DNA of 64,000 nt, from assembly GCA_947501935.1 (NCBI GenBank), contig CANMXU010000015.1, positions 33,872-97,871 on the forward strand, given 5' to 3'. A program made the translations under genes and the position numbers. Origin of the DNA: an uncultured Alteromonadaceae bacterium. Its GTDB lineage: Bacteria > Pseudomonadota > Gammaproteobacteria > Enterobacterales > Alteromonadaceae. A model generated the notes under the pieces. The model was not told the origin of the DNA, ran no database searches, and saw nothing but the letters and a program-made list of their open reading frames with translations. Positions 1 through 64,000 of this stretch are shown one piece after another; positions within the stretch are counted from its first letter, which is position 1, and each line of letters begins with the position of its first letter.

Positions 1-27
1 CTTTAAGTTGAGCTTACCTAGCCTACA

Positions 28-1659
28 TTATGGTTGAGCTGATGAATAATCAGGCAAGCCAACTAGCTGACAATTGTTTTTTTCAATTAACGACAGTATG
101 TCTAAATTCAGTTGGTTCATGGTTTGCAAATATTGCTCAAATTCTGTGGTTTCCACGTACGATAAAATATCTAATGCTAAACCGTGAGCGGTGAAGGCTT
201 TAAAATGTGCCCTTAGTGGCTGCTCAGCCACTTGCGGATGCGCGCTCAGTAGTGCTCTAATGTCAGTTAATAATGCGTCAATATCATCTTTTTTACATTG
301 GCTACTCAGTAATAATTTTGGTCGATATGCAATGCGTTCGCGCTCAGAATAATTCTCTATTTGCATATCAATAAATTGCGCATTGGCAATATATACTACG
401 GTGCGGTCAAGTGTTCTGATGCGTGTTGCCCTTAAGCCTATTTCTTCAACAATGCCTAGTTGCTCGCCAAAACGACAAAAGTTGCCAATTTTCACCGGCG
501 CCGAGGTATATAAGGTAATGGCACCGATAATATTTTCTACGGTTTTTTGTGCCGCCAAGGCAATCGCTAAACCACCAATACCTAAGCCAGCTAGCAAGGT
601 AGTGGCATTAAAACCTAAGTTTTCAAACCAAATTAAAATAGCTAATAATATGATTAATGACTTAACTACTGTTCCTGCTGGTCGCAGTAAATAAACCGCT
701 AGCGGTTTACCTTGTTCAACAAAACGCTCTGACAGCTTTAACTTAGTCAAGTCAATAAAGCTAAAGATCACCCAGATCCACGCTAACGTTAATATGGTAT
801 TGCCTTCGGCGACGGCTCGAACCGCTAAAGTCACATTTGCTTTAGCGAATAAATTTCTCGCCAATATAACCGCTAATAGCAACGCTATGGGGTTTTCAAT
901 AAACCCTTGTGTGCTTTTTGACAGCATAGGATTAAAATGTTTTAGCGTTTTACTAATCAACCAAGTGATAATTTTAGCGACAATAAAATAAAACAATAAC
1001 AACAGTAAAAAATATAGCCACTGCCACAACATAACCCCGAGAAAATCGACCGAAGGTATGTTCTTCGCCAACCATTCACCAAAAGGCGTATAAGCAAATT
1101 CTTGTGATAGCGCTGGAATTTTCGCCACGGTAGCGTTAGATATTTTCCAAATTTTTACTTGGTCATTTTTACGAGGTACGCGTTGTAAGTACACTGCTGT
1201 TTTACCCAAACTTCCTTCTATAGTACCTAGTAAGTCACGGTAATTTGGCAAGGCCTCATTTACATCACCTAATGGCTCAGCACTTAAGTTTTCTAAATCA
1301 ATCCATAACGTTCTGTTTAAAACGACATAAAGTTGTTTGGCTAGCTCAACTTTACCTACCGCTAAAGTACTTGTTTTAAGGTTACGGTAGTCAAGGTACT
1401 GGCTGGCCAATTCAAAGTCATTATTTTGCGCAGCAAGTAAAAAGCCATGCATGGTTGCACGGGGAGTAATTCGATTATATAAATCTTTAGGAATTGAGCC
1501 TTTATCAGTACTTGTTACCGCCGCTAGCAAGGGTTGTGCGTGTTGTTCGCCTTTTGCTAAAATTTCTTTAACCGATACGTCATGCTCAACTTGCCCATAA
1601 GCAAGAAAAGTACAAATGCATAACCATAGGGCCACACTTAACCTCATTAAAACCTTCAT
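28..1659 (-). CDS. Mechanosensitive ion channel family protein (MscS-type with long N-terminal periplasmic extension)
   Basis: 543-aa ORF with signal peptide (MKVLMRLSVALWLCICTFLAYGQ) and several hydrophobic helices. MscS-like pore/beta-domain stretch GLGIGGLAIALAAQKTVENIIGAITLY...VKIGNFCRFGEQLGIVEEIGLRATRIRTLDRTVVYIANAQF. Confidence 0.85.
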   Translation of the reverse strand: MKVLMRLSVALWLCICTFLAYGQVEHDVSVKEILAKGEQHAQPLLAAVTSTDKGSIPKDLYNRITPRATMHGFLLAAQNNDFELASQYLDYRNLKTSTLAVGKVELAKQLYVVLNRTLWIDLENLSAEPLGDVNEALPNYRDLLGTIEGSLGKTAVYLQRVPRKNDQVKIWKISNATVAKIPALSQEFAYTPFGEWLAKNIPSVDFLGVMLWQWLYFLLLLLFYFIVAKIITWLISKTLKHFNPMLSKSTQGFIENPIALLLAVILARNLFAKANVTLAVRAVAEGNTILTLAWIWVIFSFIDLTKLKLSERFVEQGKPLAVYLLRPAGTVVKSLIILLAILIWFENLGFNATTLLAGLGIGGLAIALAAQKTVENIIGAITLYTSAPVKIGNFCRFGEQLGIVEEIGLRATRIRTLDRTVVYIANAQFIDMQIENYSERERIAYRPKLLLSSQCKKDDIDALLTDIRALLSAHPQVAEQPLRAHFKAFTAHGLALDILSYVETTEFEQYLQTMNQLNLDILSLIEKNNCQLVGLPDYSSAQP

Positions 1660-1837
1660 AGCTATTCCGTAGTTTCAGTAACTTGGTGACACTAAAGCGA
1701 GTTCTTCAGCGACTTATGCCTTGGCATAGTAAACCATTTATTTATCAAAATGCTAGCAAGGGTTGCTTAAACAATTAAAAGGAGAGTTATCAGCGATAAA
1801 TTTAATGAAAAGTTTTGAATATGCAAAATGGAGGCAA

Positions 1838-1861
1838 TAAAAAAGGCCGCAATAGCGACCT
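1838..1861 (-). terminator. Rho-independent terminator downstream of the DUF3016-like gene
   Basis: On the minus strand, AGGTCGC-TATT-GCGGCCT stem-loop followed by TTTTTT. Confidence 0.5.
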
Positions 1862-1886
1862 TTCAATGAATAACAACTAGCGTGAA

Positions 1887-2393
1887 TTACTTCTTAACAA
1901 TTTGCGCTTTAAAGGTTTTGTTAAACCAGTCGTCTAACATTTTTTTCTCGTAACCTAAGGTGTCATTTCTATAACGCATCAATGAACCTTGTAAAAAGCC
2001 CATGTCTTTTAAGTTAAGCGCATCTTCTGTGGCAACACTGCCATCAGCATTTACTAACTTATAAGAGAACTCAATACGCGGATGATAAATATCTTTAACA
2101 ATACGTATTTCATTCATTGTGCCAATACGAACATCGCCAGCTAAGTCAACGTCGGTTACATCAATAACTAATTTTTGGCTTTCAGGCAGTTTAGCTGCTA
2201 ATTTGGCAAAGTGCTCTTCTAACTCTTCAAACACATGTGCTTGGAATTTTTTGCGCGTACTGGTATTGCCTGGTCGCATGTCGCGATAATCATCAGGGTT
2301 GGTCCAAGTTACTTCGCTTTCTGCTGCCATGGTCATCGGAGCTACGCTCAAAAATGACAATGCTGAGACTAAAACTATCAATAATTTTTTCAT
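1887..2393 (-). CDS. Secreted DUF3016-like protein
   Basis: 168-aa ORF with signal peptide (MKKLLIVLVSALSFLSVAPMTMAAE). The DVTDVDLAGDVR...IRIVKDIYHPRIEFSYKL pattern matches my memory of DUF3016. Family call not verified. Confidence 0.65.
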   Translation of the reverse strand: MKKLLIVLVSALSFLSVAPMTMAAESEVTWTNPDDYRDMRPGNTSTRKKFQAHVFEELEEHFAKLAAKLPESQKLVIDVTDVDLAGDVRIGTMNEIRIVKDIYHPRIEFSYKLVNADGSVATEDALNLKDMGFLQGSLMRYRNDTLGYEKKMLDDWFNKTFKAQIVKK

Positions 2394-2463
2394 TTCATCT
2401 ACCTCTCAATTATTTCTAACTCTCATTACAGCAGAGTTATGTAAACAAGACCGTGAAAAGTTG

Positions 2464-3027
2464 TTACAACTTCGTATAAAATTGTAACAGCAACTTGTGC
2501 ACAATTTTATTCGCTCGGTTGTGGCGTTCTTGTTCTGAGAATTCTTCTTGCACGTAACCTTGCACCGCGCCTCGCCACACCATTGAAGAAGAGTCAGCAT
2601 CTTCAATAAAAATTAAGAAGCTGCCTTTGTCCATGTTTTCTACAGATTGTAAGCCCGGCGAAATACCAAATTTATCACTAATTTTGGTGTCTTTTAAGTC
2701 GTCATCAAGGGCAACACCAAAACCAACATAAAATTGCGCCGGTGTATTATGGTCAGCCAAGACATAGCCCTGTGATTGCAGGCTGCTAACGATAGCCGAA
2801 GTATAAGTATTGTATATATTTTTAACTTGTTCAGCTTTAAACGAAACATGCTTTAAGTATTTAGGTGAAAGCGCAAAAGTACTGCCCGCAGGATACTGAG
2901 TAGGTAAATCTCGAACGCTAGATATCGCCACTTGTTTTTTACTAGTAGGTCGTTCTTGCGGCACTTGCACACATGCCGATAAAACCACAGCTAATAATAT
3001 CGTTAAAAATTTAAACCTGTATTTCAT
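2464..3027 (-). CDS. Lipoprotein (DUF4136-like)
   Basis: 187-aa ORF with lipobox LSAC after a hydrophobic leader (MKYRFKFLTILLAVVLSAC). Family assignment is tentative. Confidence 0.65.
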   Translation of the reverse strand: MKYRFKFLTILLAVVLSACVQVPQERPTSKKQVAISSVRDLPTQYPAGSTFALSPKYLKHVSFKAEQVKNIYNTYTSAIVSSLQSQGYVLADHNTPAQFYVGFGVALDDDLKDTKISDKFGISPGLQSVENMDKGSFLIFIEDADSSSMVWRGAVQGYVQEEFSEQERHNRANKIVHKLLLQFYTKL

Positions 3028-3133
3028 TCATGATCCTAGAAATAAGTTAATATCGCTTTAATAGTGCAATACCAATGGCCATTAGTATACAAAAAGTCAC
3101 AGTTTAAATTGCAACAAGTTGTATACCTGTGAA

Positions 3134-6100
3134 TTAAAGCAACATCTGCCTAATAGTACGTTTTAATGCTAAGGCTTTTACTGGTTTACGTAAAAACAAA
3201 AAGTTCGCGTCGCTAGTATGTTGACGCACTTGTTCAGATGGGTCAGCAGAGCAAATAACGCACGGCACTTGCCAGTTATATTTGCTGAGTGTTTGTTCAA
3301 TTACATCTACACCATTGCAGTTGTTGTCTAGGTGGTAGTCAGCAACAATAAAGGCCGGCTGCTTGTTTAGTTTAGCTAATTTTGCCAACTCGGCTGTTAC
3401 GCTAGTTTGATCTTTAGCGGTGAGTACTTCAAAACCCCAATCTAACAATTGTGACGAAATAGCCGTAAGCATTAAGGCGTCGTTATCTAGCACTAATACT
3501 GACAAGCCAATAAAGTTATCTGTTGTTGGGGTTGAATTAGCATCAAAGCTAGTTTCAACGCTATTTATTAGGTTGGCGGTATGTTTATGCACCCGTGGTA
3601 CATCAATCATAAAGCCTGTACCTTTGCCTTCCACTGATGTAAGTGAAATAGTTAGCCCTAATAAGCTGGCCATACGCTCAGAAATTGCCAAACCTAAGCC
3701 TAAGCCCGGTACTTCGCGGTTTTGCTCTAAACGTTCAAATTCTTGGAAAATGCTTTGCTGTTTATCGACAGGAATACCGGGACCGTTGTCCCACACCTCA
3801 ATGCGAACACAGTCTTTTTTCAGGCGCACACCAAGTAAAATTTTGCTTTGGCGAAGTGATTGGTTATTAGGTTTATCATTACTTTTTTCTTGTTGCTTAG
3901 CAGCAGGGCAATAGTGCACCGCATTGGATAAGAAGTTTTGTAGAATACGGCGCAGCATGCGTTTGTCAGAGCGAACATGGCAACTACTATCAACCGAATG
4001 AAAGGCAATAAGGTCTTGCGCGGCAAGCACGGTAAATTCATTGCTTAGCGGCGTTAATAGTTCTTCAATGGCAAATTCACTAATATCGAGTTTTTGCGAA
4101 CCACTGTCTAAGCGTGAGATTTCGACAAGATCAGACAGTAACGCTTCAACCACATTTAACGAGTCGTCGATATGGTTGGCTAAATCACTAAGCTCTTGCG
4201 TTGCAACTTTCTTTTTCAGCATCGAAGTAAATAACGACAAAGCATTAAAAGGCTGCATTAAGTCGTGACTGGCCGCTGCTAAAAATCGAGTTTTACTGCT
4301 ATTAGCTGCTTCAGCTTCCGCCTTAGCATGGAGTAATTCTTGAGTGCGTTGCTCAACTCGTTTCTCTAAACTTTCATTGGCTTTTTTCAGCGCTTTTTTC
4401 GCTTCTATATGTTCGGTAATATCAGAAAAAGTACTAACAAAACCACCACCAGGCATTGGCTGACCACGAATTTCCAGTACGACACCATTTGGCATCATGC
4501 GCTGAAAATGATGGCTATTACCTTGGCGCATATGCTCAAGCCGACGTTCAACTAGATGTGAAGCTTCATCTCCGGTGATCACGCCTTTTTTAATATTAAA
4601 GCGAATTAATTCTTCAATTGGAGTGCCAGCGGTAACTAATCCTTCAGGATAATCAAGCAACTGAATATAGCGCTGATTCCACGCAACAATGCGCATGTCG
4701 GCATCAATGACACAAATACCCTGTTCGATGTTCTCAACGCCTGATTGCAACAGCTCACGGTTAAAGCGAAACATTTGGTTGGCTTCATCAACAATACTAA
4801 CGACATCTTCAAACGGCATTTTTTGTGAGGTTGCCGCCGCTTTCATTACCATACGGGTAGACGCTGAGCCTAATACACCAGAAAGCTGTAAACGAGTAAA
4901 TTCAATAAGCTGCTCATTTTTGCTTTCTTGAAGATTAATTGAATTTTTCGCCTGTGCCAGTAAATTATCAGCCGCACTTTGGTCAACAAACCTGAGCAGT
5001 AAATTATATAAATCGTCTATAGAAAGGTGGCGTTCAAACTGACGTTGGCTTTTATTAACAAATAATTCGGCTTGCAGCTTTTCACCAACCGTGCGTTTGC
5101 CAGCAAGCGAAATACCAACATAACAAAGCAAGTTAGCGAATAAGCTAAAAAATACCCCGTGGCTTATTTCGTCTAAAAAAGTAATGCCAAATAACGCGGT
5201 TGGTTTTAACCACGCAAGGTTAAATAAACCTGTTTCTAGCCAAAGTAAATCTGGCATGGTCACCGGTAATATTACCGGTAGCAGTAAGGTATAAAACCAC
5301 ACTACGCTGCCAACAATTAAACCAATAAACGCACCTTGGGTTGTCGCTTGTCGCCAATACAAGGCGCCAATGGTTGCTGGGGCAAATTGCGCTAATAAAA
5401 CAAATGATAATAAGCCAATGCTGGCTAAGTGATTTTGCTGGTCAATAATGCGTTCAAAGACAAACGCCAGCAGTAAAATAGCGGCAATGGACAAGCGTCT
5501 TAAAGTAAAAAACAGTCCTGATAATTGCTGCGTTTTTTTCGAATTAAATAAACGGAACTTTAATACCAGTGGCGTTAATATTTCGGTAGAGATCATGGTG
5601 CTAAGCACAATAGCGGCAACAATTACCATGCTAGTTGCGGCAGCTAAACCGCCAATATATACAACAATACCTAGCCAAGCCTGTTGAAAAAACAGCGGTA
5701 TGGTTAATACATAAGTGTCGGCGTCGACACTGCCGCCGGGAAAGGTTAATTGTCCGGCAATGGCTATAGGCAATACAAAAGCATTAATCAGCAATAAATA
5801 CACTGGGTATAACCAACGGGCGGTTTTTAGCTCTTGCTGATGGTGATTTTCTATCATCATCATGTGAAATTGCTGCGGCAGAATAAATACCGTTATCGCG
5901 CCTAATATCGCCTGAGCAAGCGATAAGTAAATGGTGTTATTGCCAGTTAAGGTTCCGGTGAAATTATCCGCGTTATTATTCGCTGGGGAAGCAATACTCT
6001 GCTGCTGGGCGAATAAATCACTAAAGCCGTCAAATATAAAAAAGGTCGCAAAAATACCAACGGCAGTTAAGGCAAATAACTTCACTATTGAGCTAAAGGC

Positions 6101-6694
6101 AATAGCGAGTACTAAGCCTTGGTTTTGTTTGTTCGCTGCAATTTGTCGGGTACCAAATAAAATACTAAAAACAATTAGCACCACCGTTACCACAAACGCG
6201 GTGCTAATGCCTGACTGATAGGTGCCGGTAAGTAGATCAAAACTGGTACTAATAGCTCTTAATTGCAAAGCAACATAAGGAATGGTGCCAATAAGCGCAA
6301 TTAAAGCAACGGTAGCAGCAATTTTAGGGGAGCGGTCGTAACGAAAAGCAATAAAGTCGGCAATAGAGGTTAAGTTTTGCTGCTTAATAATATGCAACGC
6401 TTTCACCAACATTGGCCAAGCTAATACGATGCATAAAATGGTGCCAATATAAATCGGCGCTAGCCATGCACCAGTGGTTGCCGCTTGCCCTACTGTGCCG
6501 TAAAACGCCCATGAACTACAACTAACCCCAAGCGATAAGCTATATACCCAAGGTTTGCAGCGCCAGTTGCTAACCGACTGATTTTGCCCCCAATAAGCCA
6601 CTACAAATAATAACGCTAAATAGGCGATAGAAAGAAAGGTTATCAACCAAGTATCAAGAGAAAGCCAAACTAACAAGCGGTGTCCTTTAAGCAC
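3134..6694 (-). CDS. Hybrid sensor histidine kinase with N-terminal sodium:solute symporter (SSF) domain, PAS, HisKA, HATPase_c and receiver (CrbS/MxtR-like)
   Basis: 1186-aa ORF with GTG start. About 13 TM helices of SSF type come first, then PAS (CVIDADMRIVAWNQRY), H-box (FLAAASHDLMQPFNAL), G-boxes (VWDNGPGIP, GLGLGLAI) and a C-terminal REC (VLVLDND...ADYHLD). Confidence 0.9.
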   Translation of the reverse strand: MLKGHRLLVWLSLDTWLITFLSIAYLALLFVVAYWGQNQSVSNWRCKPWVYSLSLGVSCSSWAFYGTVGQAATTGAWLAPIYIGTILCIVLAWPMLVKALHIIKQQNLTSIADFIAFRYDRSPKIAATVALIALIGTIPYVALQLRAISTSFDLLTGTYQSGISTAFVVTVVLIVFSILFGTRQIAANKQNQGLVLAIAFSSIVKLFALTAVGIFATFFIFDGFSDLFAQQQSIASPANNNADNFTGTLTGNNTIYLSLAQAILGAITVFILPQQFHMMMIENHHQQELKTARWLYPVYLLLINAFVLPIAIAGQLTFPGGSVDADTYVLTIPLFFQQAWLGIVVYIGGLAAATSMVIVAAIVLSTMISTEILTPLVLKFRLFNSKKTQQLSGLFFTLRRLSIAAILLLAFVFERIIDQQNHLASIGLLSFVLLAQFAPATIGALYWRQATTQGAFIGLIVGSVVWFYTLLLPVILPVTMPDLLWLETGLFNLAWLKPTALFGITFLDEISHGVFFSLFANLLCYVGISLAGKRTVGEKLQAELFVNKSQRQFERHLSIDDLYNLLLRFVDQSAADNLLAQAKNSINLQESKNEQLIEFTRLQLSGVLGSASTRMVMKAAATSQKMPFEDVVSIVDEANQMFRFNRELLQSGVENIEQGICVIDADMRIVAWNQRYIQLLDYPEGLVTAGTPIEELIRFNIKKGVITGDEASHLVERRLEHMRQGNSHHFQRMMPNGVVLEIRGQPMPGGGFVSTFSDITEHIEAKKALKKANESLEKRVEQRTQELLHAKAEAEAANSSKTRFLAAASHDLMQPFNALSLFTSMLKKKVATQELSDLANHIDDSLNVVEALLSDLVEISRLDSGSQKLDISEFAIEELLTPLSNEFTVLAAQDLIAFHSVDSSCHVRSDKRMLRRILQNFLSNAVHYCPAAKQQEKSNDKPNNQSLRQSKILLGVRLKKDCVRIEVWDNGPGIPVDKQQSIFQEFERLEQNREVPGLGLGLAISERMASLLGLTISLTSVEGKGTGFMIDVPRVHKHTANLINSVETSFDANSTPTTDNFIGLSVLVLDNDALMLTAISSQLLDWGFEVLTAKDQTSVTAELAKLAKLNKQPAFIVADYHLDNNCNGVDVIEQTLSKYNWQVPCVICSADPSEQVRQHTSDANFLFLRKPVKALALKRTIRQMLL

Positions 6695-6842
6695 TTAGTT
6701 ACTTAAATAGTAAGTGCTTGGTGATTAAAACCTTAGCTTATCATCTGGGTTAATCCAGAGTAGTGAACTAAGGTAGTAGTTATTTGCGCAAGGGCTTACG
6801 GTAATCTATCTACTGCCTTTTTCCAAGATTAGATAATAAAAT

Positions 6843-8039
6843 ATGAGAATAAAGAACAAATACTTGGTCGAAACTTTAGTCTTTCTTAGCTATGTATTAT
6901 TTGCTATGGCTTGGGTTGGCGGTACGGCAAGTATGCAGCAAATTATGCTGTCGATGAATGTTGAAAGCCTAGCCTCCGCAAGCTTTATCAGTGGTGCGGT
7001 TACTTTAGCAAAAATCGTCGGTACATTTATTGCCGCTTGGGTGGCGATTAAGTTAGGTATTAAATACGCATTCTTTTTCTCGAGCGTATTAATTGTTATT
7101 GGTTTGTTAACCCCCCTCGCCCCTAATTATGAATTATTGCTGCTGAGCCGATTTTTAATGGGTTTAGGTGGCGCCTTTATGATTGTCTATTTTAACCCGA
7201 TAGTAATGCACTGGTTTGACGCCAGCGAGCGACCTATTATCAACGGTTTAAATGCAGTAGCATTTAACGTTGGCACCGCGATTATTTTATGGTTTATGCC
7301 AAGCATTAATGCAGTAACCGGAAGTTGGAAAAACAGCTTATTGTTATTCTCGCTCGCCAGCTTATTAATTGCCCTTGCGTGGTTATTAGTTAAATTCTCC
7401 CCCTCATCAACAACTACCGACAACTCTACTGATATTCCTGAAAACTACTCCTATATGGACGGCTTAAAAGACAAATTTAACTGGGCGTATGGCCTTACCT
7501 ATTCAGGACTATTAGCCTTTTATATTTGCCTTTTTACCTTCTACCCAAAGGCAGGTATTAGCCAAAGTAAGTGGGTGATTGGCTTTGGTATTATCGGCAC
7601 TTTAGCCGGCATTATTTACAGTAAAAAAATGCCGCTGCGTTTACCCGTTATTCGCTGGTCTGGCTTGATTATGATAATAACAATAGCCGGGCTTTCTTTT
7701 AGCCAATTACAATGGCTACAAACCTTATCGGCAATGTTATTAGGCTTTTTTATATTCTTCCCGATCACCGCTTTAGTATCCCTGCCGCACGAATTACCTA
7801 AGATGACCGGGCAAAAAGTAACCGTGGTTTTCAGCCTGTTTTATTCAATCAGTTATTTAATTTCAACTGTGATTTTATGGGTATTTGGCACGCTGGTTGA
7901 CAGTAATAATGGTGATTACACCGCTGCGTTAATATTAATTACCCTGCTCAGTTCAAGCTTTTTCATCGGCAGCTTTTTCTTACCTGAAACCGGTAAAGCA
8001 ATAAAAACAAAAGGACTTAAATCATGCGCGGAACAGTAA
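6843..8039 (+). CDS. MFS transporter
   Basis: 398-aa ORF with about 12 hydrophobic helices in a 6+6 layout and a central loop. Confidence 0.85.
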   Translation: MRIKNKYLVETLVFLSYVLFAMAWVGGTASMQQIMLSMNVESLASASFISGAVTLAKIVGTFIAAWVAIKLGIKYAFFFSSVLIVIGLLTPLAPNYELLLLSRFLMGLGGAFMIVYFNPIVMHWFDASERPIINGLNAVAFNVGTAIILWFMPSINAVTGSWKNSLLLFSLASLLIALAWLLVKFSPSSTTTDNSTDIPENYSYMDGLKDKFNWAYGLTYSGLLAFYICLFTFYPKAGISQSKWVIGFGIIGTLAGIIYSKKMPLRLPVIRWSGLIMIITIAGLSFSQLQWLQTLSAMLLGFFIFFPITALVSLPHELPKMTGQKVTVVFSLFYSISYLISTVILWVFGTLVDSNNGDYTAALILITLLSSSFFIGSFFLPETGKAIKTKGLKSCAEQ

Positions 8040-8974
8040 GCGAAAAACTCAGCGGTTTTCTAGAGCAGGTTAATATTGCCGCCGAAGAAGCAAGACAAAA
8101 TAACATTGCCTACATACCTGAAGTAGTCCGCGGAAATTTAGATAAATTAGCGGCATTTATTCCACAAGGGCCTGAGCTAGCTTTTGTTGAAGATAGAGTA
8201 TTCAAAGCTGCAACACATAATATTTCAGCGCGAGTTTATAGCCCAGTTCAGGCAACGGAAAACTCAGTCAGTAATGCTAAAAAATTGCCGGTGTTACTGC
8301 ACTTTCATGGTGGCGGGCATATGTGTGGTAGTGTTGACTTATACGACCCAATTAGCCGAAAACTTGCTGTGCAAGGGCACTGTATTGTAATTTGTGTGGA
8401 ATATAGACTAGCACCAGAATATCCTTATCCGGCAGGTCTTGATGACTGTGAATATGCGCTAATAAACTATAAAGAAATACTTACGGGGTTAAACTTTAAC
8501 GAGCAAGTTTATATACTTGGTGACAGTGCTGGTGGCGCAATTTGCACTTCACTTTCAATGCGCGCAGCGCATAATTCAGCCATAAAAATTGATAAGCAAA
8601 TTCTGGTTTACCCAAGTGTCGACTACAGCATGCGCTTGCCGTCTATTGACGAAAATGGCGATCGTTTTTTATTAGAGAAACCGCGTATTATTTGGTATTT
8701 TGAAAATTACTTTCAAAGCAACGAATCGCGCATTGAAGTATCACCACTTTATAATATGCACAAAAATATTGCGCCGAGTTTAGTGATAACCGCAGGCTGT
8801 GACCCATTACGTGATGAAGGTTTAGCCTATGTGGAAGCGTTAGAGCAATCAGGCAATAAGGTTGAACATCATCATTTTTCAGGGATGATCCACGCTTATA
8901 TGTTATTAGAAAGCATGGTTGAAAGTGAGTGTGCACAAACTTATCAATACATAACTAACTTTATTAAAGCCTAA
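8024..8974 (+). CDS. Alpha/beta hydrolase, hormone-sensitive-lipase-type esterase
   Basis: 316-aa ORF with oxyanion HGGG (HFHGGGH), nucleophile elbow GDSAGG, DPLRDEG and C-terminal His (GMIHAY). Overlaps the MFS gene by 16 nt. Confidence 0.9.
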   Translation: MRGTVSEKLSGFLEQVNIAAEEARQNNIAYIPEVVRGNLDKLAAFIPQGPELAFVEDRVFKAATHNISARVYSPVQATENSVSNAKKLPVLLHFHGGGHMCGSVDLYDPISRKLAVQGHCIVICVEYRLAPEYPYPAGLDDCEYALINYKEILTGLNFNEQVYILGDSAGGAICTSLSMRAAHNSAIKIDKQILVYPSVDYSMRLPSIDENGDRFLLEKPRIIWYFENYFQSNESRIEVSPLYNMHKNIAPSLVITAGCDPLRDEGLAYVEALEQSGNKVEHHHFSGMIHAYMLLESMVESECAQTYQYITNFIKA

Positions 8975-9009
8975 ATCTGCTCAAGGTTTAAGCTCTAATA
9001 GTTAAACAC

Positions 9010-9513
9010 TTAAGCCTGTTTTTTTTGTATAAATTGCTGCTGCGTACTTTTACCCAGCGCTGTAATCGACCAAATTTCACCATTGGTACCTTCACCATTT
9101 TTGGTAAAACCTTTTGCCATTAACGCATGCAGATAGGCTCCCGTTTGAGTTTTGGTTATACCTGTTTCTGCTGAGATGGTATTAGCGTAACGCCAAGTAT
9201 AGTTTTGCTCTTGTAGACAAACCAGTATGCAATTTTCGTCATGAGTTAAGCTGGGCTGAGCTTTAGCCTGTGCTTTTTGTTGCGGTGTTGGCTCTGTCTG
9301 ATTTTCGAGCATGGTGTGCATCATGTTCATTTCAGCTTCAAAACCAGCCCCTTTAAACTTTGATATTTTGTCGATATTAGCAAATGCTAGACCAATAGCT
9401 CCCGCTAAAATAGCCAAGCCCATTTCAGCCGCCAACGACATAAAACCATAAATACTGCTGATAACCAGCAAAACAATAAAAGACGATATTTGGAATGATA
9501 ATTTAAATGACAA
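9010..9513 (-). CDS. Hypothetical membrane-anchored protein with C-terminal winged-helix-like domain
   Basis: 167-aa ORF with TTG start. Two N-terminal hydrophobic helices, a Q/A-rich linker, and a C-terminal ~65 aa resembling wHTH (ISAETGITKTQTGAYLHALMAKGF). Start is uncertain; an internal ATG at codon 25 is possible. Confidence 0.55.
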   Translation of the reverse strand: MSFKLSFQISSFIVLLVISSIYGFMSLAAEMGLAILAGAIGLAFANIDKISKFKGAGFEAEMNMMHTMLENQTEPTPQQKAQAKAQPSLTHDENCILVCLQEQNYTWRYANTISAETGITKTQTGAYLHALMAKGFTKNGEGTNGEIWSITALGKSTQQQFIQKKQA

Positions 9514-9643
9514 CTTGATAATAAGCTCCTATACAGTAACAACGTTCCAAATAGGAGCATAGTCAGCAACCTACATATTTATTAAACAATGTACCCGAAG
9601 TAGCTTGTTTTTCAAATAATTAAAAGAGTTAAGTTATAAAAAC

Positions 9644-9666
9644 AAAAAAGCTCACCGAAGTGAGCT
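9644..9666 (-). terminator. Rho-independent terminator downstream of groEL
   Basis: AGCTCAC-CGAA-GTGAGCT hairpin flanked by an A-run and a T-run. Confidence 0.6.
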
Positions 9667-9806
9667 TTTAAAGATAGTGCGAGAAATGATGAACTCATTC
9701 ATGCGCAGGGTAAACTGATTATGACAAGGTGTTATGAACGACGCATAGTCATTTCTTATGCGAGTGAAATAACAACGCAGTAAGAATCAATTTAAGCCAG
9801 CATAAA

Positions 9807-11480
<1,674 letters not shown>

Positions 11481-11593
11481 TCACCGCTTAATAAGCAATG
11501 AACTAATAATGTATGGTCTTAAATGAAATATGTTTTCGTTTAAGTGCTTCGAATGTCACTATTGAAACTAAATAGCGACATGAAATTTTGTGC

Positions 11594-11884
11594 CTATTCT
11601 ACGATGGCTAAAATGTCTGACTCTGACAAAATTAGCACTTCTTCACCGTCAAGCTTTTCTGTTTTTGCGCCGTAACCTTCACTGAAAATGACCTGGTCGC
11701 CTACTTTCACGTCTAATGCGCGAACTTCACCGCTTTCTAAAATACGGCCGTTACCAACGGCAACCACTTCACCACGAGTTGATTTTTCAGCTGCGCTACC
11801 CGTTAAAACAATACCGCCAGCAGATTTAGTTTCTACTTCTTTACGCTTGATGATTACGCGATCGTGTAATGGACGAATGCTCAT
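11594..11884 (-). CDS. groES: Co-chaperonin GroES
   Basis: 96 aa, [14 protein letters not shown]...GGIVL, directly upstream of groEL. Confidence 0.99.
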
Positions 11885-11940
11885 TTATTTTCTCTCCTGA
11901 GATGGTTTACAAAATATGGTTTATAATTTAGTTGTTTCAA

Positions 11941-11968
11941 AGATGGGGCCTATTTAAAACTTCACAAG
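11941..11968 (-). promoter_or_regulatory. Candidate sigma-32 heat-shock promoter of groESL
   Basis: Minus strand reads CTTGTGA-N13-CCCCATCT about 55 nt upstream of groES. This resembles the CTTGAAA/CCCCATnT consensus. Confidence 0.55.
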
Positions 11969-11984
11969 CCCTTGACTCTATTTT

Positions 11985-12512
11985 TTACTCTTTTCGTTCA
12001 TATTCACCATCAATGGTTTGGCCTTGATGGTTTTTCTGGCTGTCAATTTTTTTATGAAAGTGAGCATGCTGCGATTGTTGTTCAAAATCTGCTTGGTCTG
12101 GGTGTTCGAAAGTTTGTCCAGAAAAAGGACTGTGCTGCTGACCAAATTGTCCAGAATTTACCACCATATGTTGCTGAACCATTTTTACAATAGCTTGGCG
12201 TACTTGTGGTATTAATAGTGACAAACCGAAAAAGTCGGTAACAAAGCCCGGTGTTACTAATAAAACGCCTGCGACTAATAACATTAAACCAGCAACTATT
12301 TCATCAGACGGCGCTTGCCCTTGGGCTAACTTAGTTTGCACTGAGTTCATGGTAGCTAAACCTTGCTGGCGAACATTTTTTGCGCCAAGCCAAGCAGTAA
12401 GTATGACAATAAAAATGGTTGGCCATAAGCCAAGTACTTCGCCAACTTGCATCAGCACAGCAATTTCAATAATGGGAATAATGACAAACAAAACAAATAA
12501 AACGCGAAACAT
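11985..12512 (-). CDS. fxsA: FxsA family membrane protein
   Basis: 175 aa. The N-terminal MFRVLFVLFVIIPIIEIAVLMQVG... is typical of FxsA, and the position upstream of groES matches. Confidence 0.88.
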   Translation of the reverse strand: MFRVLFVLFVIIPIIEIAVLMQVGEVLGLWPTIFIVILTAWLGAKNVRQQGLATMNSVQTKLAQGQAPSDEIVAGLMLLVAGVLLVTPGFVTDFFGLSLLIPQVRQAIVKMVQQHMVVNSGQFGQQHSPFSGQTFEHPDQADFEQQSQHAHFHKKIDSQKNHQGQTIDGEYERKE

Positions 12513-12881
12513 AAGCTCACCAAAATAATTTCAATGAAACTAATATTGGGCTGAACGGGTCTTTTTCAAGTATGCGCTTAAGTGACTGCGTGTGGTGAGT
12601 GTTTACTCTGCTATTAGCATTAGCGTAAACTTAACATTTACTAAGTAATATCAAGTATAAAGATAATACTGTTGAGGTTTGTTGAAGTTTTCTTAATTTT
12701 GATAGGTTATGTTTCATCGTCGAGCTATGCGACCATGAACACATCTTTAGTAACAATTTACAATGATTAGCGAAAACAATAAACGCATTACACTCAAACC
12801 AATTGCTCAAAATTATTGCCTTGAACATCCAGCAAGGTGATAAGCATTATTTGCACTGGATAATGGAACAAATGAAATAGC

Positions 12882-14741
12882 ATGATAAAACGTATTGTTA
12901 ATATAGTAGGGTTAATTTTTGCATTTGCACTTTTTGCCCCCGCCGCAAGCTATGCGCAAAATTCACTTTTTGATACTTCGTCAGTTTCGTTGTTCAGCAA
13001 TGACGATGAATTTCTAAGAGTTGACCAAGCATTTGAATTTGATTTTGAACAACAAGATAATGTCGTTACCTTGCATTTCGACATTGCCGAAGGTTATTAC
13101 CTATATCGTCACCAATTTAAGTTTAAAGCTGAAAATGCCACCTTAACGCCGGTTGAATTACCTGTGGGTGAAGAGCACTATGATGAATACTTTGGCAACC
13201 AACAAGTTTACCGCGGCCAGCTAGCAATTAAGGTAGTTATTGAGCAAGCTGATAAAGCAGCTAAATTAACGGTAAAATACCAAGGCTGTGCCGATAAAGG
13301 CCTATGTTATCCGCCAACACGTAAAAATATTCCTTTAGATGAAGTAGCAACTGCAAGCTCTCAACAAGCGGTACTTGCAGCTCTTTCTGCTCAAGAAAAT
13401 GGGCAATCAGATAATGCGAATAGCCCAGTTCAAAAATCAAGTTCAACTACTGCCAAAAGTGAACAACATCAGCTGGCCGATAGTTTGCAAAACGACAGCT
13501 TATTGTGGGTATTATTAGCCTTTTTTGCTGGCGGTTTATTGCTTTCTTTTACGCCATGCGTATTTCCGATGTATCCTATTTTAACTGGCATCATTGTTGG
13601 CCAAGGCGATAAGCTCACCAACAAGAGTGCTTTTATTTTATCATTTGCTTATGTTCAAGGTATGGCAATTACTTATACCTTACTTGGTGTTGTAGTGGCT
13701 TTGGCGGGCGCGCAATTTCAAGCAATGTTTCAACACCCAATAGTATTGATTGCTTTAAGTGCTTTATTTATATTTTTAGCTTTGGCTATGTTTGGTGTAT
13801 TCAATCTAGCCTTACCAACCAGCTGGCAAAACAAACTCAATAACCTCAGCAATAAACAAAAAGGTGGCTCATTAGTTGGTGTTGTCGTTATGGGCGCAAT
13901 ATCAGGATTAGTCGCTTCACCTTGTACTACAGCGCCACTTACTGGTGCTTTATTATATATTTCGCAAACGGGCGATGTTGTTATCGGAGCATCAGCTTTA
14001 TATGCGTTAAGTTTAGGCATGGGCTTACCATTACTTATTTTGGGTAGCTCGGGTGGTAAATTATTACCTAAAGCCGGCGCGTGGATGAATGTTATAAAAA
14101 ATATATTTGGACTATTGCTCTTAGCCGTTCCTGTGTTTTTATTAGAGCGTTTTTTACCTGAGCAAATTAGTCAAATTTTATGGGCATTATTATTATTAGC
14201 CAGCGCAACTTACTTTTATGTCGCGAACCTTAGTAGCCATAAAAACAGCCCGAACAGCTTCTGGTTTGGCCTACGCAGTTTAGTTATTTTCTTGTCATTA
14301 TTTTTCGGCGCGATGATGTTATACAAAGCTGTATTTCCACCAAGCAGCAGTGTTGCTCATATACAAAGCAATGAACATGAGTTTGTGCACGTTGCCAGCC
14401 TTGCTGAACTACAAGCTAAGGTCAGTGAAGCTAATAGCATGGGTAAAACCGTAATGGTCGATTTATATGCCGACTGGTGCATCGCCTGTAAAGAATTTGA
14501 GAAATATACCTTTCCTGATCCTGCCGTAGAAAGCGCATTAGAGAACAGTTTATTAATTCAAATTGATATGACAGATTTTGGTTCAAGCACGAATAAGGAA
14601 TTGGCTAAGCACTATCAAGTATTAGGCTTACCATCTATTTTGTTTTTTGATTTAAATGGTACTGAGTTAAGCCAGCAACGAGTAACAGGCTTTATGGATG
14701 CACCGCAATTTGCTACTCATATTGAAAGTACCTTTAAATAA
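12882..14741 (+). CDS. dsbD: Thiol:disulfide interchange protein DsbD
   Basis: 619 aa with signal peptide, N-terminal domain Cys pair (CADKGLCYPP), TM Cys (FTPCVFPM, ASPCTTAP) and C-terminal thioredoxin WCIAC. Confidence 0.95.
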   Translation: MIKRIVNIVGLIFAFALFAPAASYAQNSLFDTSSVSLFSNDDEFLRVDQAFEFDFEQQDNVVTLHFDIAEGYYLYRHQFKFKAENATLTPVELPVGEEHYDEYFGNQQVYRGQLAIKVVIEQADKAAKLTVKYQGCADKGLCYPPTRKNIPLDEVATASSQQAVLAALSAQENGQSDNANSPVQKSSSTTAKSEQHQLADSLQNDSLLWVLLAFFAGGLLLSFTPCVFPMYPILTGIIVGQGDKLTNKSAFILSFAYVQGMAITYTLLGVVVALAGAQFQAMFQHPIVLIALSALFIFLALAMFGVFNLALPTSWQNKLNNLSNKQKGGSLVGVVVMGAISGLVASPCTTAPLTGALLYISQTGDVVIGASALYALSLGMGLPLLILGSSGGKLLPKAGAWMNVIKNIFGLLLLAVPVFLLERFLPEQISQILWALLLLASATYFYVANLSSHKNSPNSFWFGLRSLVIFLSLFFGAMMLYKAVFPPSSSVAHIQSNEHEFVHVASLAELQAKVSEANSMGKTVMVDLYADWCIACKEFEKYTFPDPAVESALENSLLIQIDMTDFGSSTNKELAKHYQVLGLPSILFFDLNGTELSQQRVTGFMDAPQFATHIESTFK

Positions 14742-14765
14742 GGTTTAGGTTTAGGTTTAGGTTTA
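14742..14765. repeat. Hexanucleotide microsatellite (GGTTTA)x4
   Basis: Four perfect tandem copies start 1 nt after the dsbD stop codon. Confidence 0.9.
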
Positions 14766-14810
14766 GCAGCAGAAGGAACGACTAGCTAAAACTTCGACCT
14801 TATTCAGCAT

Positions 14811-14848
14811 AAAAGCCCACGCTAATAGTTATTAGCGCGGGCTTTTTT
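14811..14848. terminator. Bidirectional rho-independent terminator between convergent dsbD and the GGDEF-EAL gene
   Basis: AAAA-GCCCACGCTAATA/TATTAGCGCGGGC-TTTTTT, with one mismatch in the stem. Confidence 0.7.
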
Positions 14849-14877
14849 ATACCTTATATGATGATTACAATAGCGAA

Positions 14878-17310
14878 TTATTGGGCTTTCGTTTTCCAAA
14901 AACCATCACTTAATTTATGGTCAATAAAGTCTAACAGTTCAATTTCAGGCACAGGTTTAGAGAAATAATAGCCTTGGATAATGTCACAGCCATTTTCAGT
15001 TAAACTACGTAATTGCGCACTACTTTCAACCCCTTCGGCAACAACTTGTAAGCCTAAATTTTTCACCATGGCAATGGTCGACATAATAATCTGATAATCG
15101 GCGTAGTTTTCTAACATACCAAAAACAAAGCTTTTATCTATTTTGATAACATCAACTGGCATTTTCTTAATATAAGCAAGTGAAGAGTAGCCGGTACCAA
15201 AGTCATCAATGGCAAAGCTAAAACCTAGGTTTCTCAAGTCTTCCATCATATCAATCGCGCGATCAATATCTTTCACTAAGGTTTGTTCGGTTAATTCTAA
15301 TTCAAAACTTTCTGCCGATACTGAAAACTCAGCTAATAGACCTTGTAAGAACGCAGGTAAGTTATTATCGATAAACTGCCCAGCAGAGAGGTTAATCGCA
15401 ATACGAATATTGGTAAGGCCTTTCTTTTGCAGTTCGACCAAAATTTCAAAGCATCGACGGATCACCCAATAACCCAAGTCGATCATATGCTCAGAGTTTT
15501 CCAAAATAGGAATAAAGTCGTCTGGAGAAACCATACCGCGTTCAGGATGGTGCCATCGAAGCAACGCTTCAAAACCGTGAAGTTTATTGTTTTTTGACCA
15601 TATTTGCGGTTGCAAACTAAGACTAAATTGATTTTTAGCAAGTGCTTGTCTAACTTCACCTTCAAGCATTACTCGCTGGGCAACACGTTGATACATCTCG
15701 GTATGATAAACATGATATTGCGCACCGCCATTATCTTTTGCTTCATACATGGCAATATCAGCATGGCTAACTAGCTCTTCAGATTTAACCAACTCGCCTT
15801 CGCTATATGCAATACCAATACTGGTAGAAACATAGAAGATGCTAGAACCTAACTTTATCGGCTCTTTAAACTTATCAAGAATATTATCGGCGATGCTTTT
15901 AGCTTGTTCAATGCCTTCAACTTGACCAAGAATGACTACAAATTCATCACCGCCAAAACGACAAGCGATATCAACATTACGAATACTTAACCGTACCCGA
16001 TTAGCCGCTTCAATAAGTAGCTTGTCGCCTTCAGTATGACCGTGACTGTCATTTACTTTTTTAAAGTCATCAAGATCTAGAAAAAGTACGGTAACATTTT
16101 TATTGTATTTAGAAAGGTTAACTATCGCTTTACGTAACTGATAATTAAGCATATTACGATTAGGTAGACCGGTTAAAATGTCATACATCGCAATATTTTC
16201 AAGCTCTTTGGTTTTTTGCTCTACTTCAATATTAAGCTGCTCAAGTTCGTAACTTAGCTCTAAAGAAGCGTCAGTTAATATATCAAGCTCATCCCTAATT
16301 AAGCGCTTGCTTCTTATTTCAACTTTACGAAATTGATCAAACTGCTTCCTTGCCAATAATGGCAAAACATCCGAAAGTACTAATAATCTGCGAGTGAAAG
16401 GACTAGAAACAAAGTAGACCATCACAGCTAAGGTGATAAAAATTAATAACGCTGATAATAAAAATTGACGGCGGTACTCAGAAAACTGCACGTTAAAAGG
16501 CGTTACATCATCAATAATCGCCATATAAAAATTACGTTCGGCACTCTCAGAAAGCGGTAGTAAGTTAATTAAATAATTACCACTATTAATATCAATTTGC
16601 AGACCTTTCTCAAGTACATCGTCAACTTTAGATTGATTTTCTTGGTCAACAAATAATGATTTTACTAATTGGGTATTAGAGGCCGAGACGAATTGCGCAC
16701 GATTAAATTCTCGATGCTTTTTATTAGCATAACTTACAATGGCAATGTCGCTTTTTACCGACTGATTAATTGCATAAATCATATCAACTAAAGAAACTGT
16801 CATGGCAACAATAATCATGTCGCCACGCTTGTTTAATAGCGGTACAGTAATAAGTTGCTCACACAAAAATTGACAAAACAATTGATAATTCGGCTCTTGT
16901 TCCATAAATGTGGCTTTAACTGTTTCAGCCACATAGTCCGGCATTTGAATAGAAGAAAATAATAGCTTTTCTTGCTGATTAACCAACCAAACATTTTCAA
17001 CATTTTGATTTAATTGCAAGGCATCAAATTGCTCTGCTAAAGCAACTTTTAAATCGTCAAAATTAGCTTTTTCTTTTACGTGTACTACATCAGCAAATGA
17101 CTCGATCCAAGTGCGAATTTGGTCACGTAGAATTGTACTTTGAATTTTAAACTGTGCTTGGCCTTGCTGCTTATTTTCTGCCTGTTCATGCTCAAACTCT
17201 TGATTCAAACGAGTTAAAGACATCACTGAAAATCCAGCGCTTAATATTAATAAAGCACCAACAACTAAGAGTAGTAATTTAGTAGGAACGCTAACAAATA
17301 TTTTTTTCAT
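14878..17310 (-). CDS. Membrane-bound diguanylate cyclase/phosphodiesterase (periplasmic sensor domain, GGDEF + EAL)
   Basis: 810 aa: TM1, a ~250-aa periplasmic region, TM2, coiled coil. GGDEF is intact (RFGGDEFVV). EAL is intact (FEALLRW, DDFGTGYSSL, EGVES, QGYYFSKP). Confidence 0.9.
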   Translation of the reverse strand: MKKIFVSVPTKLLLLVVGALLILSAGFSVMSLTRLNQEFEHEQAENKQQGQAQFKIQSTILRDQIRTWIESFADVVHVKEKANFDDLKVALAEQFDALQLNQNVENVWLVNQQEKLLFSSIQMPDYVAETVKATFMEQEPNYQLFCQFLCEQLITVPLLNKRGDMIIVAMTVSLVDMIYAINQSVKSDIAIVSYANKKHREFNRAQFVSASNTQLVKSLFVDQENQSKVDDVLEKGLQIDINSGNYLINLLPLSESAERNFYMAIIDDVTPFNVQFSEYRRQFLLSALLIFITLAVMVYFVSSPFTRRLLVLSDVLPLLARKQFDQFRKVEIRSKRLIRDELDILTDASLELSYELEQLNIEVEQKTKELENIAMYDILTGLPNRNMLNYQLRKAIVNLSKYNKNVTVLFLDLDDFKKVNDSHGHTEGDKLLIEAANRVRLSIRNVDIACRFGGDEFVVILGQVEGIEQAKSIADNILDKFKEPIKLGSSIFYVSTSIGIAYSEGELVKSEELVSHADIAMYEAKDNGGAQYHVYHTEMYQRVAQRVMLEGEVRQALAKNQFSLSLQPQIWSKNNKLHGFEALLRWHHPERGMVSPDDFIPILENSEHMIDLGYWVIRRCFEILVELQKKGLTNIRIAINLSAGQFIDNNLPAFLQGLLAEFSVSAESFELELTEQTLVKDIDRAIDMMEDLRNLGFSFAIDDFGTGYSSLAYIKKMPVDVIKIDKSFVFGMLENYADYQIIMSTIAMVKNLGLQVVAEGVESSAQLRSLTENGCDIIQGYYFSKPVPEIELLDFIDHKLSDGFWKTKAQ

Positions 17311-17313
17311 GAC

Positions 17314-18603
17314 CTAGAACCAATACATCAATTGCACAGCCCACATATCCCAATGCTTATTATGGTTTATAAGAACATTAGGTGATACCACAGGGGTTAA
17401 GCGCGCAGTTCCTTCTAACCAGTGGTATTCCATTTGCACAAGTAGCGATTCAGACAAGCTATAATGTATACCTAAAGTAAAGTCATGTTGAAAACCAAAA
17501 TAATGTGGCACATTACCACCACTTTCTAGCTCAAGCTGACTGCCATCTCGATCATCTTTATCGGCATAAAGCCTTTCAACTCTCGCCATAAGCGTCAAGT
17601 TTTCATTTAACTTATAACGCGATTGCAGGTAGATACCTTGACCAACTTTTTCAATAGAATTTTGCCCTAAGGATGCATAAAGTGGCGGTGGATAAAAACC
17701 TTCGGTTTTAAATGCTTGTTGAAATACTTCAGCGCTAAACTCCCAATATTCACCTTCGTATAAAGCATTTATGGCAACCTGATTAAATGAAAATGTAGCA
17801 TCTTCAATTGGAGCACCGGCAAAATGAGGGAAGCCGGGAGGAAAAACATCATTGGCAGAAGCCTTGTAAGTAAAATCAGAATTTAAGGTTGAAATACCAA
17901 ATTGCCAAGGTGAAAACTGCGGTCGCCAATACAGGCTTGATTGAACATCAAATTCTTGTTTTCCTGTTCCATGTGCTATCTCACCTAACAGTAATTTAAC
18001 CGAATCAGAGGATAAATCTGATGTGCCGTAACTTAAGTTAAAGTCAAAATCACCATACAGTTCAGAGTTATAATTCACTTTCATCGCCCCGCCATCACTA
18101 CCCATGGCAATATCTCTTAGGCCATCAAAATACAAACCTTGCGGTAAAATAATACTCGGTCGTGCATGTGGAATATCTCGGGTACTTGAGTAGAGCCAAT
18201 GATTATTTTTAAAGCGTCCTAAATATAAATTCACTAACCATTGTTCATCGTTATAAACCGACCAATCAATTAACGCATAGTCTATGCGAGCACCTTCAAC
18301 ATAACGATTACCACCGTCTAAATAAACCGCTTGACCCGTAAGGCGAAAAGAGTCAGATAGTTTATATGAACCATTAATACCAACTTCGGTTAACTCTGCG
18401 GATAAGTCGCCATCATCGTTAACAAAGTCGCTACCGTTAACATTAATGATACCTTGCGCGACAAAACCATGAACTTGCCAATCTTGCTGTGCATTTTCTT
18501 GTGCGTAAAGGTTCACGGAAAATAAAGCTGAGAAACTTATTAGCTTGGCAAATTTTGAGAACGTTAGCACCTTGCTACTCTTTAACTTTAATAACGATAA
18601 CAT
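17314..18603 (-). CDS. Outer-membrane beta-barrel (porin-like) protein
   Basis: 429 aa with signal peptide ending LYA-QE, alternating beta-strand pattern and C-terminal aromatic motif (LMYWF). Ends 3 nt upstream of the GGDEF-EAL start. Confidence 0.75.
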   Translation of the reverse strand: MLSLLKLKSSKVLTFSKFAKLISFSALFSVNLYAQENAQQDWQVHGFVAQGIINVNGSDFVNDDGDLSAELTEVGINGSYKLSDSFRLTGQAVYLDGGNRYVEGARIDYALIDWSVYNDEQWLVNLYLGRFKNNHWLYSSTRDIPHARPSIILPQGLYFDGLRDIAMGSDGGAMKVNYNSELYGDFDFNLSYGTSDLSSDSVKLLLGEIAHGTGKQEFDVQSSLYWRPQFSPWQFGISTLNSDFTYKASANDVFPPGFPHFAGAPIEDATFSFNQVAINALYEGEYWEFSAEVFQQAFKTEGFYPPPLYASLGQNSIEKVGQGIYLQSRYKLNENLTLMARVERLYADKDDRDGSQLELESGGNVPHYFGFQHDFTLGIHYSLSESLLVQMEYHWLEGTARLTPVVSPNVLINHNKHWDMWAVQLMYWF

Positions 18604-18925
18604 TATTTACCTCTGCAATATTCTCTACATAGCCTATAGAACCTGGTACAGACGCCACTTTGTTAATCAATTCTTTTTCAGAATCAACAAGAATGGGCCT
18701 TAAACCTAAACCGGAGAAGGTGAGCTTGTTCCAAATACGATCGAGCTGGTAAGGAAATAGACGTAAAACGTCTTTACTAAATCGTTGGTGGGTGGGGTGT
18801 TGGCTTGGTAAAACGAAAACCGCAATAGTTTTTCCGTCGGACCAACGAACCTGCCGCATCGAATATATTCGACGCAACTGGCTTGTGGTCAATAAGTGAG
18901 TATTAACCGAGGGGTTAACAATCAC
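18575..18925 (-). CDS. Small periplasmic-binding-protein-like (PstS/PBP-like fold) protein
   Basis: 116-aa ORF from a GTG. LRRIYSMRQVRWSDGKTIAVFVLP...FSKDVL...PYQL...W..L.FSG....PILVDSEKELINKVASVPGSIGY resembles short PBP-like proteins. The frame stays open 32 codons further upstream with a signal-peptide-like stretch but no ATG/GTG/TTG. Overlaps the porin-like gene by 29 nt. Confidence 0.6.
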   Translation of the reverse strand: MIVNPSVNTHLLTTSQLRRIYSMRQVRWSDGKTIAVFVLPSQHPTHQRFSKDVLRLFPYQLDRIWNKLTFSGLGLRPILVDSEKELINKVASVPGSIGYVENIAEVNNVIVIKVKE

Positions 18926-19330
18926 TTCGACACTAAAGCTTGTGGAACTATAAAAAATAGTTCCAACAATGAGCAGCCTATAAAGAATATGCTTGATATA
19001 TATATCCCTACTATTTCTACAACTTGCACTACCGTGTTACACACTTGCATGTGTTATATCACTACGCAGACAAAAAAATTTGGCAATCATTTATAAATCA
19101 TATAATTAACAAACCAATTTATCTACCCCCAGTTTAGTAAATCAACGATAAAACGCAAGCTGAAGCCCTTTTGAGTGATTAGACCAGTATTTTGCTGCTA
19201 ATTTCTGTGAAAACACTATAATAATCGTCAAATTGCAGAAAATGGCTCAATTTGATAAATTTTAGTTTCAACCAAGTCCAGTTTGTGCAAATATTAACTT
19301 ATTAGAATTTTAAGGGTGTTTTTACAGAAA

Positions 19331-19783
19331 ATGACTACCAAGTTTACAGTTTTACTCCTTAATGGTCCAAATTTAAATATGTTGGGCAAAAGAGAGCCGC
19401 AAATTTATGGTGCGCAATCTTTAACTAACATTGTTGATAAGTTAACTGAACAAGCCAAAGGGTTAAATATTGAGTTGACGCATATGCAGTCAAATGCCGA
19501 GCATGAATTAATTGAACGCATTCATCAATCGTTTCAAAAAATCGATTTCATCATTATTAATCCAGCAGCATTTACCCATACTAGTGTGGCACTGCGTGAT
19601 GCGCTGCTTTCAGTTGCTATCCCCTTTATTGAAGTGCATTTATCAAACGTACATGCAAGAGAGGCGTTCAGACATCACTCATATTTATCCGATATTGCCC
19701 AAGGGGTGATTTGTGGGTTAGGAATTCAAGGTTATGAATTTGCGCTAAATGCAGCACATTCATCGCTGAATAATAACGTTTAA
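19331..19783 (+). CDS. aroQ: Type II 3-dehydroquinate dehydratase
   Basis: [23 protein letters not shown]..., [16 protein letters not shown] place the start at the ATG at 19331 rather than the GTG at 19316. Confidence 0.95.
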
Positions 19784-19854
19784 CAAAACAATAATATTAA
19801 CTGCTCTATTTAAAGAAATAGAGCCTCAATTAAACAATAATTAAAGGTGTTTAA

Positions 19855-20301
19855 ATGGACATTCGTAAAATCAAAAAATTAATCGAACTTGTTGAAGAGT
19901 CAGGTATCAATGAGTTAGAAATCTCTGAAGGTGAAGAGTCAGTACGCATTAGCCGTGGCGCACCTGTTGCTGTTGCAACAGCTGCACCTGTTGCCGCAGC
20001 TCCAGCTCCTGTAGCTGCACCTGTTGCCGCAGCTCCGGCTCCAGCAGCAGCTTCTGCCGTTGTTTCAGGCCATACGGTACGCTCTCCTATGGTTGGTACT
20101 TTCTATGCTTCATCATCACCAGATGCAGCAGCATTTGTTGAAGTTGGCCAGCATGTAAACGCCGGTGATACTTTATGTATTCTTGAAGCGATGAAAATGA
20201 TGAACCAAATTGAAGCTGACAAGTCTGGTGTTATTAAAGAAATTCTTGCACAAAATGAAGATGCTATTGAATTTGATCAACCGCTATTCATCATTGAATA
20301 A
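19855..20301 (+). CDS. accB: Acetyl-CoA carboxylase biotin carboxyl carrier protein
   Basis: 148 aa with an Ala/Pro linker and the biotinylation motif EAMKMMN. Confidence 0.97.
19981..20046 (+). repeat. Tandem 33-nt duplication inside the accB Ala/Pro linker
   Basis: GCTGCACCTGTTGCCGCAGCTCCAGCTCCTGTA is followed by a near-identical copy, giving [22 protein letters not shown]. Confidence 0.8.
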
Positions 20302-20324
20302 GCCCAACCATTAAGGGTCATTCT

Positions 20325-21671
20325 ATGTTAGATAAAGTTGTTATCGCCAACCGAGGCGAAATCGCATTAAGAATATTGCGAGCATGTAAAGAGCTAGGCA
20401 TTAAAACCGTAGCTGTTCACTCTACTGCTGATAAACATCTAAAGCATGTTTTATTAGCTGATGAAACTATATGTATTGGTAAGGCTTCCGCCTTAGACAG
20501 TTATTTAAATGCACCAGCTATTATTACTGCTGCTGAAGTAACTAATGCTGTTGCAATTCATCCTGGTTACGGTTTTTTAGCTGAGAATGCTGATTTTGCT
20601 GAACAAGTTGAAAAATCTGGTTTTGCTTTTATTGGCCCAAAAGCCGAAAGCATCCGTATTATGGGCGACAAAGTTGCTGCGATCAGAGCAATGAAAGTCG
20701 CTGGCGTACCATGTGTTCCAGGTTCAGACGGCCCATTAACTGATGATGAAGCTGCTAACAAAGCTCACGCAAAACGTATCGGTTACCCTGTTATTGTTAA
20801 AGCTGCTGGTGGCGGCGGTGGCCGTGGTATGCGTGTGGTACGCACCGAAGAAGAGCTTATCGACGCTATCTCATTAACTAAGCAAGAAGCGGGCACTATT
20901 TTCAAAAATGACATGGTTTACATGGAAAAATTCCTTGAAAACCCTCGTCATGTTGAAATTCAAATTATTGCTGACGGTCAAGGCTCAGCAATTCACTTAG
21001 GTGAACGTGATTGTTCTATGCAACGTCGTCACCAAAAAGTGGTAGAAGAAGCTCCTGCACCAGGAATTACACCAGAAATGCGCGCCAAAATTGGTGAGCG
21101 TTGTTGTAATGCTTGTATTGAAATTAACTACCGCGGCGCAGGTACGTTTGAGTTTTTATATGAAAATGGTGAATTCTATTTCATTGAAATGAATACCCGT
21201 ATTCAAGTTGAACACCCGGTAACAGAAATGATCACTGGTGTTGATTTAATCAAAGAACAATTGCGTGTTGCAGCTGGACAGCCTTTATCTTATACCCAAG
21301 ATGATATTAAAGTTGCAGGTCATTCAATTGAGTGTCGTATTAATGCTGAAGACCCTCGTACTTTTATTCCTTCACCGGGTAAAATTACACGTTTCCATCC
21401 TCCAGGTGGTTTAGGTGTTCGTTGGGATTCTCACATTTATGCTGACTACTCTGTGCCTCCACATTACGACTCAATGATCGGTAAATTGATCACTTGGGGT
21501 GATAACCGCGACGTAGCCATTGCTCGTATGCGTAATGCCTTAGGTGAGTTGGTGATTGATGGTATTAAAACCAATATCGCGTTACATCAAGATATTTTAA
21601 ACGACCAAGGTTTTGTCAACGGTGGTGCCAATATTCACTATTTAGAAACTAAACTATCTGAGTCTGAATAG
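20325..21671 (+). CDS. accC: Acetyl-CoA carboxylase biotin carboxylase subunit
   Basis: 448 aa: [26 protein letters not shown]..., ATP-grasp [10 protein letters not shown]. Confidence 0.98.
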
Positions 21672-21700
21672 TCGTCGTTATCGCTTGATAATAAGCATTA

Positions 21701-21731
21701 AAAAAGCCAGTAACCTTGTTACTGGCTTTTT
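21701..21731. terminator. Bidirectional rho-independent terminator (accC / DUF3012 gene)
   Basis: AAAAA-GCCAGTAAC-CTTG-TTACTGGC-TTTTT. Confidence 0.8.
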
Positions 21732-21751
21732 CATTTTGTGTTGAAAGTGAC

Positions 21752-21910
21752 TTACAATATGCAATGCTTGGTGAAGTCTTTCACTTCGCTAGCACTCCAG
21801 TCACCTTTCGGTTTTTCTTTTAGACTTTTACACCAATCGTCACTTCCCACTGTCGGTGAGCAGCCCGCCAGACAAAAAATCATCATAAGTGCTGTTGCTA
21901 TTGTTTTCAT
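21752..21910 (-). CDS. Small lipoprotein, DUF3012-like (52 aa, absent from ORF track)
   Basis: My translation: MKTIATALMMIFCLAGCSPTVGSDDWCKSLKEKPKGDWSASEVKDFTKHCIL. Has lipobox LAGC and the WC...KPKGDW...F.KHC pattern I recall for DUF3012. Confidence 0.75.
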   Translation of the reverse strand: MKTIATALMMIFCLAGCSPTVGSDDWCKSLKEKPKGDWSASEVKDFTKHCIL

Positions 21911-22068
21911 AACTATTCCGTCGAATTTTTTAGTATTTTCGCCATTATACTCACAAGCTAAACCTTCTGTAAGCCATTAGCTACAACGGATTATAAAATA
22001 CAATTAACAACAATAAACCGGCTATTTAATACTCAGTAGAATAACAATTTAATAACTGTAACTACTAT

Positions 22069-22227
22069 TTATCGAGTCACTAGCCATAGGGCATGTATTA
22101 CCCCTGGAATAAAAAAGATTAAACTTAATAAGATATTAATAAAGAAGTCTTTACCAATGCCTTTATGAAAAAAAACCGCAACCGGTGGTAAGAAAATAGC
22201 AAGAATAATAAGTATAACTTTGTTCAT
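22069..22227 (-). CDS. Pmp3/YqaE (UPF0057) family small membrane protein (52 aa, absent from ORF track)
   Basis: My translation: MNKVILIILAIFLPPVAVFFHKGIGKDFFINILLSLIFFIPGVIHALWLVTR. Has the characteristic LPP.AV and LT/LS..G.IPG.IHA motifs. Confidence 0.8.
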   Translation of the reverse strand: MNKVILIILAIFLPPVAVFFHKGIGKDFFINILLSLIFFIPGVIHALWLVTR

Positions 22228-22308
22228 TTTATCGCTCTCCAATGAGTTATTATCTTAAGTCTAGCACCGAGCTTTAATTCTGCATGTTATTGTTATTTTT
22301 CCGGCAAG

Positions 22309-22686
22309 CTAAGCAAGAACGTATTGGCTTATCAAGCGGTTGAACGAAACAATATCAAAACTACCACTAATTTCGAAAGACACCTTACCGACGGCGCTAA
22401 TGTAAAGTTGAATTTCACAATCTAAATCTAACGAACCAGAAGTTTCGATAGAAAAAGTTTGAATTTTGTTAAAAGGTATCGAGGTATAATCAACTTTTGA
22501 GCCGGTGATGCCTTGTACATTTGCAGCAATAACCCGTTTATTAGTAAATACCACTTGATCGCGAATAGTTTTAAAGGTGGCAAAAATTTCCTCGCCTTCA
22601 ATTAAAAAAGCGTGGAAGTCTTCACGGGCTTTCTCGTTATCAATCGCTTTAAGTTTAAAAAGCGATGACTTATCAAAATCAATCAT
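22309..22686 (-). CDS. Bacterial PH-domain protein (YokE-like bPH)
   Basis: 125 aa. The pattern ...GEEIFATFKTIRDQVVFTNKRVIAANVQGITGSKVDYTSIPFNKIQTFSIETSG is typical of bPH domains. Confidence 0.7.
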   Translation of the reverse strand: MIDFDKSSLFKLKAIDNEKAREDFHAFLIEGEEIFATFKTIRDQVVFTNKRVIAANVQGITGSKVDYTSIPFNKIQTFSIETSGSLDLDCEIQLYISAVGKVSFEISGSFDIVSFNRLISQYVLA

Positions 22687-22816
22687 AGAGTTTCCTTATC
22701 TTAACAGTGGCCAATAATCGGCCGGCTAATTTTAACCATAGCTGCAATCAATGCACTTAGTCTAGCGACAGGAGAAAATAGTTAACAATTTAAAATACTC
22801 ATCAATGCGTGGGCAA

Positions 22817-24244
22817 TTAATGACTAGATTTTTGCTCGATAAAGAATACTAGCTGTTCAAGCATCTGAGTATAATACGGGTTATAGGTTAACCTTTTCAT
22901 CAGCTTAGTTTCGCTTAAATTTTCCGGTGTGATCTCTCCGCTCGGTAGATTTTTTTGTTTTTTACAGCTTAAATATTGCGCTGTATCATTCAAATAATGA
23001 CTGCAGTTTCGATAACTACTCATTACACCATAATGAAAATTTTCAGGTGCACTAGTTATGGCAATATGAGAAATATCAAGGCTATTATCACACAACAGCC
23101 CTTTGCTACATTGCGGGAGATTCAGGTGAATATTTTTTGATAACTTAGCTTGAACCGCTTGCTGCGCTTTGTCATCGCCATAAAAAACAAAACGGTCGGA
23201 CTTGCCATTTTTATTTTGTTTAACTTTATTCCATTGATTAGCAAAAGCTATGCTCGCTTGACTATTTATGGTTTGGTCAACATCACTAGCGGCAATAAAT
23301 AATGGAATATTATGAAAATGATGTTGCTGATCTGATTTAGTGATCGAGATGTTAGCCATTAACCTCTCCACTTGTGCAGCTGCATTTATCGGAAAAGACT
23401 CATACTTGGCAAAGTCTAAATCGGCGCCTTTATCTAGCCAGTCAAAAAAAGGGACTTTTGCTAAATATGGACTAAGCCAGGCTAACTCACTTTTTGCTTG
23501 AGTTGCTGGTGCCCACATAATTAAACCTTCAAGATGCTCAGCAACTTTCTCTCTCGCTAACAGGTAATCAAAAATCAACGCACCGCCAGCTGAATAGCCG
23601 CCTAAATATACTTGTTTAAAGTCGAGCAAGGTACGTTCTATCGCGTATTGAGTCGCTTGTTGCCAATCAGCCAAGTTAACCGAGATTAAATCAGATGCAG
23701 CAGTGCCATGGCCTGGTAATAATAGTGTTCTTACAGTAAAGCCTTGTTGATGAAAAAAGGTGGCTAAATCATCAAACAAAAAAGGGGAGTCAGTTAAGCC
23801 GTGAATAAGTAAAATGGCTTTATTGTTATTTTCTTGTTTTAGCTCAAACGGTGCAATTAAGTCGACCACTTGGGCTTTTTCAGGGCGCTGTTGCTGGTCT
23901 ATCAATATTTTATAACGAGTACTGTTATTTGCGCAGCTACGCTGAGATTGTAGATTTTTTAGCTGAATTAATTGATAAGCATAGTTGAGGTAGCTTTGAT
24001 AAGAATGATCAATAGCGTAATTAAAGCTTGGGAGATCTGTAGCACTAACTGTGTTGCTATAGCGAAATAAGCCTTTAGTTATTGATTGCTGCATTAGCTC
24101 TATATTCTCATGTACCTCAGTACATGATTGAAATAAATCATTTGTACCAGTATAAACATAGCCACTGCAAACGCTGACCGTACTTAAGGTTAAAGCTAAT
24201 CTTAAAATTGTATTTACTAAAAAGCGGGAAAAAGCTTTTATCAC
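22817..24244 (-). CDS. Secreted alpha/beta hydrolase
   Basis: 475 aa with GTG start and hydrophobic leader, HGLTDSP oxyanion region and nucleophile elbow GGYSAGG. Confidence 0.8.
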   Translation of the reverse strand: MIKAFSRFLVNTILRLALTLSTVSVCSGYVYTGTNDLFQSCTEVHENIELMQQSITKGLFRYSNTVSATDLPSFNYAIDHSYQSYLNYAYQLIQLKNLQSQRSCANNSTRYKILIDQQQRPEKAQVVDLIAPFELKQENNNKAILLIHGLTDSPFLFDDLATFFHQQGFTVRTLLLPGHGTAASDLISVNLADWQQATQYAIERTLLDFKQVYLGGYSAGGALIFDYLLAREKVAEHLEGLIMWAPATQAKSELAWLSPYLAKVPFFDWLDKGADLDFAKYESFPINAAAQVERLMANISITKSDQQHHFHNIPLFIAASDVDQTINSQASIAFANQWNKVKQNKNGKSDRFVFYGDDKAQQAVQAKLSKNIHLNLPQCSKGLLCDNSLDISHIAITSAPENFHYGVMSSYRNCSHYLNDTAQYLSCKKQKNLPSGEITPENLSETKLMKRLTYNPYYTQMLEQLVFFIEQKSSH

Positions 24245-24251
24245 CTTACTT

Positions 24252-24299
24252 CCTTATCAACCAGACAAAACACATTCACATTTTATTAGGTTGATAAGG
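24252..24299 (-). promoter_or_regulatory. Perfect 11-bp inverted repeat (hairpin) overlapping the Shine-Dalgarno region of the alpha/beta hydrolase gene
   Basis: CCTTATCAACC-N26-GGTTGATAAGG. On the mRNA strand the 3' arm runs straight into AAGTAAG-GTG (start). Confidence 0.4.
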
Positions 24300-24406
24300 T
24301 AACGGCTTTCTCTATAGGGTTCAATTTTTAAACATTAAATCATAAAATTAACCACTTGATCAGCCATTAGGCTTACTTCAAAGCACCATATTATTCAGAA
24401 CGGCTA

Positions 24407-27295
24407 TCACTGCGGCTTTAGTGCTTTTAGAGTATCGCAAGTTAAAACGATGTCATCACTAGCTAAATATTCATTCGTTTGCTCGCCAGCATCACTAATC
24501 AAGTTATAACACTCTTCTACTGATTCATTGTTAATATATTTCACAACGCCGTCTGTTATCGCCCAACGGTCAATGCTTTCAGCCGTACTAAATAATTCTG
24601 AAAATAAAGTCGCTCTATTTTCTGGCGTGGCAACCTGCTTGTCGAGATAACCAAGCAAGCTTTGGCTGTCAATGTCATTATTGGCAGAGAGGTTAACACC
24701 TGCAATTTCAGCTATGGTGCTAAATAGGTCTTGAATTTGAACTTTATCGCTAATTTCAGCAATGTCTAAACCAACATTACTGCCTGCTGAAATAACCAAA
24801 GGTACATTAATGCCCCCTTCGTATACGGTACCTTTACTATGTTCTTTGCTAAAAGGTAAGCCCGCTTCTTCAACAATAGCTTGTTTAGGTGTACCGTTAT
24901 CGCCAATAAAAATAATCAAGGTATTCTCCAAAACCTCTGGAGGTAATTGCGATAACAATTCACCAATATAGGTATCTAAAGTTTCTACCGTTGCTCGGTA
25001 ACAATCAGCGATACTGTCAGTACTGGCATTGTTAGTACAAGACTCGCCAGCCTCTTGCTGTAAGTTAATATGGCTAAATTTATCTTTAGGTGGCACATGG
25101 AAAGGGTCATGAGGCGCATTAAAAGCAAGCTGAACAAACCAAGGTTGCTCGCCTTGCTGATTTATCCAACTTAACGCTTCTTCTGCAACAACTTCGGTGG
25201 CATAACCAGTTTCAGTAGCGGTAACCACGGCACCACCTTGCGATGAGATCTGTGTTTTCTGCCAATTAAAGTAGTCGCCTATATTCGCTAAACTTCCTGA
25301 GAAATAATCAAAGCCTTGGTCAGTTGGGTAGGTGCCATCACTATTGCCTAAATGCCACTTACCAAATAGCGCAGAACGATACCCAACAGTATTTAATAGT
25401 TCAGCAATTGTTTCTTCATTGCTAGCTAACTCACCGGTATCTTTCCCTGGATGGGTAACGCCATGTTTAAAGGCATGTTTTCCGGTTAATAAACTCGCTC
25501 TTGAGGGAGAGCATTTAGGATTAGCCCATACATTTCTAAATAAAACACCTGCACTAGCAAGCTCATCAATAACCGGAGTTTGCGCACTATAATTGGGCTG
25601 TTCTTTATAGCCACTGATATTATCAACACCAATATCATCGCCAATTAATAATAAAATATTAACGCTGCCATTGGTTGGAATAGTTTCTTCAGTGGTTGAA
25701 GTAATATCGCGTACGCAGCGAACATTATTTTGCGCCCGTAAAATATCGCCCTGCGGGCCTTTATAATAAAAAGTGCCATTACTACCCATAGCTGAATTAG
25801 CTCCCGGCTCGGAGGCAATATCAAGCTTGTCATTACTGCGCTGCGCACCGGCACCATGCACATCTAAAAGCGTACTGTTCATATACCCAAGCGCACGACC
25901 AAAAGCAATATACACGGCATTACTGCCATCTCCGTCATTATCAACATGAGTGGTTGAGCTCCAATAGTAGCCCCAGTCAGTATCACCTTCTTCGTTTTGA
26001 AATGGCGTACTTTGAAAGATGTCATCAATAGCAGCACTATTATCAGTTTCAGGGGATTTGCTGTAATCAACAAGGCTATGTAGCTCTTTCGCATTAGGTA
26101 AGCGCCAATCACCATAATTTGCTGTGCTATTAAACTCACAGTGCTCAACTGCTTCATCCCAGTTTTTAGCACTAGTATCTTGCTGCTGCCACATTAAATT
26201 GGTGGCATGATCAGAAATAGTGCCATCGCTATTATCAACAAAATCATTTTGCCCATAATCGCTATTATCAGCTACGCAGCGAACATAGAATTTTTTACGC
26301 TCTGTTGGATAACCTTTAATCCGGCCATCGATATAATTAACACCAAACATGGTGAGATCATTAACCATAGTGGTGGTGACATATAGACTGCTAGTTGCGT
26401 ATTGTGCGTCGATAATACGATCGCCAGCAGTAATACCCGCTTGGCTATTTATATCACCAAAAGCCCAATCAAAAGCTTGATCAATAAAAGGTGTGAGTGT
26501 TGAAGTATCACTGCCTTGATAACTACTGGCGTCTTTACCACTAAATAAAATTAATGAATAGGCTTGTTGAATATTAGGTAAGCGCCAATCATCGCGGCCG
26601 CCGTAAGATAAATTTTGGCAATGTTCAGCAGCCTCACTTTGGCTTAATTTGTCAGCATAATTAATAACACCGTCATTATTAAGATCAGAGCTTTGCTGCC
26701 AAGTTAGGCCCGTAATATTATCAGTTACCAGTAGACCGTCATTACTAACGGCATACGTAGGACTATTACCGATATAGTCAGCATCGTAGCCAATATCATT
26801 ACAGTCAGTACTATTACCTGTATTTGACTGATAACACTGAACTTGTGCAGTATCTACAATTGCATAGCTTTGACCATTTTGGCTGTTTATAACCACATAA
26901 TCAGCAACGCTAGCAACACTACCATCATCAACAATTAAGCTTATTTGATAGCTGCCCTCAACATCAGCAACAAAACTGGTAGAAACTGAAGTAGCATTCT
27001 CTAAAGTAGCGCCACTGGCATTGGGTTTCTTGATGAAGCTCCATTGATAGCTTAATGTGTCGTTATCGGCATCACTACTGGCGCTGGCGTCTATGGTAAC
27101 AAGAGAGTTTTTATCAACATGTTGGTCATTCCCTGCGTTCGCCACTGGTGCTGTATTTATTTGAGGAGGTGTAACAACGGGCTCAGATGAATCACCTCCG
27201 CCGCCACAGCCAACAATCGCCAAGGGGAAAGCTATTAGTAATATTAGGTTTTTACAGGCATCTAATGCATCTGTTTTATTAATTATAAAGTACAT
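24407..27295 (-). CDS. Lipoprotein: PKD-like domain + two DUF1566 (Lcl C-terminal-type) domains + C-terminal sulfatase
   Basis: 962 aa with lipobox IVGC. PKD-like APVANAGNDQ...LSYQWSF. Two DUF1566 signatures (GLTWQQ...GRDDWRLPNIQQAYSL; NLMWQQ...YGDWRLPNAKELHSL). Sulfatase core LLIGDDIG...CSPSRASLLTG. Confidence 0.85.
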   Translation of the reverse strand: MYFIINKTDALDACKNLILLIAFPLAIVGCGGGGDSSEPVVTPPQINTAPVANAGNDQHVDKNSLVTIDASASSDADNDTLSYQWSFIKKPNASGATLENATSVSTSFVADVEGSYQISLIVDDGSVASVADYVVINSQNGQSYAIVDTAQVQCYQSNTGNSTDCNDIGYDADYIGNSPTYAVSNDGLLVTDNITGLTWQQSSDLNNDGVINYADKLSQSEAAEHCQNLSYGGRDDWRLPNIQQAYSLILFSGKDASSYQGSDTSTLTPFIDQAFDWAFGDINSQAGITAGDRIIDAQYATSSLYVTTTMVNDLTMFGVNYIDGRIKGYPTERKKFYVRCVADNSDYGQNDFVDNSDGTISDHATNLMWQQQDTSAKNWDEAVEHCEFNSTANYGDWRLPNAKELHSLVDYSKSPETDNSAAIDDIFQSTPFQNEEGDTDWGYYWSSTTHVDNDGDGSNAVYIAFGRALGYMNSTLLDVHGAGAQRSNDKLDIASEPGANSAMGSNGTFYYKGPQGDILRAQNNVRCVRDITSTTEETIPTNGSVNILLLIGDDIGVDNISGYKEQPNYSAQTPVIDELASAGVLFRNVWANPKCSPSRASLLTGKHAFKHGVTHPGKDTGELASNEETIAELLNTVGYRSALFGKWHLGNSDGTYPTDQGFDYFSGSLANIGDYFNWQKTQISSQGGAVVTATETGYATEVVAEEALSWINQQGEQPWFVQLAFNAPHDPFHVPPKDKFSHINLQQEAGESCTNNASTDSIADCYRATVETLDTYIGELLSQLPPEVLENTLIIFIGDNGTPKQAIVEEAGLPFSKEHSKGTVYEGGINVPLVISAGSNVGLDIAEISDKVQIQDLFSTIAEIAGVNLSANNDIDSQSLLGYLDKQVATPENRATLFSELFSTAESIDRWAITDGVVKYINNESVEECYNLISDAGEQTNEYLASDDIVLTCDTLKALKPQ

Positions 27296-27499
27296 AGAAT
27301 GACATCTTTTGATTAAGAAGTTATTTCAGTATCGCACAGCTCTTTGTAAAGAGGCTGCCGTGACTTTGTAAATATTGAGTAAAGTTGTTTCATCTAGCCT
27401 TCAGTATGTAAATAATGTTTTTACAAAAACAACTGCTGCTATAAAAACATAATTCACGTAAAATAATGCGGGTTAATTAACCCCCTTTAAAGGATTTCC

Positions 27500-28696
27500 G
27501 TGAACCTTTCTCGTCAGCTACAGCGCCCTGAAAACTTGTTACTCGCCATGGCTTTTATAATGCCACTAGTTTTTTCCGTATGGATGGTATTGCTGAATAA
27601 TTTTGTTATTGAAAAAGCGGCTTTCACCGGCACAGAAATAGGTATATTACAAAGCCTGCGAGAAATCCCTGGCTTTCTAGCCTTTACTGCGATTTATTTA
27701 TTGTTGTTCATCAAAGAGCAGAAGTTAGCCCTTATATCACTAGCAATTACCAGTATAGGTGTTGCCTTAACAGGTTTTTTCCCTTCAATATTAGGGCTTT
27801 ATTTAACCACGATATTAATGTCGGTTGGTTTTCATTATTTTGAAACTGTTAACCAATCATTAACGCTGCAATGGATAGATAAAGATAAAACCGCCCACTT
27901 TTTAGGGAGAGTGTTATCAGTAAAGTCAGTGGCGTCTTTATTAGCTTTTTCCAGCATCTGGTTGGTCATGGAAAAGCTTAGTTGGTCGTATCAACAAACC
28001 TATTTACTGTTTGGAGTATTGGCTCTTATTTTTACCATTGGGTTAATTTTACTTTTCCCACTATTTCCACCAAAGGCCGAGCAGCATAAAAAACTCATCT
28101 TGAGAAAACGCTATTGGTTATTTTATGCCTTAACTTTTTTTAGTGGTGCTCGGCGACAGATATTCGTAGTTTTCGCTGGTTTTTTAATGGTAGAAAAATT
28201 TGGTTACAGTGTCGCGGACATCAGCGCTTTATTTGCTATTAACTATGTTTTCAATTGGTTATTTGCCGCCAAGATCGGCAAGTTTATTGGCAAGGTTGGT
28301 GAAAGAAATACCCTTAAATTTGAATATATTGGCTTGGTGATTTTATTTATAAGTTACGGGCTCGTTGAAAATGCGCATTTTGCCGCAGCACTTTATATTA
28401 TTGATCACTTATTATTTGCTTTAGCCATTGCTATTAAAACCTACTTCCAAAAAATCGCCTTACCTGAAGATATAGCCGCAAGTGCGGGGGTAAGCTTTTC
28501 TATTAATCATATTGCGGCAGTTGTGATACCGGCATTATTAGGCATGGTTTGGATAATTAATTCTGGTTGGGTATTTTTTGTAGGGGCAGGTTTTGCATTT
28601 TGTTCGTTGCTATTGTCATTGCTTATCCCTTTAGCACCGCAACTAGGCATTGAACTTCGTAGTCAAGAAAAGGCACTTCTCTCTACTGCAACATAA
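27500..28696 (+). CDS. MFS transporter
   Basis: 398 aa with GTG start and about 12 TM helices. Confidence 0.8.
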   Translation: MNLSRQLQRPENLLLAMAFIMPLVFSVWMVLLNNFVIEKAAFTGTEIGILQSLREIPGFLAFTAIYLLLFIKEQKLALISLAITSIGVALTGFFPSILGLYLTTILMSVGFHYFETVNQSLTLQWIDKDKTAHFLGRVLSVKSVASLLAFSSIWLVMEKLSWSYQQTYLLFGVLALIFTIGLILLFPLFPPKAEQHKKLILRKRYWLFYALTFFSGARRQIFVVFAGFLMVEKFGYSVADISALFAINYVFNWLFAAKIGKFIGKVGERNTLKFEYIGLVILFISYGLVENAHFAAALYIIDHLLFALAIAIKTYFQKIALPEDIAASAGVSFSINHIAAVVIPALLGMVWIINSGWVFFVGAGFAFCSLLLSLLIPLAPQLGIELRSQEKALLSTAT

Positions 28697-28705
28697 TAAA
28701 AGGGA

Positions 28706-28745
28706 GTTACTTATAAGTTAATGCTAGCAGTAACTTATAAGTATT
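28706..28745. repeat. 40-bp near-perfect AT-rich palindrome between convergent genes
   Basis: GTTACTTATAAGTTAATGCT|AGCAGTAACTTATAAGTATT, 17 of 20 positions pair. It contains two copies of the 10-bp palindrome ACTTATAAGT and a central TGCTAGCA. Confidence 0.6.
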
Positions 28746-28774
28746 AGTGACTAAAAACTAGAGATTAATAAGCA

Positions 28775-30997
28775 TTAATTATGCTTGCTTAGATAAGCTA
28801 AAAACTCATCCGTAGGCATCGGCTTAGCATAATAAAAGCCTTGAACTTCATGGCAGCCTTGTGACTTTAAGTGTTGCTCTTGCGCTTTTTCTTCAATACC
28901 TTCCGCAATAACGGTTAAGTTCATTTGCTTACCTAAGTTGATAATAGTATCTGCGATTAACGACAAACCCGGCTTAGCAATATCAGTAACAAAAGCGCGA
29001 TCAACCTTTAAGCGGTCAAGAGGCAGCTTTTGTAAATAACTTAACGAAGAAAAACCTGTGCCAAAATCATCTAAAGCAATGCTAATGCCCTGTGCTTTTA
29101 ATTTCTCTAAAGCATCGATAATAATTTGCGGATCATCCATAAGCACATTTTCTGTGATTTCCAACTCCAACTTGCTCGCTTCTATATGGTGTTTTTGTGT
29201 TGCTGAGATCACCGTTTCAACAAAATTCTCTTGACGAAATTGCGGAATAGAAACATTCACAGAAATACCTACATCATCAAAGCCTTCATTTTCAAGATGC
29301 TTAATTTGCTTACATGCTTCATGAACAACCCAATCACCAATTTCGATAATCAAGCCTGAGTACTCAGCTAAAGGTATAAATACCGCAGGGGAAATAAAAC
29401 TACCGTCATTGGTACGCCAGCGAAGTAAAGCTTCTGCGCCAATAACCTTACCCGTTTCTAACATTAGCTGTGGTTGATACCATAGCTCTAATCGATTGGC
29501 GGCAAAGTCGGTACGTAACTGCCTGATCATACCCAAGCGCCACAGGGTTTTATCTTCCATTTCCTGCATGTAATAGCCATAAGACAAAGAGCGATCTTTT
29601 TTAGCTAAATTTAACGCAATATTAATTTGGCTTAATAACTTAACGCCACGGCTACCGGCATGCTCTTGCTTACAAAAACCAAAACAAGCATTTGCTGGTA
29701 AATGCTGTTCACCGGCATCAAAAGGTTGTTGAAATAGCGCTAAGAGATGTTCTGGGTTCACGTAGCGATCAGGTCCAATAATACCAAAAACATCTGCACC
29801 AACACGAGCAACAATACATTCACCCGGCATATCTTTCAAACGACTCGCAATTGCAATTAATAACTGATTACCAACTTCTTGTCCTAAACCATCGTTAATG
29901 TCGCTGAAATGATTTACATCTAACAAAGCCGCAACCATATCGGTGTTGTCACTTTGACAAAAGTCATCCAGCAAACTCAAAAACTGTAAACGATTAGGTA
30001 AGCCGGTTAATAGATCTTTATAAGCGGCATTACTTAATTTTTGAAATAAATGCACATTTTCATAACCAATAGAAATATTACTTAAAAATACTTCAATCAG
30101 TTTTTTATCAAGTTCTGGAATTGGCTCGTCAAACTCGAGATAAATGGTGGCTCTAAAGCCGCCACTTGAGATATATAGGGCAGCGCAATCATCAGCAAAA
30201 TAGTGCTCTTTTTCATGGAAGCAGTTATTGACGATAGTGCTGGCTTGTTCAGATTTTAAAGTATCTAACTTTTGATTAACTAATACTGATGAACCGCCGT
30301 ATTGGCCTAGAATGTAATAACTTAAATCATCAGCATTTAATACTATGCCATGACCACGAGCACAAAAAAGCCCCTTTTGACAATGACTCAGCGTTTGTAT
30401 TTGCGCTAAAACCCCTTGCACATAATCTTGTACGGAGTGAAATTCAAGTAGCTCGGCAGAAGCCAAAATGATTTTTTCTAAACCGACACGATTCTGACTA
30501 ACAATGTTTATTTGTTGATATGAGCGAATTGCCGCATACACGGTAGTCACTAACTTTCGGCGGGTGAGTTCAGTTTTAGTTTTATAGTCATTAATATCGT
30601 AATCTTTAATGACACTTTCTTCAGGTGCGTAGCCAGGTTGGCCGGTTCGTAAGACAATGCGAATATCTTGCCTAGCAAGTACTTCACGAATATGCTTAAC
30701 AACGTTTAGACCAGCGTCGTCAGTTTCCATTACGACATCAAGCAATACTAAAACAAGATCTGGATTTTGCTCAACAATACGACAAGCTTCTTCACCTGAA
30801 TAAGCATGTAAATACTCTAAGCGACTTCCCAAAACAATAAGGTCAGATAAGGCTAACTTAGTAACAGAGTGAATTTCAGGATCATCATCAACAATGAGAA
30901 CTTTCCATGCATCACCATTTATTTCATCAAGTATTTCATGTTCATCGCTGTCATCGATAAATAGAAAATCATCATTAGTATTTTCTGATGCCTGCAT
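28775..30997 (-). CDS. Response regulator with REC, DUF3369-like region, degenerate GGDEF and EAL phosphodiesterase
   Basis: 740 aa. REC (KVLIVDDDPEIH...LLDVVMETDD). GGDEF site reads GADVF. EAL is intact (GAEALLRW, DDFGTGFSSL, EGIEE, QGFYYAKP). Confidence 0.9.
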   Translation of the reverse strand: MQASENTNDDFLFIDDSDEHEILDEINGDAWKVLIVDDDPEIHSVTKLALSDLIVLGSRLEYLHAYSGEEACRIVEQNPDLVLVLLDVVMETDDAGLNVVKHIREVLARQDIRIVLRTGQPGYAPEESVIKDYDINDYKTKTELTRRKLVTTVYAAIRSYQQINIVSQNRVGLEKIILASAELLEFHSVQDYVQGVLAQIQTLSHCQKGLFCARGHGIVLNADDLSYYILGQYGGSSVLVNQKLDTLKSEQASTIVNNCFHEKEHYFADDCAALYISSGGFRATIYLEFDEPIPELDKKLIEVFLSNISIGYENVHLFQKLSNAAYKDLLTGLPNRLQFLSLLDDFCQSDNTDMVAALLDVNHFSDINDGLGQEVGNQLLIAIASRLKDMPGECIVARVGADVFGIIGPDRYVNPEHLLALFQQPFDAGEQHLPANACFGFCKQEHAGSRGVKLLSQINIALNLAKKDRSLSYGYYMQEMEDKTLWRLGMIRQLRTDFAANRLELWYQPQLMLETGKVIGAEALLRWRTNDGSFISPAVFIPLAEYSGLIIEIGDWVVHEACKQIKHLENEGFDDVGISVNVSIPQFRQENFVETVISATQKHHIEASKLELEITENVLMDDPQIIIDALEKLKAQGISIALDDFGTGFSSLSYLQKLPLDRLKVDRAFVTDIAKPGLSLIADTIINLGKQMNLTVIAEGIEEKAQEQHLKSQGCHEVQGFYYAKPMPTDEFLAYLSKHN

Positions 30998-31227
30998 ATA
31001 GCCCTCAAATAACTAAAGCCTTCTTTAGTTATAATAGTTATCGGTATAACTTGTCATGATTGTGACGTCATGATTACTTAACGTATAATTACATAATAAA
31101 AGCCGACATTACAATATTCAACCAAACAAAGTAAAAAAACTCTTATTTGTTAGTGCACATTAACACTTTAAACTAAAACATTTAGTAAAAAATTGCTAAA
31201 TATTTGACGCTTTATCCTTAATAATAA

Positions 31228-32070
31228 TTAACCACGTTTCAAATTAATTTCTTCACTTTCGGTTTTTATCGGTACGATTGCTAAAGCGGTATCGTAGCCA
31301 ATTTCAAATAAGTTCTGCTTCTGCTTGCTATCCATAGTAAAGTCAACCGCTGAACAATCTCCTGTGTTAATTATAATGGTATTATGCCAAAACGCTTCGT
31401 TAATATACTCTCTAGAAATTGTAGTCATAAAAGTGCGAATTAACATAGTAACGTAGTTAAAAATTGGAAATAAACCATCTGTTTTTATTTCATCGTATTC
31501 GTGCTCACCTCTTAACCTGAAACATAGTACCGGTGTACCGTTTTTTGCCCAATCTCGATGTAAAGCATCTTCAGACAAAATACTGCCATCAACCATTAAG
31601 TGCTTACCAAAAGATTTAAAGCTAAAAACCAGCGGAATCGACATAGAAAACCGCACTGCTTTTGATACTTTCATGGTTGGCGTATTTTCACTATTAAAGA
31701 TTACTGGCTTACCACTTTTAACATCAGTAGCAACAACATGCAGAGATTTATCCATTTCGATAAAAGTTTTACCTTGCAGCTGATCATCGACCCATCTTTC
31801 AAAAACATCGCCAGAGCTTAAGCCGCCATTACGAATTAACTTAATAAGTGAAAACTGTCTAAATTTGTTGTAATTGGTTTCAAAAGCAGCTTCTTTTATT
31901 TGCTCAATGGTTAAACCCGAAGCATACATACTCGCAATAATACTACCGCCAGATACGCCAACGATATGGTCAAATTCAATAGACAAATCTTTTAACGCTT
32001 TTAATACCCCAATATGAGCAGGTAAACGCGTGCCACCACCAGCTAATATAGGTACCAATTTTTTAGTCAT
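31228..32070 (-). CDS. Patatin-like phospholipase
   Basis: 280 aa with GGGTRLPAHIG, GVSGGS (GxSxG) and DGS catalytic Asp. Confidence 0.9.
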   Translation of the reverse strand: MTKKLVPILAGGGTRLPAHIGVLKALKDLSIEFDHIVGVSGGSIIASMYASGLTIEQIKEAAFETNYNKFRQFSLIKLIRNGGLSSGDVFERWVDDQLQGKTFIEMDKSLHVVATDVKSGKPVIFNSENTPTMKVSKAVRFSMSIPLVFSFKSFGKHLMVDGSILSEDALHRDWAKNGTPVLCFRLRGEHEYDEIKTDGLFPIFNYVTMLIRTFMTTISREYINEAFWHNTIIINTGDCSAVDFTMDSKQKQNLFEIGYDTALAIVPIKTESEEINLKRG

Positions 32071-32237
32071 ATAAACTCCAATTCAACTTTCCATATTATG
32101 GTTTACATTCAGATTTTTAGCGAAATTTTGTTGTAATAAAACTAGCTATATACCCATATTAATCAAGGGATTTAATTGTATTTTTATTACTCAAGGCGCA
32201 AAATAAGTAAACATTAAAATTCATGGAAGCCCTATAA

Positions 32238-33002
32238 ATGCGCTATAGAATTCAATTATTTTCCGTTATATTTTCATTTTTTACCGCCACGTCTAGCGCT
32301 GAACTTGCTGATACTTTGGAGAAAATCAAACCTTCGATAGTAGGTATTGGTACTCATACACCTACTGGTCGTCCGCAAAATTCATTACAAGGTAGTGGCT
32401 TTGTTATTGGTAATGGCCAATATGTAGTGACCAACCACCATGTTATTCCTGAACTATTAGACTCGAGTTTACGCCAGCAAATGGCGGTATTTGTTGGCTC
32501 AGGAAAAAATGCTAAAGTGAGAAAAGCTGAAATAGTGGCTAAATCACAAACCCACGATTTGGCAGTATTAAAAATTCAAGGAGCGCCATTACCCGCGATC
32601 AAATTAGCTTCTGAAGCCTTTATACGCGAAGGCAGCTATGTCGCTTTTACCGGTTTTCCTATTGGGGCTGTACTTGGTTTATATCCAGTTACTCACAGAG
32701 GTATTATCGCTAGCATCACGCCAACTATAGTCCCTGTTAGTAACGCCGAACAAATCAGTATCAAAATGCTCAAGCGTATGAGAAACCCATATTTAGTTTA
32801 TCAGCTTGATGCCACCGCTTATCCAGGGAATAGTGGCAGTGCCATGTATGATATTAAAACGGGAGAAGTGATTGGCGTGATAAACAAAGTTTTTGTGCAA
32901 GAAAGTAAAGAGGCAGTGATCAGTAAACCTAGCGGCATAACCTATGCGATTCCAGTGAAATATTTACATCAATTGCTGAAAAAAACAGGTATTAAGTTTT
33001 AA
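32238..33002 (+). CDS. Secreted trypsin-like serine protease (S1C-like, no PDZ)
   Basis: 254 aa with signal peptide and triad contexts TNHHV, HDLAVLKI, GNSGSA. Confidence 0.85.
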   Translation: MRYRIQLFSVIFSFFTATSSAELADTLEKIKPSIVGIGTHTPTGRPQNSLQGSGFVIGNGQYVVTNHHVIPELLDSSLRQQMAVFVGSGKNAKVRKAEIVAKSQTHDLAVLKIQGAPLPAIKLASEAFIREGSYVAFTGFPIGAVLGLYPVTHRGIIASITPTIVPVSNAEQISIKMLKRMRNPYLVYQLDATAYPGNSGSAMYDIKTGEVIGVINKVFVQESKEAVISKPSGITYAIPVKYLHQLLKKTGIKF

Positions 33003-33024
33003 TAGCAAAACAGTTTTCAAATAT

Positions 33025-33777
33025 TTATTCTGCGCTAATAAGCTCTACGCTTTCAGTATTACCAAGTAAATAAAGTGCAGACAAGGGCACCAATTCAATA
33101 TTGTGCTGCGCTAAGGTGGGTATAAGCTTTTTTAAATAGAGAATGGTTTCAGGATGTGGGTGTGCAATAGCAATTGCCGCTTTATTACTGCTGGCTTGGG
33201 CAATTAATTCATTAAACTGCAGGTTAATGTATTGCTCGGTTAATTGATTGTCTAAAAATACCTGACGATTTCTAACCGGTACGCCAAAATCAAGCGCAGC
33301 TTGCTCAGCTAAAGATTGCGCACTGGTTTTACTGTCTAAAAAAAGTAACTGGTTCTCTTTAAGAAAGCCCATCGTCCATGCCATAGGTTGATAAAGCTTG
33401 GTTAACTTACTGCCCATATGATTATTAATACCTAGAGCAAAAGGGATTTCGGCAAAAGCACTCGTCAAACTGCGATGAATATCAGCTTCATTCATCGCGG
33501 TGGTTAACCCACCAGGCCCTAGTTTTTTACCATTCTCTGCTTCCATCGGAATATGTAAAAAAATATCTTTATGCTGAGCATGCGCTCGTAAAGCCAGTTT
33601 CTTTCCAAAAGGGGTATGCGGTAAAATTGAAAAGGTAACATTACCCGGTAGTTCAAGTGCATGAACATCAGAAGCGCGATAGCCAATATCATCAATTACA
33701 ATAGCGACTTTAGCCGATTGCGCTGACACATAAAAAGCCTGAAGGAAGATAAAAAACAACAAGATAAGTTTAGGCAT
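33025..33777 (-). CDS. yibQ: Divergent polysaccharide deacetylase family protein (YibQ)
   Basis: 250 aa, AIVIDDIGY...LPHTPF...HIPME...NNHMGS. Synteny with envC-gpmM. Confidence 0.85.
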   Translation of the reverse strand: MPKLILLFFIFLQAFYVSAQSAKVAIVIDDIGYRASDVHALELPGNVTFSILPHTPFGKKLALRAHAQHKDIFLHIPMEAENGKKLGPGGLTTAMNEADIHRSLTSAFAEIPFALGINNHMGSKLTKLYQPMAWTMGFLKENQLLFLDSKTSAQSLAEQAALDFGVPVRNRQVFLDNQLTEQYINLQFNELIAQASSNKAAIAIAHPHPETILYLKKLIPTLAQHNIELVPLSALYLLGNTESVELISAE

Positions 33778-33865
33778 GAAGAAGGAAAGTTCTAACGGAA
33801 ATTATGGATAGAGTAACAGTAAGCTTGCAGAAAATCATTCGATATTTAAGCCCAATAGTATTGCT

Positions 33866-35002
33866 TTACTTACACCATAACTTAGGATTTACCGCTTTGC
33901 CTTGGTGGCGAATCTCAAAATATAAACCACTGCGTTGCTGGCCACCACTTTGCCCAACTAAGGCGATAGGTTCACCGGTTTCAACACGGTCGCCGACACT
34001 CTTCAATAAGGTTTGATTATGGCCATAAAGGCTCATATAGCCATTACCGTGATCGATTACCGTCACTAAACCATAACCTTTTAACCAATCAGCAAATAAT
34101 ACCGTACCGTTATGAATAGTTTTAACTTGCTCGCCCATTTTAGCCGCCAGCATAACGCCCTTCCATTTTAAGTAGCCTTGCTTTTGGCTACCAAAACGAT
34201 GGCTAATCCGGCCTTTTACCGGCCAATATAATTTGTTGCGTAACTTGGCTAAGCCTTTAAGGTCAATTTCAGCGCGAGCGGCAGCAGCAAGCTTTGCTAA
34301 CGCCGCCACTAAATTATTTTCTTCAGCTTCCAATTTAGCTAATTGCTGCTGACTGGTGAGTAATTCTTTTTGAAGCGATTGAATGGTTTTTTTACGCGCA
34401 ATTTTAGAGCCTTGCAAGGCGACTTTTTCTTGAGCTTGTTGTTTTTTTAACGATTTTAACTGTTGCTCTTTTTCTTGCTGTTCAGTGGTTACTGCCAATA
34501 AAGCAGTTAAGGTCACTTGAAATTTGTCAATATGGGCAATACGAGCTTTATTTAAATATTCATAATAAGTAACCGTTCGTTGCACATTTGCCGGTTGCTC
34601 TTGATTCAAAATCAGCTTTAAATAATCATGATTACCGCTGGAATAAGCGGCTCGTAATTGCTGAGCAAGTAAGTCTTCTTGCTGTTGTTTTTTTTGTGTT
34701 AATGCGTGTTTTTCTTTAGTTAGCTCGGTAAGTTTTTGTTGAACTGTGATTAAGCTTTTTGCAGTTGCATTAATTGATTTAGCCACTTTAGCAATAGCTA
34801 AATCATCATTTTTTAATTGCTGTTCAAGCTGTTGCCTTTTTTTGCTGACCGATGAAATCGCCAGCTTTTGCTGAGCAATTGCTTTTTGCACAGCGGTTAA
34901 GGCTTTGTTGGGATTTTCTTGCGCCCAAGTTATCGCGGCTAAAAAGTAGCAAATACTACAAATCAGCAAACATAACTTATGGCGCAAAAAATTGATCAAC
35001 AA
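33866..35002 (-). CDS. envC: Murein hydrolase activator EnvC (coiled coil + LytM/M23 domain)
   Basis: 378 aa with TTG start, a long Q/K/L coiled coil and a C-terminal M23-like domain (GYGLVTVIDHGNGYMSLYGHN). Follows gpmM as in E. coli. Confidence 0.85.
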   Translation of the reverse strand: MLINFLRHKLCLLICSICYFLAAITWAQENPNKALTAVQKAIAQQKLAISSVSKKRQQLEQQLKNDDLAIAKVAKSINATAKSLITVQQKLTELTKEKHALTQKKQQQEDLLAQQLRAAYSSGNHDYLKLILNQEQPANVQRTVTYYEYLNKARIAHIDKFQVTLTALLAVTTEQQEKEQQLKSLKKQQAQEKVALQGSKIARKKTIQSLQKELLTSQQQLAKLEAEENNLVAALAKLAAAARAEIDLKGLAKLRNKLYWPVKGRISHRFGSQKQGYLKWKGVMLAAKMGEQVKTIHNGTVLFADWLKGYGLVTVIDHGNGYMSLYGHNQTLLKSVGDRVETGEPIALVGQSGGQQRSGLYFEIRHQGKAVNPKLWCK

Positions 35003-35003
35003 G

Positions 35004-36548
35004 CTAGCTATTTACCTTCATTAACACAGTACCTGTCATTTCTTCTGGCTGTTCCATGCCCATTAAATGCAAAATAGTTGGCGAGATATCACTTAAAGCC
35101 CCCGTTTGAGCAACTGTAGCGTTACGACCAACATAAATTAATGGTACCGGTTCACAGGTATGCGCAGTATGAGCTTGGCCAGAAATAGGGTCAAGCATTT
35201 GCTCAGCATTACCGTGATCTGCGGTGATCAAACATTCGCCACCGGTTTTTTCAAGCGCCGCAACAACACGCCCCATACAGCTGTCAACCGCTTCACAAGC
35301 TTTAACCGCTGCATCTAGTTTGCCGGTGTGACCAACCATGTCACCGTTTGGATAATTACACACAATAAAGTCATGCTCGCCACTTTCAATTGCGGCAACT
35401 AATTTATCAGTTAATAAGCCCGAGTTCATCTCAGGTTGTAAGTCGTAAGTAGCCACTTGTGGCGAAGGCACTAAAATACGCTCTTCACCATTAAAAGTAT
35501 CTTCTTTACCGCCACTGAAAAAGAATGTCACATGCGCATATTTTTCCGTTTCAGAAATACGCAACTGGGTTTTATCATGCTTTTCTAACCATTCACCCAT
35601 CACATTTACTAACGGTTCTGGTGGGTATGCACTTGGTGCATCAATATCAGCAGCAAATTCAGTTAACATAACAAAGTCTGCTAATTGCGGAATACGTTTA
35701 CGGGCAAAACCGTCAAAGTTAGCATCGGTAAAACAGCGGGTGAATTGACGAGCACGATCGGCACGGAAATTCATAAAGACTAAGGCATCACCATCAGCAA
35801 TTTTAATGGTTTCACCAGCGTCATTCAAAATAGCACTAGCTTGTACAAATTCATCATTCTCATCGCGCGCATATGCCGCATTCAGAGCATCTACCGCAGT
35901 AGGGTATTGATAAGCAGCTTCGCCATCAACCATTAAGTTATAAGCATTTTCAACACGATCCCAGCGCTGGTCACGATCCATTGCAAAATAACGACCAACA
36001 ACTGAAGCTACTTGGCCAACACCTAAATCAGCAAATTTTTGCTGAGCTTTGGCTAATGAAGACTCGGCGCTACGTGGTGGCGTATCACGGCCATCTAAAA
36101 AGGCATGTAAATAAATTTTATTAGCACCACGCTTTTTCGCTAAGTCGATCATCGCAAAAATATGTTCTTCATGGCTATGAACACCACCTGGCGACATTAG
36201 GCCAAAAATATGTACCGCTTTGTTTTGGCTTACCGCTTTATCAACCGCTTGGCAAAGCGCAGGATTTTCAAAAAACTCACCATCACTAATCGCTTTAGTA
36301 ATACGGGTAAAGTCTTGATAAACAATACGACCAGCACCTAAGTTAACATGGCCAACTTCAGAATTACCCATTTGACCATCTGGTAAACCTACCGCCATAC
36401 CTGAAGTTTCAATCAGCATATTGGGGTAGTTTGCTTGTAAATTATCAAGTACCGGGGTATTGGCTTGTGAAATGGCGTTGGCATCAGTACTTTCTCGATA
36501 GCCCCATCCGTCTAAAATGATGAGTACGGTCGATTTTTTATTTGGCAT
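35004..36548 (-). CDS. gpmM: 2,3-bisphosphoglycerate-independent phosphoglycerate mutase
   Basis: 514 aa: VLIILDGWG...[14 protein letters not shown]...ADHGNAE. Confidence 0.97.
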
Positions 36549-36763
36549 TACTACTTCCCTTGAAACTTAGTTAGATTATCACCATAAAGTATATCAACTT
36601 CGACCGTTACTTTAAAATGCCGAATTTTTCATTTTCATGCCACTTAGCTATATAGATAACAGATAAATTGTCTTATTCAATTGCTAAACGGTATACTGTG
36701 ACGAAATTTTCGTCGTCCAAAAACGTGACGATTTTACTCTGAATTTATTAAGCGGTAACAAAC

Positions 36764-37192
36764 ATGGAACAATTTATTTTATTCGTCAACAACAACGCCG
36801 TTCTTGCCAGTGCTTGGGCTGCAATTGTTGTGATGATTATCTTCACTACAGTCAAAATTAAAATGTCACCTATTAAACAATTAAGCGCGCAAGAGCTTAC
36901 TTTTTTAGTGAATAGAAAAGAAGGTTTAGTGGTTGATGTTCGTGGTGAAAAAGAATTCAAAGCCAGTCATATTCTTGATGCGAAACACCTACCTTCAGAA
37001 AAAGTGACTAACAATGACTTTGCTAGCCTTGAAAACCATAAAGATAAACCCATCATAGTAGTATGCACTGCTGGTATTACCGCAAGTAAAGTGGCAAATC
37101 AGTTGCTTAAAGCAGGTTTTAGCCAAGTAAATCTACTTAAAGGCGGTATGAATGCTTGGGTTAATGCAAGTATGCCAGTAGCGAAGAAATAA
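36764..37192 (+). CDS. yibN: Rhodanese-like membrane-anchored protein (YibN)
   Basis: 142 aa with an N-terminal TM helix and rhodanese active-site loop VVCTAGITAS. Sits upstream of grxC-secB-gpsA. Confidence 0.85.
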   Translation: MEQFILFVNNNAVLASAWAAIVVMIIFTTVKIKMSPIKQLSAQELTFLVNRKEGLVVDVRGEKEFKASHILDAKHLPSEKVTNNDFASLENHKDKPIIVVCTAGITASKVANQLLKAGFSQVNLLKGGMNAWVNASMPVAKK

Positions 37193-37201
37193 GGTTTAAA
37201 C

Positions 37202-37459
37202 ATGGCAAAAATAGAAATATATACCAAAGCAACATGTTTTTTTTGCCATCGTGCAAAAGCTTTATTAGAGCAAAAGGGCTTAGCTTTTCAAGAATATAAA
37301 ATTGATGCACAGCCTAATTTACGACCAGAAATGATCGAACGAAGCGACGGTGGTTATACGGTTCCACAAATATTTATCAATAACAACCATATTGGTGGTT
37401 GTGACGATATTATGGCCTTAGAATCACAAGGCAAACTTGACCAAATAATTGCTCAATAA
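37202..37459 (+). CDS. grxC: Glutaredoxin 3
   Basis: 85 aa. Active-site motif reads CFFC rather than the usual CPYC, with TVPQIFI..HIGGCDD. Confidence 0.93.
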   Translation: MAKIEIYTKATCFFCHRAKALLEQKGLAFQEYKIDAQPNLRPEMIERSDGGYTVPQIFINNNHIGGCDDIMALESQGKLDQIIAQ

Positions 37460-37551
37460 CAAATAACTAAACAACATAATTTAATATTTTAAAGGTGCAG
37501 TATTCCCTTGAGAAAACAACACTGCATCGCCAAACAATAGGAAAATAAAAA

Positions 37552-38067
37552 ATGGCTGACGAAATTCAAAACGGCGCTACTGAAGGCGCAGAAAACCCAA
37601 CTCCACAATTTGCAATTCAACGTGTTTATACTAAAGATGTTTCTTTTGAAACGCCTAATTCACCTGAAATTTTTCAAAAAGAATGGAAGCCTGAAGTAAA
37701 ATTAGACCTAGACACCCGTTCGGCGAAATTGGCTGATGACACTTATGAAGTAGTATTAGCGGTAACAGTTACAGCTGAAATTGAAGGTAAAACTGCGTTT
37801 TTAGCTGAAGTTCAACAAGCTGGTATTTTCACTATTGGTAACTTACCTGAAGCACAACTAGCTCATACTATTGGTGCTTTTTGTCCAACAACTTTATTCC
37901 CATATGCCCGTGAAACTGTTGCCAACTTAGTTAACCGTGGTTCATTCCCACAACTAAACTTAGCGCCTGTTAACTTTGAAGCTTTATTTGCTTCTTACGT
38001 TCAACAACGTGCAGCTGAAGCAAAAGACAAAGCGGCTCAAGCACCTGCAAGCACAGAAACTCACTAA
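37552..38067 (+). CDS. secB: Protein-export chaperone SecB
   Basis: 171 aa, [17 protein letters not shown]. Confidence 0.97.
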
Positions 38068-38070
38068 TTT

Positions 38071-39078
38071 ATGTCAAAGCATTCAGCTAAAATTACGGTA
38101 CTAGGCGCGGGCTCATACGGCACCGCGCTAGCTATTTGTTTGGCTCGTAATAACCATAAAACACTCTTATGGGGCCGCGACAGTGACCATGTGAAAAATA
38201 TGGCAGCCACGCGCAGCAATGAAAAGTATTTACCTAACAGTAGCTTTTCTGACGACTTACACCTAGAAGCCGACCTTGCTACCGCTGTTGCGGCTAGCGA
38301 TATTATTTTAGTGGTGGTGCCAAGCCATGCTTTTGGCAATATGCTCCAGCAAATTAAACCTTTTCTATCACCTAACGCGAAAGTCGCTTGGGCCACCAAA
38401 GGTTTAGATCATGAGTCAGGACGATTGCTACAAGACGTAGCACGTGAAATTTTAGGTGAAAAAGTTAGCTTAGCAGTATTGTCTGGCCCTACCTTTGCCA
38501 AAGAAATGGCGGCAGGTTTACCAACGGCAATCTCTTTATCATCAACCGATGAAAACTTTGTTAGCGAAGTATCTGACTTATTACATTGTGAAAAAACCTT
38601 TCGGGTATACAGCAATAATGACTTTATTGGCGTGCAACTAGGCGGAGCAGTAAAAAATGTTATCGCCATTGGCGCTGGTATGGCTGATGGCATTGGCTTT
38701 GGCGCTAATGCTAGAACCGCTTTAATTACCCGTGGTTTAGCTGAAATGACCCGTTTAGGTGTAGCATTAAACGCTGAGCCTGAAACTTTTATGGGCATGG
38801 CCGGTTTAGGTGATTTGGTACTTACTTGTACTGATAATCAATCTCGCAACCGCCGCTTTGGTTTAGCTTTAGGCAATGGCGTTGGTGTTGAACAAGCGAT
38901 GACTGATATTGGTCAGGTTGTTGAAGGTTACCGTAATACTAAAGAAGTGCACATGTTGGCCCAACGTATGAACGTTGAAATGCCAATTGTTGAACAAGTT
39001 TATCAAGTATTATATTGCGGAAAAAACGCTAAAATTGCCGCTGCTGACTTACTCTCGCGTGAACGAAAATACGAATAA
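38071..39078 (+). CDS. gpsA: NAD(P)H-dependent glycerol-3-phosphate dehydrogenase
   Basis: 335 aa, [12 protein letters not shown]...[12 protein letters not shown]. Confidence 0.97.
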
Positions 39079-39118
39079 GTAGCCATTAATTTTCAGTAGT
39101 AACATAAAAATAAGTCAT

Positions 39119-39157
39119 AAAAAAGCTCAACCATGCTAAGCATCGTTGAGCTTTTTA
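39119..39157. terminator. Bidirectional rho-independent terminator (gpsA / trmL)
   Basis: AAAAAA-GCTCAAC...GTTGAGC-TTTTT. Confidence 0.8.
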
Positions 39158-39196
39158 ATATCTAATCATTGATATTTTTCGTTTCAAAAAAGTAAG

Positions 39197-39661
39197 CTAC
39201 ACTGAACCGGCAAAGTCCAACTGTCGCCATGCTTCATAAACAATTACTGCGGTTGCATTAGATAAATTCATACTGCGACTATCTTTTAACATCGGGATTC
39301 TGATTTTATCTTGCTCAGGAATTTGGTCACGTACCTCATCAGGTAAGCCCGCAGTTTCAGAGCCAAATAATAAATAATCCCCCGCTTTAAAATTAACATC
39401 ACCGTAGTAATTAGTCGCTTTAGTGGTAACGGCTAAAATTCGTTCCGGCTGTTCATTGGCAACAAAGTCGTCAAAACTTGCATGTCTTTTGGTTGCCGCA
39501 AATTCGTGGTAATCAAGCCCTGCTCGGCGTAGTTTTTTATCGTCAAAGTCAAATCCTAACGGCTCAATCAAGTGTAATCTGAAACCTGAATTGGCACATA
39601 AACGAATAATATTACCGGTGTTAGGGGGAATTTGAGGTTGAAATAATACGACGTCTAACAT
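39197..39661 (-). CDS. trmL: tRNA (cytidine/uridine-2'-O-)-methyltransferase TrmL
   Basis: [35 protein letters not shown] start at the ATG at 39661 because the longer ORF begins at a TTG. Confidence 0.93.
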
Positions 39662-39897
39662 GTGATTAAGCTCTAGTTGAGTTGGGCTGATAATAACCAA
39701 GCATTATACTGAATTTGATTTATAGCCGTTAGTTTAATTATTCTCAATTCAACTAACGGCTATAAATTAACAACCTCACAAGCACTTATTTTCGCTACAC
39801 AATATTTGATCATCTTTTTATCCAGTTTGGTATAATCCTCCATCAACCAATATTGTTAGCATAGCGCTATCGTCAGTGACGCGATTTTTATAATTTT

Positions 39898-40833
39898 ATG
39901 AACCCTGCCCAAACCAATAATACCAAAAAACAAGATTATGTTTTTTTAGTTCGACTTGCCGCCATTGCCGCCAGTAGCACCGCTTTATTATTAGTCATTA
40001 TAAAGTTATATGCTTGGTTTATGACTGATGCCAGCTCGATGCTCGCTTCAGCGACTGACTCAATGCTCGATCTATTTGCTTCAGTTACCAATGTTATTAT
40101 TTTAAGGTATGCCCTTGCTCCTGCCGATGAAGATCATCGTTTTGGGCATGGTAAAGCAGAAAGTTTAGCTGGGTTAGCCCAGTCAGCATTCGTATTAGGC
40201 TCGGCATTTTTACTGTTAATTAACGGTGTTGAGCGCATTTACACACCAAAAGTAATAGAGCATAGCAGTATCGGTATTTGGGTAAGTATTATCGCGATAG
40301 TGCTAACCCTTGCTTTAGTAATATTACAAAAATGGGTGATCAAACAAACCGACTCAGTCGCCATTGGTGCCGATGCTTTACATTATCAGTCAGATTTATT
40401 TTTAAACTTAGGTGTATTAATCGCCTTATTTTTAAGCCAAGGGCCTTGGCTTTATGCCGACGGCATATTCACTGTTGCCGTGGGTTTATATTTACTGTGG
40501 GGCGCAGGACAGATTATCTTTCACAGCGTTGATCATTTAATGGACAAGGAACTAGATGAGTCTGAACTTAAAACCATTAAAGCGTTAGTTTTAAAAAGTA
40601 ACCAAGCCTTAGGCATGCATGACTTAAAAACCCGTAAAGCTGGGCCAATGCGCTTTATTCAGTTTCATTTAGAGCTTGAAGACCAACTGCTGCTTATTGA
40701 TGCCCATCGTATCGGCGATTCAATAGAACAAGAAATTACCGCAGCATTCGCCCCGTGTGAAGTATTAATTCATTTTGATCCCTGCTCAGTTGTCCCCGAA
40801 GAGCTAAACCCCCTATCAACAGAGCCAGATTGA
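39898..40833 (+). CDS. fieF: Cation diffusion facilitator family transporter (FieF/YiiP-like)
   Basis: 311 aa with six TM helices, metal-site DSMLD and HYQSD, and a C-terminal cytoplasmic domain. Confidence 0.88.
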   Translation: MNPAQTNNTKKQDYVFLVRLAAIAASSTALLLVIIKLYAWFMTDASSMLASATDSMLDLFASVTNVIILRYALAPADEDHRFGHGKAESLAGLAQSAFVLGSAFLLLINGVERIYTPKVIEHSSIGIWVSIIAIVLTLALVILQKWVIKQTDSVAIGADALHYQSDLFLNLGVLIALFLSQGPWLYADGIFTVAVGLYLLWGAGQIIFHSVDHLMDKELDESELKTIKALVLKSNQALGMHDLKTRKAGPMRFIQFHLELEDQLLLIDAHRIGDSIEQEITAAFAPCEVLIHFDPCSVVPEELNPLSTEPD

Positions 40834-40891
40834 TAAGGCTATTATCGCAGTTTGTTGAACAAATGTTAGCGCGAATTAAGACCAACTAAAA

Positions 40892-41896
40892 TTAGTGTTT
40901 GGCAAACCAGTCAAGCACTAAAGTAAGTGCTTGCTTACGGTAACAGTCTTTCTCAAATAAAAGTTCATGGCGAGCGCCATCAATAACTGCAGCTTTACCA
41001 TTTGTACATGACTGTGAATGTTGTTGATGTAACTGCTGACAAAAGTCATCTTGAGCACTATTACTAACAATAGTGTCTTCACTGGCTTGCAGCACTATTA
41101 GCGGCGTTGATAAAGCAGGCATATTTTTAAATATTTTAATCCGTACCTGTTCTGCAGCTTTTAGCCATTTAAGGGTTACTCCACCTAATTTCAAGCTTGG
41201 TATTTGTTGATATAACTGAGTAAATATTTGATAGCGCAGCTGAGATTGCATCAAGTGATTTTCAGAAAAGGGCGTTTCTGTATAGTCGCCCTGGCCAATA
41301 AAATACCAGGGGTTGTTACTGAAAATTTGGTTCACTTTGTCAAGACAGCTTACTAAAACATTGGCTAAACTGTGCGGAGTTTTTCCGCTGTTAATAGCTA
41401 TCATTGGCGAGGATAGTACCGCCGCTTGAATTTTTTCAGGATAGCTTTGTAAATATCGACAGCTGATCGCCCCGCCCATAGAATGCGCCAATAAATAGGG
41501 TTTATTCGCTGTGGTTGTTGCGGCTATAACGTGATTATCAATAAAGCTATTTAAGTCATCAACATAGTCTTCGAAACAATCAACATAACCTTTGTGTTTA
41601 TCATCAAGTAAACGCTGCGACAGTCCTTGGCCGCGGTGATCAACAATAAAAACATTAAACTGCTGCTGATGAAATTCATAAGCGAGCTCTTTATATTTTA
41701 AATAACTTTCAACCCGCCCAGGTACAATAACCAAGGTTTTTTCAAAGCCCGAGAAATTAAATTGACAATAATTTATTCGAATATCATTTTTACCGATAAA
41801 GTGAGAAAACAGCCCTTGTTGCCAAAAGCTGTTAAGGGGGTCATCACTTTCTACAGCGAGCCATTGCTCATTGGTGAAAATTTGATTTGCCGGCAT
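40892..41896 (-). CDS. pldB: Lysophospholipase L2-like alpha/beta hydrolase
   Basis: 334 aa with VDHRGQGLS, nucleophile elbow AHSMGG and C-terminal GARHE. Confidence 0.78.
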   Translation of the reverse strand: MPANQIFTNEQWLAVESDDPLNSFWQQGLFSHFIGKNDIRINYCQFNFSGFEKTLVIVPGRVESYLKYKELAYEFHQQQFNVFIVDHRGQGLSQRLLDDKHKGYVDCFEDYVDDLNSFIDNHVIAATTTANKPYLLAHSMGGAISCRYLQSYPEKIQAAVLSSPMIAINSGKTPHSLANVLVSCLDKVNQIFSNNPWYFIGQGDYTETPFSENHLMQSQLRYQIFTQLYQQIPSLKLGGVTLKWLKAAEQVRIKIFKNMPALSTPLIVLQASEDTIVSNSAQDDFCQQLHQQHSQSCTNGKAAVIDGARHELLFEKDCYRKQALTLVLDWFAKH

Positions 41897-41964
41897 ATTT
41901 ATTCCTTTAAGGTCACCACTATTAAATCACCTACAGGCAACGATTTAATAAGACCGTTAACCAA

Positions 41965-43350
41965 TTAGCTTAAAGGTAACTCTATGGTAACGGTTAAACC
42001 TTTGTCATCATTATTTTTTGCAGAAATTGTCCCTTGATGAGCAACAACGGCTTGTTTGGCAATGGCCAAACCTAAGCCCGTGCCGCCGGTTCTTCTATCT
42101 CGAGCATCAGCAACTCGGTAAAAAGCCTCAAATAATTGGCTAACATTTTTCTCAGGTACGCCAGGGCCTGCATCTGAAACAACAATCGTTAAGCTATTAT
42201 TTTGCTCGGCAACAACACATGAAATGGTACTATTTTCGGGGCTATATTTAATCGCATTAGTGACAACATTATTAATTGCGCTGGTGATCAGTAGTACATC
42301 AACCATTAAGTTAACTTTAAGATCCATCGTTAACTTAATAGTTATCCCTTTGCCATCAGCTTCAAATTGAGCATCTTGAATAATAGGCTCAATTAAATCG
42401 TCAAGATTTATACTTTCTAAATTAAGTGAATATAATGAATTCTCTAGTTTTGATAATGATAATACATTGGCGATCATTTGATCGAGACGTTCTACTTCGG
42501 TCTCACAACGTACTAAGTATTTAGCAAGGTCTTCAGGCTTAGCAGATGATTTTTGCGCTAAACCCAAAGCTAATTGCAACCGAGTCATCGGCGAGCGTAA
42601 CTCATGAGAAACATCTGCAATTAAGCGTTGTTGTGCCGACATACTGGTTTGCAACTTAGCCGCCATTTGATTAAAACTTCTGGCTAAACTTCCTAATTCG
42701 TCACTTCTTTCTGCGGTTTCTTCCACTCGAATCGCGAGGTTACCATCACCTAGCCCAGTCGCTGCATTTTGAATTCGGTGTAGCGGTTTTGTTAATGACC
42801 TTGCCAAGAACCAGCATAAAATAAAACTAATCACCATAGGAACCGAAAACTTCAACCAAATGGGTAGTTTGAAAAATAACCGGTCAAAACTTGGCGGTGG
42901 TGAACGGTCGGCATAAAAAAGTTGATATTGACGTTTGTTAAGTAAAACCACTTTAGGTCCGGTAATACGGCCACTATCTATGCGAATAGTAGTCATTTCA
43001 CCGTCAAAGTCATTTTCAGCAATATAATTGGCTAAAGGAGAAACTCCTTCCCGCTGATTGGTGATCACTTCATTTGAGCGAATGTCTTTAATAATAATAG
43101 AGTTACCCCAGCGCCGAGGAGCAAACATAATAAAGCGCTTAATGTTCTTTGGTTGAGCTTTAACCAGTTGTACCGATATTTGCGAAAGCATATTGGCATC
43201 ACCTTTATGAAAAGGTGCGCGTTTGTCTGGCTTATAAAGTTGATGGGTAACAAAGCCTGAAGCAATTACCGAAATAATAGTGATCAGCCAAAACCATAAA
43301 AAAAGTTTAACATTTATCGACATTAATCTTGAGAGAAAGACTTTCGCCAT
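41965..43350 (-). CDS. cpxA: Envelope-stress sensor histidine kinase CpxA
   Basis: 461 aa with two TM helices, HAMP and H-box DVSHELRSPMTRLQLALGL. Start overlaps the cpxR stop (TAATG). Confidence 0.88.
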   Translation of the reverse strand: MAKVFLSRLMSINVKLFLWFWLITIISVIASGFVTHQLYKPDKRAPFHKGDANMLSQISVQLVKAQPKNIKRFIMFAPRRWGNSIIIKDIRSNEVITNQREGVSPLANYIAENDFDGEMTTIRIDSGRITGPKVVLLNKRQYQLFYADRSPPPSFDRLFFKLPIWLKFSVPMVISFILCWFLARSLTKPLHRIQNAATGLGDGNLAIRVEETAERSDELGSLARSFNQMAAKLQTSMSAQQRLIADVSHELRSPMTRLQLALGLAQKSSAKPEDLAKYLVRCETEVERLDQMIANVLSLSKLENSLYSLNLESINLDDLIEPIIQDAQFEADGKGITIKLTMDLKVNLMVDVLLITSAINNVVTNAIKYSPENSTISCVVAEQNNSLTIVVSDAGPGVPEKNVSQLFEAFYRVADARDRRTGGTGLGLAIAKQAVVAHQGTISAKNNDDKGLTVTIELPLS

Positions 43351-44048
43351 TAGACATCCCCAGAAAGGAAAATATACCCCGCACCGCGGATAGTTTTAAA
43401 CTTATCACTTGGACTTAATGGTAATAATTTTCGACGAATATTACTAATATGCATATCAATACTGCGATCAAAAGCAGTTAGCTTTCGCCCTAACACTTCT
43501 TCAGATAACAGCTCTTTAGTCACTATTTGTCCTGATTTCGACATTAGGACATGCAACAACTGGTATTCAGTGCCGGTTAACTCCACTGCTTGCTCGTGAC
43601 AAGTTACTTCACGGGTAGAATGGTTTAAGGAAACATGATTGACCAATACAATAGGTGACTCTTCTTTGTCGTGCTTAACAATGTCAATACGGCGTAATAT
43701 CGCTTTAATGCGTGCTAATAATTCACGATGCTGGAAAGGTTTCGCTAAATAGTCATCAGCACCTAATTCCAGCCCCAAAATTCTATCGGTTTCATCACCA
43801 CGTGCCGTTAACATTAAAATAGGCGTTTTGTGATGGCCGCCAAGCGCTTTTAAGACTTCAAAGCCATTAAGCTCAGGCATCATCACATCAAGCAAAATAA
43901 GGTCAATATCATCGTTATATGCGCTTTCCAACCCTGATAAACCATCAAAACATGCGCTCACCTGAAAACCTTCACTGACAAGGTACTCAGTTAAAAGTTC
44001 GACTAACTCATGATCGTCGTCGATCAACAATATGTGCTGCTGTTTCAT
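43350..44048 (-). CDS. cpxR: Response regulator CpxR (OmpR family)
   Basis: 232 aa: ILLIDDD...LLDVMMP..., wHTH output domain. Upstream of cpxA and divergent from cpxP. Confidence 0.9.
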   Translation of the reverse strand: MKQQHILLIDDDHELVELLTEYLVSEGFQVSACFDGLSGLESAYNDDIDLILLDVMMPELNGFEVLKALGGHHKTPILMLTARGDETDRILGLELGADDYLAKPFQHRELLARIKAILRRIDIVKHDKEESPIVLVNHVSLNHSTREVTCHEQAVELTGTEYQLLHVLMSKSGQIVTKELLSEEVLGRKLTAFDRSIDMHISNIRRKLLPLSPSDKFKTIRGAGYIFLSGDV

Positions 44049-44208
44049 ATGGTTAATTCCTTAATATAAAGCGCTTAGGTGTACTATTAACTCTATCATA
44101 AGGGATGCTTATTTGTATGGAGAATTATTTACACAAGCTTTACACTGCTTTGCGTTTCTTTGCGTAATTTTCTCTATAGTAATATCAAGCCAATGAAGTA
44201 TTGCTCAG

Positions 44209-44223
44209 GTAAACTTTTATAAA
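44209..44223 (+). promoter_or_regulatory. Candidate CpxR box in the cpxP-cpxR intergenic region
   Basis: GTAAA-CTTTT-ATAAA compared with the E. coli consensus GTAAA-N5-GTAAA. Lies about 90 nt upstream of the cpxP ATG. Confidence 0.4.
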
Positions 44224-44310
44224 TTGGCATGTATTTGTAGCCATTAAGTTCTTCCCCCCTAAAGTAACTTAATGGTATTTGAAATTTATTTGTTTATGAG
44301 GAACAACAAA

Positions 44311-44805
44311 ATGACGACAATGAAAAGAATGAAGCTAAAGCCACTATTGGTTGCACTATCTGCTAGTGCGATCTTGTTAACATCAACCGTTTCTTTAGCA
44401 AAAGATGGCGACCATCAACATCACAGAGGTGGTCATGCTAGCCATCAAAAACATGCTTCTGGCCATGACTTAAAACGCATGACTAAATTTTTACAATTAA
44501 CTGACCAACAGCAACAACAAATTAAAGATATTTTTGCCCAAGTAAAGCTTAATCGTGAAGCAAACAAAGATAGCCATCAAGCGTCTAAAAAATCTTTTCA
44601 TGAAAGCATGAATACCATTCTAAACGCTGAAACATTTGATGAAGGTGCCTTTATTGATTTACACAATCAAAAACAAGCAGAGCTCCTTGAAGCTGCTTTA
44701 ACCAAAGCCAAAACTCAACATGCGATGCTACAAGTTTTAGATGATGAGCAAAAGCTTAAATGGCAAAAAATGAAGCGCAAAGCGAAGCACAAAGGTAAAC
44801 ACTAA
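44311..44805 (+). CDS. cpxP: Periplasmic CpxP/Spy family protein
   Basis: Signal peptide (MTTMKRMKLKPLLVALSASAILLTSTVSLA), His-rich stretch and LTXXQ motif (LQLTDQQQQQI). Divergent from cpxRA. Start chosen at the ATG preceded by GAGGA. Confidence 0.8.
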   Translation: MTTMKRMKLKPLLVALSASAILLTSTVSLAKDGDHQHHRGGHASHQKHASGHDLKRMTKFLQLTDQQQQQIKDIFAQVKLNREANKDSHQASKKSFHESMNTILNAETFDEGAFIDLHNQKQAELLEAALTKAKTQHAMLQVLDDEQKLKWQKMKRKAKHKGKH

Positions 44806-44850
44806 GTTCACCTACCTCTTAAAACTTGCTATTTATTCAATTTATTTTGT

Positions 44851-44890
44851 AAAAAAGCCACTAACTCAAAGTTGAATTAGTGGCTTTTTA
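44851..44890 (+). terminator. Rho-independent terminator after cpxP
   Basis: AAAAAA-GCCACTAA...TTAGTGGC-TTTTT. Confidence 0.75.
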
Positions 44891-44893
44891 TAT

Positions 44894-44932
44894 CAGTTCA
44901 GTTCAGTTCAGTTCAGTTCAGTTCAGTTCAGT
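44894..44932. repeat. Pentanucleotide microsatellite (CAGTT), 7 full copies plus CAGT
   Basis: A perfect tandem run lies between the cpxP terminator and the stop codon of the convergent BlaR1-like gene. Confidence 0.95.
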
Positions 44933-44945
44933 GAAAAAATAAAAC

Positions 44946-46880
44946 TTAATGCATCAAGCTAAATGAAAATATTTTAGACATTTTGCTACTAACTGCTCGT
45001 CCATTTTCTTTGGCTGGGGTGAAACGCCACTTTTGCATGGCATTTTTAACTGAACTTTTAAAATAACTAATTTTGTTTTTGCGCTCAAAAGAAATGTTTT
45101 GTACACGGCCATCAGCGTCGATTGTAAAGTTAACGAGCATATCTAACTCAATACCACGGCGTTTAGCCGATGACGGATATTTAGGATCTGCTGACTTTAA
45201 CAACTTAGCCTTGGTGAATACCACCGATGAGGTTTTCGCTGCTATAAAAGTATTATCTTCTACCAGCATGGGTGAAGACTTTGGATAAGCTTGAGCTGTT
45301 AATGTTTGTTCAGTTGATGATGCTATAACATCGTATTCAACGGCTACAGGCTTGGTTAAATTTGCTAATTGTTCATTATACGGGTTAGCGAGTTTTGATG
45401 ACGCCGATGAAGAATCAGTACGTTCAAATGCAGACTCTATGGCAGTTTTTTCTTGCTTAACCAATAACGTTTTTTCAACCTTTGATTGCTGCGCAGTTAC
45501 TTCTAATTCAATATTGGCTTTAGACGTACCAGATTTAAATACCGGCTCATTAACAAGCACCGCCTGATTGGTGGTAGCCGATGGAGTTACGGGTTCAAAA
45601 GTCTCTTTAACAGTAATTTTATCTGGAAATTCTATCGGCTCAACTTGAGTTATTTTAGTTTCAGCTAACGGCTGCTTACTTGTTTCATTTGCAATTAACT
45701 GCAGCGGAGTTTCTTCATTAAGAACTGGCTGTTCTTGTATCAATAAGCTTTGGGCAATGCTGGTTTGTGTTAATGGCGCAGCTTGTTCATTATGCAAATA
45801 TTGAGGTTTGGCTGTTAGCGGTTTAAATGAAAATTGACCTGAGCTAAAGTCGATCATCGGGAAATTAACAAACTGACTCAGCGCGATGATGCTTACAGAT
45901 AAAATAATCAGTATTGAAGTTAACCACTTGCCCAAATGATTTTCAGCAATGCAATGGTGATGATCAACTAAGCGTAAAACCCTTTGCTTTAAGTCGCCGC
46001 CCGATGCCGCCATCGCGAAAGAAGGAATAGTTAAGCTACGATGCTTTTTACAGTGGCTAGCCGTATCTGCCAAAGTATGTGCATAAGCTACCGGATCACC
46101 GCAATGATGCACGGCAATATCGTCACTGCAATATTCTCGTTCATTACGCATTTTCTTGGCGATCCAATGTACCGCTGGATGAAAAAAGAATAAAGTTTCT
46201 ACTAAGGTTTGCAGAAAATTCACTAAGTAATCATGACGGCGAATATGCGCTAGTTCATGTAACATCAGCATATCTAACTGAGCTGGTGTTAACCCTGAAA
46301 GCATACTAGCTGGAATAATAACTACTGGTTTTAACCAACCAATTGCCATTGGCACTTTAACTTTTAATGAAATAAGCAACCTAGGTGTTTTTTTCATCTC
46401 AAGTTGTTCGGTTAATTCGATAAAACGACTGTACAGCTTTTCGCTAGTCGGCACGATAGCTTGCTTGGGTAATTGATGAACAGAAAATAACTCGATTAAA
46501 AGCTTAGCAACTAAAAGGCAAACAATAGCTAACCAAGACAAACTAATATAAGGAGAGAATTCGAGTAAATTATGAGACCAAGCACTGTTAATATTTTGAG
46601 ATAAACCCAGCACAGACGCTTCGTTGGCAAGAAACTCAAGCGGATTCATTTTTGGTAATGAACTCGGCTGATAGATAAGAGCAAAGGTTATAATTGGTAA
46701 TAACAGGTTAGCTAACATGGCAAACGATGCCGATAAATATCTCGCCTGCGACTTTTGATGAGGAATAAAAGATAAAACGCCTTTTAATATCAGCGCAACA
46801 GCACAACCTTGCCATAAAAAATGTAGCAAAGTTAGCGTTAAGCTATACCAAAATGGGTTATTTAAAAAATTATCCAGCAT
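44946..46880 (-). CDS. BlaR1/MecR1-type M56 peptidase sensor fused to a C-terminal TonB_C domain
   Basis: 644 aa with TM helices, zinc motif HELAHIRRHD, a long low-complexity linker and a TonB C-terminal-like end (PKYPSSAKRRGIELDMLVNFTIDADGRVQNISF). Confidence 0.85.
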   Translation of the reverse strand: MLDNFLNNPFWYSLTLTLLHFLWQGCAVALILKGVLSFIPHQKSQARYLSASFAMLANLLLPIITFALIYQPSSLPKMNPLEFLANEASVLGLSQNINSAWSHNLLEFSPYISLSWLAIVCLLVAKLLIELFSVHQLPKQAIVPTSEKLYSRFIELTEQLEMKKTPRLLISLKVKVPMAIGWLKPVVIIPASMLSGLTPAQLDMLMLHELAHIRRHDYLVNFLQTLVETLFFFHPAVHWIAKKMRNEREYCSDDIAVHHCGDPVAYAHTLADTASHCKKHRSLTIPSFAMAASGGDLKQRVLRLVDHHHCIAENHLGKWLTSILIILSVSIIALSQFVNFPMIDFSSGQFSFKPLTAKPQYLHNEQAAPLTQTSIAQSLLIQEQPVLNEETPLQLIANETSKQPLAETKITQVEPIEFPDKITVKETFEPVTPSATTNQAVLVNEPVFKSGTSKANIELEVTAQQSKVEKTLLVKQEKTAIESAFERTDSSSASSKLANPYNEQLANLTKPVAVEYDVIASSTEQTLTAQAYPKSSPMLVEDNTFIAAKTSSVVFTKAKLLKSADPKYPSSAKRRGIELDMLVNFTIDADGRVQNISFERKNKISYFKSSVKNAMQKWRFTPAKENGRAVSSKMSKIFSFSLMH

Positions 46881-46899
46881 TGCCGTTCAGCAGTGGCGA

Positions 46900-47286
46900 T
46901 TAAGCCTGCTGTTCCAGTTTATTCAACAATTGGCGAATATCTTCAATTTCTTTTTTACTGGTTGAGTCGCCAATAGCGCGCATTACCAATTTAGAAGTTG
47001 AACCACCAAAGGCTTTCATGGCCAAATCTTTTAATAATGAAGATTGAGTAAACACTTCACTATTAGCGGGACTATATACATGGGCACGATTGGTTTCGTC
47101 ACGAGTGACAAGTGACTTATCATGCATAATTTGTAATATTTTTAATACCGTTGTGTAACCGGTATGTTGCGTTTCACTAACCGCATCATGTATTTGTCTA
47201 ACTGTAGAGGGGCCTATTTTCCATAGGACATTCAATAAAGACAATTCAGCTTCAGTGGGTTTGAGCCTCGAACGTTCACGAGCCAT
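46900..47286 (-). CDS. BlaI/MecI/CopY family transcriptional repressor
   Basis: wHTH LSLLNVLWKIGPSTVRQIHDAV...GYTTVLKILQIMHDKSLVTRD. Start placed at the ATG at 47286 (MARERSRLKPTEAE). Confidence 0.88.
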   Translation of the reverse strand: MARERSRLKPTEAELSLLNVLWKIGPSTVRQIHDAVSETQHTGYTTVLKILQIMHDKSLVTRDETNRAHVYSPANSEVFTQSSLLKDLAMKAFGGSTSKLVMRAIGDSTSKKEIEDIRQLLNKLEQQA

Positions 47287-47309
47287 GGGTAATTCCTTCA
47301 AAATGCACA

Positions 47310-47344
47310 TAACTAACGACAAGCTAGTTAAGAAAACTTAGTTA
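47310..47344. promoter_or_regulatory. Candidate operator upstream of the BlaI-like gene
   Basis: TAACTA-N9-TAGTTA dyad plus a third TAGTTA copy 8 nt further on, 24-58 nt upstream of the ATG. Confidence 0.3.
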
Positions 47345-47463
47345 CGAATAACATCGTATCTTGTGTAGATAAAATGAGCAACATTTTATTACCTTTCCAA
47401 TTACAATATCAAACAATTTTAACTCTTCCTTGAACATATCTTCATCACTAATAACGATGACAT

Positions 47464-47504
47464 AAAATAAAAATACCGCCAATAGTTGTTACTAATAGCG
47501 GTAT
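47464..47504 (-). terminator. Rho-independent terminator after the 910-aa secreted phosphoesterase gene
   Basis: Minus strand: ATACCGC-loop-GCGGTAT followed by TTTTTATTTT. Confidence 0.7.
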
Positions 47505-47532
47505 TAAACTTAAGTCAATTCACTTTAGTCTT

Positions 47533-50265
47533 TTAGTTTGCAACGACTGTTATATCATCAATATAACTTGTGCCTAAAATACCGTATGCGTATATAAGTG
47601 CAGAAGTATCAGTAGCACCAGTGGTAAAACTAACTTCTTGAGTTACATAGGTGCTACTCGTTGTTCTTTTAACAACTTTTGCGCCACCATAATTATTCGC
47701 ATAAAGGCCAACTTTACCGGTAGTTTTAACTTTTGCACTAAAGGTATAAGTTGTATTTGGCGTTAAACCAGTAATGGTTGCTTTAATATCACCTCCTTCA
47801 GCAATTTCACCGGCAAAGCTACCACTATTAGCATTACCACTTTCACGGCTAGCTAAGTAGTATTCCCAGAAAGTGTCGGTTTCAAAGCCACCATTTTCAA
47901 CAATTTCACTAGGGCCCGGATCAACTACCGTAGCATCAGCACTAATGCTTACATTATCAACAAAGGCTTTTTCAGCATTTCGGTTACCATTAGTAGCAAA
48001 TTGCACAATCACTTGTGCTTGATCATTAGCTGCTGCTGGTAAAGTAAAGCTTTTACTCGCCCAAGCTGTATCTTGTGTTACTTCTAGGGTAGTCCAAGTT
48101 GAACCGTCAACTGACCATTGTACGGTTAAGTTTTCACTATCAACAAAACCTATAGTAGTACGGTCATAGCTAATGTTTACGTTCTCATAACCTGTTGTTG
48201 AAAGGGTTTTGCTTAACACCGCACCATTTTTAACTCGTGCACCGTAAGTACCGCCATTTGAAGCTGCTGTAGCAATTTCAGTTACGCCGCTACCTTCGTT
48301 TGTCCAACCGCCAGCAGTTAAAGTGCCGCTTTCAAAGTCATCATTGAATAGCTCACCCGTACCCGGAGTACCGCCACCACATGCACTATCATCAAGGTCA
48401 AGTACAAGTTTTGATGCTGGACCATTTTCACGGTCGTTCATATCAAAACCGTTAGTAGTAGAATCAGATGAAATAACCACACCATTATTATCGCCGCCAT
48501 CAACCCAGCTTTGCACAACAGCAAGACCTGCTGATGAGATAGTAATTGAACGACTACCTACTGTTTCAGGAATAAATGAAGACATTAATACATCTTGATG
48601 AGCCGCACCAGAAACACTGTTCCATGTAGCATCACCTTCAGTCCAGCTAAATGCACCAGAATGGACATTATAAGAACCGGTCGAGTTATTAGTTACTTCC
48701 ACTTCGATGCTCGCCGCAGTAACAATATTACAGCTATCAACACTGCTTACATCCCAAGCAATTAAAGTATTTAAGTCGCCATATGTACTATCGCCAATAT
48801 CAGCCAATAGCTGATCGGCGTGATCATCAAAGTTTTGACCTGACAAGGTTTCAGAAATATAAGTATCGGCCGCTGCATCTAATTCAACATCGCCTGATGG
48901 TGTAGTACCACCACCGCCGCCAGAGCTACCATCTCCTTCACCAATAATGGATAAACCACTACCACTATGGGTTAAGGTCATCACTTCACCAATACCTTGC
49001 GCGCTCCACCAGTTAATACCTGTTGGTAATACTGTTGTATCTGCAGCACGTTGAGCGGCGGTGATAGTACTTGCACCTGCATCAAATTGAGCGGTGCGCA
49101 TTTCTACAGAATCTGGCGAGACCGTAATAATTTTAAACTGCTGAATACTGGCCGCATCTAAAGTCCAGTCATAACTTTTATTTGCTGAACGAGCATTAGC
49201 GCCCCAGCTACCTTCACCGGCAAAAACAGTACCACCGCTGGTGGTAACTACATAACTACTGCCGCTCGGTTTAACTGCTTCTGTAATTTTATTAAGATGA
49301 GTATCAGACTCAATTGCCAAGTTCATCGCATTGTCATAAAAAGTATCTGCCCACCAAGAAAATAATTGTGGATTTTCATCTTTACTAGCTAAATGCGGAA
49401 AAAATGGTTTGTGGTATTGGGCAAAACGCCAGCTAACACTTGAACCGTTAGCTTCCATATCACTCTTTAACCAGTTTTTCTGTTCGGTTCCTTCAGTAGA
49501 CCAGCCACTTTCTTGGTATTGCGAGTTCAAAGTATAAACACGTAAAAGTGAGCCTACGTTAAAAGCACCGTAAGTATCATCGGTAGTACAGTTGCCATCA
49601 CCATCAAAATCTACACCAAAAACACGACATAAAGTTTTGTAGTCGTCATCTTCATGGTTACCAAGGGTTGGCACTAACGGGTATACACGACTATATGCAA
49701 TACCGTCGATGGTATCAGCCGAGTATGTCACTTTAAAATCTTCAAAATACTGCTTCATTTGTGAAGTATTATTAGCATCGGTAAAGTCACCACCATGCAT
49801 AATAAATAATGGACGAATCTTAGCTAACAGTTGGTTACCTAAACGGCGAGTGTCCCAGCCTGAACGGGTATCACCACCAGCAAGCATAACAAAAGGTGTA
49901 TCGTCATCAGGAGCGGTTTTAAACCATAAACGCTCACCACAATTACCGTCTTCACAAACACGATAATATACCGGTGAATTAGCAGGTAACCCGGTTAAAC
50001 GAACAAAGTGACTTTTTAATGAGCCGTCAAATGTTTCAGTATTAGCCACTTGAGCATCTTGCCAGTTACTTTCGTTAGTGGTGAAACCATAAGTGACATA
50101 GGTATCTTTTGAGCCACTCGTTTGTGAATAAGCAATTACCGCATTTTGTGATGGGTCTGAATCCCAAGTTACACGATGGTAATCAATAGTTGCACTTGCT
50201 GAACCAGCAGCTGTTGCGAGCGCTAAGGCAAGCATGCTTCGGCCAAAAGGTAGTCGTTTCATCAT
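47533..50265 (-). CDS. Secreted multidomain protein: PAP-type N-terminal beta-sandwich + calcineurin-like metallophosphoesterase + DNRLRE-type domain + beta-sandwich module + CBM4_9-like module
   Basis: 910 aa with signal peptide (..AAGSASA-T). MPE motifs GGDTRSG, HGGDFTD, GNHEDDD, QYHKP, ESDTH. DNRLRE-like block (AADTYISE...WTEGDATWNS...MNDRENGPASKLVLD). C-terminal ENGGFE...TPNTTYTFSAKVKTTG. Confidence 0.85.
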   Translation of the reverse strand: MMKRLPFGRSMLALALATAAGSASATIDYHRVTWDSDPSQNAVIAYSQTSGSKDTYVTYGFTTNESNWQDAQVANTETFDGSLKSHFVRLTGLPANSPVYYRVCEDGNCGERLWFKTAPDDDTPFVMLAGGDTRSGWDTRRLGNQLLAKIRPLFIMHGGDFTDANNTSQMKQYFEDFKVTYSADTIDGIAYSRVYPLVPTLGNHEDDDYKTLCRVFGVDFDGDGNCTTDDTYGAFNVGSLLRVYTLNSQYQESGWSTEGTEQKNWLKSDMEANGSSVSWRFAQYHKPFFPHLASKDENPQLFSWWADTFYDNAMNLAIESDTHLNKITEAVKPSGSSYVVTTSGGTVFAGEGSWGANARSANKSYDWTLDAASIQQFKIITVSPDSVEMRTAQFDAGASTITAAQRAADTTVLPTGINWWSAQGIGEVMTLTHSGSGLSIIGEGDGSSGGGGGTTPSGDVELDAAADTYISETLSGQNFDDHADQLLADIGDSTYGDLNTLIAWDVSSVDSCNIVTAASIEVEVTNNSTGSYNVHSGAFSWTEGDATWNSVSGAAHQDVLMSSFIPETVGSRSITISSAGLAVVQSWVDGGDNNGVVISSDSTTNGFDMNDRENGPASKLVLDLDDSACGGGTPGTGELFNDDFESGTLTAGGWTNEGSGVTEIATAASNGGTYGARVKNGAVLSKTLSTTGYENVNISYDRTTIGFVDSENLTVQWSVDGSTWTTLEVTQDTAWASKSFTLPAAANDQAQVIVQFATNGNRNAEKAFVDNVSISADATVVDPGPSEIVENGGFETDTFWEYYLASRESGNANSGSFAGEIAEGGDIKATITGLTPNTTYTFSAKVKTTGKVGLYANNYGGAKVVKRTTSSTYVTQEVSFTTGATDTSALIYAYGILGTSYIDDITVVAN

Positions 50266-50892
50266 TGTTGTTCTCTCTTGTTATTTTTTATTATATAGAT
50301 ACGCTATTGAGCGCTTTTTTTGATACTGAAAGTTCATGCGATATCAATAGTTAGTCACTACTGTATCCCACAGATTACCAGGAGGTTTTCAAAGTGAAGT
50401 GTTCACGCTAATTTACCCAACAGCGCTATTTTCATTTGATTATTGTGATTCTTTTTCTGATTTGACAACACGGCTATTACTTCAAATAATACTCAGTTAA
50501 AAGTTGGCATTATTGAAATACTCTTTCCTTAGGAGGTGACAATTACCCCGTCACCTTTTTCATACATATCCACAAAACAACCGGATTGATTTATCTTTAG
50601 AGCTTTACTGAATAAAAATTTAAGCTACATATCAAAAACTTAAAAGCAAAGTACTAAGAATACACAAATAAACCTCAGCCCACTAAGTACAATCCTTAGC
50701 ATTTCATGGACACTTTCAAGGTAAATGTAAATAGCTTACATATCAAGATAAATAATACATATGTACAAACAAAATAGTATTTACCTGCCATTTAACAAGG
50801 AAATAAATTACCATTATTTTGTACACAAAAATCAGTTTAATCTTAAAATACCAACACCATTGAACACTTAATATTGAAATAAAATTAGTCAT

Positions 50893-50914
50893 AAAAAAGG
50901 CCTCAATTGAGGCC
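50893..50914 (-). terminator. Rho-independent terminator after the 720-aa paralog
   Basis: Minus strand: GGCCTC-AATT-GAGGCC followed by TTTTTT. Confidence 0.75.
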
Positions 50915-50965
50915 CTTTATTATGGTGTTATTATTAATCCATTAATAATAACGTAGTTGAAGAAA

Positions 50966-53128
50966 TTAGTTCTCAACTAAATCCCAGTCATCGACATAAC
51001 TAGTACCTGACGAGCCATATACGTAAATTTCTGCTGACGTATCGGTTGAGCCGGTAGTGAAAGTTAAGCTTTTCTTAGTATAGCTACCTGATGTACTGGT
51101 AGTTGATAACTTGGTATTGCCGTAATTTCTTACATATAAGCCAATTTTACCTGTGGTTTTAACATAAGCACTTAAGGTGTAAGTGGTGTTTGGTGAAAGA
51201 CCAGTTACCGTAGTTTTAATATCACCGCCCGATGAAACTTCACCAGCAAAGCTACCAGTTCGTGCGTTATTACTAACTCGGTCAGCTATCCAATATGACC
51301 AAACTGTATTACCGTCTTCAAAGCCCGAATTTTCAAGTAATACAGTTGGCTCTGGATCAGGATCTGGCGTTGGCTCACCTGACGCTTCGTCGGCAGTAAT
51401 ACTGACATTATCAATAAAGGCTTTTTCAGCATTACGGTTACCACTAGTAGCAAACTGAATGGTTACTTGCGCTTTATTATCTGCTGCTGTTGGTAATGTG
51501 AAGGTTTTATTTGCCCAGCTACCACTTTGCGTGGTTTCAAGTGTAGTCCAGCTTGAACCGTCAACTGACCATTGCACAGTAAGGTTTTCACTACCGGCAA
51601 AGTTTAAAGTTTTACGGTCGTAAGCAATGCTCACATTTTCATAATCTACCGTAGAGAAGGTTTTACTTAAAACCGCACCATTTTTAACACGTGCACCATA
51701 GGTACCGTCTTTTGAGGCTGCCGTGGCAATTTCAGTAACACCACTGCCAGCATTTGTCCAACCACCCGCAGTTAACGTACCGCTTTCAAAGTCATCACTA
51801 AATAATGTAGACGTTCCTGAACCACCGCCAGTACCAGGATTTTCACCCGGTAAATAACCGTCAACATCGGTTGCCCAAGGCGAATCATCTTGAGTTAAGT
51901 CAACAATACTTGGATTCCACGTTGTGCCCGCGGCTTCATGCTCGGCAATAATATCGTTCGGTGCATCTTCACGGAACCAATGTTTAAAGTATCCTAGGCT
52001 TGAATGCACCGCGATACGTTCATAAGAATCATAAGTCATAAACTTAGCTTCGGCAGAGTCCATAGCTGCTTCGAACTCATTAAAACGATTACTGTTACCT
52101 TCGGCGTCAATTTCTTCCCACCAGGTTTCATACTCAGAGTCTTGCCATGCATCGTACAGATCATTTACTTCAGTTCCCATCACAATACGTTGATCACCCG
52201 CAATGGCGTCAGCTTGTGCTAACAATAACTCACCGTCACTTTTAAACTTGTTGGCATTTGAGGTGTAGTTCATAAAAGCAGCATGATTTGATACCGATAA
52301 TAAATGCTCAGATACGTATTTTTCTTGGCCGTTATAAGTTTCACGCTTCGATTTTATGTAAGAAGAAGGGTAAGTTTGCGAGAACAGGAACGGTCGAGCA
52401 CCTTGAGCCTCAAGTGTTACGTTCCATTCATCGGCACGGTCTTGTGCGGCTTTAACAAATTCAATAAGTGGATACATTAAATGTTGAGATTTTGGTTCTT
52501 GGTCATTTTGCACACCAACAAAACCAGCATCAGGATAAGCTTGGTTAAAACGACCTACTGCATCCATAATAGTTTCTGCGGCATGAATATGCTCATCGTT
52601 AGCGGTATCACCCATGTAATCAATGCTAACTTGCTTGTCACCATTTTCGTCATACCAAGTATCCCAAAGGTAGAATAACCCCCATACTTTGATATTTTTG
52701 GCATTGGCCTTGCGGATAAAGTTGGCTAAACGGTCTGCGTCTGGAATTTCGCCCGCTTGTAGCTCAGGGTCGTATTGCCAGATCATATTAGAGATATAAA
52801 TGGTATTGATAGATTTATTGGCATAAAAGTCTAACAATAAATCTTGAATATTTTTGTGGTTGTCTAAAAAGCGCTCTTTAACAGTTTCATTTGGCTGTGG
52901 GTCTGACGGATCCGCCATGTCCCAATATCGAGTGCGATTTTCAGAGCTTTCATTACCCGGTATCTGGTTGTAACGGTCAACTTCAACTGAATTCCATAAC
53001 CATACCGCACGACGTACATCTTTATCTAAAACATCCCAGTATTTATGTGCCGTATTGGCCGCAAGTACATTGGTTGTAAGTGTCGACAAAACTACACAAG
53101 CTAAACTTATGAATTTTTTCATCATCAT
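50966..53128 (-). CDS. Secreted protein: unrecognised ~430-aa N-terminal domain (possible TIM-barrel glycosidase-like) + the same beta-sandwich/CBM4_9-like C-terminal cassette
   Basis: 720 aa with signal peptide (MMMKKFISLACVVLSTLTTNVLA). The C-terminal ~285 aa align residue-for-residue with the other two paralogs. The N-terminal domain contains VQNDQEP and MGTEVND, reminiscent of clan GH-A acid/base and nucleophile strands (inference only). Confidence 0.85.
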   Translation of the reverse strand: MMMKKFISLACVVLSTLTTNVLAANTAHKYWDVLDKDVRRAVWLWNSVEVDRYNQIPGNESSENRTRYWDMADPSDPQPNETVKERFLDNHKNIQDLLLDFYANKSINTIYISNMIWQYDPELQAGEIPDADRLANFIRKANAKNIKVWGLFYLWDTWYDENGDKQVSIDYMGDTANDEHIHAAETIMDAVGRFNQAYPDAGFVGVQNDQEPKSQHLMYPLIEFVKAAQDRADEWNVTLEAQGARPFLFSQTYPSSYIKSKRETYNGQEKYVSEHLLSVSNHAAFMNYTSNANKFKSDGELLLAQADAIAGDQRIVMGTEVNDLYDAWQDSEYETWWEEIDAEGNSNRFNEFEAAMDSAEAKFMTYDSYERIAVHSSLGYFKHWFREDAPNDIIAEHEAAGTTWNPSIVDLTQDDSPWATDVDGYLPGENPGTGGGSGTSTLFSDDFESGTLTAGGWTNAGSGVTEIATAASKDGTYGARVKNGAVLSKTFSTVDYENVSIAYDRKTLNFAGSENLTVQWSVDGSSWTTLETTQSGSWANKTFTLPTAADNKAQVTIQFATSGNRNAEKAFIDNVSITADEASGEPTPDPDPEPTVLLENSGFEDGNTVWSYWIADRVSNNARTGSFAGEVSSGGDIKTTVTGLSPNTTYTLSAYVKTTGKIGLYVRNYGNTKLSTTSTSGSYTKKSLTFTTGSTDTSAEIYVYGSSGTSYVDDWDLVEN

Positions 53129-53935
53129 TATTCCTATTATTAATTATTATTGGTGACTACTTTTTTAAACCAAAATATCGAAAACAAAGCTAACTAAAGA
53201 CTCACTTCCCTTAGTAAGTTTTCTCCGTGAATAATTTAAATCTTTTGAAATCCATTTGATAAGCAAAGACAAGAAAGAATTAACAAGGCGCATACCGCCC
53301 CACACTTTCGATGACTTTCATATTTGTTGCAGATATTTTACAACTGAAGCATAATTCTTAATCAAAAATATTGCAAGAATTTTATAAAAACAAGATAAAA
53401 CAGACGAAAACAACACTAACACATTGTTAAATAAAGAATTTGAACCTTTGTCCAATGAAGTGAAAGCTATTCTATTAACATAATTGCACATGACGACAAT
53501 TGAAAAGAAATGGGAAGCATTCGAAACGCTAAACCATCCTCATTTGAAAAGCAAAAAGGTTATCACGCCATTACTTAACTGCTCCCTCTTCGAGATGAAA
53601 AAAAGTTAAGTTATTATTTTTAAATAGATTAATTAAATTGATAAATATCACTGAGTAGTAATTTTATTGATGAAAGCTTCTCTCTTACCCTGTTTTAGCT
53701 GCAACTTTCATTTCTATAACTAATCAAACTAAAGGTCAGCAAGCAAATTCTAAAAGGTACTAAAAAGGGTTTTTAACGCAAAATTAAACGCCATCTATCA
53801 ATGATGAATTTGTACATAAAATCAAAAAAATAATTAAATAGACGTTTAAAGGATAATTTAAGGCAAATAAGTTCAAGCTTAATAGCATAACTATTTAGCC
53901 TATTTAGTGAGCTATGTATGAGCTTTAAGGCGAGG

Positions 53936-54673
53936 TTAGTTTTTGTCGATAATATTACGGGTAAGCCGCGGGTAGTTAGTAAAAATACCATCAACACCTA
54001 GTAGCTGACAAAAGGCAATATCTTGGCTTTTATCCACTGTATATACATTAACTTTTAAGCCGCGTTGATGGGCATCGTCAACCAAGTTTTGGTTTAAACG
54101 TTCAATCGCGAGATTAAGCCCACAAACACCTAATTTCTCAGTAAAGGCGGCATAATCGAGCGGGCAACAAGCAATTAAGGCTGCCGTTTTTACATGAGGT
54201 AAACAGTGCTTTATCGCCACTAATAAATGATGATTAAAAGCAGAAATAACAAACTGCTCTAGTGAAAAGTTACTGACCTTAATCGCTTGAATAATTTCAC
54301 TGGCAAGAGCCTGTGCTATATGTTGAAGTTGCTCAACAGAGGTGGTGGTATCTTTGAGTTCAATGTTAACTAGGCAGCGGCCATTAATACAACCAAGCCC
54401 TTGCGCCAAAGTGGGAATGCCCTGCCCTTGGCCGGCATCTAAAGCTTGTAACTGCTCAAGCGAGTATTGCTCAAAATGACCACTGCCATTGGTGGTCGTT
54501 TCTAAGTAAACATCATGACGAAGAATAAACTCGCCACTGTGATGATAAAAAGCGTCAAGCTCTATCGCATCAACTTGTTGATTTATTGCTTGTTCAAAGG
54601 CCAGCAAGGTGTTTTCTGGAAAGTCACCGCTGGCGCCTCGATGCGCAATAATCTGCATTTTAGCTTTCGCCAT
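53936..54673 (-). CDS. Glycerophosphodiester phosphodiesterase (GDPD family, cytoplasmic UgpQ-like)
   Basis: [22 protein letters not shown]...DAIELD. Start is ambiguous (TTG 54679, ATG 54673, ATG 54658). The first two overlap the psd 3' end. Confidence 0.85.
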
Positions 54674-55571
54674 GCTCAATATTGCTGTTGCCGCTTACTT
54701 CACTAGCAGCACACAAATCAGCATAATGCTCACCTAAGCGTGTTACCGTTTCAGGACCCGCATTTTCATTGAATTTGATCATCTTCGGCGCAAAAGTAGA
54801 AACCACAGTTGAACCTAACTTAAAGCGCCCCATTTCATCACCTTTTTCAAAGTGAATAGCATCGACACCTGTAGCCGGGTATTTCCATCTAAAAATATCT
54901 TTTCCGGCTGGTGGAGTAATCGTGCCAGCCCAAGTAGTTTCAATACTGGCAACTATGGTTGCCCCTACTAATACCATCGCCATTTCGCCATGGGCGGTAT
55001 CAAATACGGCAACAACACGTTCATTGCGCGCAAATAAATCAGGCACATTGTTAGCCGTTAACGGGTTAACAGAGAATAATTCACCCGGCACATAAATCAT
55101 TTCACGCAAGGTTGCTGCCATAGGCATATGAATACGGTGGTAATCTTTAGGTGCTAAATAAATACAAGAGAATGTACCGCCTTGAAATGGTTTGGCCGTT
55201 GCCTCATCTCCACCTAATAAACTGGTTAAACTGTAATTAAAACCTTTGGCTTGAATTAATTGGCCGTCAACAATATCACCTTGCTGACTAATTGCGCCAT
55301 CTACTGGGTAGCATAAAGCATTTACATCAGGGTCGATTGGGCGTGCACCCTCTTCAAGTTCACGGGTGAAAAAGTCATTGAAGGTTTTAAAATCGCTGGC
55401 ATTTTTTAACTTGGCTTCACCCATGTTAATGCCATAAGCTTTAATAAATTTACTAATCAGTGCTGTGGTTAACCAACCCGCTTGTGCGGCGGCAAGTTTG
55501 CCCACTAAACGAGAAATAGCATGTTTAGGCATAACATACTGCAGGGCAATTTTTACTTTATCGAATGACAC
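54660..55571 (-). CDS. psd: Phosphatidylserine decarboxylase proenzyme
   Basis: 303 aa with the self-cleavage motif FKLGSTVV. Confidence 0.96.
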
Positions 55572-55600
55572 TAAGGGTTCCTTAAAATTTATTTAAAATA

Positions 55601-56638
55601 CTAATCATTAAAACGAGAGGTTAATTTGTTACTGTCTAAACTGGCCAGTATACGTTGAAAACTTGCTAAACGTTCGGCGCGAATATGTCCTTGTTCACCA
55701 GCTGCTATCAATGCACAGCCGGGATCTTTTTGATGTTTACAATCGCGAAATTTACAGCCACCAATATAATCAGCAAACTCAATAAAGCCATGGTAAACCT
55801 GCTCTGGCGTTAAATGCCATAAGCCAAACTCACGAATCCCCGGCGAGTCAATTAAGTCACCACCTTCAGTAAAATGGTATAAACGCGCAACGGTGGTAGT
55901 ATGTTGACCAAGGCCTGAGTTTTCCGAAACTTCTTTAGTTAATAAACCCAATTCTGGCATTAAGCTATTAACCAAGGTTGATTTACCAACCCCCGACTGA
56001 CCAACAAAAATACTGGTGTGATCGCTTAACTGCTCACGTACATTATCAATGCCTTCAGCAGTTTTGCTGCTAGCATAAATAATTTTATAGCCAATATCGC
56101 GGTAAATTTGTAACTGCGCTTCAATAGCCGCTTTATTATCATCAGCGAGCAAATCAATTTTGTTAAGCAATAACACCGGTGTAATACCGGTTTGCTCGGC
56201 TGCAACCAAGTAACGGTCAATAATATCGGCATTAAATACCGGCAATACTGATGACACAATAATTATTTGGCTTATATTGGCAGCAATTGGTTTTAAGCCA
56301 TCATAAACATCGGGGCGACTAAGCACTGAACGGCGCTCATGCACCGCTTCAATAATACCGCGAATACTGTGTTCGGTTTCTTTACCTAAACGCCATAAAA
56401 CGGTATCACCACAAACTAAAGATTTAACTGAACGACGAAGATTACAGCGATAACACTGTCCGTCTTGTGCTTCCACATCAGCATGCTGACCAAAACGACT
56501 GATCACGGTGCCCGTTTGCACTTCACCAAGCTCGTCATCTTGCCACTGCACGTTGTCTGCTTTAATGCGCAGTTTTTTGTCTCGATTTTCTTGAATGCGT
56601 CGATTCTGACCTTTGGTCAGTTTTCTAGTTTTAGCCAC
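55601..56638 (-). CDS. rsgA: Ribosome small-subunit-dependent GTPase A
   Basis: 345 aa with circularly permuted GTPase motifs (LLNKIDL, GQSGVGKSTLVN) and zinc knuckle CKFRDCKHQKDPGC. Confidence 0.96.
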   Translation of the reverse strand: MAKTRKLTKGQNRRIQENRDKKLRIKADNVQWQDDELGEVQTGTVISRFGQHADVEAQDGQCYRCNLRRSVKSLVCGDTVLWRLGKETEHSIRGIIEAVHERRSVLSRPDVYDGLKPIAANISQIIIVSSVLPVFNADIIDRYLVAAEQTGITPVLLLNKIDLLADDNKAAIEAQLQIYRDIGYKIIYASSKTAEGIDNVREQLSDHTSIFVGQSGVGKSTLVNSLMPELGLLTKEVSENSGLGQHTTTVARLYHFTEGGDLIDSPGIREFGLWHLTPEQVYHGFIEFADYIGGCKFRDCKHQKDPGCALIAAGEQGHIRAERLASFQRILASLDSNKLTSRFND

Positions 56639-56797
56639 GTGTTTGCTTCATTTTTTTGCACTTAAAATTCGATAAAGAATTTTTAACATCATTAATTGTC
56701 ACGTAGTATACTGTTTAATTAAGTATTCATCTATTTTTGTCTTCTTTGCGGTCACAAAATAGCTGTAGAACGTTTATTAAGGTACTAAAGGGTAATT

Positions 56798-57343
56798 ATG
56801 GCGCGTAGCGATTCAAATTTAATTTGGCTTGATCTGGAAATGACAGGCTTAGAACCACAAACGGATGTGATTTTAGAAATTGCGACCATTATTACTGACA
56901 GCCATTTAAATATTTTAGCTGAAGGGCCTGTTTTTGCTATTCATCATAGCAACGAGGTTTTAGACAACATGAGCCAGTGGTGTATTGAACACCATGGTAA
57001 GTCGGGCTTAACGCAGCGCTGTCGCGATAGCCAAACTTCCCTTGCCCAAGCCACCAAAGCTTCACTTGAATTTATTGAAGCATATGTGCCAAAGGGCGTT
57101 TCACCAATGTGCGGTAATAGCATTGGTCAAGATAGACGTTTTATTAATAAATATATGCCTGATTTTGAAGATTACTTCCATTATAGAAACTTAGATGTAA
57201 GTACCGTTAAAGAGCTTGCTCGTCGTTGGAAGCCAGAAGTATTAGATAAAGTGGTTAAAACAGGCGCACATTTAGCACTTGATGATATTCGCGAATCAAT
57301 TGCCGAATTAAAAGTTTATCAAGAGCATTTCTTTAAGCTGTAA
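56798..57343 (+). CDS. orn: Oligoribonuclease
   Basis: 181 aa, [11 protein letters not shown]...[11 protein letters not shown]. Confidence 0.97.
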
Positions 57344-57434
57344 ACTTTTCCTCAACTTCAATGTTGAATAAAAAACTTGCAGGTCTGACCAGTTAAGCTA
57401 GAATGATTTTACCTTTAAATCATTCGAGCTTACT

Positions 57435-57920
57435 ATGGCTAACCGTTTTTCACGCGCTGTTACAGCAATTCATCGCTTACCTAAAGCACTACACCCTTTC
57501 TTATTAACGCAGCTATTTTGCTCACAAGTTAAATACGCTAAAACTTCAAAAATAAAACTTTATCATGTGAGTAATCATCAAGTTAAGTTGGGTGTTAACA
57601 ACGTAAAACGGGTGCAAAACCATATTGGCGGTGTGCATGCTATTGCCGCAGCGTTATTAGCTGAGTCGGCCAGTGGCATTGTTTTTGGCATGAATGTGCC
57701 TGATAACAAACTGCCATTATTAAAAAGCATGAACATTGAATATCAAAGGCGTATGCAAGGTAACCTAACCGCCATTGCCACCATAAATGACCAACAAATT
57801 GCAGAAATAGAAAATAATGAAAAAGGCAGCTTTTTTATTCATATTGAAATAACCGACGAGTCGGGTGAACAACCTATTGTTTGTAAAATGGATTGGGCGT
57901 GGGTAACTAAAAAGAAGTAA
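57435..57920 (+). CDS. Hotdog-fold thioesterase-like protein (DUF4442/YiiD_C-like)
   Basis: 161 aa. The pattern NHIGGVHAIAAALLAESASG fits PaaI/DUF4442-type hotdog proteins. Confidence 0.7.
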   Translation: MANRFSRAVTAIHRLPKALHPFLLTQLFCSQVKYAKTSKIKLYHVSNHQVKLGVNNVKRVQNHIGGVHAIAAALLAESASGIVFGMNVPDNKLPLLKSMNIEYQRRMQGNLTAIATINDQQIAEIENNEKGSFFIHIEITDESGEQPIVCKMDWAWVTKKK

Positions 57921-58016
57921 AAGCAAATAAATACCCAGACTATATAACGGCTATCCTTGATAGCTGCTAATATGAGCTAACTTTCTATTTGTCTCAACGA
58001 TTTAAACTGCTTACTT

Positions 58017-58490
58017 ATGAAAAAAATTGCCATTTTTGTTGATGTTCAAAACATTTATTACACCACTCGCGATGGCTTTAGCAAACAGTTTAACTACCGT
58101 AAGCTTTGGCAATTGCTCAGTGAAGAAAATGAAATTATACTCGCCAATGCTTACGCGATTCAGCGCAGTGACGACCAACAACATAAATTTCAAAAAGCGT
58201 TAAAACACATTGGCTTTAACGTAAAATTAAAACCTTTTATTCAACGCAGTGACGGCAGCGCCAAAGGCGACTGGGATGTAGGTATTACTATTGATGTAAT
58301 GGAAGCCGCCCCAGAAGTAGATGAAGTTATATTGCTTTCAGGTGATGGTGACTTTGACTTGCTGCTTCGAAAAATAAAATCAAGCTACCAGGTCGCAAGC
58401 CATGTTTATGGTGTGCAGCAACTTACCGCTAATTCATTAATTATGGCGGCAGATACATTTACCGCCATAGATGACAATTTACTGCTTTAA
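58017..58490 (+). CDS. NYN-domain (LabA/DUF88-like) protein
   Basis: 157 aa: KIAIFVDVQNIYY...DVGITIDVME...VILLSGDGDF, an acidic-residue pattern typical of NYN/LabA nucleases. Confidence 0.8.
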   Translation: MKKIAIFVDVQNIYYTTRDGFSKQFNYRKLWQLLSEENEIILANAYAIQRSDDQQHKFQKALKHIGFNVKLKPFIQRSDGSAKGDWDVGITIDVMEAAPEVDEVILLSGDGDFDLLLRKIKSSYQVASHVYGVQQLTANSLIMAADTFTAIDDNLLL

Positions 58491-60965
58491 CACTTTTGGC
58501 TTTTGGCTTTTGGCTTTTGGCTTTTGGCTTTTGGCTTTTGGCTTTTGGCTTTTAGCTGCTACTTTACGATAGCTAATCATGAAAAACATTGCCAATAATA
58601 GCATGAGTTGACTGCTACCTCCGCCACTACTCGCTTGTGGCGTAACCACAATCACTTCTACTTCAATAGTAACATTAACGCTATCACTGGCTGATAAACC
58701 AGTACTGTCTGTCACCGTTAAGGTGAAGGTTAATTCACTGTCTCTTTGCGGGGCAATAAAGTTAGCATTTAGCGCGTTAGCATTATTTATTTCTACGGTT
58801 TCGCCAGCACTTTGTTGCCATAAATAAGTTAAATTATCATCATCAAGGTCGGTCACTGTCGCGGTTAAATTAACTTGTTGACCAGCATTACCAGAAAAAT
58901 CATTACCTATATTAACTTGTGGAACATGTTCACCTTCAGAAGCTGAAATATTAATAGTAGCTAAATTGGGTTGGCCTAAAGTGACGCCATTTTTAGGATC
59001 AAATAAGCGCACCAATAATAATTCTGCGCCTTCAGCAAGGTTATCACTTAGCAGGTTTACGCTAATATTTTTCGTGTTATTGTCGCCATCAGCCCAGTTC
59101 AAACTGCCTGATGCTAAGGTAAAGTCTTCAACATCAGCAGAGCCTGAAACTAACTGCCAATTTACTGCAACAGCATCGCTACTTTGCCCATCGTTTTCGT
59201 CAATACGTTGAACTTCTATATTGACCGCTTGCCCTTCATCACCTTGATATTGGCTCGCATTAAAACGCAAACTGCCTTGAGCGGTAGCCAGAGTATTATC
59301 TTTTAGTATATATAAGCCGCTATTAATATCGCTAACGAGAACATTTCCGCTTGGTAAAAACGGATAAACACCCCACGCGCCATTAAAAGATGCATTATTT
59401 GAAATAGGGTAAGTATCAAAAAAGCCGACTTCACTAGGCAGCAACGGATCGCTAATATCTAATACCGTTAAACCGCGTTCATAATTCGACATATAATAAC
59501 GGTTACCACGTACATAGCCGTTGTGATCTATGGTGCGGGTAGAGCCTGTCCAAGTAGATAATAAAGAAGGTGCGGTTAAATTGGTTATATCAAAAAGCCT
59601 CAGCGTGGTATTTAGTCCTTTTGATTGCTCGTCTAATTCATCGTGCACCAACATCATCATTTTATCTTCGCTATACCAACCAGAATGTACATACGAGGCG
59701 TTAGCATAACTGGTAGTACTTAGTTTTTCTGGCTGAGCATTATTGGTTTTATCCCATAATTGAAAGTCGTTTTCATTAAAATCAAACATCACTTCACAGT
59801 GATCACTACCATTAACACACTGGCTATCTTTACGCTGGTCTTCAATAACCATCGAACTAATATCATGACTATATTGCTGACGATCATTACTAGGTATAGG
59901 GCTGGGCTTATAAACACTGGATAATTGTCTCGGATTTTCCAAACTGTAAGTATTAAAGCCACCGCCATTAAAATTTGATCCGGCAATATGTAAATACGGC
60001 GTTTTCCCCGTTAAAGCCACACCGGTAGAATAGTCAACATTGCTTAAATAAACATTATGAGCACTAATATCAGAGCTGTCATTTGCTGCAACAGTAACGC
60101 TATTTGGTAATTGATTTAAGTCTAAAATCATAATACCAACATTAGCATTATCAGCAGTTACATAGGCGTAGCTCTGCCATTTAGTAAGTTGAATATCAAA
60201 ATACTGATAAATTTTTATGTCACGCCAACCGGTAGTTTCGCTGGCAATAGTATTAATAACACTTGGCGCTGACGGGTTGGAAACATCAACCACACTTACG
60301 CCGTTATCTAAACCGATAATCGCATACTCTTTTTGCGAATTCAGATCGTAATGCCCCCAAATATCATTCGCTTTACCGGGGTTAGTAGAAAAAGAATTTA
60401 AGGGTAAATGCGCAAGCAAATCTATATTGTTACACGGAAAATCACCTGATAAGTTGTCAATGCAAAGACTATTGGTTTGCACTTGCTGAAGTTTTGCATA
60501 ACTTTGTAATTTTCGTGCTAGTACCACACTTTGCACTGAAGCCGGATTATCTTGTGCCTTTTTATCAACAATAACGGTAAAGCCTTTATTTGATAATAGT
60601 TGAACATATTCAGCTGGCACACCAGTTAAATAGGTTAAATTGCTTTGAGCTTTTACCGCGAATAAGTCAGCTCGTTGATAATTTGGAATTACTGGAATTA
60701 AGTCACTGAGTAAATAAAATAAGGTATCAGCATTTTCAATAAAATAACTGCCCTTGCTGACTCTAATTTGGTCGCCTTTATTAGCATTTTGCACTGCATA
60801 AAAAATACTTTTACACGGAGCATTAACGTCATCACAACGGCCAACATCATCACCTGAATCAGCAACATAACGAGCTTTATCATGCTCTGCATGCGCATCA
60901 GCTTGCTTGATAAAACTAACCAGCGCTAACATCAACACACTAACAAAAATTAAATACTTACTCAT
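58479..60965 (-). CDS. Secreted choice-of-anchor-B/LVIVD-repeat protein with Calx-beta and PKD-like domains and a GlyGly-CTERM-like sorting signal followed by a Lys-rich repeat tail
   Basis: 828 aa with signal peptide. FPCNNIDLLAHL plus LVIVD-type repeats (GVSVVDVSNPSAP, GLTVLDISDPLLP, SGLYILK). Calx-beta-like block, then PKD-like (LTYLWQQSAG). SSGGGSSQLMLLLAMFFMISYRK is followed by VAAKSQKPKAKSQKPKAKSQKPKVLKQ. Confidence 0.85.
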   Translation of the reverse strand: MSKYLIFVSVLMLALVSFIKQADAHAEHDKARYVADSGDDVGRCDDVNAPCKSIFYAVQNANKGDQIRVSKGSYFIENADTLFYLLSDLIPVIPNYQRADLFAVKAQSNLTYLTGVPAEYVQLLSNKGFTVIVDKKAQDNPASVQSVVLARKLQSYAKLQQVQTNSLCIDNLSGDFPCNNIDLLAHLPLNSFSTNPGKANDIWGHYDLNSQKEYAIIGLDNGVSVVDVSNPSAPSVINTIASETTGWRDIKIYQYFDIQLTKWQSYAYVTADNANVGIMILDLNQLPNSVTVAANDSSDISAHNVYLSNVDYSTGVALTGKTPYLHIAGSNFNGGGFNTYSLENPRQLSSVYKPSPIPSNDRQQYSHDISSMVIEDQRKDSQCVNGSDHCEVMFDFNENDFQLWDKTNNAQPEKLSTTSYANASYVHSGWYSEDKMMMLVHDELDEQSKGLNTTLRLFDITNLTAPSLLSTWTGSTRTIDHNGYVRGNRYYMSNYERGLTVLDISDPLLPSEVGFFDTYPISNNASFNGAWGVYPFLPSGNVLVSDINSGLYILKDNTLATAQGSLRFNASQYQGDEGQAVNIEVQRIDENDGQSSDAVAVNWQLVSGSADVEDFTLASGSLNWADGDNNTKNISVNLLSDNLAEGAELLLVRLFDPKNGVTLGQPNLATINISASEGEHVPQVNIGNDFSGNAGQQVNLTATVTDLDDDNLTYLWQQSAGETVEINNANALNANFIAPQRDSELTFTLTVTDSTGLSASDSVNVTIEVEVIVVTPQASSGGGSSQLMLLLAMFFMISYRKVAAKSQKPKAKSQKPKAKSQKPKVLKQ
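58493..58555. repeat. Heptanucleotide microsatellite (CTTTTGG)x8 plus one degenerate copy
   Basis: Perfect copies span 58493-58548, followed by CTTTTAG. It starts 2 nt after the NYN gene stop and encodes the (KSQKPKA)n tail of the convergent 828-aa ORF. Confidence 0.95.
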
Positions 60966-61321
60966 AACTTGTCCTGCGTTTCCCTGAGTTTTCTAACTGT
61001 ACAAATGTAGCTGACAATATACAAAAGCTAATCAGCAGCTACTTTTCAGTTAATCCGTTAATAATAGTTGAGGAGTATTTATTCGTCAGGTAAGCGTGCG
61101 TCTAATGCTTTTAGAGAGCGAAGAAATAACTCATAAAGTAAAAACTTTATAATAATAGCGAGTCTTTTTAAACCTTACTAGTTGCGCCTGCAAAGCAGTG
61201 AGACTTAATAAACAACTAACACCTCTCAACGTGATAAAGACAGTGGCAAATTACCAATCCCTTTGTAAGAGCCATTGACATCTGTATTCCACACTACCTA
61301 TGCTCACGGGTTCTCTCTATT

Positions 61322-61353
61322 AAAAATGCCGCTTAGGTTTCCCTATGCGGCAT
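61322..61353 (-). terminator. Rho-independent terminator after the third paralog
   Basis: ATGCCGC-loop-GCGGCAT flanked by A and T runs. Confidence 0.7.
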
Positions 61354-61455
61354 TTTACTTTTTAACTAAATTATGACTTTAGATTAAATAGTGCCTTTAA
61401 CTTAATAATGTAATGTTTTCTCTATCAGTTATCGGCTATTTATCAATCAAAAATT

Positions 61456-64000
61456 TTAGTTTTCAACTAAAGTAATATCATCTACATAACCAGTACCAGA
61501 GCCACCATAAGCGTAAATCGTTGCTGATGTATCCGTTGCACCCGTTGTAAAGGTTATCGTTTTAGTGGCGTAATTTGAGTTAGTCATTGAGCTACCTACA
61601 CGACTACCACTGCCAGCAAAGTCTTTCGCATAAATGCCAACACTGCCTGTAGTTTTCAAAGCCGCGGTCGCTGTATATGAGGTATTAGGTTTTAAGCCAG
61701 TTACTAATGTTTTGATGTCGCCACCAGCATTAATTTTCCCTGCATAACTACCGGTATTGGCATTACTATTTACTCGACTAGAAATGTAATATAACCAAGT
61801 AGTATTTTCTTCAAAACCACCATTTTCAAGTAATGCACTTGGTTCTGGATCAGGATCTGGCGTTGTACCACCGTCTGATACGTCAGCAGTAATGCTTACA
61901 TTGTCAATAAAGGCTTTTTCAGCATTTCGATTGCCATTAGTAGCAAATTGAATAATCACTTGTGATTGATCATTCGCTGCTGCTGGTAAATCAAAGCTCT
62001 TAGTTGCCCAATTTAAATCTTGGGTTACTTCTAGCGTTGACCAGCTTGAACCGTCAACTGACCATTGTACGGTTAAGTTTTCACTACCGGCAAAACCTAA
62101 GGTTTTACGATCATAACTAACGTTTATGCTTTCATAGCCAGAAGTAGAAATGGTTTTACTTAACACTGCACCATTTTTAACACGAGCACCATATGTACTA
62201 TTGTTAGAGGCTGCCGTAGCAATTTCAGTTACGCCGCTACCTTCGTTAGTCCAACCACCAGCAGTTAAAGTACCGCTTTCAAAGTCGTCGCTAAATAGTT
62301 CACCGTCACCTGGTGTACCACCGCCGCCACATGCGCTATCATCAATATCTAAAATTAATTTAGCAGCTGGGCCGTTTTCACGGTCGTTCATATCAAGGCC
62401 GTTGTTAGTACCGTCAGATGAAATTACTACACCATTATTATCGCCGCCATCAATCCAACTTTGCACAACAGCAAGACCAGCATTTGAAATAGCAATAGTG
62501 CGGCTCCCCGTTGTTTCAGGAATAAATGAAGACATTAAGATATCTTGATGACCCGCGCCTGAAAGGCTGTTCCAAGTTGCGTCACCTTCAGTCCAGCTAT
62601 ATTTGCCAGAGTGAACGTTATAGCTACCCGTTGAGTTGTTAGTTACTTGCACTTGAATGCTTGCAGCTGTTACCACATTACAGCTTTCAACACTGCTTAA
62701 GTCCCATGCAATTAAGGCATTTAAGTCACCGTAGGTGCCGTCACCAATATCAGCAAGTAATTGGTCAGCATTATCATCAAAGTTTTGACCAGCTAAAGTT
62801 GCAGAAATAAAGGTATCTGCTGCCGCATCTAGCTCAACATCACCTGTTGGCTGTGGATCAGGATCTGGCGTTGGGTCGGTACCATCACCATCATCAATAA
62901 TTGATAAACCTGAGCCGCTTTGCACTAAGGTCATCACTTCGCCAACTTCGTTTGCACTCCACCAGTTAACACCGGTAGGTAAACGAGTAGAATCATTTTT
63001 ACGTTGATTTGCCGTTAAAGTACTTGCACCAGAATCGAACTGCGCCGTACGCATTTCAACTTTATCTGGTGTTACTGTGATAATTTTAAACTGTTGAATA
63101 CTGGCTGAATCTAAGGTCCATGCATAAGATTTATTTGCTGAACGAGAGTCTGCACCCCAGCTACCTTCACCAGCGAAAACTGTACCGCCATTGGTTGTTA
63201 CAGCAAAACTACTACCACTTGGCTTAACCGCTTTAGTTACTTTATTTAAATGAGTATCTGATTCAATAACAAGGTTCATACCGTTATCATAGAAGGTATC
63301 AGCCCACCACGTAACTAACTGTGGATTTTCATCTTTACTTGAAAGGTGTGGGAAGAAAGGTTTGTGATACTGACCAAAACGCCAAGTGGCGCTGCCGCCA
63401 TTATTTTCCATATCGCTTTTAAGCCAATCTCTTTGTTCTCTGCCTTCAGTTGACCAACCACTTTCTTGATATTGTGAGTTTAAAGTATAAACACGTAGTA
63501 AATCACCTACGTTGAATGCGCCGTAAGTATCATCAGTAGTACATTTTCCGTCACCGTCAAAGTCTACACCCCATACACGACAAAGTGATTTATAGTCGTC
63601 GTCTTCATGGTTACCTAAAGTAGGTACTAATGGATAGATACGCTTATAAGCAGTTCCGTCGATAGTGTCTGAAGAGAAAGTATCTTCCCAATCAGCAAAA
63701 AATTGTTTCATTTGTGAGGTATTATTATCATCAGTGAAATCACCACCGTGCATAATAAATAAAGGACGAATCTTAGCTAATAGTTCGTTACCTTTACGGC
63801 GAGTTGACCAGCCTGAACGAGTATCGCCACCAGCTAACATTACAAATGGGCTATTATCGTCAGGTGCTGTTTTAAACCAAAAACGATCGCCACAGCTTGT
63901 ACCTTCACATACACGGTAATAAACCGGAGAATTAGCAGGTAAGCCGGTTAAACGCACAAAGTGACTTTCGAAGTTACCATCAAAAGTTTCCGTATTATTT
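61456..64000 (-). CDS. Second copy of the metallophosphoesterase + DNRLRE + beta-sandwich + CBM4_9-like secreted protein (5' end runs off the window)
   Basis: The track ORF starts at an internal Met (63957). The frame stays open to position 64000, and the extra residues (..NNTETFDGNFESHFVRLTG) align with ..ANTETFDGSLKSHFVRLTG of the 910-aa paralog. Confidence 0.85.
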   Translation of the reverse strand, partial: NNTETFDGNFESHFVRLTGLPANSPVYYRVCEGTSCGDRFWFKTAPDDNSPFVMLAGGDTRSGWSTRRKGNELLAKIRPLFIMHGGDFTDDNNTSQMKQFFADWEDTFSSDTIDGTAYKRIYPLVPTLGNHEDDDYKSLCRVWGVDFDGDGKCTTDDTYGAFNVGDLLRVYTLNSQYQESGWSTEGREQRDWLKSDMENNGGSATWRFGQYHKPFFPHLSSKDENPQLVTWWADTFYDNGMNLVIESDTHLNKVTKAVKPSGSSFAVTTNGGTVFAGEGSWGADSRSANKSYAWTLDSASIQQFKIITVTPDKVEMRTAQFDSGASTLTANQRKNDSTRLPTGVNWWSANEVGEVMTLVQSGSGLSIIDDGDGTDPTPDPDPQPTGDVELDAAADTFISATLAGQNFDDNADQLLADIGDGTYGDLNALIAWDLSSVESCNVVTAASIQVQVTNNSTGSYNVHSGKYSWTEGDATWNSLSGAGHQDILMSSFIPETTGSRTIAISNAGLAVVQSWIDGGDNNGVVISSDGTNNGLDMNDRENGPAAKLILDIDDSACGGGGTPGDGELFSDDFESGTLTAGGWTNEGSGVTEIATAASNNSTYGARVKNGAVLSKTISTSGYESINVSYDRKTLGFAGSENLTVQWSVDGSSWSTLEVTQDLNWATKSFDLPAAANDQSQVIIQFATNGNRNAEKAFIDNVSITADVSDGGTTPDPDPEPSALLENGGFEENTTWLYYISSRVNSNANTGSYAGKINAGGDIKTLVTGLKPNTSYTATAALKTTGSVGIYAKDFAGSGSRVGSSMTNSNYATKTITFTTGATDTSATIYAYGGSGTGYVDDITLVEN

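Follow-up and report, generated by a model that had tools for sequence, protein, structure and literature searches.

The stretch of DNA analysed here (64,000 nucleotides, termed the window) carries on its minus strand three genes whose products all end in a common cassette of about 275 residues, composed of two modules. Gene A (47533..50265) encodes a 910-residue protein consisting of a signal peptide, a PAP-type FN3 domain, a metallophosphoesterase domain, a CBM96/DNRLRE domain, module 1 and module 2; gene B (50966..53128) encodes a 720-residue protein in which a signal peptide and an unclassified, predicted TIM-barrel head precede the same two modules; and gene C (61456..64000), which stays in frame up to base 63999 and is then truncated by the window end, encodes at least 847 residues of a protein that is paralogous to A and built in the same way. 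A preliminary description of this DNA had proposed three open reading frames here, all of which are present, and had given each of them a signal peptide; the translations confirm this for A (MMKRLPFGRSMLALALATAAGSASA) and B (MMMKKFISLACVVLSTLTTNVLA), the N-terminus of C lying outside the window. It had also counted three loci, where there are two, because A adjoins B on the same strand, at a distance of 700 bp. The window is also rich in c-di-GMP (GGDEF/EAL) genes.

When compared by BLASTP and tblastn, the cassettes are pairwise 66-69% identical, with E-values at the level of 1e-110 or better: those of A and B are 66.3% identical over 279 residues (E 2e-110), and those of B and C 68.0% identical over 281 residues (E 3e-124). 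Over 846 residues, A and C share 77.1% identity, with 82% in the head and 84% in the CBM96 region. These identities bear out the earlier proposal that one two-module cassette closes all three proteins, and the motif strings then quoted for it agree with the alignment of the three copies. The cassette is conserved unevenly--at 78-84% identity among the copies of module 1 and just 57-60% among those of module 2--and Gly/Pro/Asp-rich linkers occur on either side of the modules. Recent gene conversion between the cassettes was considered and is ruled out by their DNA identity of 73-76% and by a longest common exact run of 41 nt.

Searching the 64-kb window with the cassette of A as query found only the three copies, the next match having E = 6. 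At their C-termini the proteins read DDITVVAN or DDWDLVEN, with neither a transmembrane segment nor a sorting motif there, which supports the original view of the cassette as a pair of CBM-type beta sandwiches rather than a sorting tag. As regards such a tag, three copies in 64 kb may be set beside the Thalassotalea sp. PLHSN55 assembly, in which a pattern scan found a single locus with two cassette genes. The genome-contig pattern scan requires the motifs LFSDDFES and SENLTVQW, so that the conservation of both motifs in an alignment of the sequences so selected is partly a selection effect. A word-indexed protein search with the cassette returned only two weak matches and missed even B's own entry.

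The head of A (48931..50190, minus strand; residues 26-445) combines two Pfam domains, Pur_ac_phosph_N (38.8 bits against a cut-off of 30) and the calcineurin-like metallophosphoesterase domain Metallophos (26.8 bits against 21.5); C likewise matches Metallophos (27.6 bits), its N-domain being truncated by the window end. The middle domain of A (48400..48888, minus strand; residues 460-622) lies above two curated cut-offs, namely those of DNRLRE NF033679 (57.6 bits; cut-off 34) and of CBM96 PF24517 (31.8 bits; cut-off 26), the DNRLRE match being seen only with the segment scanned alone; when A and C were scanned as whole proteins, NCBIfam returned nothing. The corresponding region of C (62344..62841, minus strand, borders approximate) is assigned to the same category by its 84.3% identity to that of A over 166 residues. 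In this way the heads of A and C conform to what had been said of them, that each is a metallophosphoesterase plus a DNRLRE-type domain. The founding member of CBM96, TM6-N4, binds alginate and is about 30% identical to DNRLRE domains (PMC9971899); in A and C, however, the domain is attached to a phosphoesterase rather than to a lyase, and alginate binding there is putative.

Members of the A-head family number about 300 in marine Gammaproteobacteria, and D132, D160, N203, H204, H285, H291, D321 and H323 are invariant in 25 homologs. (In the protein database concerned, the best match to A is 68% identical and A itself is not among the matches; B is found at 100%.) What these heads share with phosphoesterases of the PAP or PhoD type is the pairing of an N-terminal PAP-type FN3 domain with a calcineurin-like fold behind it (A and C), secretion (A) and the motifs GD / GD / GNHE / H / D-x-H (A). 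They differ in that the A head neither has, to judge by reading the motif, the Tyr of the PAP motif GDxxY at its canonical position nor significantly matches a solved PAP: motif II reads HGGDFTDAN in A and GGDYTNAN in the family consensus, with D or N at the canonical +3 position, and a profile of the 25 homologs searched against the PDB gave a best PAP match of E 0.11. Neither the PhoD Pfam model nor, in sequence searches, any PDB entry matches the A head; PDB sequence searches likewise returned nothing for the head of B.

A further difference from the PAP and PhoD types is that a cytochrome b561-EB_dh fusion and an Lcl_C protein accompany the A-head family as conserved partners of its own. 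A point of likeness is an Alteromonas relative that adjoins PhoD, with PhoX nearby. These partners and neighbours point to general phosphate scavenging rather than to cleavage of a phosphodiester polymer, and phosphate scavenging is probably what the heads of A and C are used for. An E. coli-type Pho box was sought near the genes and not found, which is a weak test. The tails of the family vary, which also speaks for scavenging, and include PPC, CBM96, CBM5/12, CBM6 and PKD domains, PPC being present in most homologs.

The head of B (51854..53059, minus strand; residues 24-425) is a predicted (beta/alpha)8 barrel and a candidate glycoside hydrolase. Its sequence matches nothing in Pfam or NCBIfam, and its profile nothing in the PDB, up to E 10. 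An AF2 model (pTM 0.70, mean pLDDT 66) has eight alternating strand/helix units, and Foldseek aligns it with probability 1.0 to many TIM barrels, the top matches including GH53, GH5 and GH18 barrels; TM-scores to GH barrels are low (0.35-0.40), and barrels that are not GHs, isocitrate lyases among them, have comparable scores. Within the model, E211 (in DQEP) comes just after the strand 205-208 and E320 (in GTE) ends the strand 314-319. Close relatives have DQEP and GTE without exception, and in 40 distant relatives D-x-E-P and E-T hardly vary. E211 and E320 are therefore candidates for the acid/base Glu after strand 4 and the nucleophile Glu after strand 7 of clan GH-A (GH5, GH53 and similar), the strand-4 Glu lying inside a [D/N]-x-E-P-type motif; the predicted barrel is unlike that clan in matching no GH Pfam model or PDB chain, and its structural likeness is at the level of a generic barrel. 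B is plausibly a glycan hydrolase with glycosidase activity. The claim that the head of the third cassette protein is unrelated to phosphoesterases fits the predicted TIM barrel, and with it stands the broader claim that one cassette is reused on unrelated catalytic heads (a metallophosphoesterase in A and C, a TIM barrel in B).

The family of the B head is rare, with about 74 sequence clusters in 1.84 billion representatives. Two SusC/SusD loci of Bacteroidota, different from each other, include relatives of it together with GH20, and one of the two also has GH123; the B head is partnered there by an arylsulfotransferase-like propeller. A literature search on the combination of a PUL, an arylsulfotransferase and GH20 found nothing. 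Relatives of the head carry T9SS tails and CBM_4_9, CBM9, CBM30 and CBM11 domains. In the Bacteroidota proteins, module-2-like domains follow straight after the head, with 37-43% identity, and are internal, standing before the T9SS tails in two or three copies.

Module 2 (all copies on the minus strand: A, 47536..47901, residues 789-910; B, 50969..51337, residues 598-720; C, 61459..61830, residues 724-847 of the partial protein) resembles CBM16 and CBM_4_9. The copy in B scores 32.4 bits against Pfam CBM_4_9, above the cut-off of 25.9, which upholds the CBM4_9-like character first proposed for this module; that in A, which is homologous to it and 59% identical, scores 22.9 bits when scanned alone, just short of the cut-off. 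A phmmer search with module 2 of B matches a porphyran-binding CBM16 (8xmz_A, E 3e-12), the N-terminal domain of the PL18 alginate lyase aly-SJ02 (4q8k_A, E 1.3e-8) and cellulose/mannan-binding CBM16 structures (3oea/2zew, E about 1e-4), and the closest relatives in reference genomes (43-46% identity) are in PL7 alginate lyases of Paenibacillus. Hence module 2 is homologous to CBM16 as represented by 8XMZ and by the domains of PL7/PL18 alginate lyases, is equal to it in length and has its N-terminal N-x-GFE and C-terminal DD motifs; it differs in being just about 30-45% identical to the characterised members and in being fused behind a second, divergent jelly-roll module. Membership of a CBM family does not reveal the ligand; those of CBM16 bind cellulose, mannan or porphyran.

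Module 1 (minus strand: A, 47935..48351, residues 639-777; B, 51389..51805, residues 442-580; C, 61882..62298, residues 568-706 of the partial protein) matches no Pfam family. Against the choice-of-anchor J model (NCBIfam NF038128) the copy in the window reaches 18.1 bits (E 0.0024), under the 30-bit cut-off, in an alignment spanning model positions 2-162 of 162, and 12 of 24 members of the module 1 family match that model at E 0.01 or below (best 4e-7). Module 1 is thus like choice-of-anchor J in covering the full length of the model and in that half of its relatives match it; unlike that domain, its window copies fall below the curated cut-off, and its LFSDDFES start and its partners (M12B peptidases, CBM96/beta-helix proteins) mark it as a separate sub-family. 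On these grounds it may be regarded as a weak relative of choice-of-anchor J. Prediction gives a beta sandwich, modelled with modest confidence (pLDDT 62.7), whose best Foldseek matches are CBMs--8xmz, followed by CBM4, 16, 61, 6 and 15--in agreement with the beta-sandwich likeness noted at the outset. Profile comparison of modules 1 and 2 gives a probability of 85% (E 6e-6) over the full length; by this comparison the two are distantly related beta-jelly-roll modules. From their sequence relationships, we infer that the cassette is a tandem of putative glycan-binding modules. Module 1 is also present on many unrelated secreted proteins of other phyla; in Planctomycetota, Verrucomicrobiota and Archaea, peptidases and lyase-like proteins are among its carriers.

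The best overall explanation, which we favour with moderate confidence, is that the cassette tethers a glycan hydrolase and two phosphohydrolases to one glycan-rich surface and that B was its original owner. The tandem would hold the three secreted enzymes on this surface, which would most plausibly be a polysaccharide matrix of algae or particles, anionic or sulfated. B, whose head belongs to a small, unclassified TIM-barrel family with the catalytic layout of clan GH-A, would probably act on that glycan as a retaining glycoside hydrolase; A and C would represent a widespread family of secreted, PAP-like metallophosphoesterases of marine Gammaproteobacteria that normally bear other tails. In this marine, Thalassotalea-like lineage, recombination would have given A the tail of B, which lies upstream of it, and duplication would have made A and C paralogs. 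That A copied the cassette from B, rather than the reverse, is probable because the Bacteroidota B heads carry module-2-like domains and PF02018 is found on none of the 120 A-head homologs listed.

The order of the pair, B and then A, is kept in Thalassotalea sp. PLHSN55 (L001) and in the metagenome contigs L029, L034 and L035, and the co-occurrence suggested as a check is thereby found for this pair of the three genes; A is 79% identical to its ortholog in PLHSN55 and 85% identical to that of L034/L035. Sulfotransferase and SapC genes lie beside the pair in L001 and L035, and in L035 a TonB-dependent receptor lies upstream; the pair in the window has lost this TonB-receptor context of its relatives. 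B is followed by a hairpin resembling a rho-independent terminator (50891..50914, minus strand; GGCCTCAATTGAGGCC then TTTTTT), from which an AT-rich spacer of about 630 bp leads to A. Given this terminator of B's own and the gap of 700 bp between the genes, co-expression is not implied. An Rfam scan of 44000-64000 found no RNA element, and a promoter scan stayed at background level.

The preliminary description had raised a phosphodiester-containing polymer--teichoic-acid-like material, a phosphoglycan or eDNA--as the substrate, with a neighbouring glycerophosphodiesterase (GDPD; 53936-54679) as a pointer to it. In a system dedicated to such a polymer, A and C would cut phosphodiesters, B would cut glycosidic bonds and the cytoplasmic GDPD would finish the products, a division of labour consistent with a phosphoesterase and a probable glycosidase that share a cassette and whose genes are conserved neighbours of each other, and with the co-occurrence of B-head relatives and GH20 hexosaminidases; HexNAc-phosphate polymers exist. 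The GDPD, however, overlaps psd by 20 bp, lies downstream of rsgA and is absent beside the B-A pair in relatives. From this gene order it looks like a part of a housekeeping lipid operon; the overlap and the synteny rule it out as a member of the system, and its place in the apparent rsgA-psd operon takes support from the teichoic-acid and eDNA idea. Moreover, the A-head family is found, apart from B, in hundreds of genomes, bearing chitin-type, alginate-type or PPC tails, and has the partners and PhoD/PhoX neighbours described above; the partner of the B head in Bacteroidota is an arylsulfotransferase-like propeller, not a phosphoesterase; and the binding modules have their nearest relatives in alginate or porphyran enzymes, not in binders of teichoic acid or DNA. 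A dedicated phosphodiester-polymer system is therefore improbable, and neither the substrate nor the pointer once proposed is retained.

Also improbable is that the cassette serves as a folding or secretion helper or as a cleaved pro-region, in the manner of PPC (pre-peptidase C-terminal) domains and of the CBM-like N-terminal extension of aly-SJ02. The homology of module 2 to that very extension would fit such a role, as would the Gly/Pro/Asp-rich linkers around the modules and the PPC domain that most A-head homologs have at the same position. It agrees poorly with the Bacteroidota B-head proteins, where internal module-2-like domains in two or three copies are typical of CBMs and not of pro-peptides, with the strong conservation of module 1 relative to module 2, and with the occurrence of module 1 on so many unrelated secreted proteins. 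That the cassette retains the enzymes on the producer's own capsule, EPS or biofilm polysaccharide, keeping products near the cell instead of targeting food polymers, is likewise improbable: choice-of-anchor J, the relative of module 1, is known from surface-anchored proteins, the sulfotransferase genes flanking the pair in relatives could modify a self-made glycan and GGDEF/EAL genes abound in the window, but a sorting signal is absent, it is degradative enzymes that carry the nearest relatives of module 2, and the relatives of the B head are in nutrient-uptake loci.

If tethering to a common glycan-rich surface is the correct explanation, then CBM-tethered secreted phosphatases would be a way for particle-attached marine bacteria to hold phosphate-releasing enzymes at their substrate and avoid diffusion loss. 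If the respective readings hold, a new glycoside hydrolase family has a concrete candidate in the head of B, and a new family of binding modules has one in module 1; the PUL contexts of the B head are clear and, through the partners GH20, GH123 and the arylsulfotransferase-like protein, could help to trace its substrate. A more extended, joint reading, which is possible but doubtful, would have the B head found a new GH family that left the Bacteroidota PULs for Gammaproteobacteria and took its own CBM16-like module along. The phosphatases here would then have taken over its cassette, so that carbon and phosphorus would be harvested from one glycan surface, possibly a phosphorylated or sulfated, HexNAc-containing marine glycan, and the A-head family would need its membrane cytochrome b561-EB_dh partner to set the redox state of the metal centre.

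A description of this combination of heads and cassette was sought in the literature and none was found, so the original remark that it is not a described system stands. Secreted CAZyme sets with common CBMs are known, as in the enzymes of Saccharophagus and Cellvibrio that share CBM2/CBM10. Multimodular flavobacterial alginate and cellulose enzymes appear to be a further example (PMC13235733). The sharing of binding modules among secreted enzymes is known practice, and it is the B head and module 1 that, judged by sequence, are outside described families. Unlike such CAZyme sets, two of the three heads (A and C) are metallophosphoesterases rather than CAZymes, the head of B falls in no Pfam or NCBIfam family and module 1 has no Pfam model. 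Like them, A, B and C reuse one set of binding modules on different heads in one genome, have low-complexity linkers between their modules and are linked--here in relatives--to TonB-receptor loci. No principle is changed by this; the known modular logic of CAZymes would be extended to phosphatases.

Three secreted-enzyme genes on the minus strand, termed here A (47533-50265, a 910-aa ORF), B (50966-53128, 720 aa) and C (from 61456 to beyond the end of the window, of which 847 aa or more can be read), encode proteins that end in one common C-terminal cassette of two modules. This is as the preliminary description had it: all three ORFs are present, the cassette motifs quoted there are found in the cassette alignment, and the last 273-281 residues are 66-69% identical, with pairwise E-values of 1e-110 to 1e-125 (BLASTP, tblastn). 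The window contains three cassette copies, the following match in a tblastn search of its whole length having E = 6. Conservation among A, B and C is uneven (78-84% identity for module 1, 57-60% for module 2), and A and C are paralogs along their full length (77% identity over 846 aa by BLASTP/tblastn; heads 82%, CBM96 regions 84%). Because the cassettes are 73-76% identical as DNA and their longest common exact run is 41 nt, recent gene conversion between them is ruled out and they are classed, from these comparisons, as old paralogs. The three loci originally counted reduce to two, since A adjoins B on the same strand, 700 bp away. The cassette has neither a transmembrane segment nor a recognised sorting motif.

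The family matches of the modules, a structure model and profile-profile comparison together identify the cassette as a predicted pair of tandem modules from a single jelly-roll superfamily that have diverged from each other; module 1 matches module 2 over its full length with 85% probability (E 6e-6). The second module had been called CBM4_9-like, and its copy in B indeed clears the Pfam CBM_4_9 cut-off (32.4 vs 25.9 bits). Among solved structures its nearest matches are 8xmz_A (E 3e-12), followed by 4q8k_A (E 1.3e-8) and by CBM16 modules (E about 1e-4). The second of these, deposited as "Alginase" and corresponding to the PL18 alginate lyase aly-SJ02, is matched in its N-terminal domain. The first, 8xmz_A, is entitled "novel porphyran-binding carbohydrate binding module" and is described in its reference as a family 16 CBM. 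Orthologs aside, module 2 has its nearest relatives from reference genomes inside PL7 alginate lyases that belong to two species of Paenibacillus (43-46% identity). Module 1 has no Pfam match; it aligns over its full length to NCBIfam choice-of-anchor J below threshold (18.1 bits, cut-off 30), a family matched at E <= 0.01 by 12 of 24 members of the module 1 family. Its supposed beta-sandwich character is borne out by an AF2 model of modest confidence (pLDDT 62.7), an all-beta sandwich for which Foldseek ranks CBMs highest (8xmz, then CBM4, 16, 61, 6 and 15). A genome scan located module 1, mostly at the C-terminus, in about 20 further loci (25-51% identity) of Planctomycetota, Verrucomicrobiota, Myxococcota and several Archaea, where its carriers include M12B reprolysin-like peptidases, a CBM96/beta-helix protein, a weakly GH25-like protein and others.

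Protein A comprises, in order, a Sec-type signal peptide (by direct sequence reading), the Pfam domains Pur_ac_phosph_N and Metallophos (38.8 and 26.8 bits, respectively), a CBM96/DNRLRE domain spanning residues 460-622 (NF033679, 57.6 bits, cut-off 34; PF24517, 31.8 bits, cut-off 26), module 1 and module 2; its 77-84% identity to A assigns C the same architecture. About 300 homologs of the A/C head were scored. The 120 listed share 50% or more identity with it and represent the genera Pseudoalteromonas, Microbulbifer, Vibrio, Colwellia, Thalassomonas, Shewanella, Alteromonas, Catenovulum and Cellvibrio; what follows the head at the C-terminus differs among them (PPC, CBM96, CBM_5_12, CBM6 or PKD), and CBM_4_9 is absent from these 120 matches. 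The metal-binding motifs of the head are invariant among aligned homologs, the canonical Tyr of the purple acid phosphatase (PAP) GDxxY motif is absent, and no solved relative is detectable. The head appears to be a general-purpose phosphohydrolase that marine heterotrophs secrete, its targeting module being exchanged between lineages. In database searches B is present at 100% identity (P0003, NCBI); the best match for A is only 68% identical.

In six genera a PAP-like metallophosphoesterase gene of the A-head family is accompanied by genes for a cytochrome b561-EB_dh haem-domain fusion (~500-550 aa) and an Lcl_C/DUF1566 protein (~210-225 aa). This trio is conserved across marine Gammaproteobacteria: in Pseudoalteromonas (loci L030/L031), Microbulbifer (L032), Vibrio (L041), Thalassomonas (L043), Alteromonas (L042), where it adjoins PhoD and is near PhoX, and loci of Thalassotalea type (L001, 11251-13459; L035, 13463-17168). 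The association suggests that the fusion may act as a membrane electron-transfer partner for the phosphatase metal centre. Beside A, the window lacks these partners; sequence upstream of C is beyond its end. In a 962-aa protein encoded at 24407-27295 (minus strand), PKD and sulfatase domains occur together with two Lcl_C domains, Lcl_C being the same domain that partners PAP-like phosphoesterases elsewhere.

The head of B (residues 1-445) has zero Pfam or NCBIfam matches even at E 10, and zero PDB matches by sequence or profile. Its family is rare: a word-indexed search retrieved 6 proteins among 5.8 billion, and a HMMER profile run exhaustively over 1.84 billion representatives retrieved 74 clusters at E <= 1e-3, 23 of them at E <= 1e-30. 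The AF2 model (pTM 0.70) has eight alternating strand/helix units and retrieves TIM barrels with Foldseek, GH53 galactanase, GH5 mannanases, GH5_18 and GH18 among the best, at TM-scores of only 0.35-0.40 and with non-GH barrels beside the GH ones. Invariant residues include DQEP (E211) just past strand 4 and G-T-E (E320) ending strand 7, the equivalents of which (D-x-E-P and E-T) show almost no variation among 40 distant relatives; in the model E211 and E320 would take the 4/7 layout of clan GH-A and are a candidate catalytic pair. The motif NTAHKxWD (B residues 25-32; window about 53033-53056, minus strand) directly follows the signal-peptide cleavage site and is invariant in all six close homologs, from two phyla; such invariance, unusual at a mature N-terminus, suggests a functional role.

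Genomic context supports a predicted glycan-degrading role for the B head, since its homologs sit with SusC/SusD, GH20 and CBM domains. The neighbours of a standalone homolog (P0007) in a Bacteroidota locus are an ECF sigma/anti-sigma pair, SusC, SusD, an FN3 + arylsulfotransferase-like protein, GH20, a sulfotransferase and GH123. Another (L037/L038) joins a B-type head to three CBM_4_9 domains and a T9SS tail, and has GH20 and a hybrid two-component regulator on one flank, SusC, SusD and an arylsulfotransferase-like protein of the same kind on the other. Besides GH20, both Bacteroidota SusC/SusD loci (L025, 8137-11143; L037, 8001-16944) encode a PAP-type FN3 domain and an arylsulfotransferase-like propeller in one protein. 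Other family members bear T9SS tails, CBM_4_9, Laminin_G_3, CBM9, CBM30 or CBM11, and the CBM domains directly after the head in Bacteroidota B-type proteins are 37-43% identical to module 2.

Of the co-occurrence in relatives envisaged for the three genes, that of B and A is observed: the B-then-A order is kept in Thalassotalea sp. PLHSN55 (L001; 78% and 79% identity), an ENA contig (L029; 83% and 89%) and JGI contigs (L034 + L035; 84% and 85%). L001 and L035 read TPR-sulfotransferase, sulfotransferase, SapC, B, A, cytochrome b561-EB_dh, Lcl_C, preceded in L035 by a TonB-dependent receptor and an Asp/Arg-hydroxylase-like protein and followed there by an additional PAP-like gene that encodes a head alone. 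In the window the pair is set among housekeeping genes instead of such sulfotransferase/TonB-type neighbours. B is followed by a strong hairpin of its own that resembles a terminator, and the AT-rich spacer (50266-50965), 700 bp vs about 105-165 bp in the L001, L029 and L034/L035 pairs, contains no ORF of at least 60 aa and no Rfam match. Immediately downstream of A (44946-47322, minus strand) come a BlaI-like repressor gene and one for a BlaR1 (M56) sensor with a fused TonB C-terminal domain. Because module-2-like domains follow B-type heads across phyla and, among the 120 homologs listed, never A-type heads outside this clade, the simplest history would be that A gained its tail by copying that of its upstream neighbour B, and that duplication gave A and C. 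Directly downstream of C, an 828-aa secreted protein (58479-60965, minus strand) carries choice-of-anchor B (TIGR04312, 445 bits), Calx-beta and PKD domains, and its C-terminal end resembles a sorting signal, with a Gly/Ser stretch, a hydrophobic segment and a basic tail of KPKAKSQ repeats.

The general reading, that a binding cassette is common to these secreted enzymes, appears right, binding being predicted. Their target is most likely a glycan matrix. Less probably, the shared target would be a teichoic-acid/eDNA-type polymer, a reading whose only contextual support, a neighbouring glycerophosphodiesterase gene, is now gone: that gene (53936-54679) overlaps psd (54660-55571) and follows rsgA, and no gene flanking the B-A pair in PLHSN55 was matched in the window, so the proximity of the glycerophosphodiesterase is no evidence for a phosphodiester polymer as substrate. 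As to which glycan, the hints diverge: relatives of the binding modules point to anionic or sulfated algal polysaccharides, and the partners of the B head in the SusC/SusD loci to HexNAc-containing glycans. Three unclassified parts merit experiments, namely the B head, module 1 and the PAP-like phosphoesterase with its cytochrome b561-EB_dh and Lcl_C partners; the arrangement as a whole is a further case of the well-known modular reuse of CBMs, differently combined.

Follow-up and report, generated by a model that had tools for sequence, protein, structure and literature searches.

Clan GH-A glycosidases, such as the GH5_18 β-mannosidases (7lr8, 6mp7 and 9y4v), the GH42 β-galactosidases, GH1 and GH10, share a (β/α)8 barrel in which a Glu-Pro pair (x-E-P) follows strand 4, a second Glu ends strand 7, a Tyr follows strand 6 and a His or an aromatic residue lies on strand 8, with approximately 110 residues between the two Glu. 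The hallmark of the clan is an Asn placed directly before the acid/base Glu (N-E-P). In GH18 (clan GH-K), the strand-4 motif is FDGxDxDxE and strand 6 carries M-x-Y-D, and the GH85 counterpart of the former is FDGWxxNxE; to our knowledge, GH18 has no invariant Glu on strand 7. In TIM barrels generally, the C-terminal ends of the strands form the catalytic face. Two other barrels are relevant here. The C-terminal domain of PgaB (GH153), which hydrolyzes the HexNAc polymer PNAG, carries an Asp on strand 4 and a Glu on strand 7, and belongs to a periplasmic, biofilm-processing protein with a deacetylase fusion. Cwp19 of Clostridioides difficile (5oq3), a GHL10 protein, is a secreted TIM barrel joined to surface-binding modules; for GHL10/Cwp19, strand 4 has been described as followed by an acidic residue, with a Tyr on strand 6 and a conserved Gly (Gly328) on strand 7 (PMC5765458).

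Here, we analyzed a 720-aa protein encoded in a 64,000-nucleotide stretch of DNA (the window) from an uncultured Alteromonadaceae bacterium. We consider it slightly more probable than the contrary that aa 24–400 of this protein constitute the catalytic domain of an unclassified, secreted, (β/α)8 glycoside-hydrolase-like family, which would act on sulfated HexNAc glycans in the 4/7-style retaining manner.

Gene and domain organization

The features of the gene and its downstream partner are listed in Table 1. The ORF product begins with MMMKKFISLACVVLSTLTTNVLA, a typical Sec signal, followed by the mature N-terminus ANTAHKYWDVLDKDVRRAVWLWNS, and its homologues carry an equivalent hydrophobic leader directly N-terminal to a conserved NTAHKxWD. 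The region 51800..53128 (aa 1–443), to which a sequence-only reading of the window had drawn attention, comprises the signal peptide, the barrel domain and a Gly/Pro-rich linker, the last of which is missing in stand-alone homologues. The protein start and the two motifs quoted in that reading were located in the translation, VQNDQEP at aa 206–212 and IVMGTEVND at aa 314–322. In the C-terminal half, cassette modules A and B are joined by a Pro/Glu/Thr linker (aa 582–596). Because orthologues with 83% and 77% identity exist, and because the dN/dS of the gene is low (0.04–0.09), the ORF is a true gene and not a chance ORF. The barrel domain is under strong purifying selection, the dN/dS of the N-terminal domain being 0.04–0.06 (about 0.05) with dS near saturation. 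An Rfam scan of 47000–55000 gave no match, and promoter and terminator scans gave signals at background level only.

Table 1. Coordinates of the gene, its encoded domains and candidate active-site residues, and the downstream partner gene.
Feature	Position	Strand	Basis
Whole gene, 720-aa secreted multidomain protein	50966..53128	-	ORF list; stop codon 50966-50968
Sec signal peptide, aa 1-23, MMMKKFISLACVVLSTLTTNVLA	53060..53128	-	Read from sequence
Predicted (β/α)8 barrel domain without family model, aa 24-400	51929..53059	-	AF2; no Pfam, NCBIfam or PDB sequence match
Gly/Pro-rich linker, aa 401-441, predicted to be disordered	51806..51928	-	pLDDT <50 at aa 423-440
Cassette module A, aa 442-581, CBM-like β-sandwich, no Pfam model	51386..51805	-	AF2, Foldseek
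Cassette module B, aa 597-720, CBM_4_9-type carbohydrate-binding module	50969..51340	-	Pfam PF02018
D209-Q210-E211, just past strand 4; E211 candidate general acid/base	52496..52504	-	37/37 for D209 and E211
M286-N287-Y288, strand 6 end; Y288 putative active-site tyrosine	52265..52273	-	Y 37/37, M 36/37
E320, final residue of strand 7, candidate nucleophile	52169..52171	-	37/37
H375, final residue of strand 8	52004..52006	-	37/37
W45, final residue of strand 1, invariant aromatic	52994..52996	-	37/37
910-aa purple-acid-phosphatase-like metallophosphoesterase, downstream partner, same cassette (66% identical)	47533..50265	-	Pfam Pur_ac_phosph_N + Metallophos

The barrel domain belongs to a rare family without a model

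When the full protein was compared with Pfam and NCBIfam, CBM_4_9 at aa 597–705 was the sole match. The barrel domain was without a Pfam match in all of the 14 family members (14/14), and no barrel model from Pfam or NCBIfam appeared among 41 distant relatives either. GH-A family profiles from the same two collections showed no similarity to the barrel domain in the query and the 14 members. Against PDB sequences (E ≤ 10), a phmmer search with the single sequence hit nothing but a transcriptional regulator, insignificantly (E 0.15), and the family profile was without a match. Judged against Pfam, NCBIfam and PDB sequences, the barrel is thus an unclassified family, as had been claimed by eye for the N-terminal part of the protein.

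The family is also rare: 14 relatives were found among 5.8 billion clustered proteins, and a set of 1.84 billion contained 75 representatives. Its members are publicly named “hypothetical protein” or after their accessory domains only. Six homologue accessions found no mention in the literature searched, nor was a description of the family found in the literature on arylsulfotransferase PULs and new marine GH families. A search with a 32-sequence profile yielded no annotated relatives among the matches listed (at least six). One protein, P0065, which contains DUF4874 and DUF4832, was considered as a bridge to a known family and rejected, because the family profile aligns elsewhere in it (aa 515–810), separately from both domains. 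GH111, which contains a keratan-sulfate hydrolase, was considered as a candidate home for the barrel domain.

Predicted fold and structural matches

AlphaFold2 modeled aa 24–400 as a (β/α)8 barrel of eight alternating strand–helix units (pTM 0.80). The pLDDT exceeded 90 across most of aa 100–320 and dipped at approximately aa 150–170, and a lineage-specific insert (aa 47–83) was poorly predicted. The predicted strands span aa 40–45, 107–116, 147–153, 205–208, 248–253, 282–287, 314–320 and 369–375. Both the fold and the placement of residues on it, as discussed below, are predictions from this model.

Structure prediction followed by Foldseek had been proposed in the sequence-only reading; the outcome was a barrel matched chiefly by distant glycosidases, and no solved structure claims the domain. 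All Foldseek matches were distant barrels (TM 0.35–0.52, 8–17% identity). The best PDB matches were mostly glycosidases, namely Cwp19, GH18, GH5_18, the PgaB C-terminal domain, GH1, GH10 and GH156, while the SfnG monooxygenase, a sugar-phosphate isomerase-like protein and isocitrate lyase scored alike. Cwp19 was the top match (E 6.6e-7, TM 0.44/0.52, 9–11% identity), and the PgaB C-terminal domain was matched with E ~2e-5 and TM 0.36–0.44. The GH5_18 structures gave TM values of about 0.42–0.48 at 8–11% identity, similar to the GH18 and GHL10 matches; overall, GH18, GHL10 and GH153 barrels scored level with those of GH-A. GH18 chitinases made up approximately one fifth of the best 50 matches, the GH18 structures including 6k7z, 3aqu, 6idn, 4s3j, 5jh8 and 1ur9.

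Invariant residues and the proposed catalytic mechanism

Seven residues, W45, D209, E211, P212, Y288, E320 and H375, were invariant in 37 of 37 diverse relatives, and they lie at or just after the C-terminal ends of predicted strands 1, 4, 6, 7 and 8. Superfamily members with as little as ~18–23% identity retain E211, E320, D209, Y288 and H375. The two Glu residues that had been picked by eye as candidates correspond to E211 and E320, so that the earlier choice agrees with both the model and the alignment. This conservation argues against a catalytically dead barrel serving as a glycan-binding lectin, in the manner of chitinase-like lectins, or as a scaffold. Such lectins have typically lost the catalytic acid, and the dN/dS of about 0.05 also speaks against this reading. 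The protein does already have two predicted binding modules, and some copies (those of Lutibacter and Labilibacter) sit outside CAZyme loci; even so, we regard a dead barrel as highly improbable.

The barrel family resembles clan GH-A in its predicted (β/α)8 fold, the Glu-Pro after strand 4, the Glu ending strand 7 (both invariant here), the Tyr after strand 6, the His or aromatic residue on strand 8 and the spacing between the Glu pair (109 residues from E211 to E320). In contrast to clan GH-A, the Asn of N-E-P is replaced by a variable residue (Q in this protein; Q25, N5, V4, I2 and E1 across the 37 members), and there is an extra invariant Asp two residues before the Glu. The domain had been proposed to have a clan GH-A-like fold. 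The (β/α)8 part of that proposal is upheld by the AF2 model; membership of the clan is not established, because the hallmark Asn is missing, no GH-A profile matches and the Foldseek scores of GH18, GHL10 and GH153 are equally high.

Similarity to GH18 is found at other positions. The strand-4 motif of the superfamily, F-[DA]-G-x-[HQN]-x-D-x-E-P (e.g. FDGIHYDIEP and FDGVNVDIEP), resembles the GH18 F-D-G-x-x-x-D-x-E and the GH85 motif, and strand 6 carries M-x-Y. Judging by the D-x-E on strand 4 and the M-x-Y on strand 6, a GH18-like substrate-assisted mechanism would fit equally well. The same fold and family could then be a GH18/GH85-like (clan GH-K) endo-β-N-acetylhexosaminidase, in which E211 would be the acid/base, D209 would polarize the 2-acetamido group and Y288 would stabilize the oxazolinium, with E320 binding substrate and not acting as the nucleophile. 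The share of GH18 chitinases among the Foldseek matches is in keeping with this, as are one weak GH18 and one weak EndoS TIM-barrel match (E ~0.002, below the cutoff) among the 41 distant relatives, and the association with GH20 and GH123 described below. However, of the GH18 signature D-x-x-D-x-D-x-E only the D-x-E (D209, E211) is kept: the position of the first Asp of D-x-D-x-E is occupied by Q (17 members), H (13) and others. Moreover, conservation does not extend to the Asp after the Tyr on strand 6, and the family has an invariant strand-7 Glu. PF00704 (GH18) did not match the core members, which were likewise without a GH85 match in Pfam, and hhalign of the family profile gave probabilities of 0.4% against E. 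coli ChiA and <1% against PgaB, in both cases a weak test with a single sequence on one side. We therefore consider a GH-K-type mechanism rather unlikely. Nor did the GHL10 model PF02638 match the query or the 14 members, and strand 7 of the family ends in E320 where GHL10 has Gly328. Cwp19 resembles the present protein in joining a secreted barrel to surface-binding modules; PgaB shares the barrel, the strand-4 Asp and the strand-7 Glu, but differs in being periplasmic and fused to a deacetylase, whereas the protein described here is secreted and predicted to be CBM-tethered.

The C-terminal cassette and its partner genes

The sequence-only reading had stated that the protein carries the same targeting cassette as two phosphoesterases, and aa 441–720 indeed proved to share 66–68% identity with the C-termini of the products of 47533..50265 and 61456..63957 (paralogous cassette copies at 47536–48351 and 61459–62298), both of which are purple-acid-phosphatase-like. 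Module B matched PF02018 at aa 597–705 with 32.4 bits (cutoff, 25.9). Both modules are all-β in the AF2 models; the Foldseek matches were a porphyran-binding CBM, CBM22, CBM61 and CBM16 for module A, and CBM4, CBM16 and CBM22 for module B. The cassette is accordingly modeled as two CBM-like β-sandwiches, for which ligand binding is predicted. A shared promoter or operon for the three cassette proteins was considered and rejected: the barrel gene has its own AT-rich upstream region of 800 bp and a hairpin downstream of its stop codon, and the third cassette protein (61456..63957) is encoded 8 kb off, past housekeeping genes.

Genomic context of the family

In the window, the neighbors of the barrel gene are the pair of phosphatase-like paralogues and, upstream, a GDPD phosphodiesterase; no GH20, sulfatase or transporter gene was found nearby. 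The pair formed by the barrel gene and the phosphatase-like gene is conserved in three Colwelliaceae-type loci, and was found in Thalassotalea sp. PLHSN55 and in one metagenome contig. In the family at large, what recurs alongside the barrel gene is GH20, SusC/SusD and sulfatases or sulfotransferases, and not phosphoesterases. Eight of ~15 non-redundant loci have a GH20 gene no more than 10 kb away, and these represent five independent locus architectures. The member in a Colwellia MAG is flanked on both sides by GH20 genes; three sulfatases and a GH3 lie in its vicinity, and an EEP-family phosphoesterase comes next after the cluster. Other loci combine GH16 and GH20 (T9SS), or a GH123-like gene with a sulfatase, GH29 and GH92. 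GH20 and GH123 are HexNAc-specific, substrate-assisted enzymes. SusC/SusD adjoin family members in three PUL types, and the relatives with this genomic signature come from marine Bacteroidota, Colwelliaceae and Victivallales, with SusC/SusD or TonB-dependent transporters alongside. Among family members, fusions to CBM_4_9, F5/8-type-C, Laminin_G_3 and T9SS tails occur, and among more distant ones, fusions to CBM9, CBM30 and CBM11. These fusions to CBMs and the PUL and GH20 neighborhoods make the family a candidate for a glycoside hydrolase role.

The earlier suggestion that the domain and the phosphoesterases share a substrate finds weak support in the gene pair of the three Colwelliaceae-type loci, but not in the partners of the wider family. 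The same pairing could mean that the barrel is not a glycosidase and instead works with its purple-acid-phosphatase-like neighbor as a sugar-phosphate or sulfate esterase or diesterase, a lyase or a metal-dependent enzyme. The GDPD phosphodiesterase in the window and the EEP-family phosphoesterase of the Colwellia MAG are in line with such a role, as are, beside Bacteroidota homologues, proteins that resemble arylsulfotransferases and have a faint PAP N-domain; there are several conserved His, Asp and Glu residues that might serve as metal ligands, and some Foldseek matches are non-glycosidase TIM barrels. Against it, the two invariant Glu together with the Asp, Tyr, Trp and His on strands 1, 4, 6, 7 and 8 constitute a canonical glycosidase layout, no recognizable metal-ligand set of amidohydrolase, xylose-isomerase-like or GDPD barrels is present, no profile of such families matches, and phosphoesterases are absent from most family contexts. 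We regard a non-glycosidase barrel as quite unlikely and, in particular, a barrel that would itself constitute a new enzyme cleaving glycan esters or diesters as very unlikely.

Discussion

As a whole, a rare, unnamed, glycosidase-like barrel whose relatives reside in loci for sulfated amino-sugar glycans makes a credible candidate for a new GH family. In the reading we prefer, that of a retaining glycoside hydrolase, the 720-aa protein would be exported by its Sec signal peptide and anchored to glycan by its two C-terminal CBM-like β-sandwich modules. The barrel would then cleave by a double displacement of the clan-GH-A “4/7” style, in which the anomeric configuration is retained, with E211, past strand 4, as the general acid/base and E320, which ends strand 7, as the nucleophile; the −1 subsite would further comprise D209, Y288, H375 and W45, the last of which is probably a sugar platform. 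The substrate would be a sulfated N-acetylhexosamine glycan, such as an animal-type or algal glycoprotein glycan or a glycosaminoglycan-like polymer, and GH20/GH123 hexosaminidases and sulfatases may afterwards trim the products. In this scheme, we infer the hydrolase activity, the roles of E211 and E320, the retention of configuration and the substrate class. That the family is a new GH family, endo-acting on sulfated HexNAc marine or animal-type glycans and lying outside Pfam, NCBIfam, the PDB and probably CAZy, is a proposal to which we give slightly less than even weight. In the Colwelliaceae, the cassette common to the barrel and the purple-acid-phosphatase-like enzymes would then point to a glycan with both glycosidic and phospho- or sulfo-ester links, which would be attacked by a cassette-targeted enzyme set.

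The presence of one CBM cassette on a glycosidase-like protein and on two phosphatase-like proteins is a neat example of module shuffling, and the binding properties of the cassette could reveal the natural substrate. The domain boundaries are defined, and stand-alone homologues of 380 aa should express easily. If the preferred reading is true, the protein would be a candidate for the founding member of a new glycoside hydrolase family whose genomic signature is clear. As descriptions of new GH families appear at regular intervals, its significance would be solid for specialists and not field-changing. The substrates at issue are keratan-sulfate-like chains, chains of the mucin or N-glycan type, and glycoproteins of algae. 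Glycan analysis makes good use of endo-acting enzymes of this kind, and the opening of sulfated amino-sugar glycans is an enzymatic bottleneck both in the turnover of marine carbon and in the foraging of host glycans.

A rare, constrained gene with an unclassified N-terminal domain

The interval 51800..53128, in which the sequence-only reading had seen a domain of no recognizable family attached to a shared cassette, corresponds to aa 1–443 of a 720-aa protein whose orthologues share 83% and 77% identity with it. With a dN/dS of 0.04–0.06 for the N-terminal domain (Nei–Gojobori, dS being near saturation), the gene is genuine and under constraint. The cassette (aa 441–720) is 66–68% identical to the C-termini of the proteins encoded by 47533..50265 and 61456..63957, indicating that it is indeed shared by three proteins of the window. 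When the full protein was compared with Pfam and NCBIfam, CBM_4_9 at aa 597–705 was the sole module recognized. No Pfam model covered the barrel domain in any of 14 close or 41 distant members, and searches of PDB sequences at E≤10 gave one insignificant match with the single sequence (phmmer, E 0.15) and none with the family profile, in agreement with the initial failure to assign it. Homologues are publicly named "hypothetical protein" or after their accessory domains only.

Very few proteins carry the barrel domain. When 5.8 billion clustered proteins were searched through a word index, the single sequence drew 6 relatives and a profile drew 14; HMMER, run exhaustively with a profile against 1.84 billion cluster representatives, yielded 75 matches at E≤1e-3, with 23 remaining at E≤1e-30. 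A pattern-seeded scan of 185,579 species, one genome per species, located 15 loci, in Thalassotalea, a Colwellia MAG, Prolixibacteraceae, Labilibacter, Marinoscillum (two species), Lutibacter, Cytophagales, other Bacteroidota MAGs and a Victivallales MAG. A member at 33% identity (locus L022) comes from a 9.8-kb contig that had been placed in a Bifidobacterium breve bin; since the family otherwise occurs in Bacteroidota, Colwelliaceae and Victivallales, this contig looks mis-binned.

Predicted fold and conserved residues

AlphaFold2, supplied with a 14-sequence alignment, returned a model of eight strand–helix units (mean pLDDT 76.9, pTM 0.80), so that aa 24–400 very probably form the (β/α)8 barrel guessed at the outset. 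The pLDDT exceeded 90 for most of aa 100–320, with a dip to ~64–75 at aa 150–170; confidence was low for the signal peptide, for an insert (aa 47–83) specific to the lineage, for parts of aa 320–350 and 380–420, and for the linker. Foldseek against the PDB gave distant matches only and no close solved structure: Cwp19 (GHL10; E 6.6e-7, TM 0.44/0.52), GH18 chitinases and SleL (GH18; E from 2.8e-6, query TM 0.32–0.41), GH5_18 β-mannosidases (GH-A; E from 7.2e-6, query TM 0.40–0.45) and the PgaB C-terminal domain (GH153; E about 2e-5, TM 0.36–0.44), along with GH1, GH10 and GH156 at 8–17% identity. Similar scores were obtained for a few barrels that are not glycosidases (SfnG, a sugar-phosphate isomerase-like protein and isocitrate lyase).

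The mature N-terminus, N-T-A-H-K-x-W-D, directly follows the signal-peptide cleavage site, and its N25, A27, H28, W31 and D32 are near-invariant among the 14 close members. Residues 17–29 were modelled poorly (pLDDT <50); the segment might reach back into the mouth of the barrel.

When the domain was excised from 37 diverse relatives, down to ~18–23% identity, and aligned, W45, D209, E211, P212, Y288, E320 and H375 were invariant, and N195, G205, M286 and Y380 almost so. In the model, the invariant residues lie at or just after the C-terminal ends of the strands, which form the catalytic face in TIM-barrel enzymes. They include both Glu residues singled out beforehand, E211 on strand 4 and E320 on strand 7. 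This arrangement accords with the proposed clan GH-A relationship; however, the hallmark Asn preceding the acid/base Glu is not conserved (Q in 25, N in 5, V in 4, I in 2 and E in 1 of the 37 sequences), and none of the GH-A profile tests gave a match. The superfamily motifs F-[DA]-G-x-[HQN]-x-D-x-E-P on strand 4 and M-x-Y on strand 6 resemble those of GH18 and GH85, a likeness that keeps a substrate-assisted, GH18-like mechanism on HexNAc substrates in play, albeit as an unlikely one, because the full D-x-D-x-E pattern and GH18 profile matches are missing and hhalign detected no similarity of the family profile to E. coli ChiA or to PgaB. Membership in GHL10 is contradicted by E320, which takes the place of the Gly that GHL10 has on strand 7, and by the lack of a Pfam match.

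Carbohydrate-linked fusions and loci

Close members are fused to CBM_4_9, F5/8-type-C, Laminin_G_3, cadherin-like/Big_9 and T9SS sorting domains, and distant ones to CBM9, CBM30 and CBM11. The cassette was modelled with low confidence (pLDDT 62.5) as two β-sandwiches, which matched single CBMs in Foldseek: a porphyran-binding CBM (8xmz, TMt 0.71), CBM22, CBM61, CBM16 and CBM4. A GH20 gene occurs within 10 kb in 8 of ~15 non-redundant loci, and these eight comprise five independent architectures; the Lutibacter and Labilibacter copies have housekeeping-gene surroundings. The shared theme of the loci is breakdown of glycans with abundant β-linked HexNAc; these are often sulfated, and some bear fucose or mannose, which fits glycoprotein or glycosaminoglycan-like material. 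A HexNAc-containing, often sulfated glycan is therefore our tentative choice of substrate, at slightly under even chances.

In member-bearing Bacteroidota PULs, an arylsulfotransferase-like β-propeller with a faint purple-acid-phosphatase N-domain recurs, in L002, L004 and L025 alongside a ChrA-type transporter and a Sulfotransfer_1/3 protein, in L008 with neither. The literature searched contained no description of a "sulfotransfer" module within catabolic loci. In freshwater and Cytophagales MAGs, two paralogues of ~800 and 705 aa stand in tandem, their tails made up of He_PIG, CBM_4_9 and T9SS domains; a small GH16 and a T9SS-tailed GH20 come directly after them.

Positions and gene orders of the features discussed
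Feature	Position	Strand	Remark
Barrel gene	50966..53128	−	720 aa, opens MMMKKFISLACVVLSTLTTNVLA/ANTAHKYWDVLDKDVRRAVWLWNS
Sec signal peptide	aa 1–23	−	inside 51800..53128
Globular domain	aa 24–400	−	inside 51800..53128
Gly/Pro-rich linker	after aa 400	−	within 51800..53128
Mature N-terminus	53036–53059	−	aa 24–31
Barrel strands 1–8	aa 40–45, 107–116, 147–153, 205–208, 248–253, 282–287, 314–320, 369–375	−	AlphaFold2 model
Strand C-terminal ends	W45 (1); D209, E211 (4); Y288 (6); E320 (7); H375 (8)		model
Spacers	53129–53935; 50266–50965		~800 and ~700 bp
Palindrome/hairpin	50899–50914		GGCCTCAATTGAGGCC
Phosphatase-like paralogues	47533–50265; 61456–63957	−	second truncated by window end
PKD, two Lcl_C, sulfatase	24407–27295	−	962 aa
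BlaI-like/BlaR1-type genes	44946–47322	−
LVIVD, Calx-beta, PKD	58479–60965	−	828 aa
Arylsulfotransferase-like genes with their companions	L002 8137–9645, 13820–16094; L004 17460–21194; L025 17392–21084; L008 6490–7878
Tandem paralogues	L021 224–5026; L023 733–4766; L020 6948–11730
Thalassotalea-type cluster	L001 1025–9383; L010 1167–9376
Prolixibacteraceae MAG			sigma/anti-sigma, SusC, SusD, arylsulfotransferase-like, member, unknown, GH20, ChrA, sulfotransferase, GH123, DUF5107
Marinoscillum (two species)			GH20, hybrid two-component regulator, member (CBM, T9SS tail), SusC, SusD, arylsulfotransferase-like, sulfotransferase, ChrA, galactokinase
Bacteroidetes MAG (DolZOral124)			WbsX-like, arylsulfotransferase-like, member, SusC, SusD, GH97, GH106
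Colwellia MAG			GH20, sulfatase, sulfatase, GH20, member (396 aa; gaps 9–50 bp), GH20, EEP phosphoesterase, M12B protease, sulfatase, GH3
Cytophagales/Bacteroidota MAGs			member, member, GH16, GH20 (T9SS)
Victivallales MAG			GH123-like, sulfatase, GH29, GH92, member

Phosphatase-like partners in the window

The gene 700 bp downstream encodes a 910-aa purple-acid-phosphatase-like metallophosphoesterase with the same cassette. It and its counterpart at the window end are full-length paralogues (76% identity over ~830 aa; purple-acid-phosphatase N-domain, Metallophos, ~350 unassigned residues, cassette); the latter is no independent cassette recipient. A tblastn match reaching 63996 suggests that its true start lies past the listed GTG at 63957, and it may fall outside the window. 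The barrel and phosphatase-like genes are also paired in Thalassotalea sp. PLHSN55 and a metagenome contig, which argues that fusion and pairing predate these species. There, the pair directly follows a conserved cluster of TonB-dependent receptor, Asp/Arg-hydroxylase-like, TPR-double-sulfotransferase (~1000 aa), small sulfotransferase and SapC genes, and GH20 or DUF5107 is found close by. The window lacks this cluster, and no transporter adjoins the pair in it; the pair apparently relocated there or lost its transporter cluster.

The barrel gene is flanked by unusually long AT-rich spacers in which neither an Rfam match nor an ORF reaching 100 aa was detected; beyond the upstream one lie GDPD, psd, rsgA and orn, and a perfect palindrome lies just past the stop codon. 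Immediately downstream of the phosphatase-like gene are a BlaI-like repressor (Penicillinase_R) and a BlaR1/M56 sensor-protease that bears a fused TonB C-terminal domain. A secreted-type protein is encoded between the two cassette-bearing loci. Elsewhere in the window, a 962-aa protein unites PKD, two Lcl_C domains and a sulfatase domain; Lcl_C proteins also adjoin the orthologous pair in L001 and L010.

Proposed function

The barrel domain is likely a glycoside hydrolase, and we put a GH-A-like two-carboxylate mechanism at about even odds. In the proposed mode of action, the protein is exported via Sec and probably released by type II secretion, like other Colwelliaceae proteins; its two CBM-like modules would dock it onto the polymer, and the barrel would cut internal glycosidic bonds. 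On the GH-A-like mechanism, E211 would be the general acid/base and E320 the nucleophile, with retention of configuration; D209 could tune or position E211, or position the substrate C2 substituent, a hydrogen bond would join Y288 to the nucleophile, and W45 and H375 would form part of the −1 subsite lining. In its predicted workings the domain resembles TIM-barrel glycosidases of clan GH-A or GH-K, yet it fits none of the families checked. We found no description of the family in the literature searched; possibly it sits in a CAZy family without Pfam model or structure, such as GH111. We rate it as a family unclassified with respect to Pfam, NCBIfam and the PDB, of familiar enzyme architecture and without conceptual surprise; the barrel domain is a well-defined, testable candidate for a new glycoside hydrolase family tied to the turnover of sulfated amino-sugar glycans.
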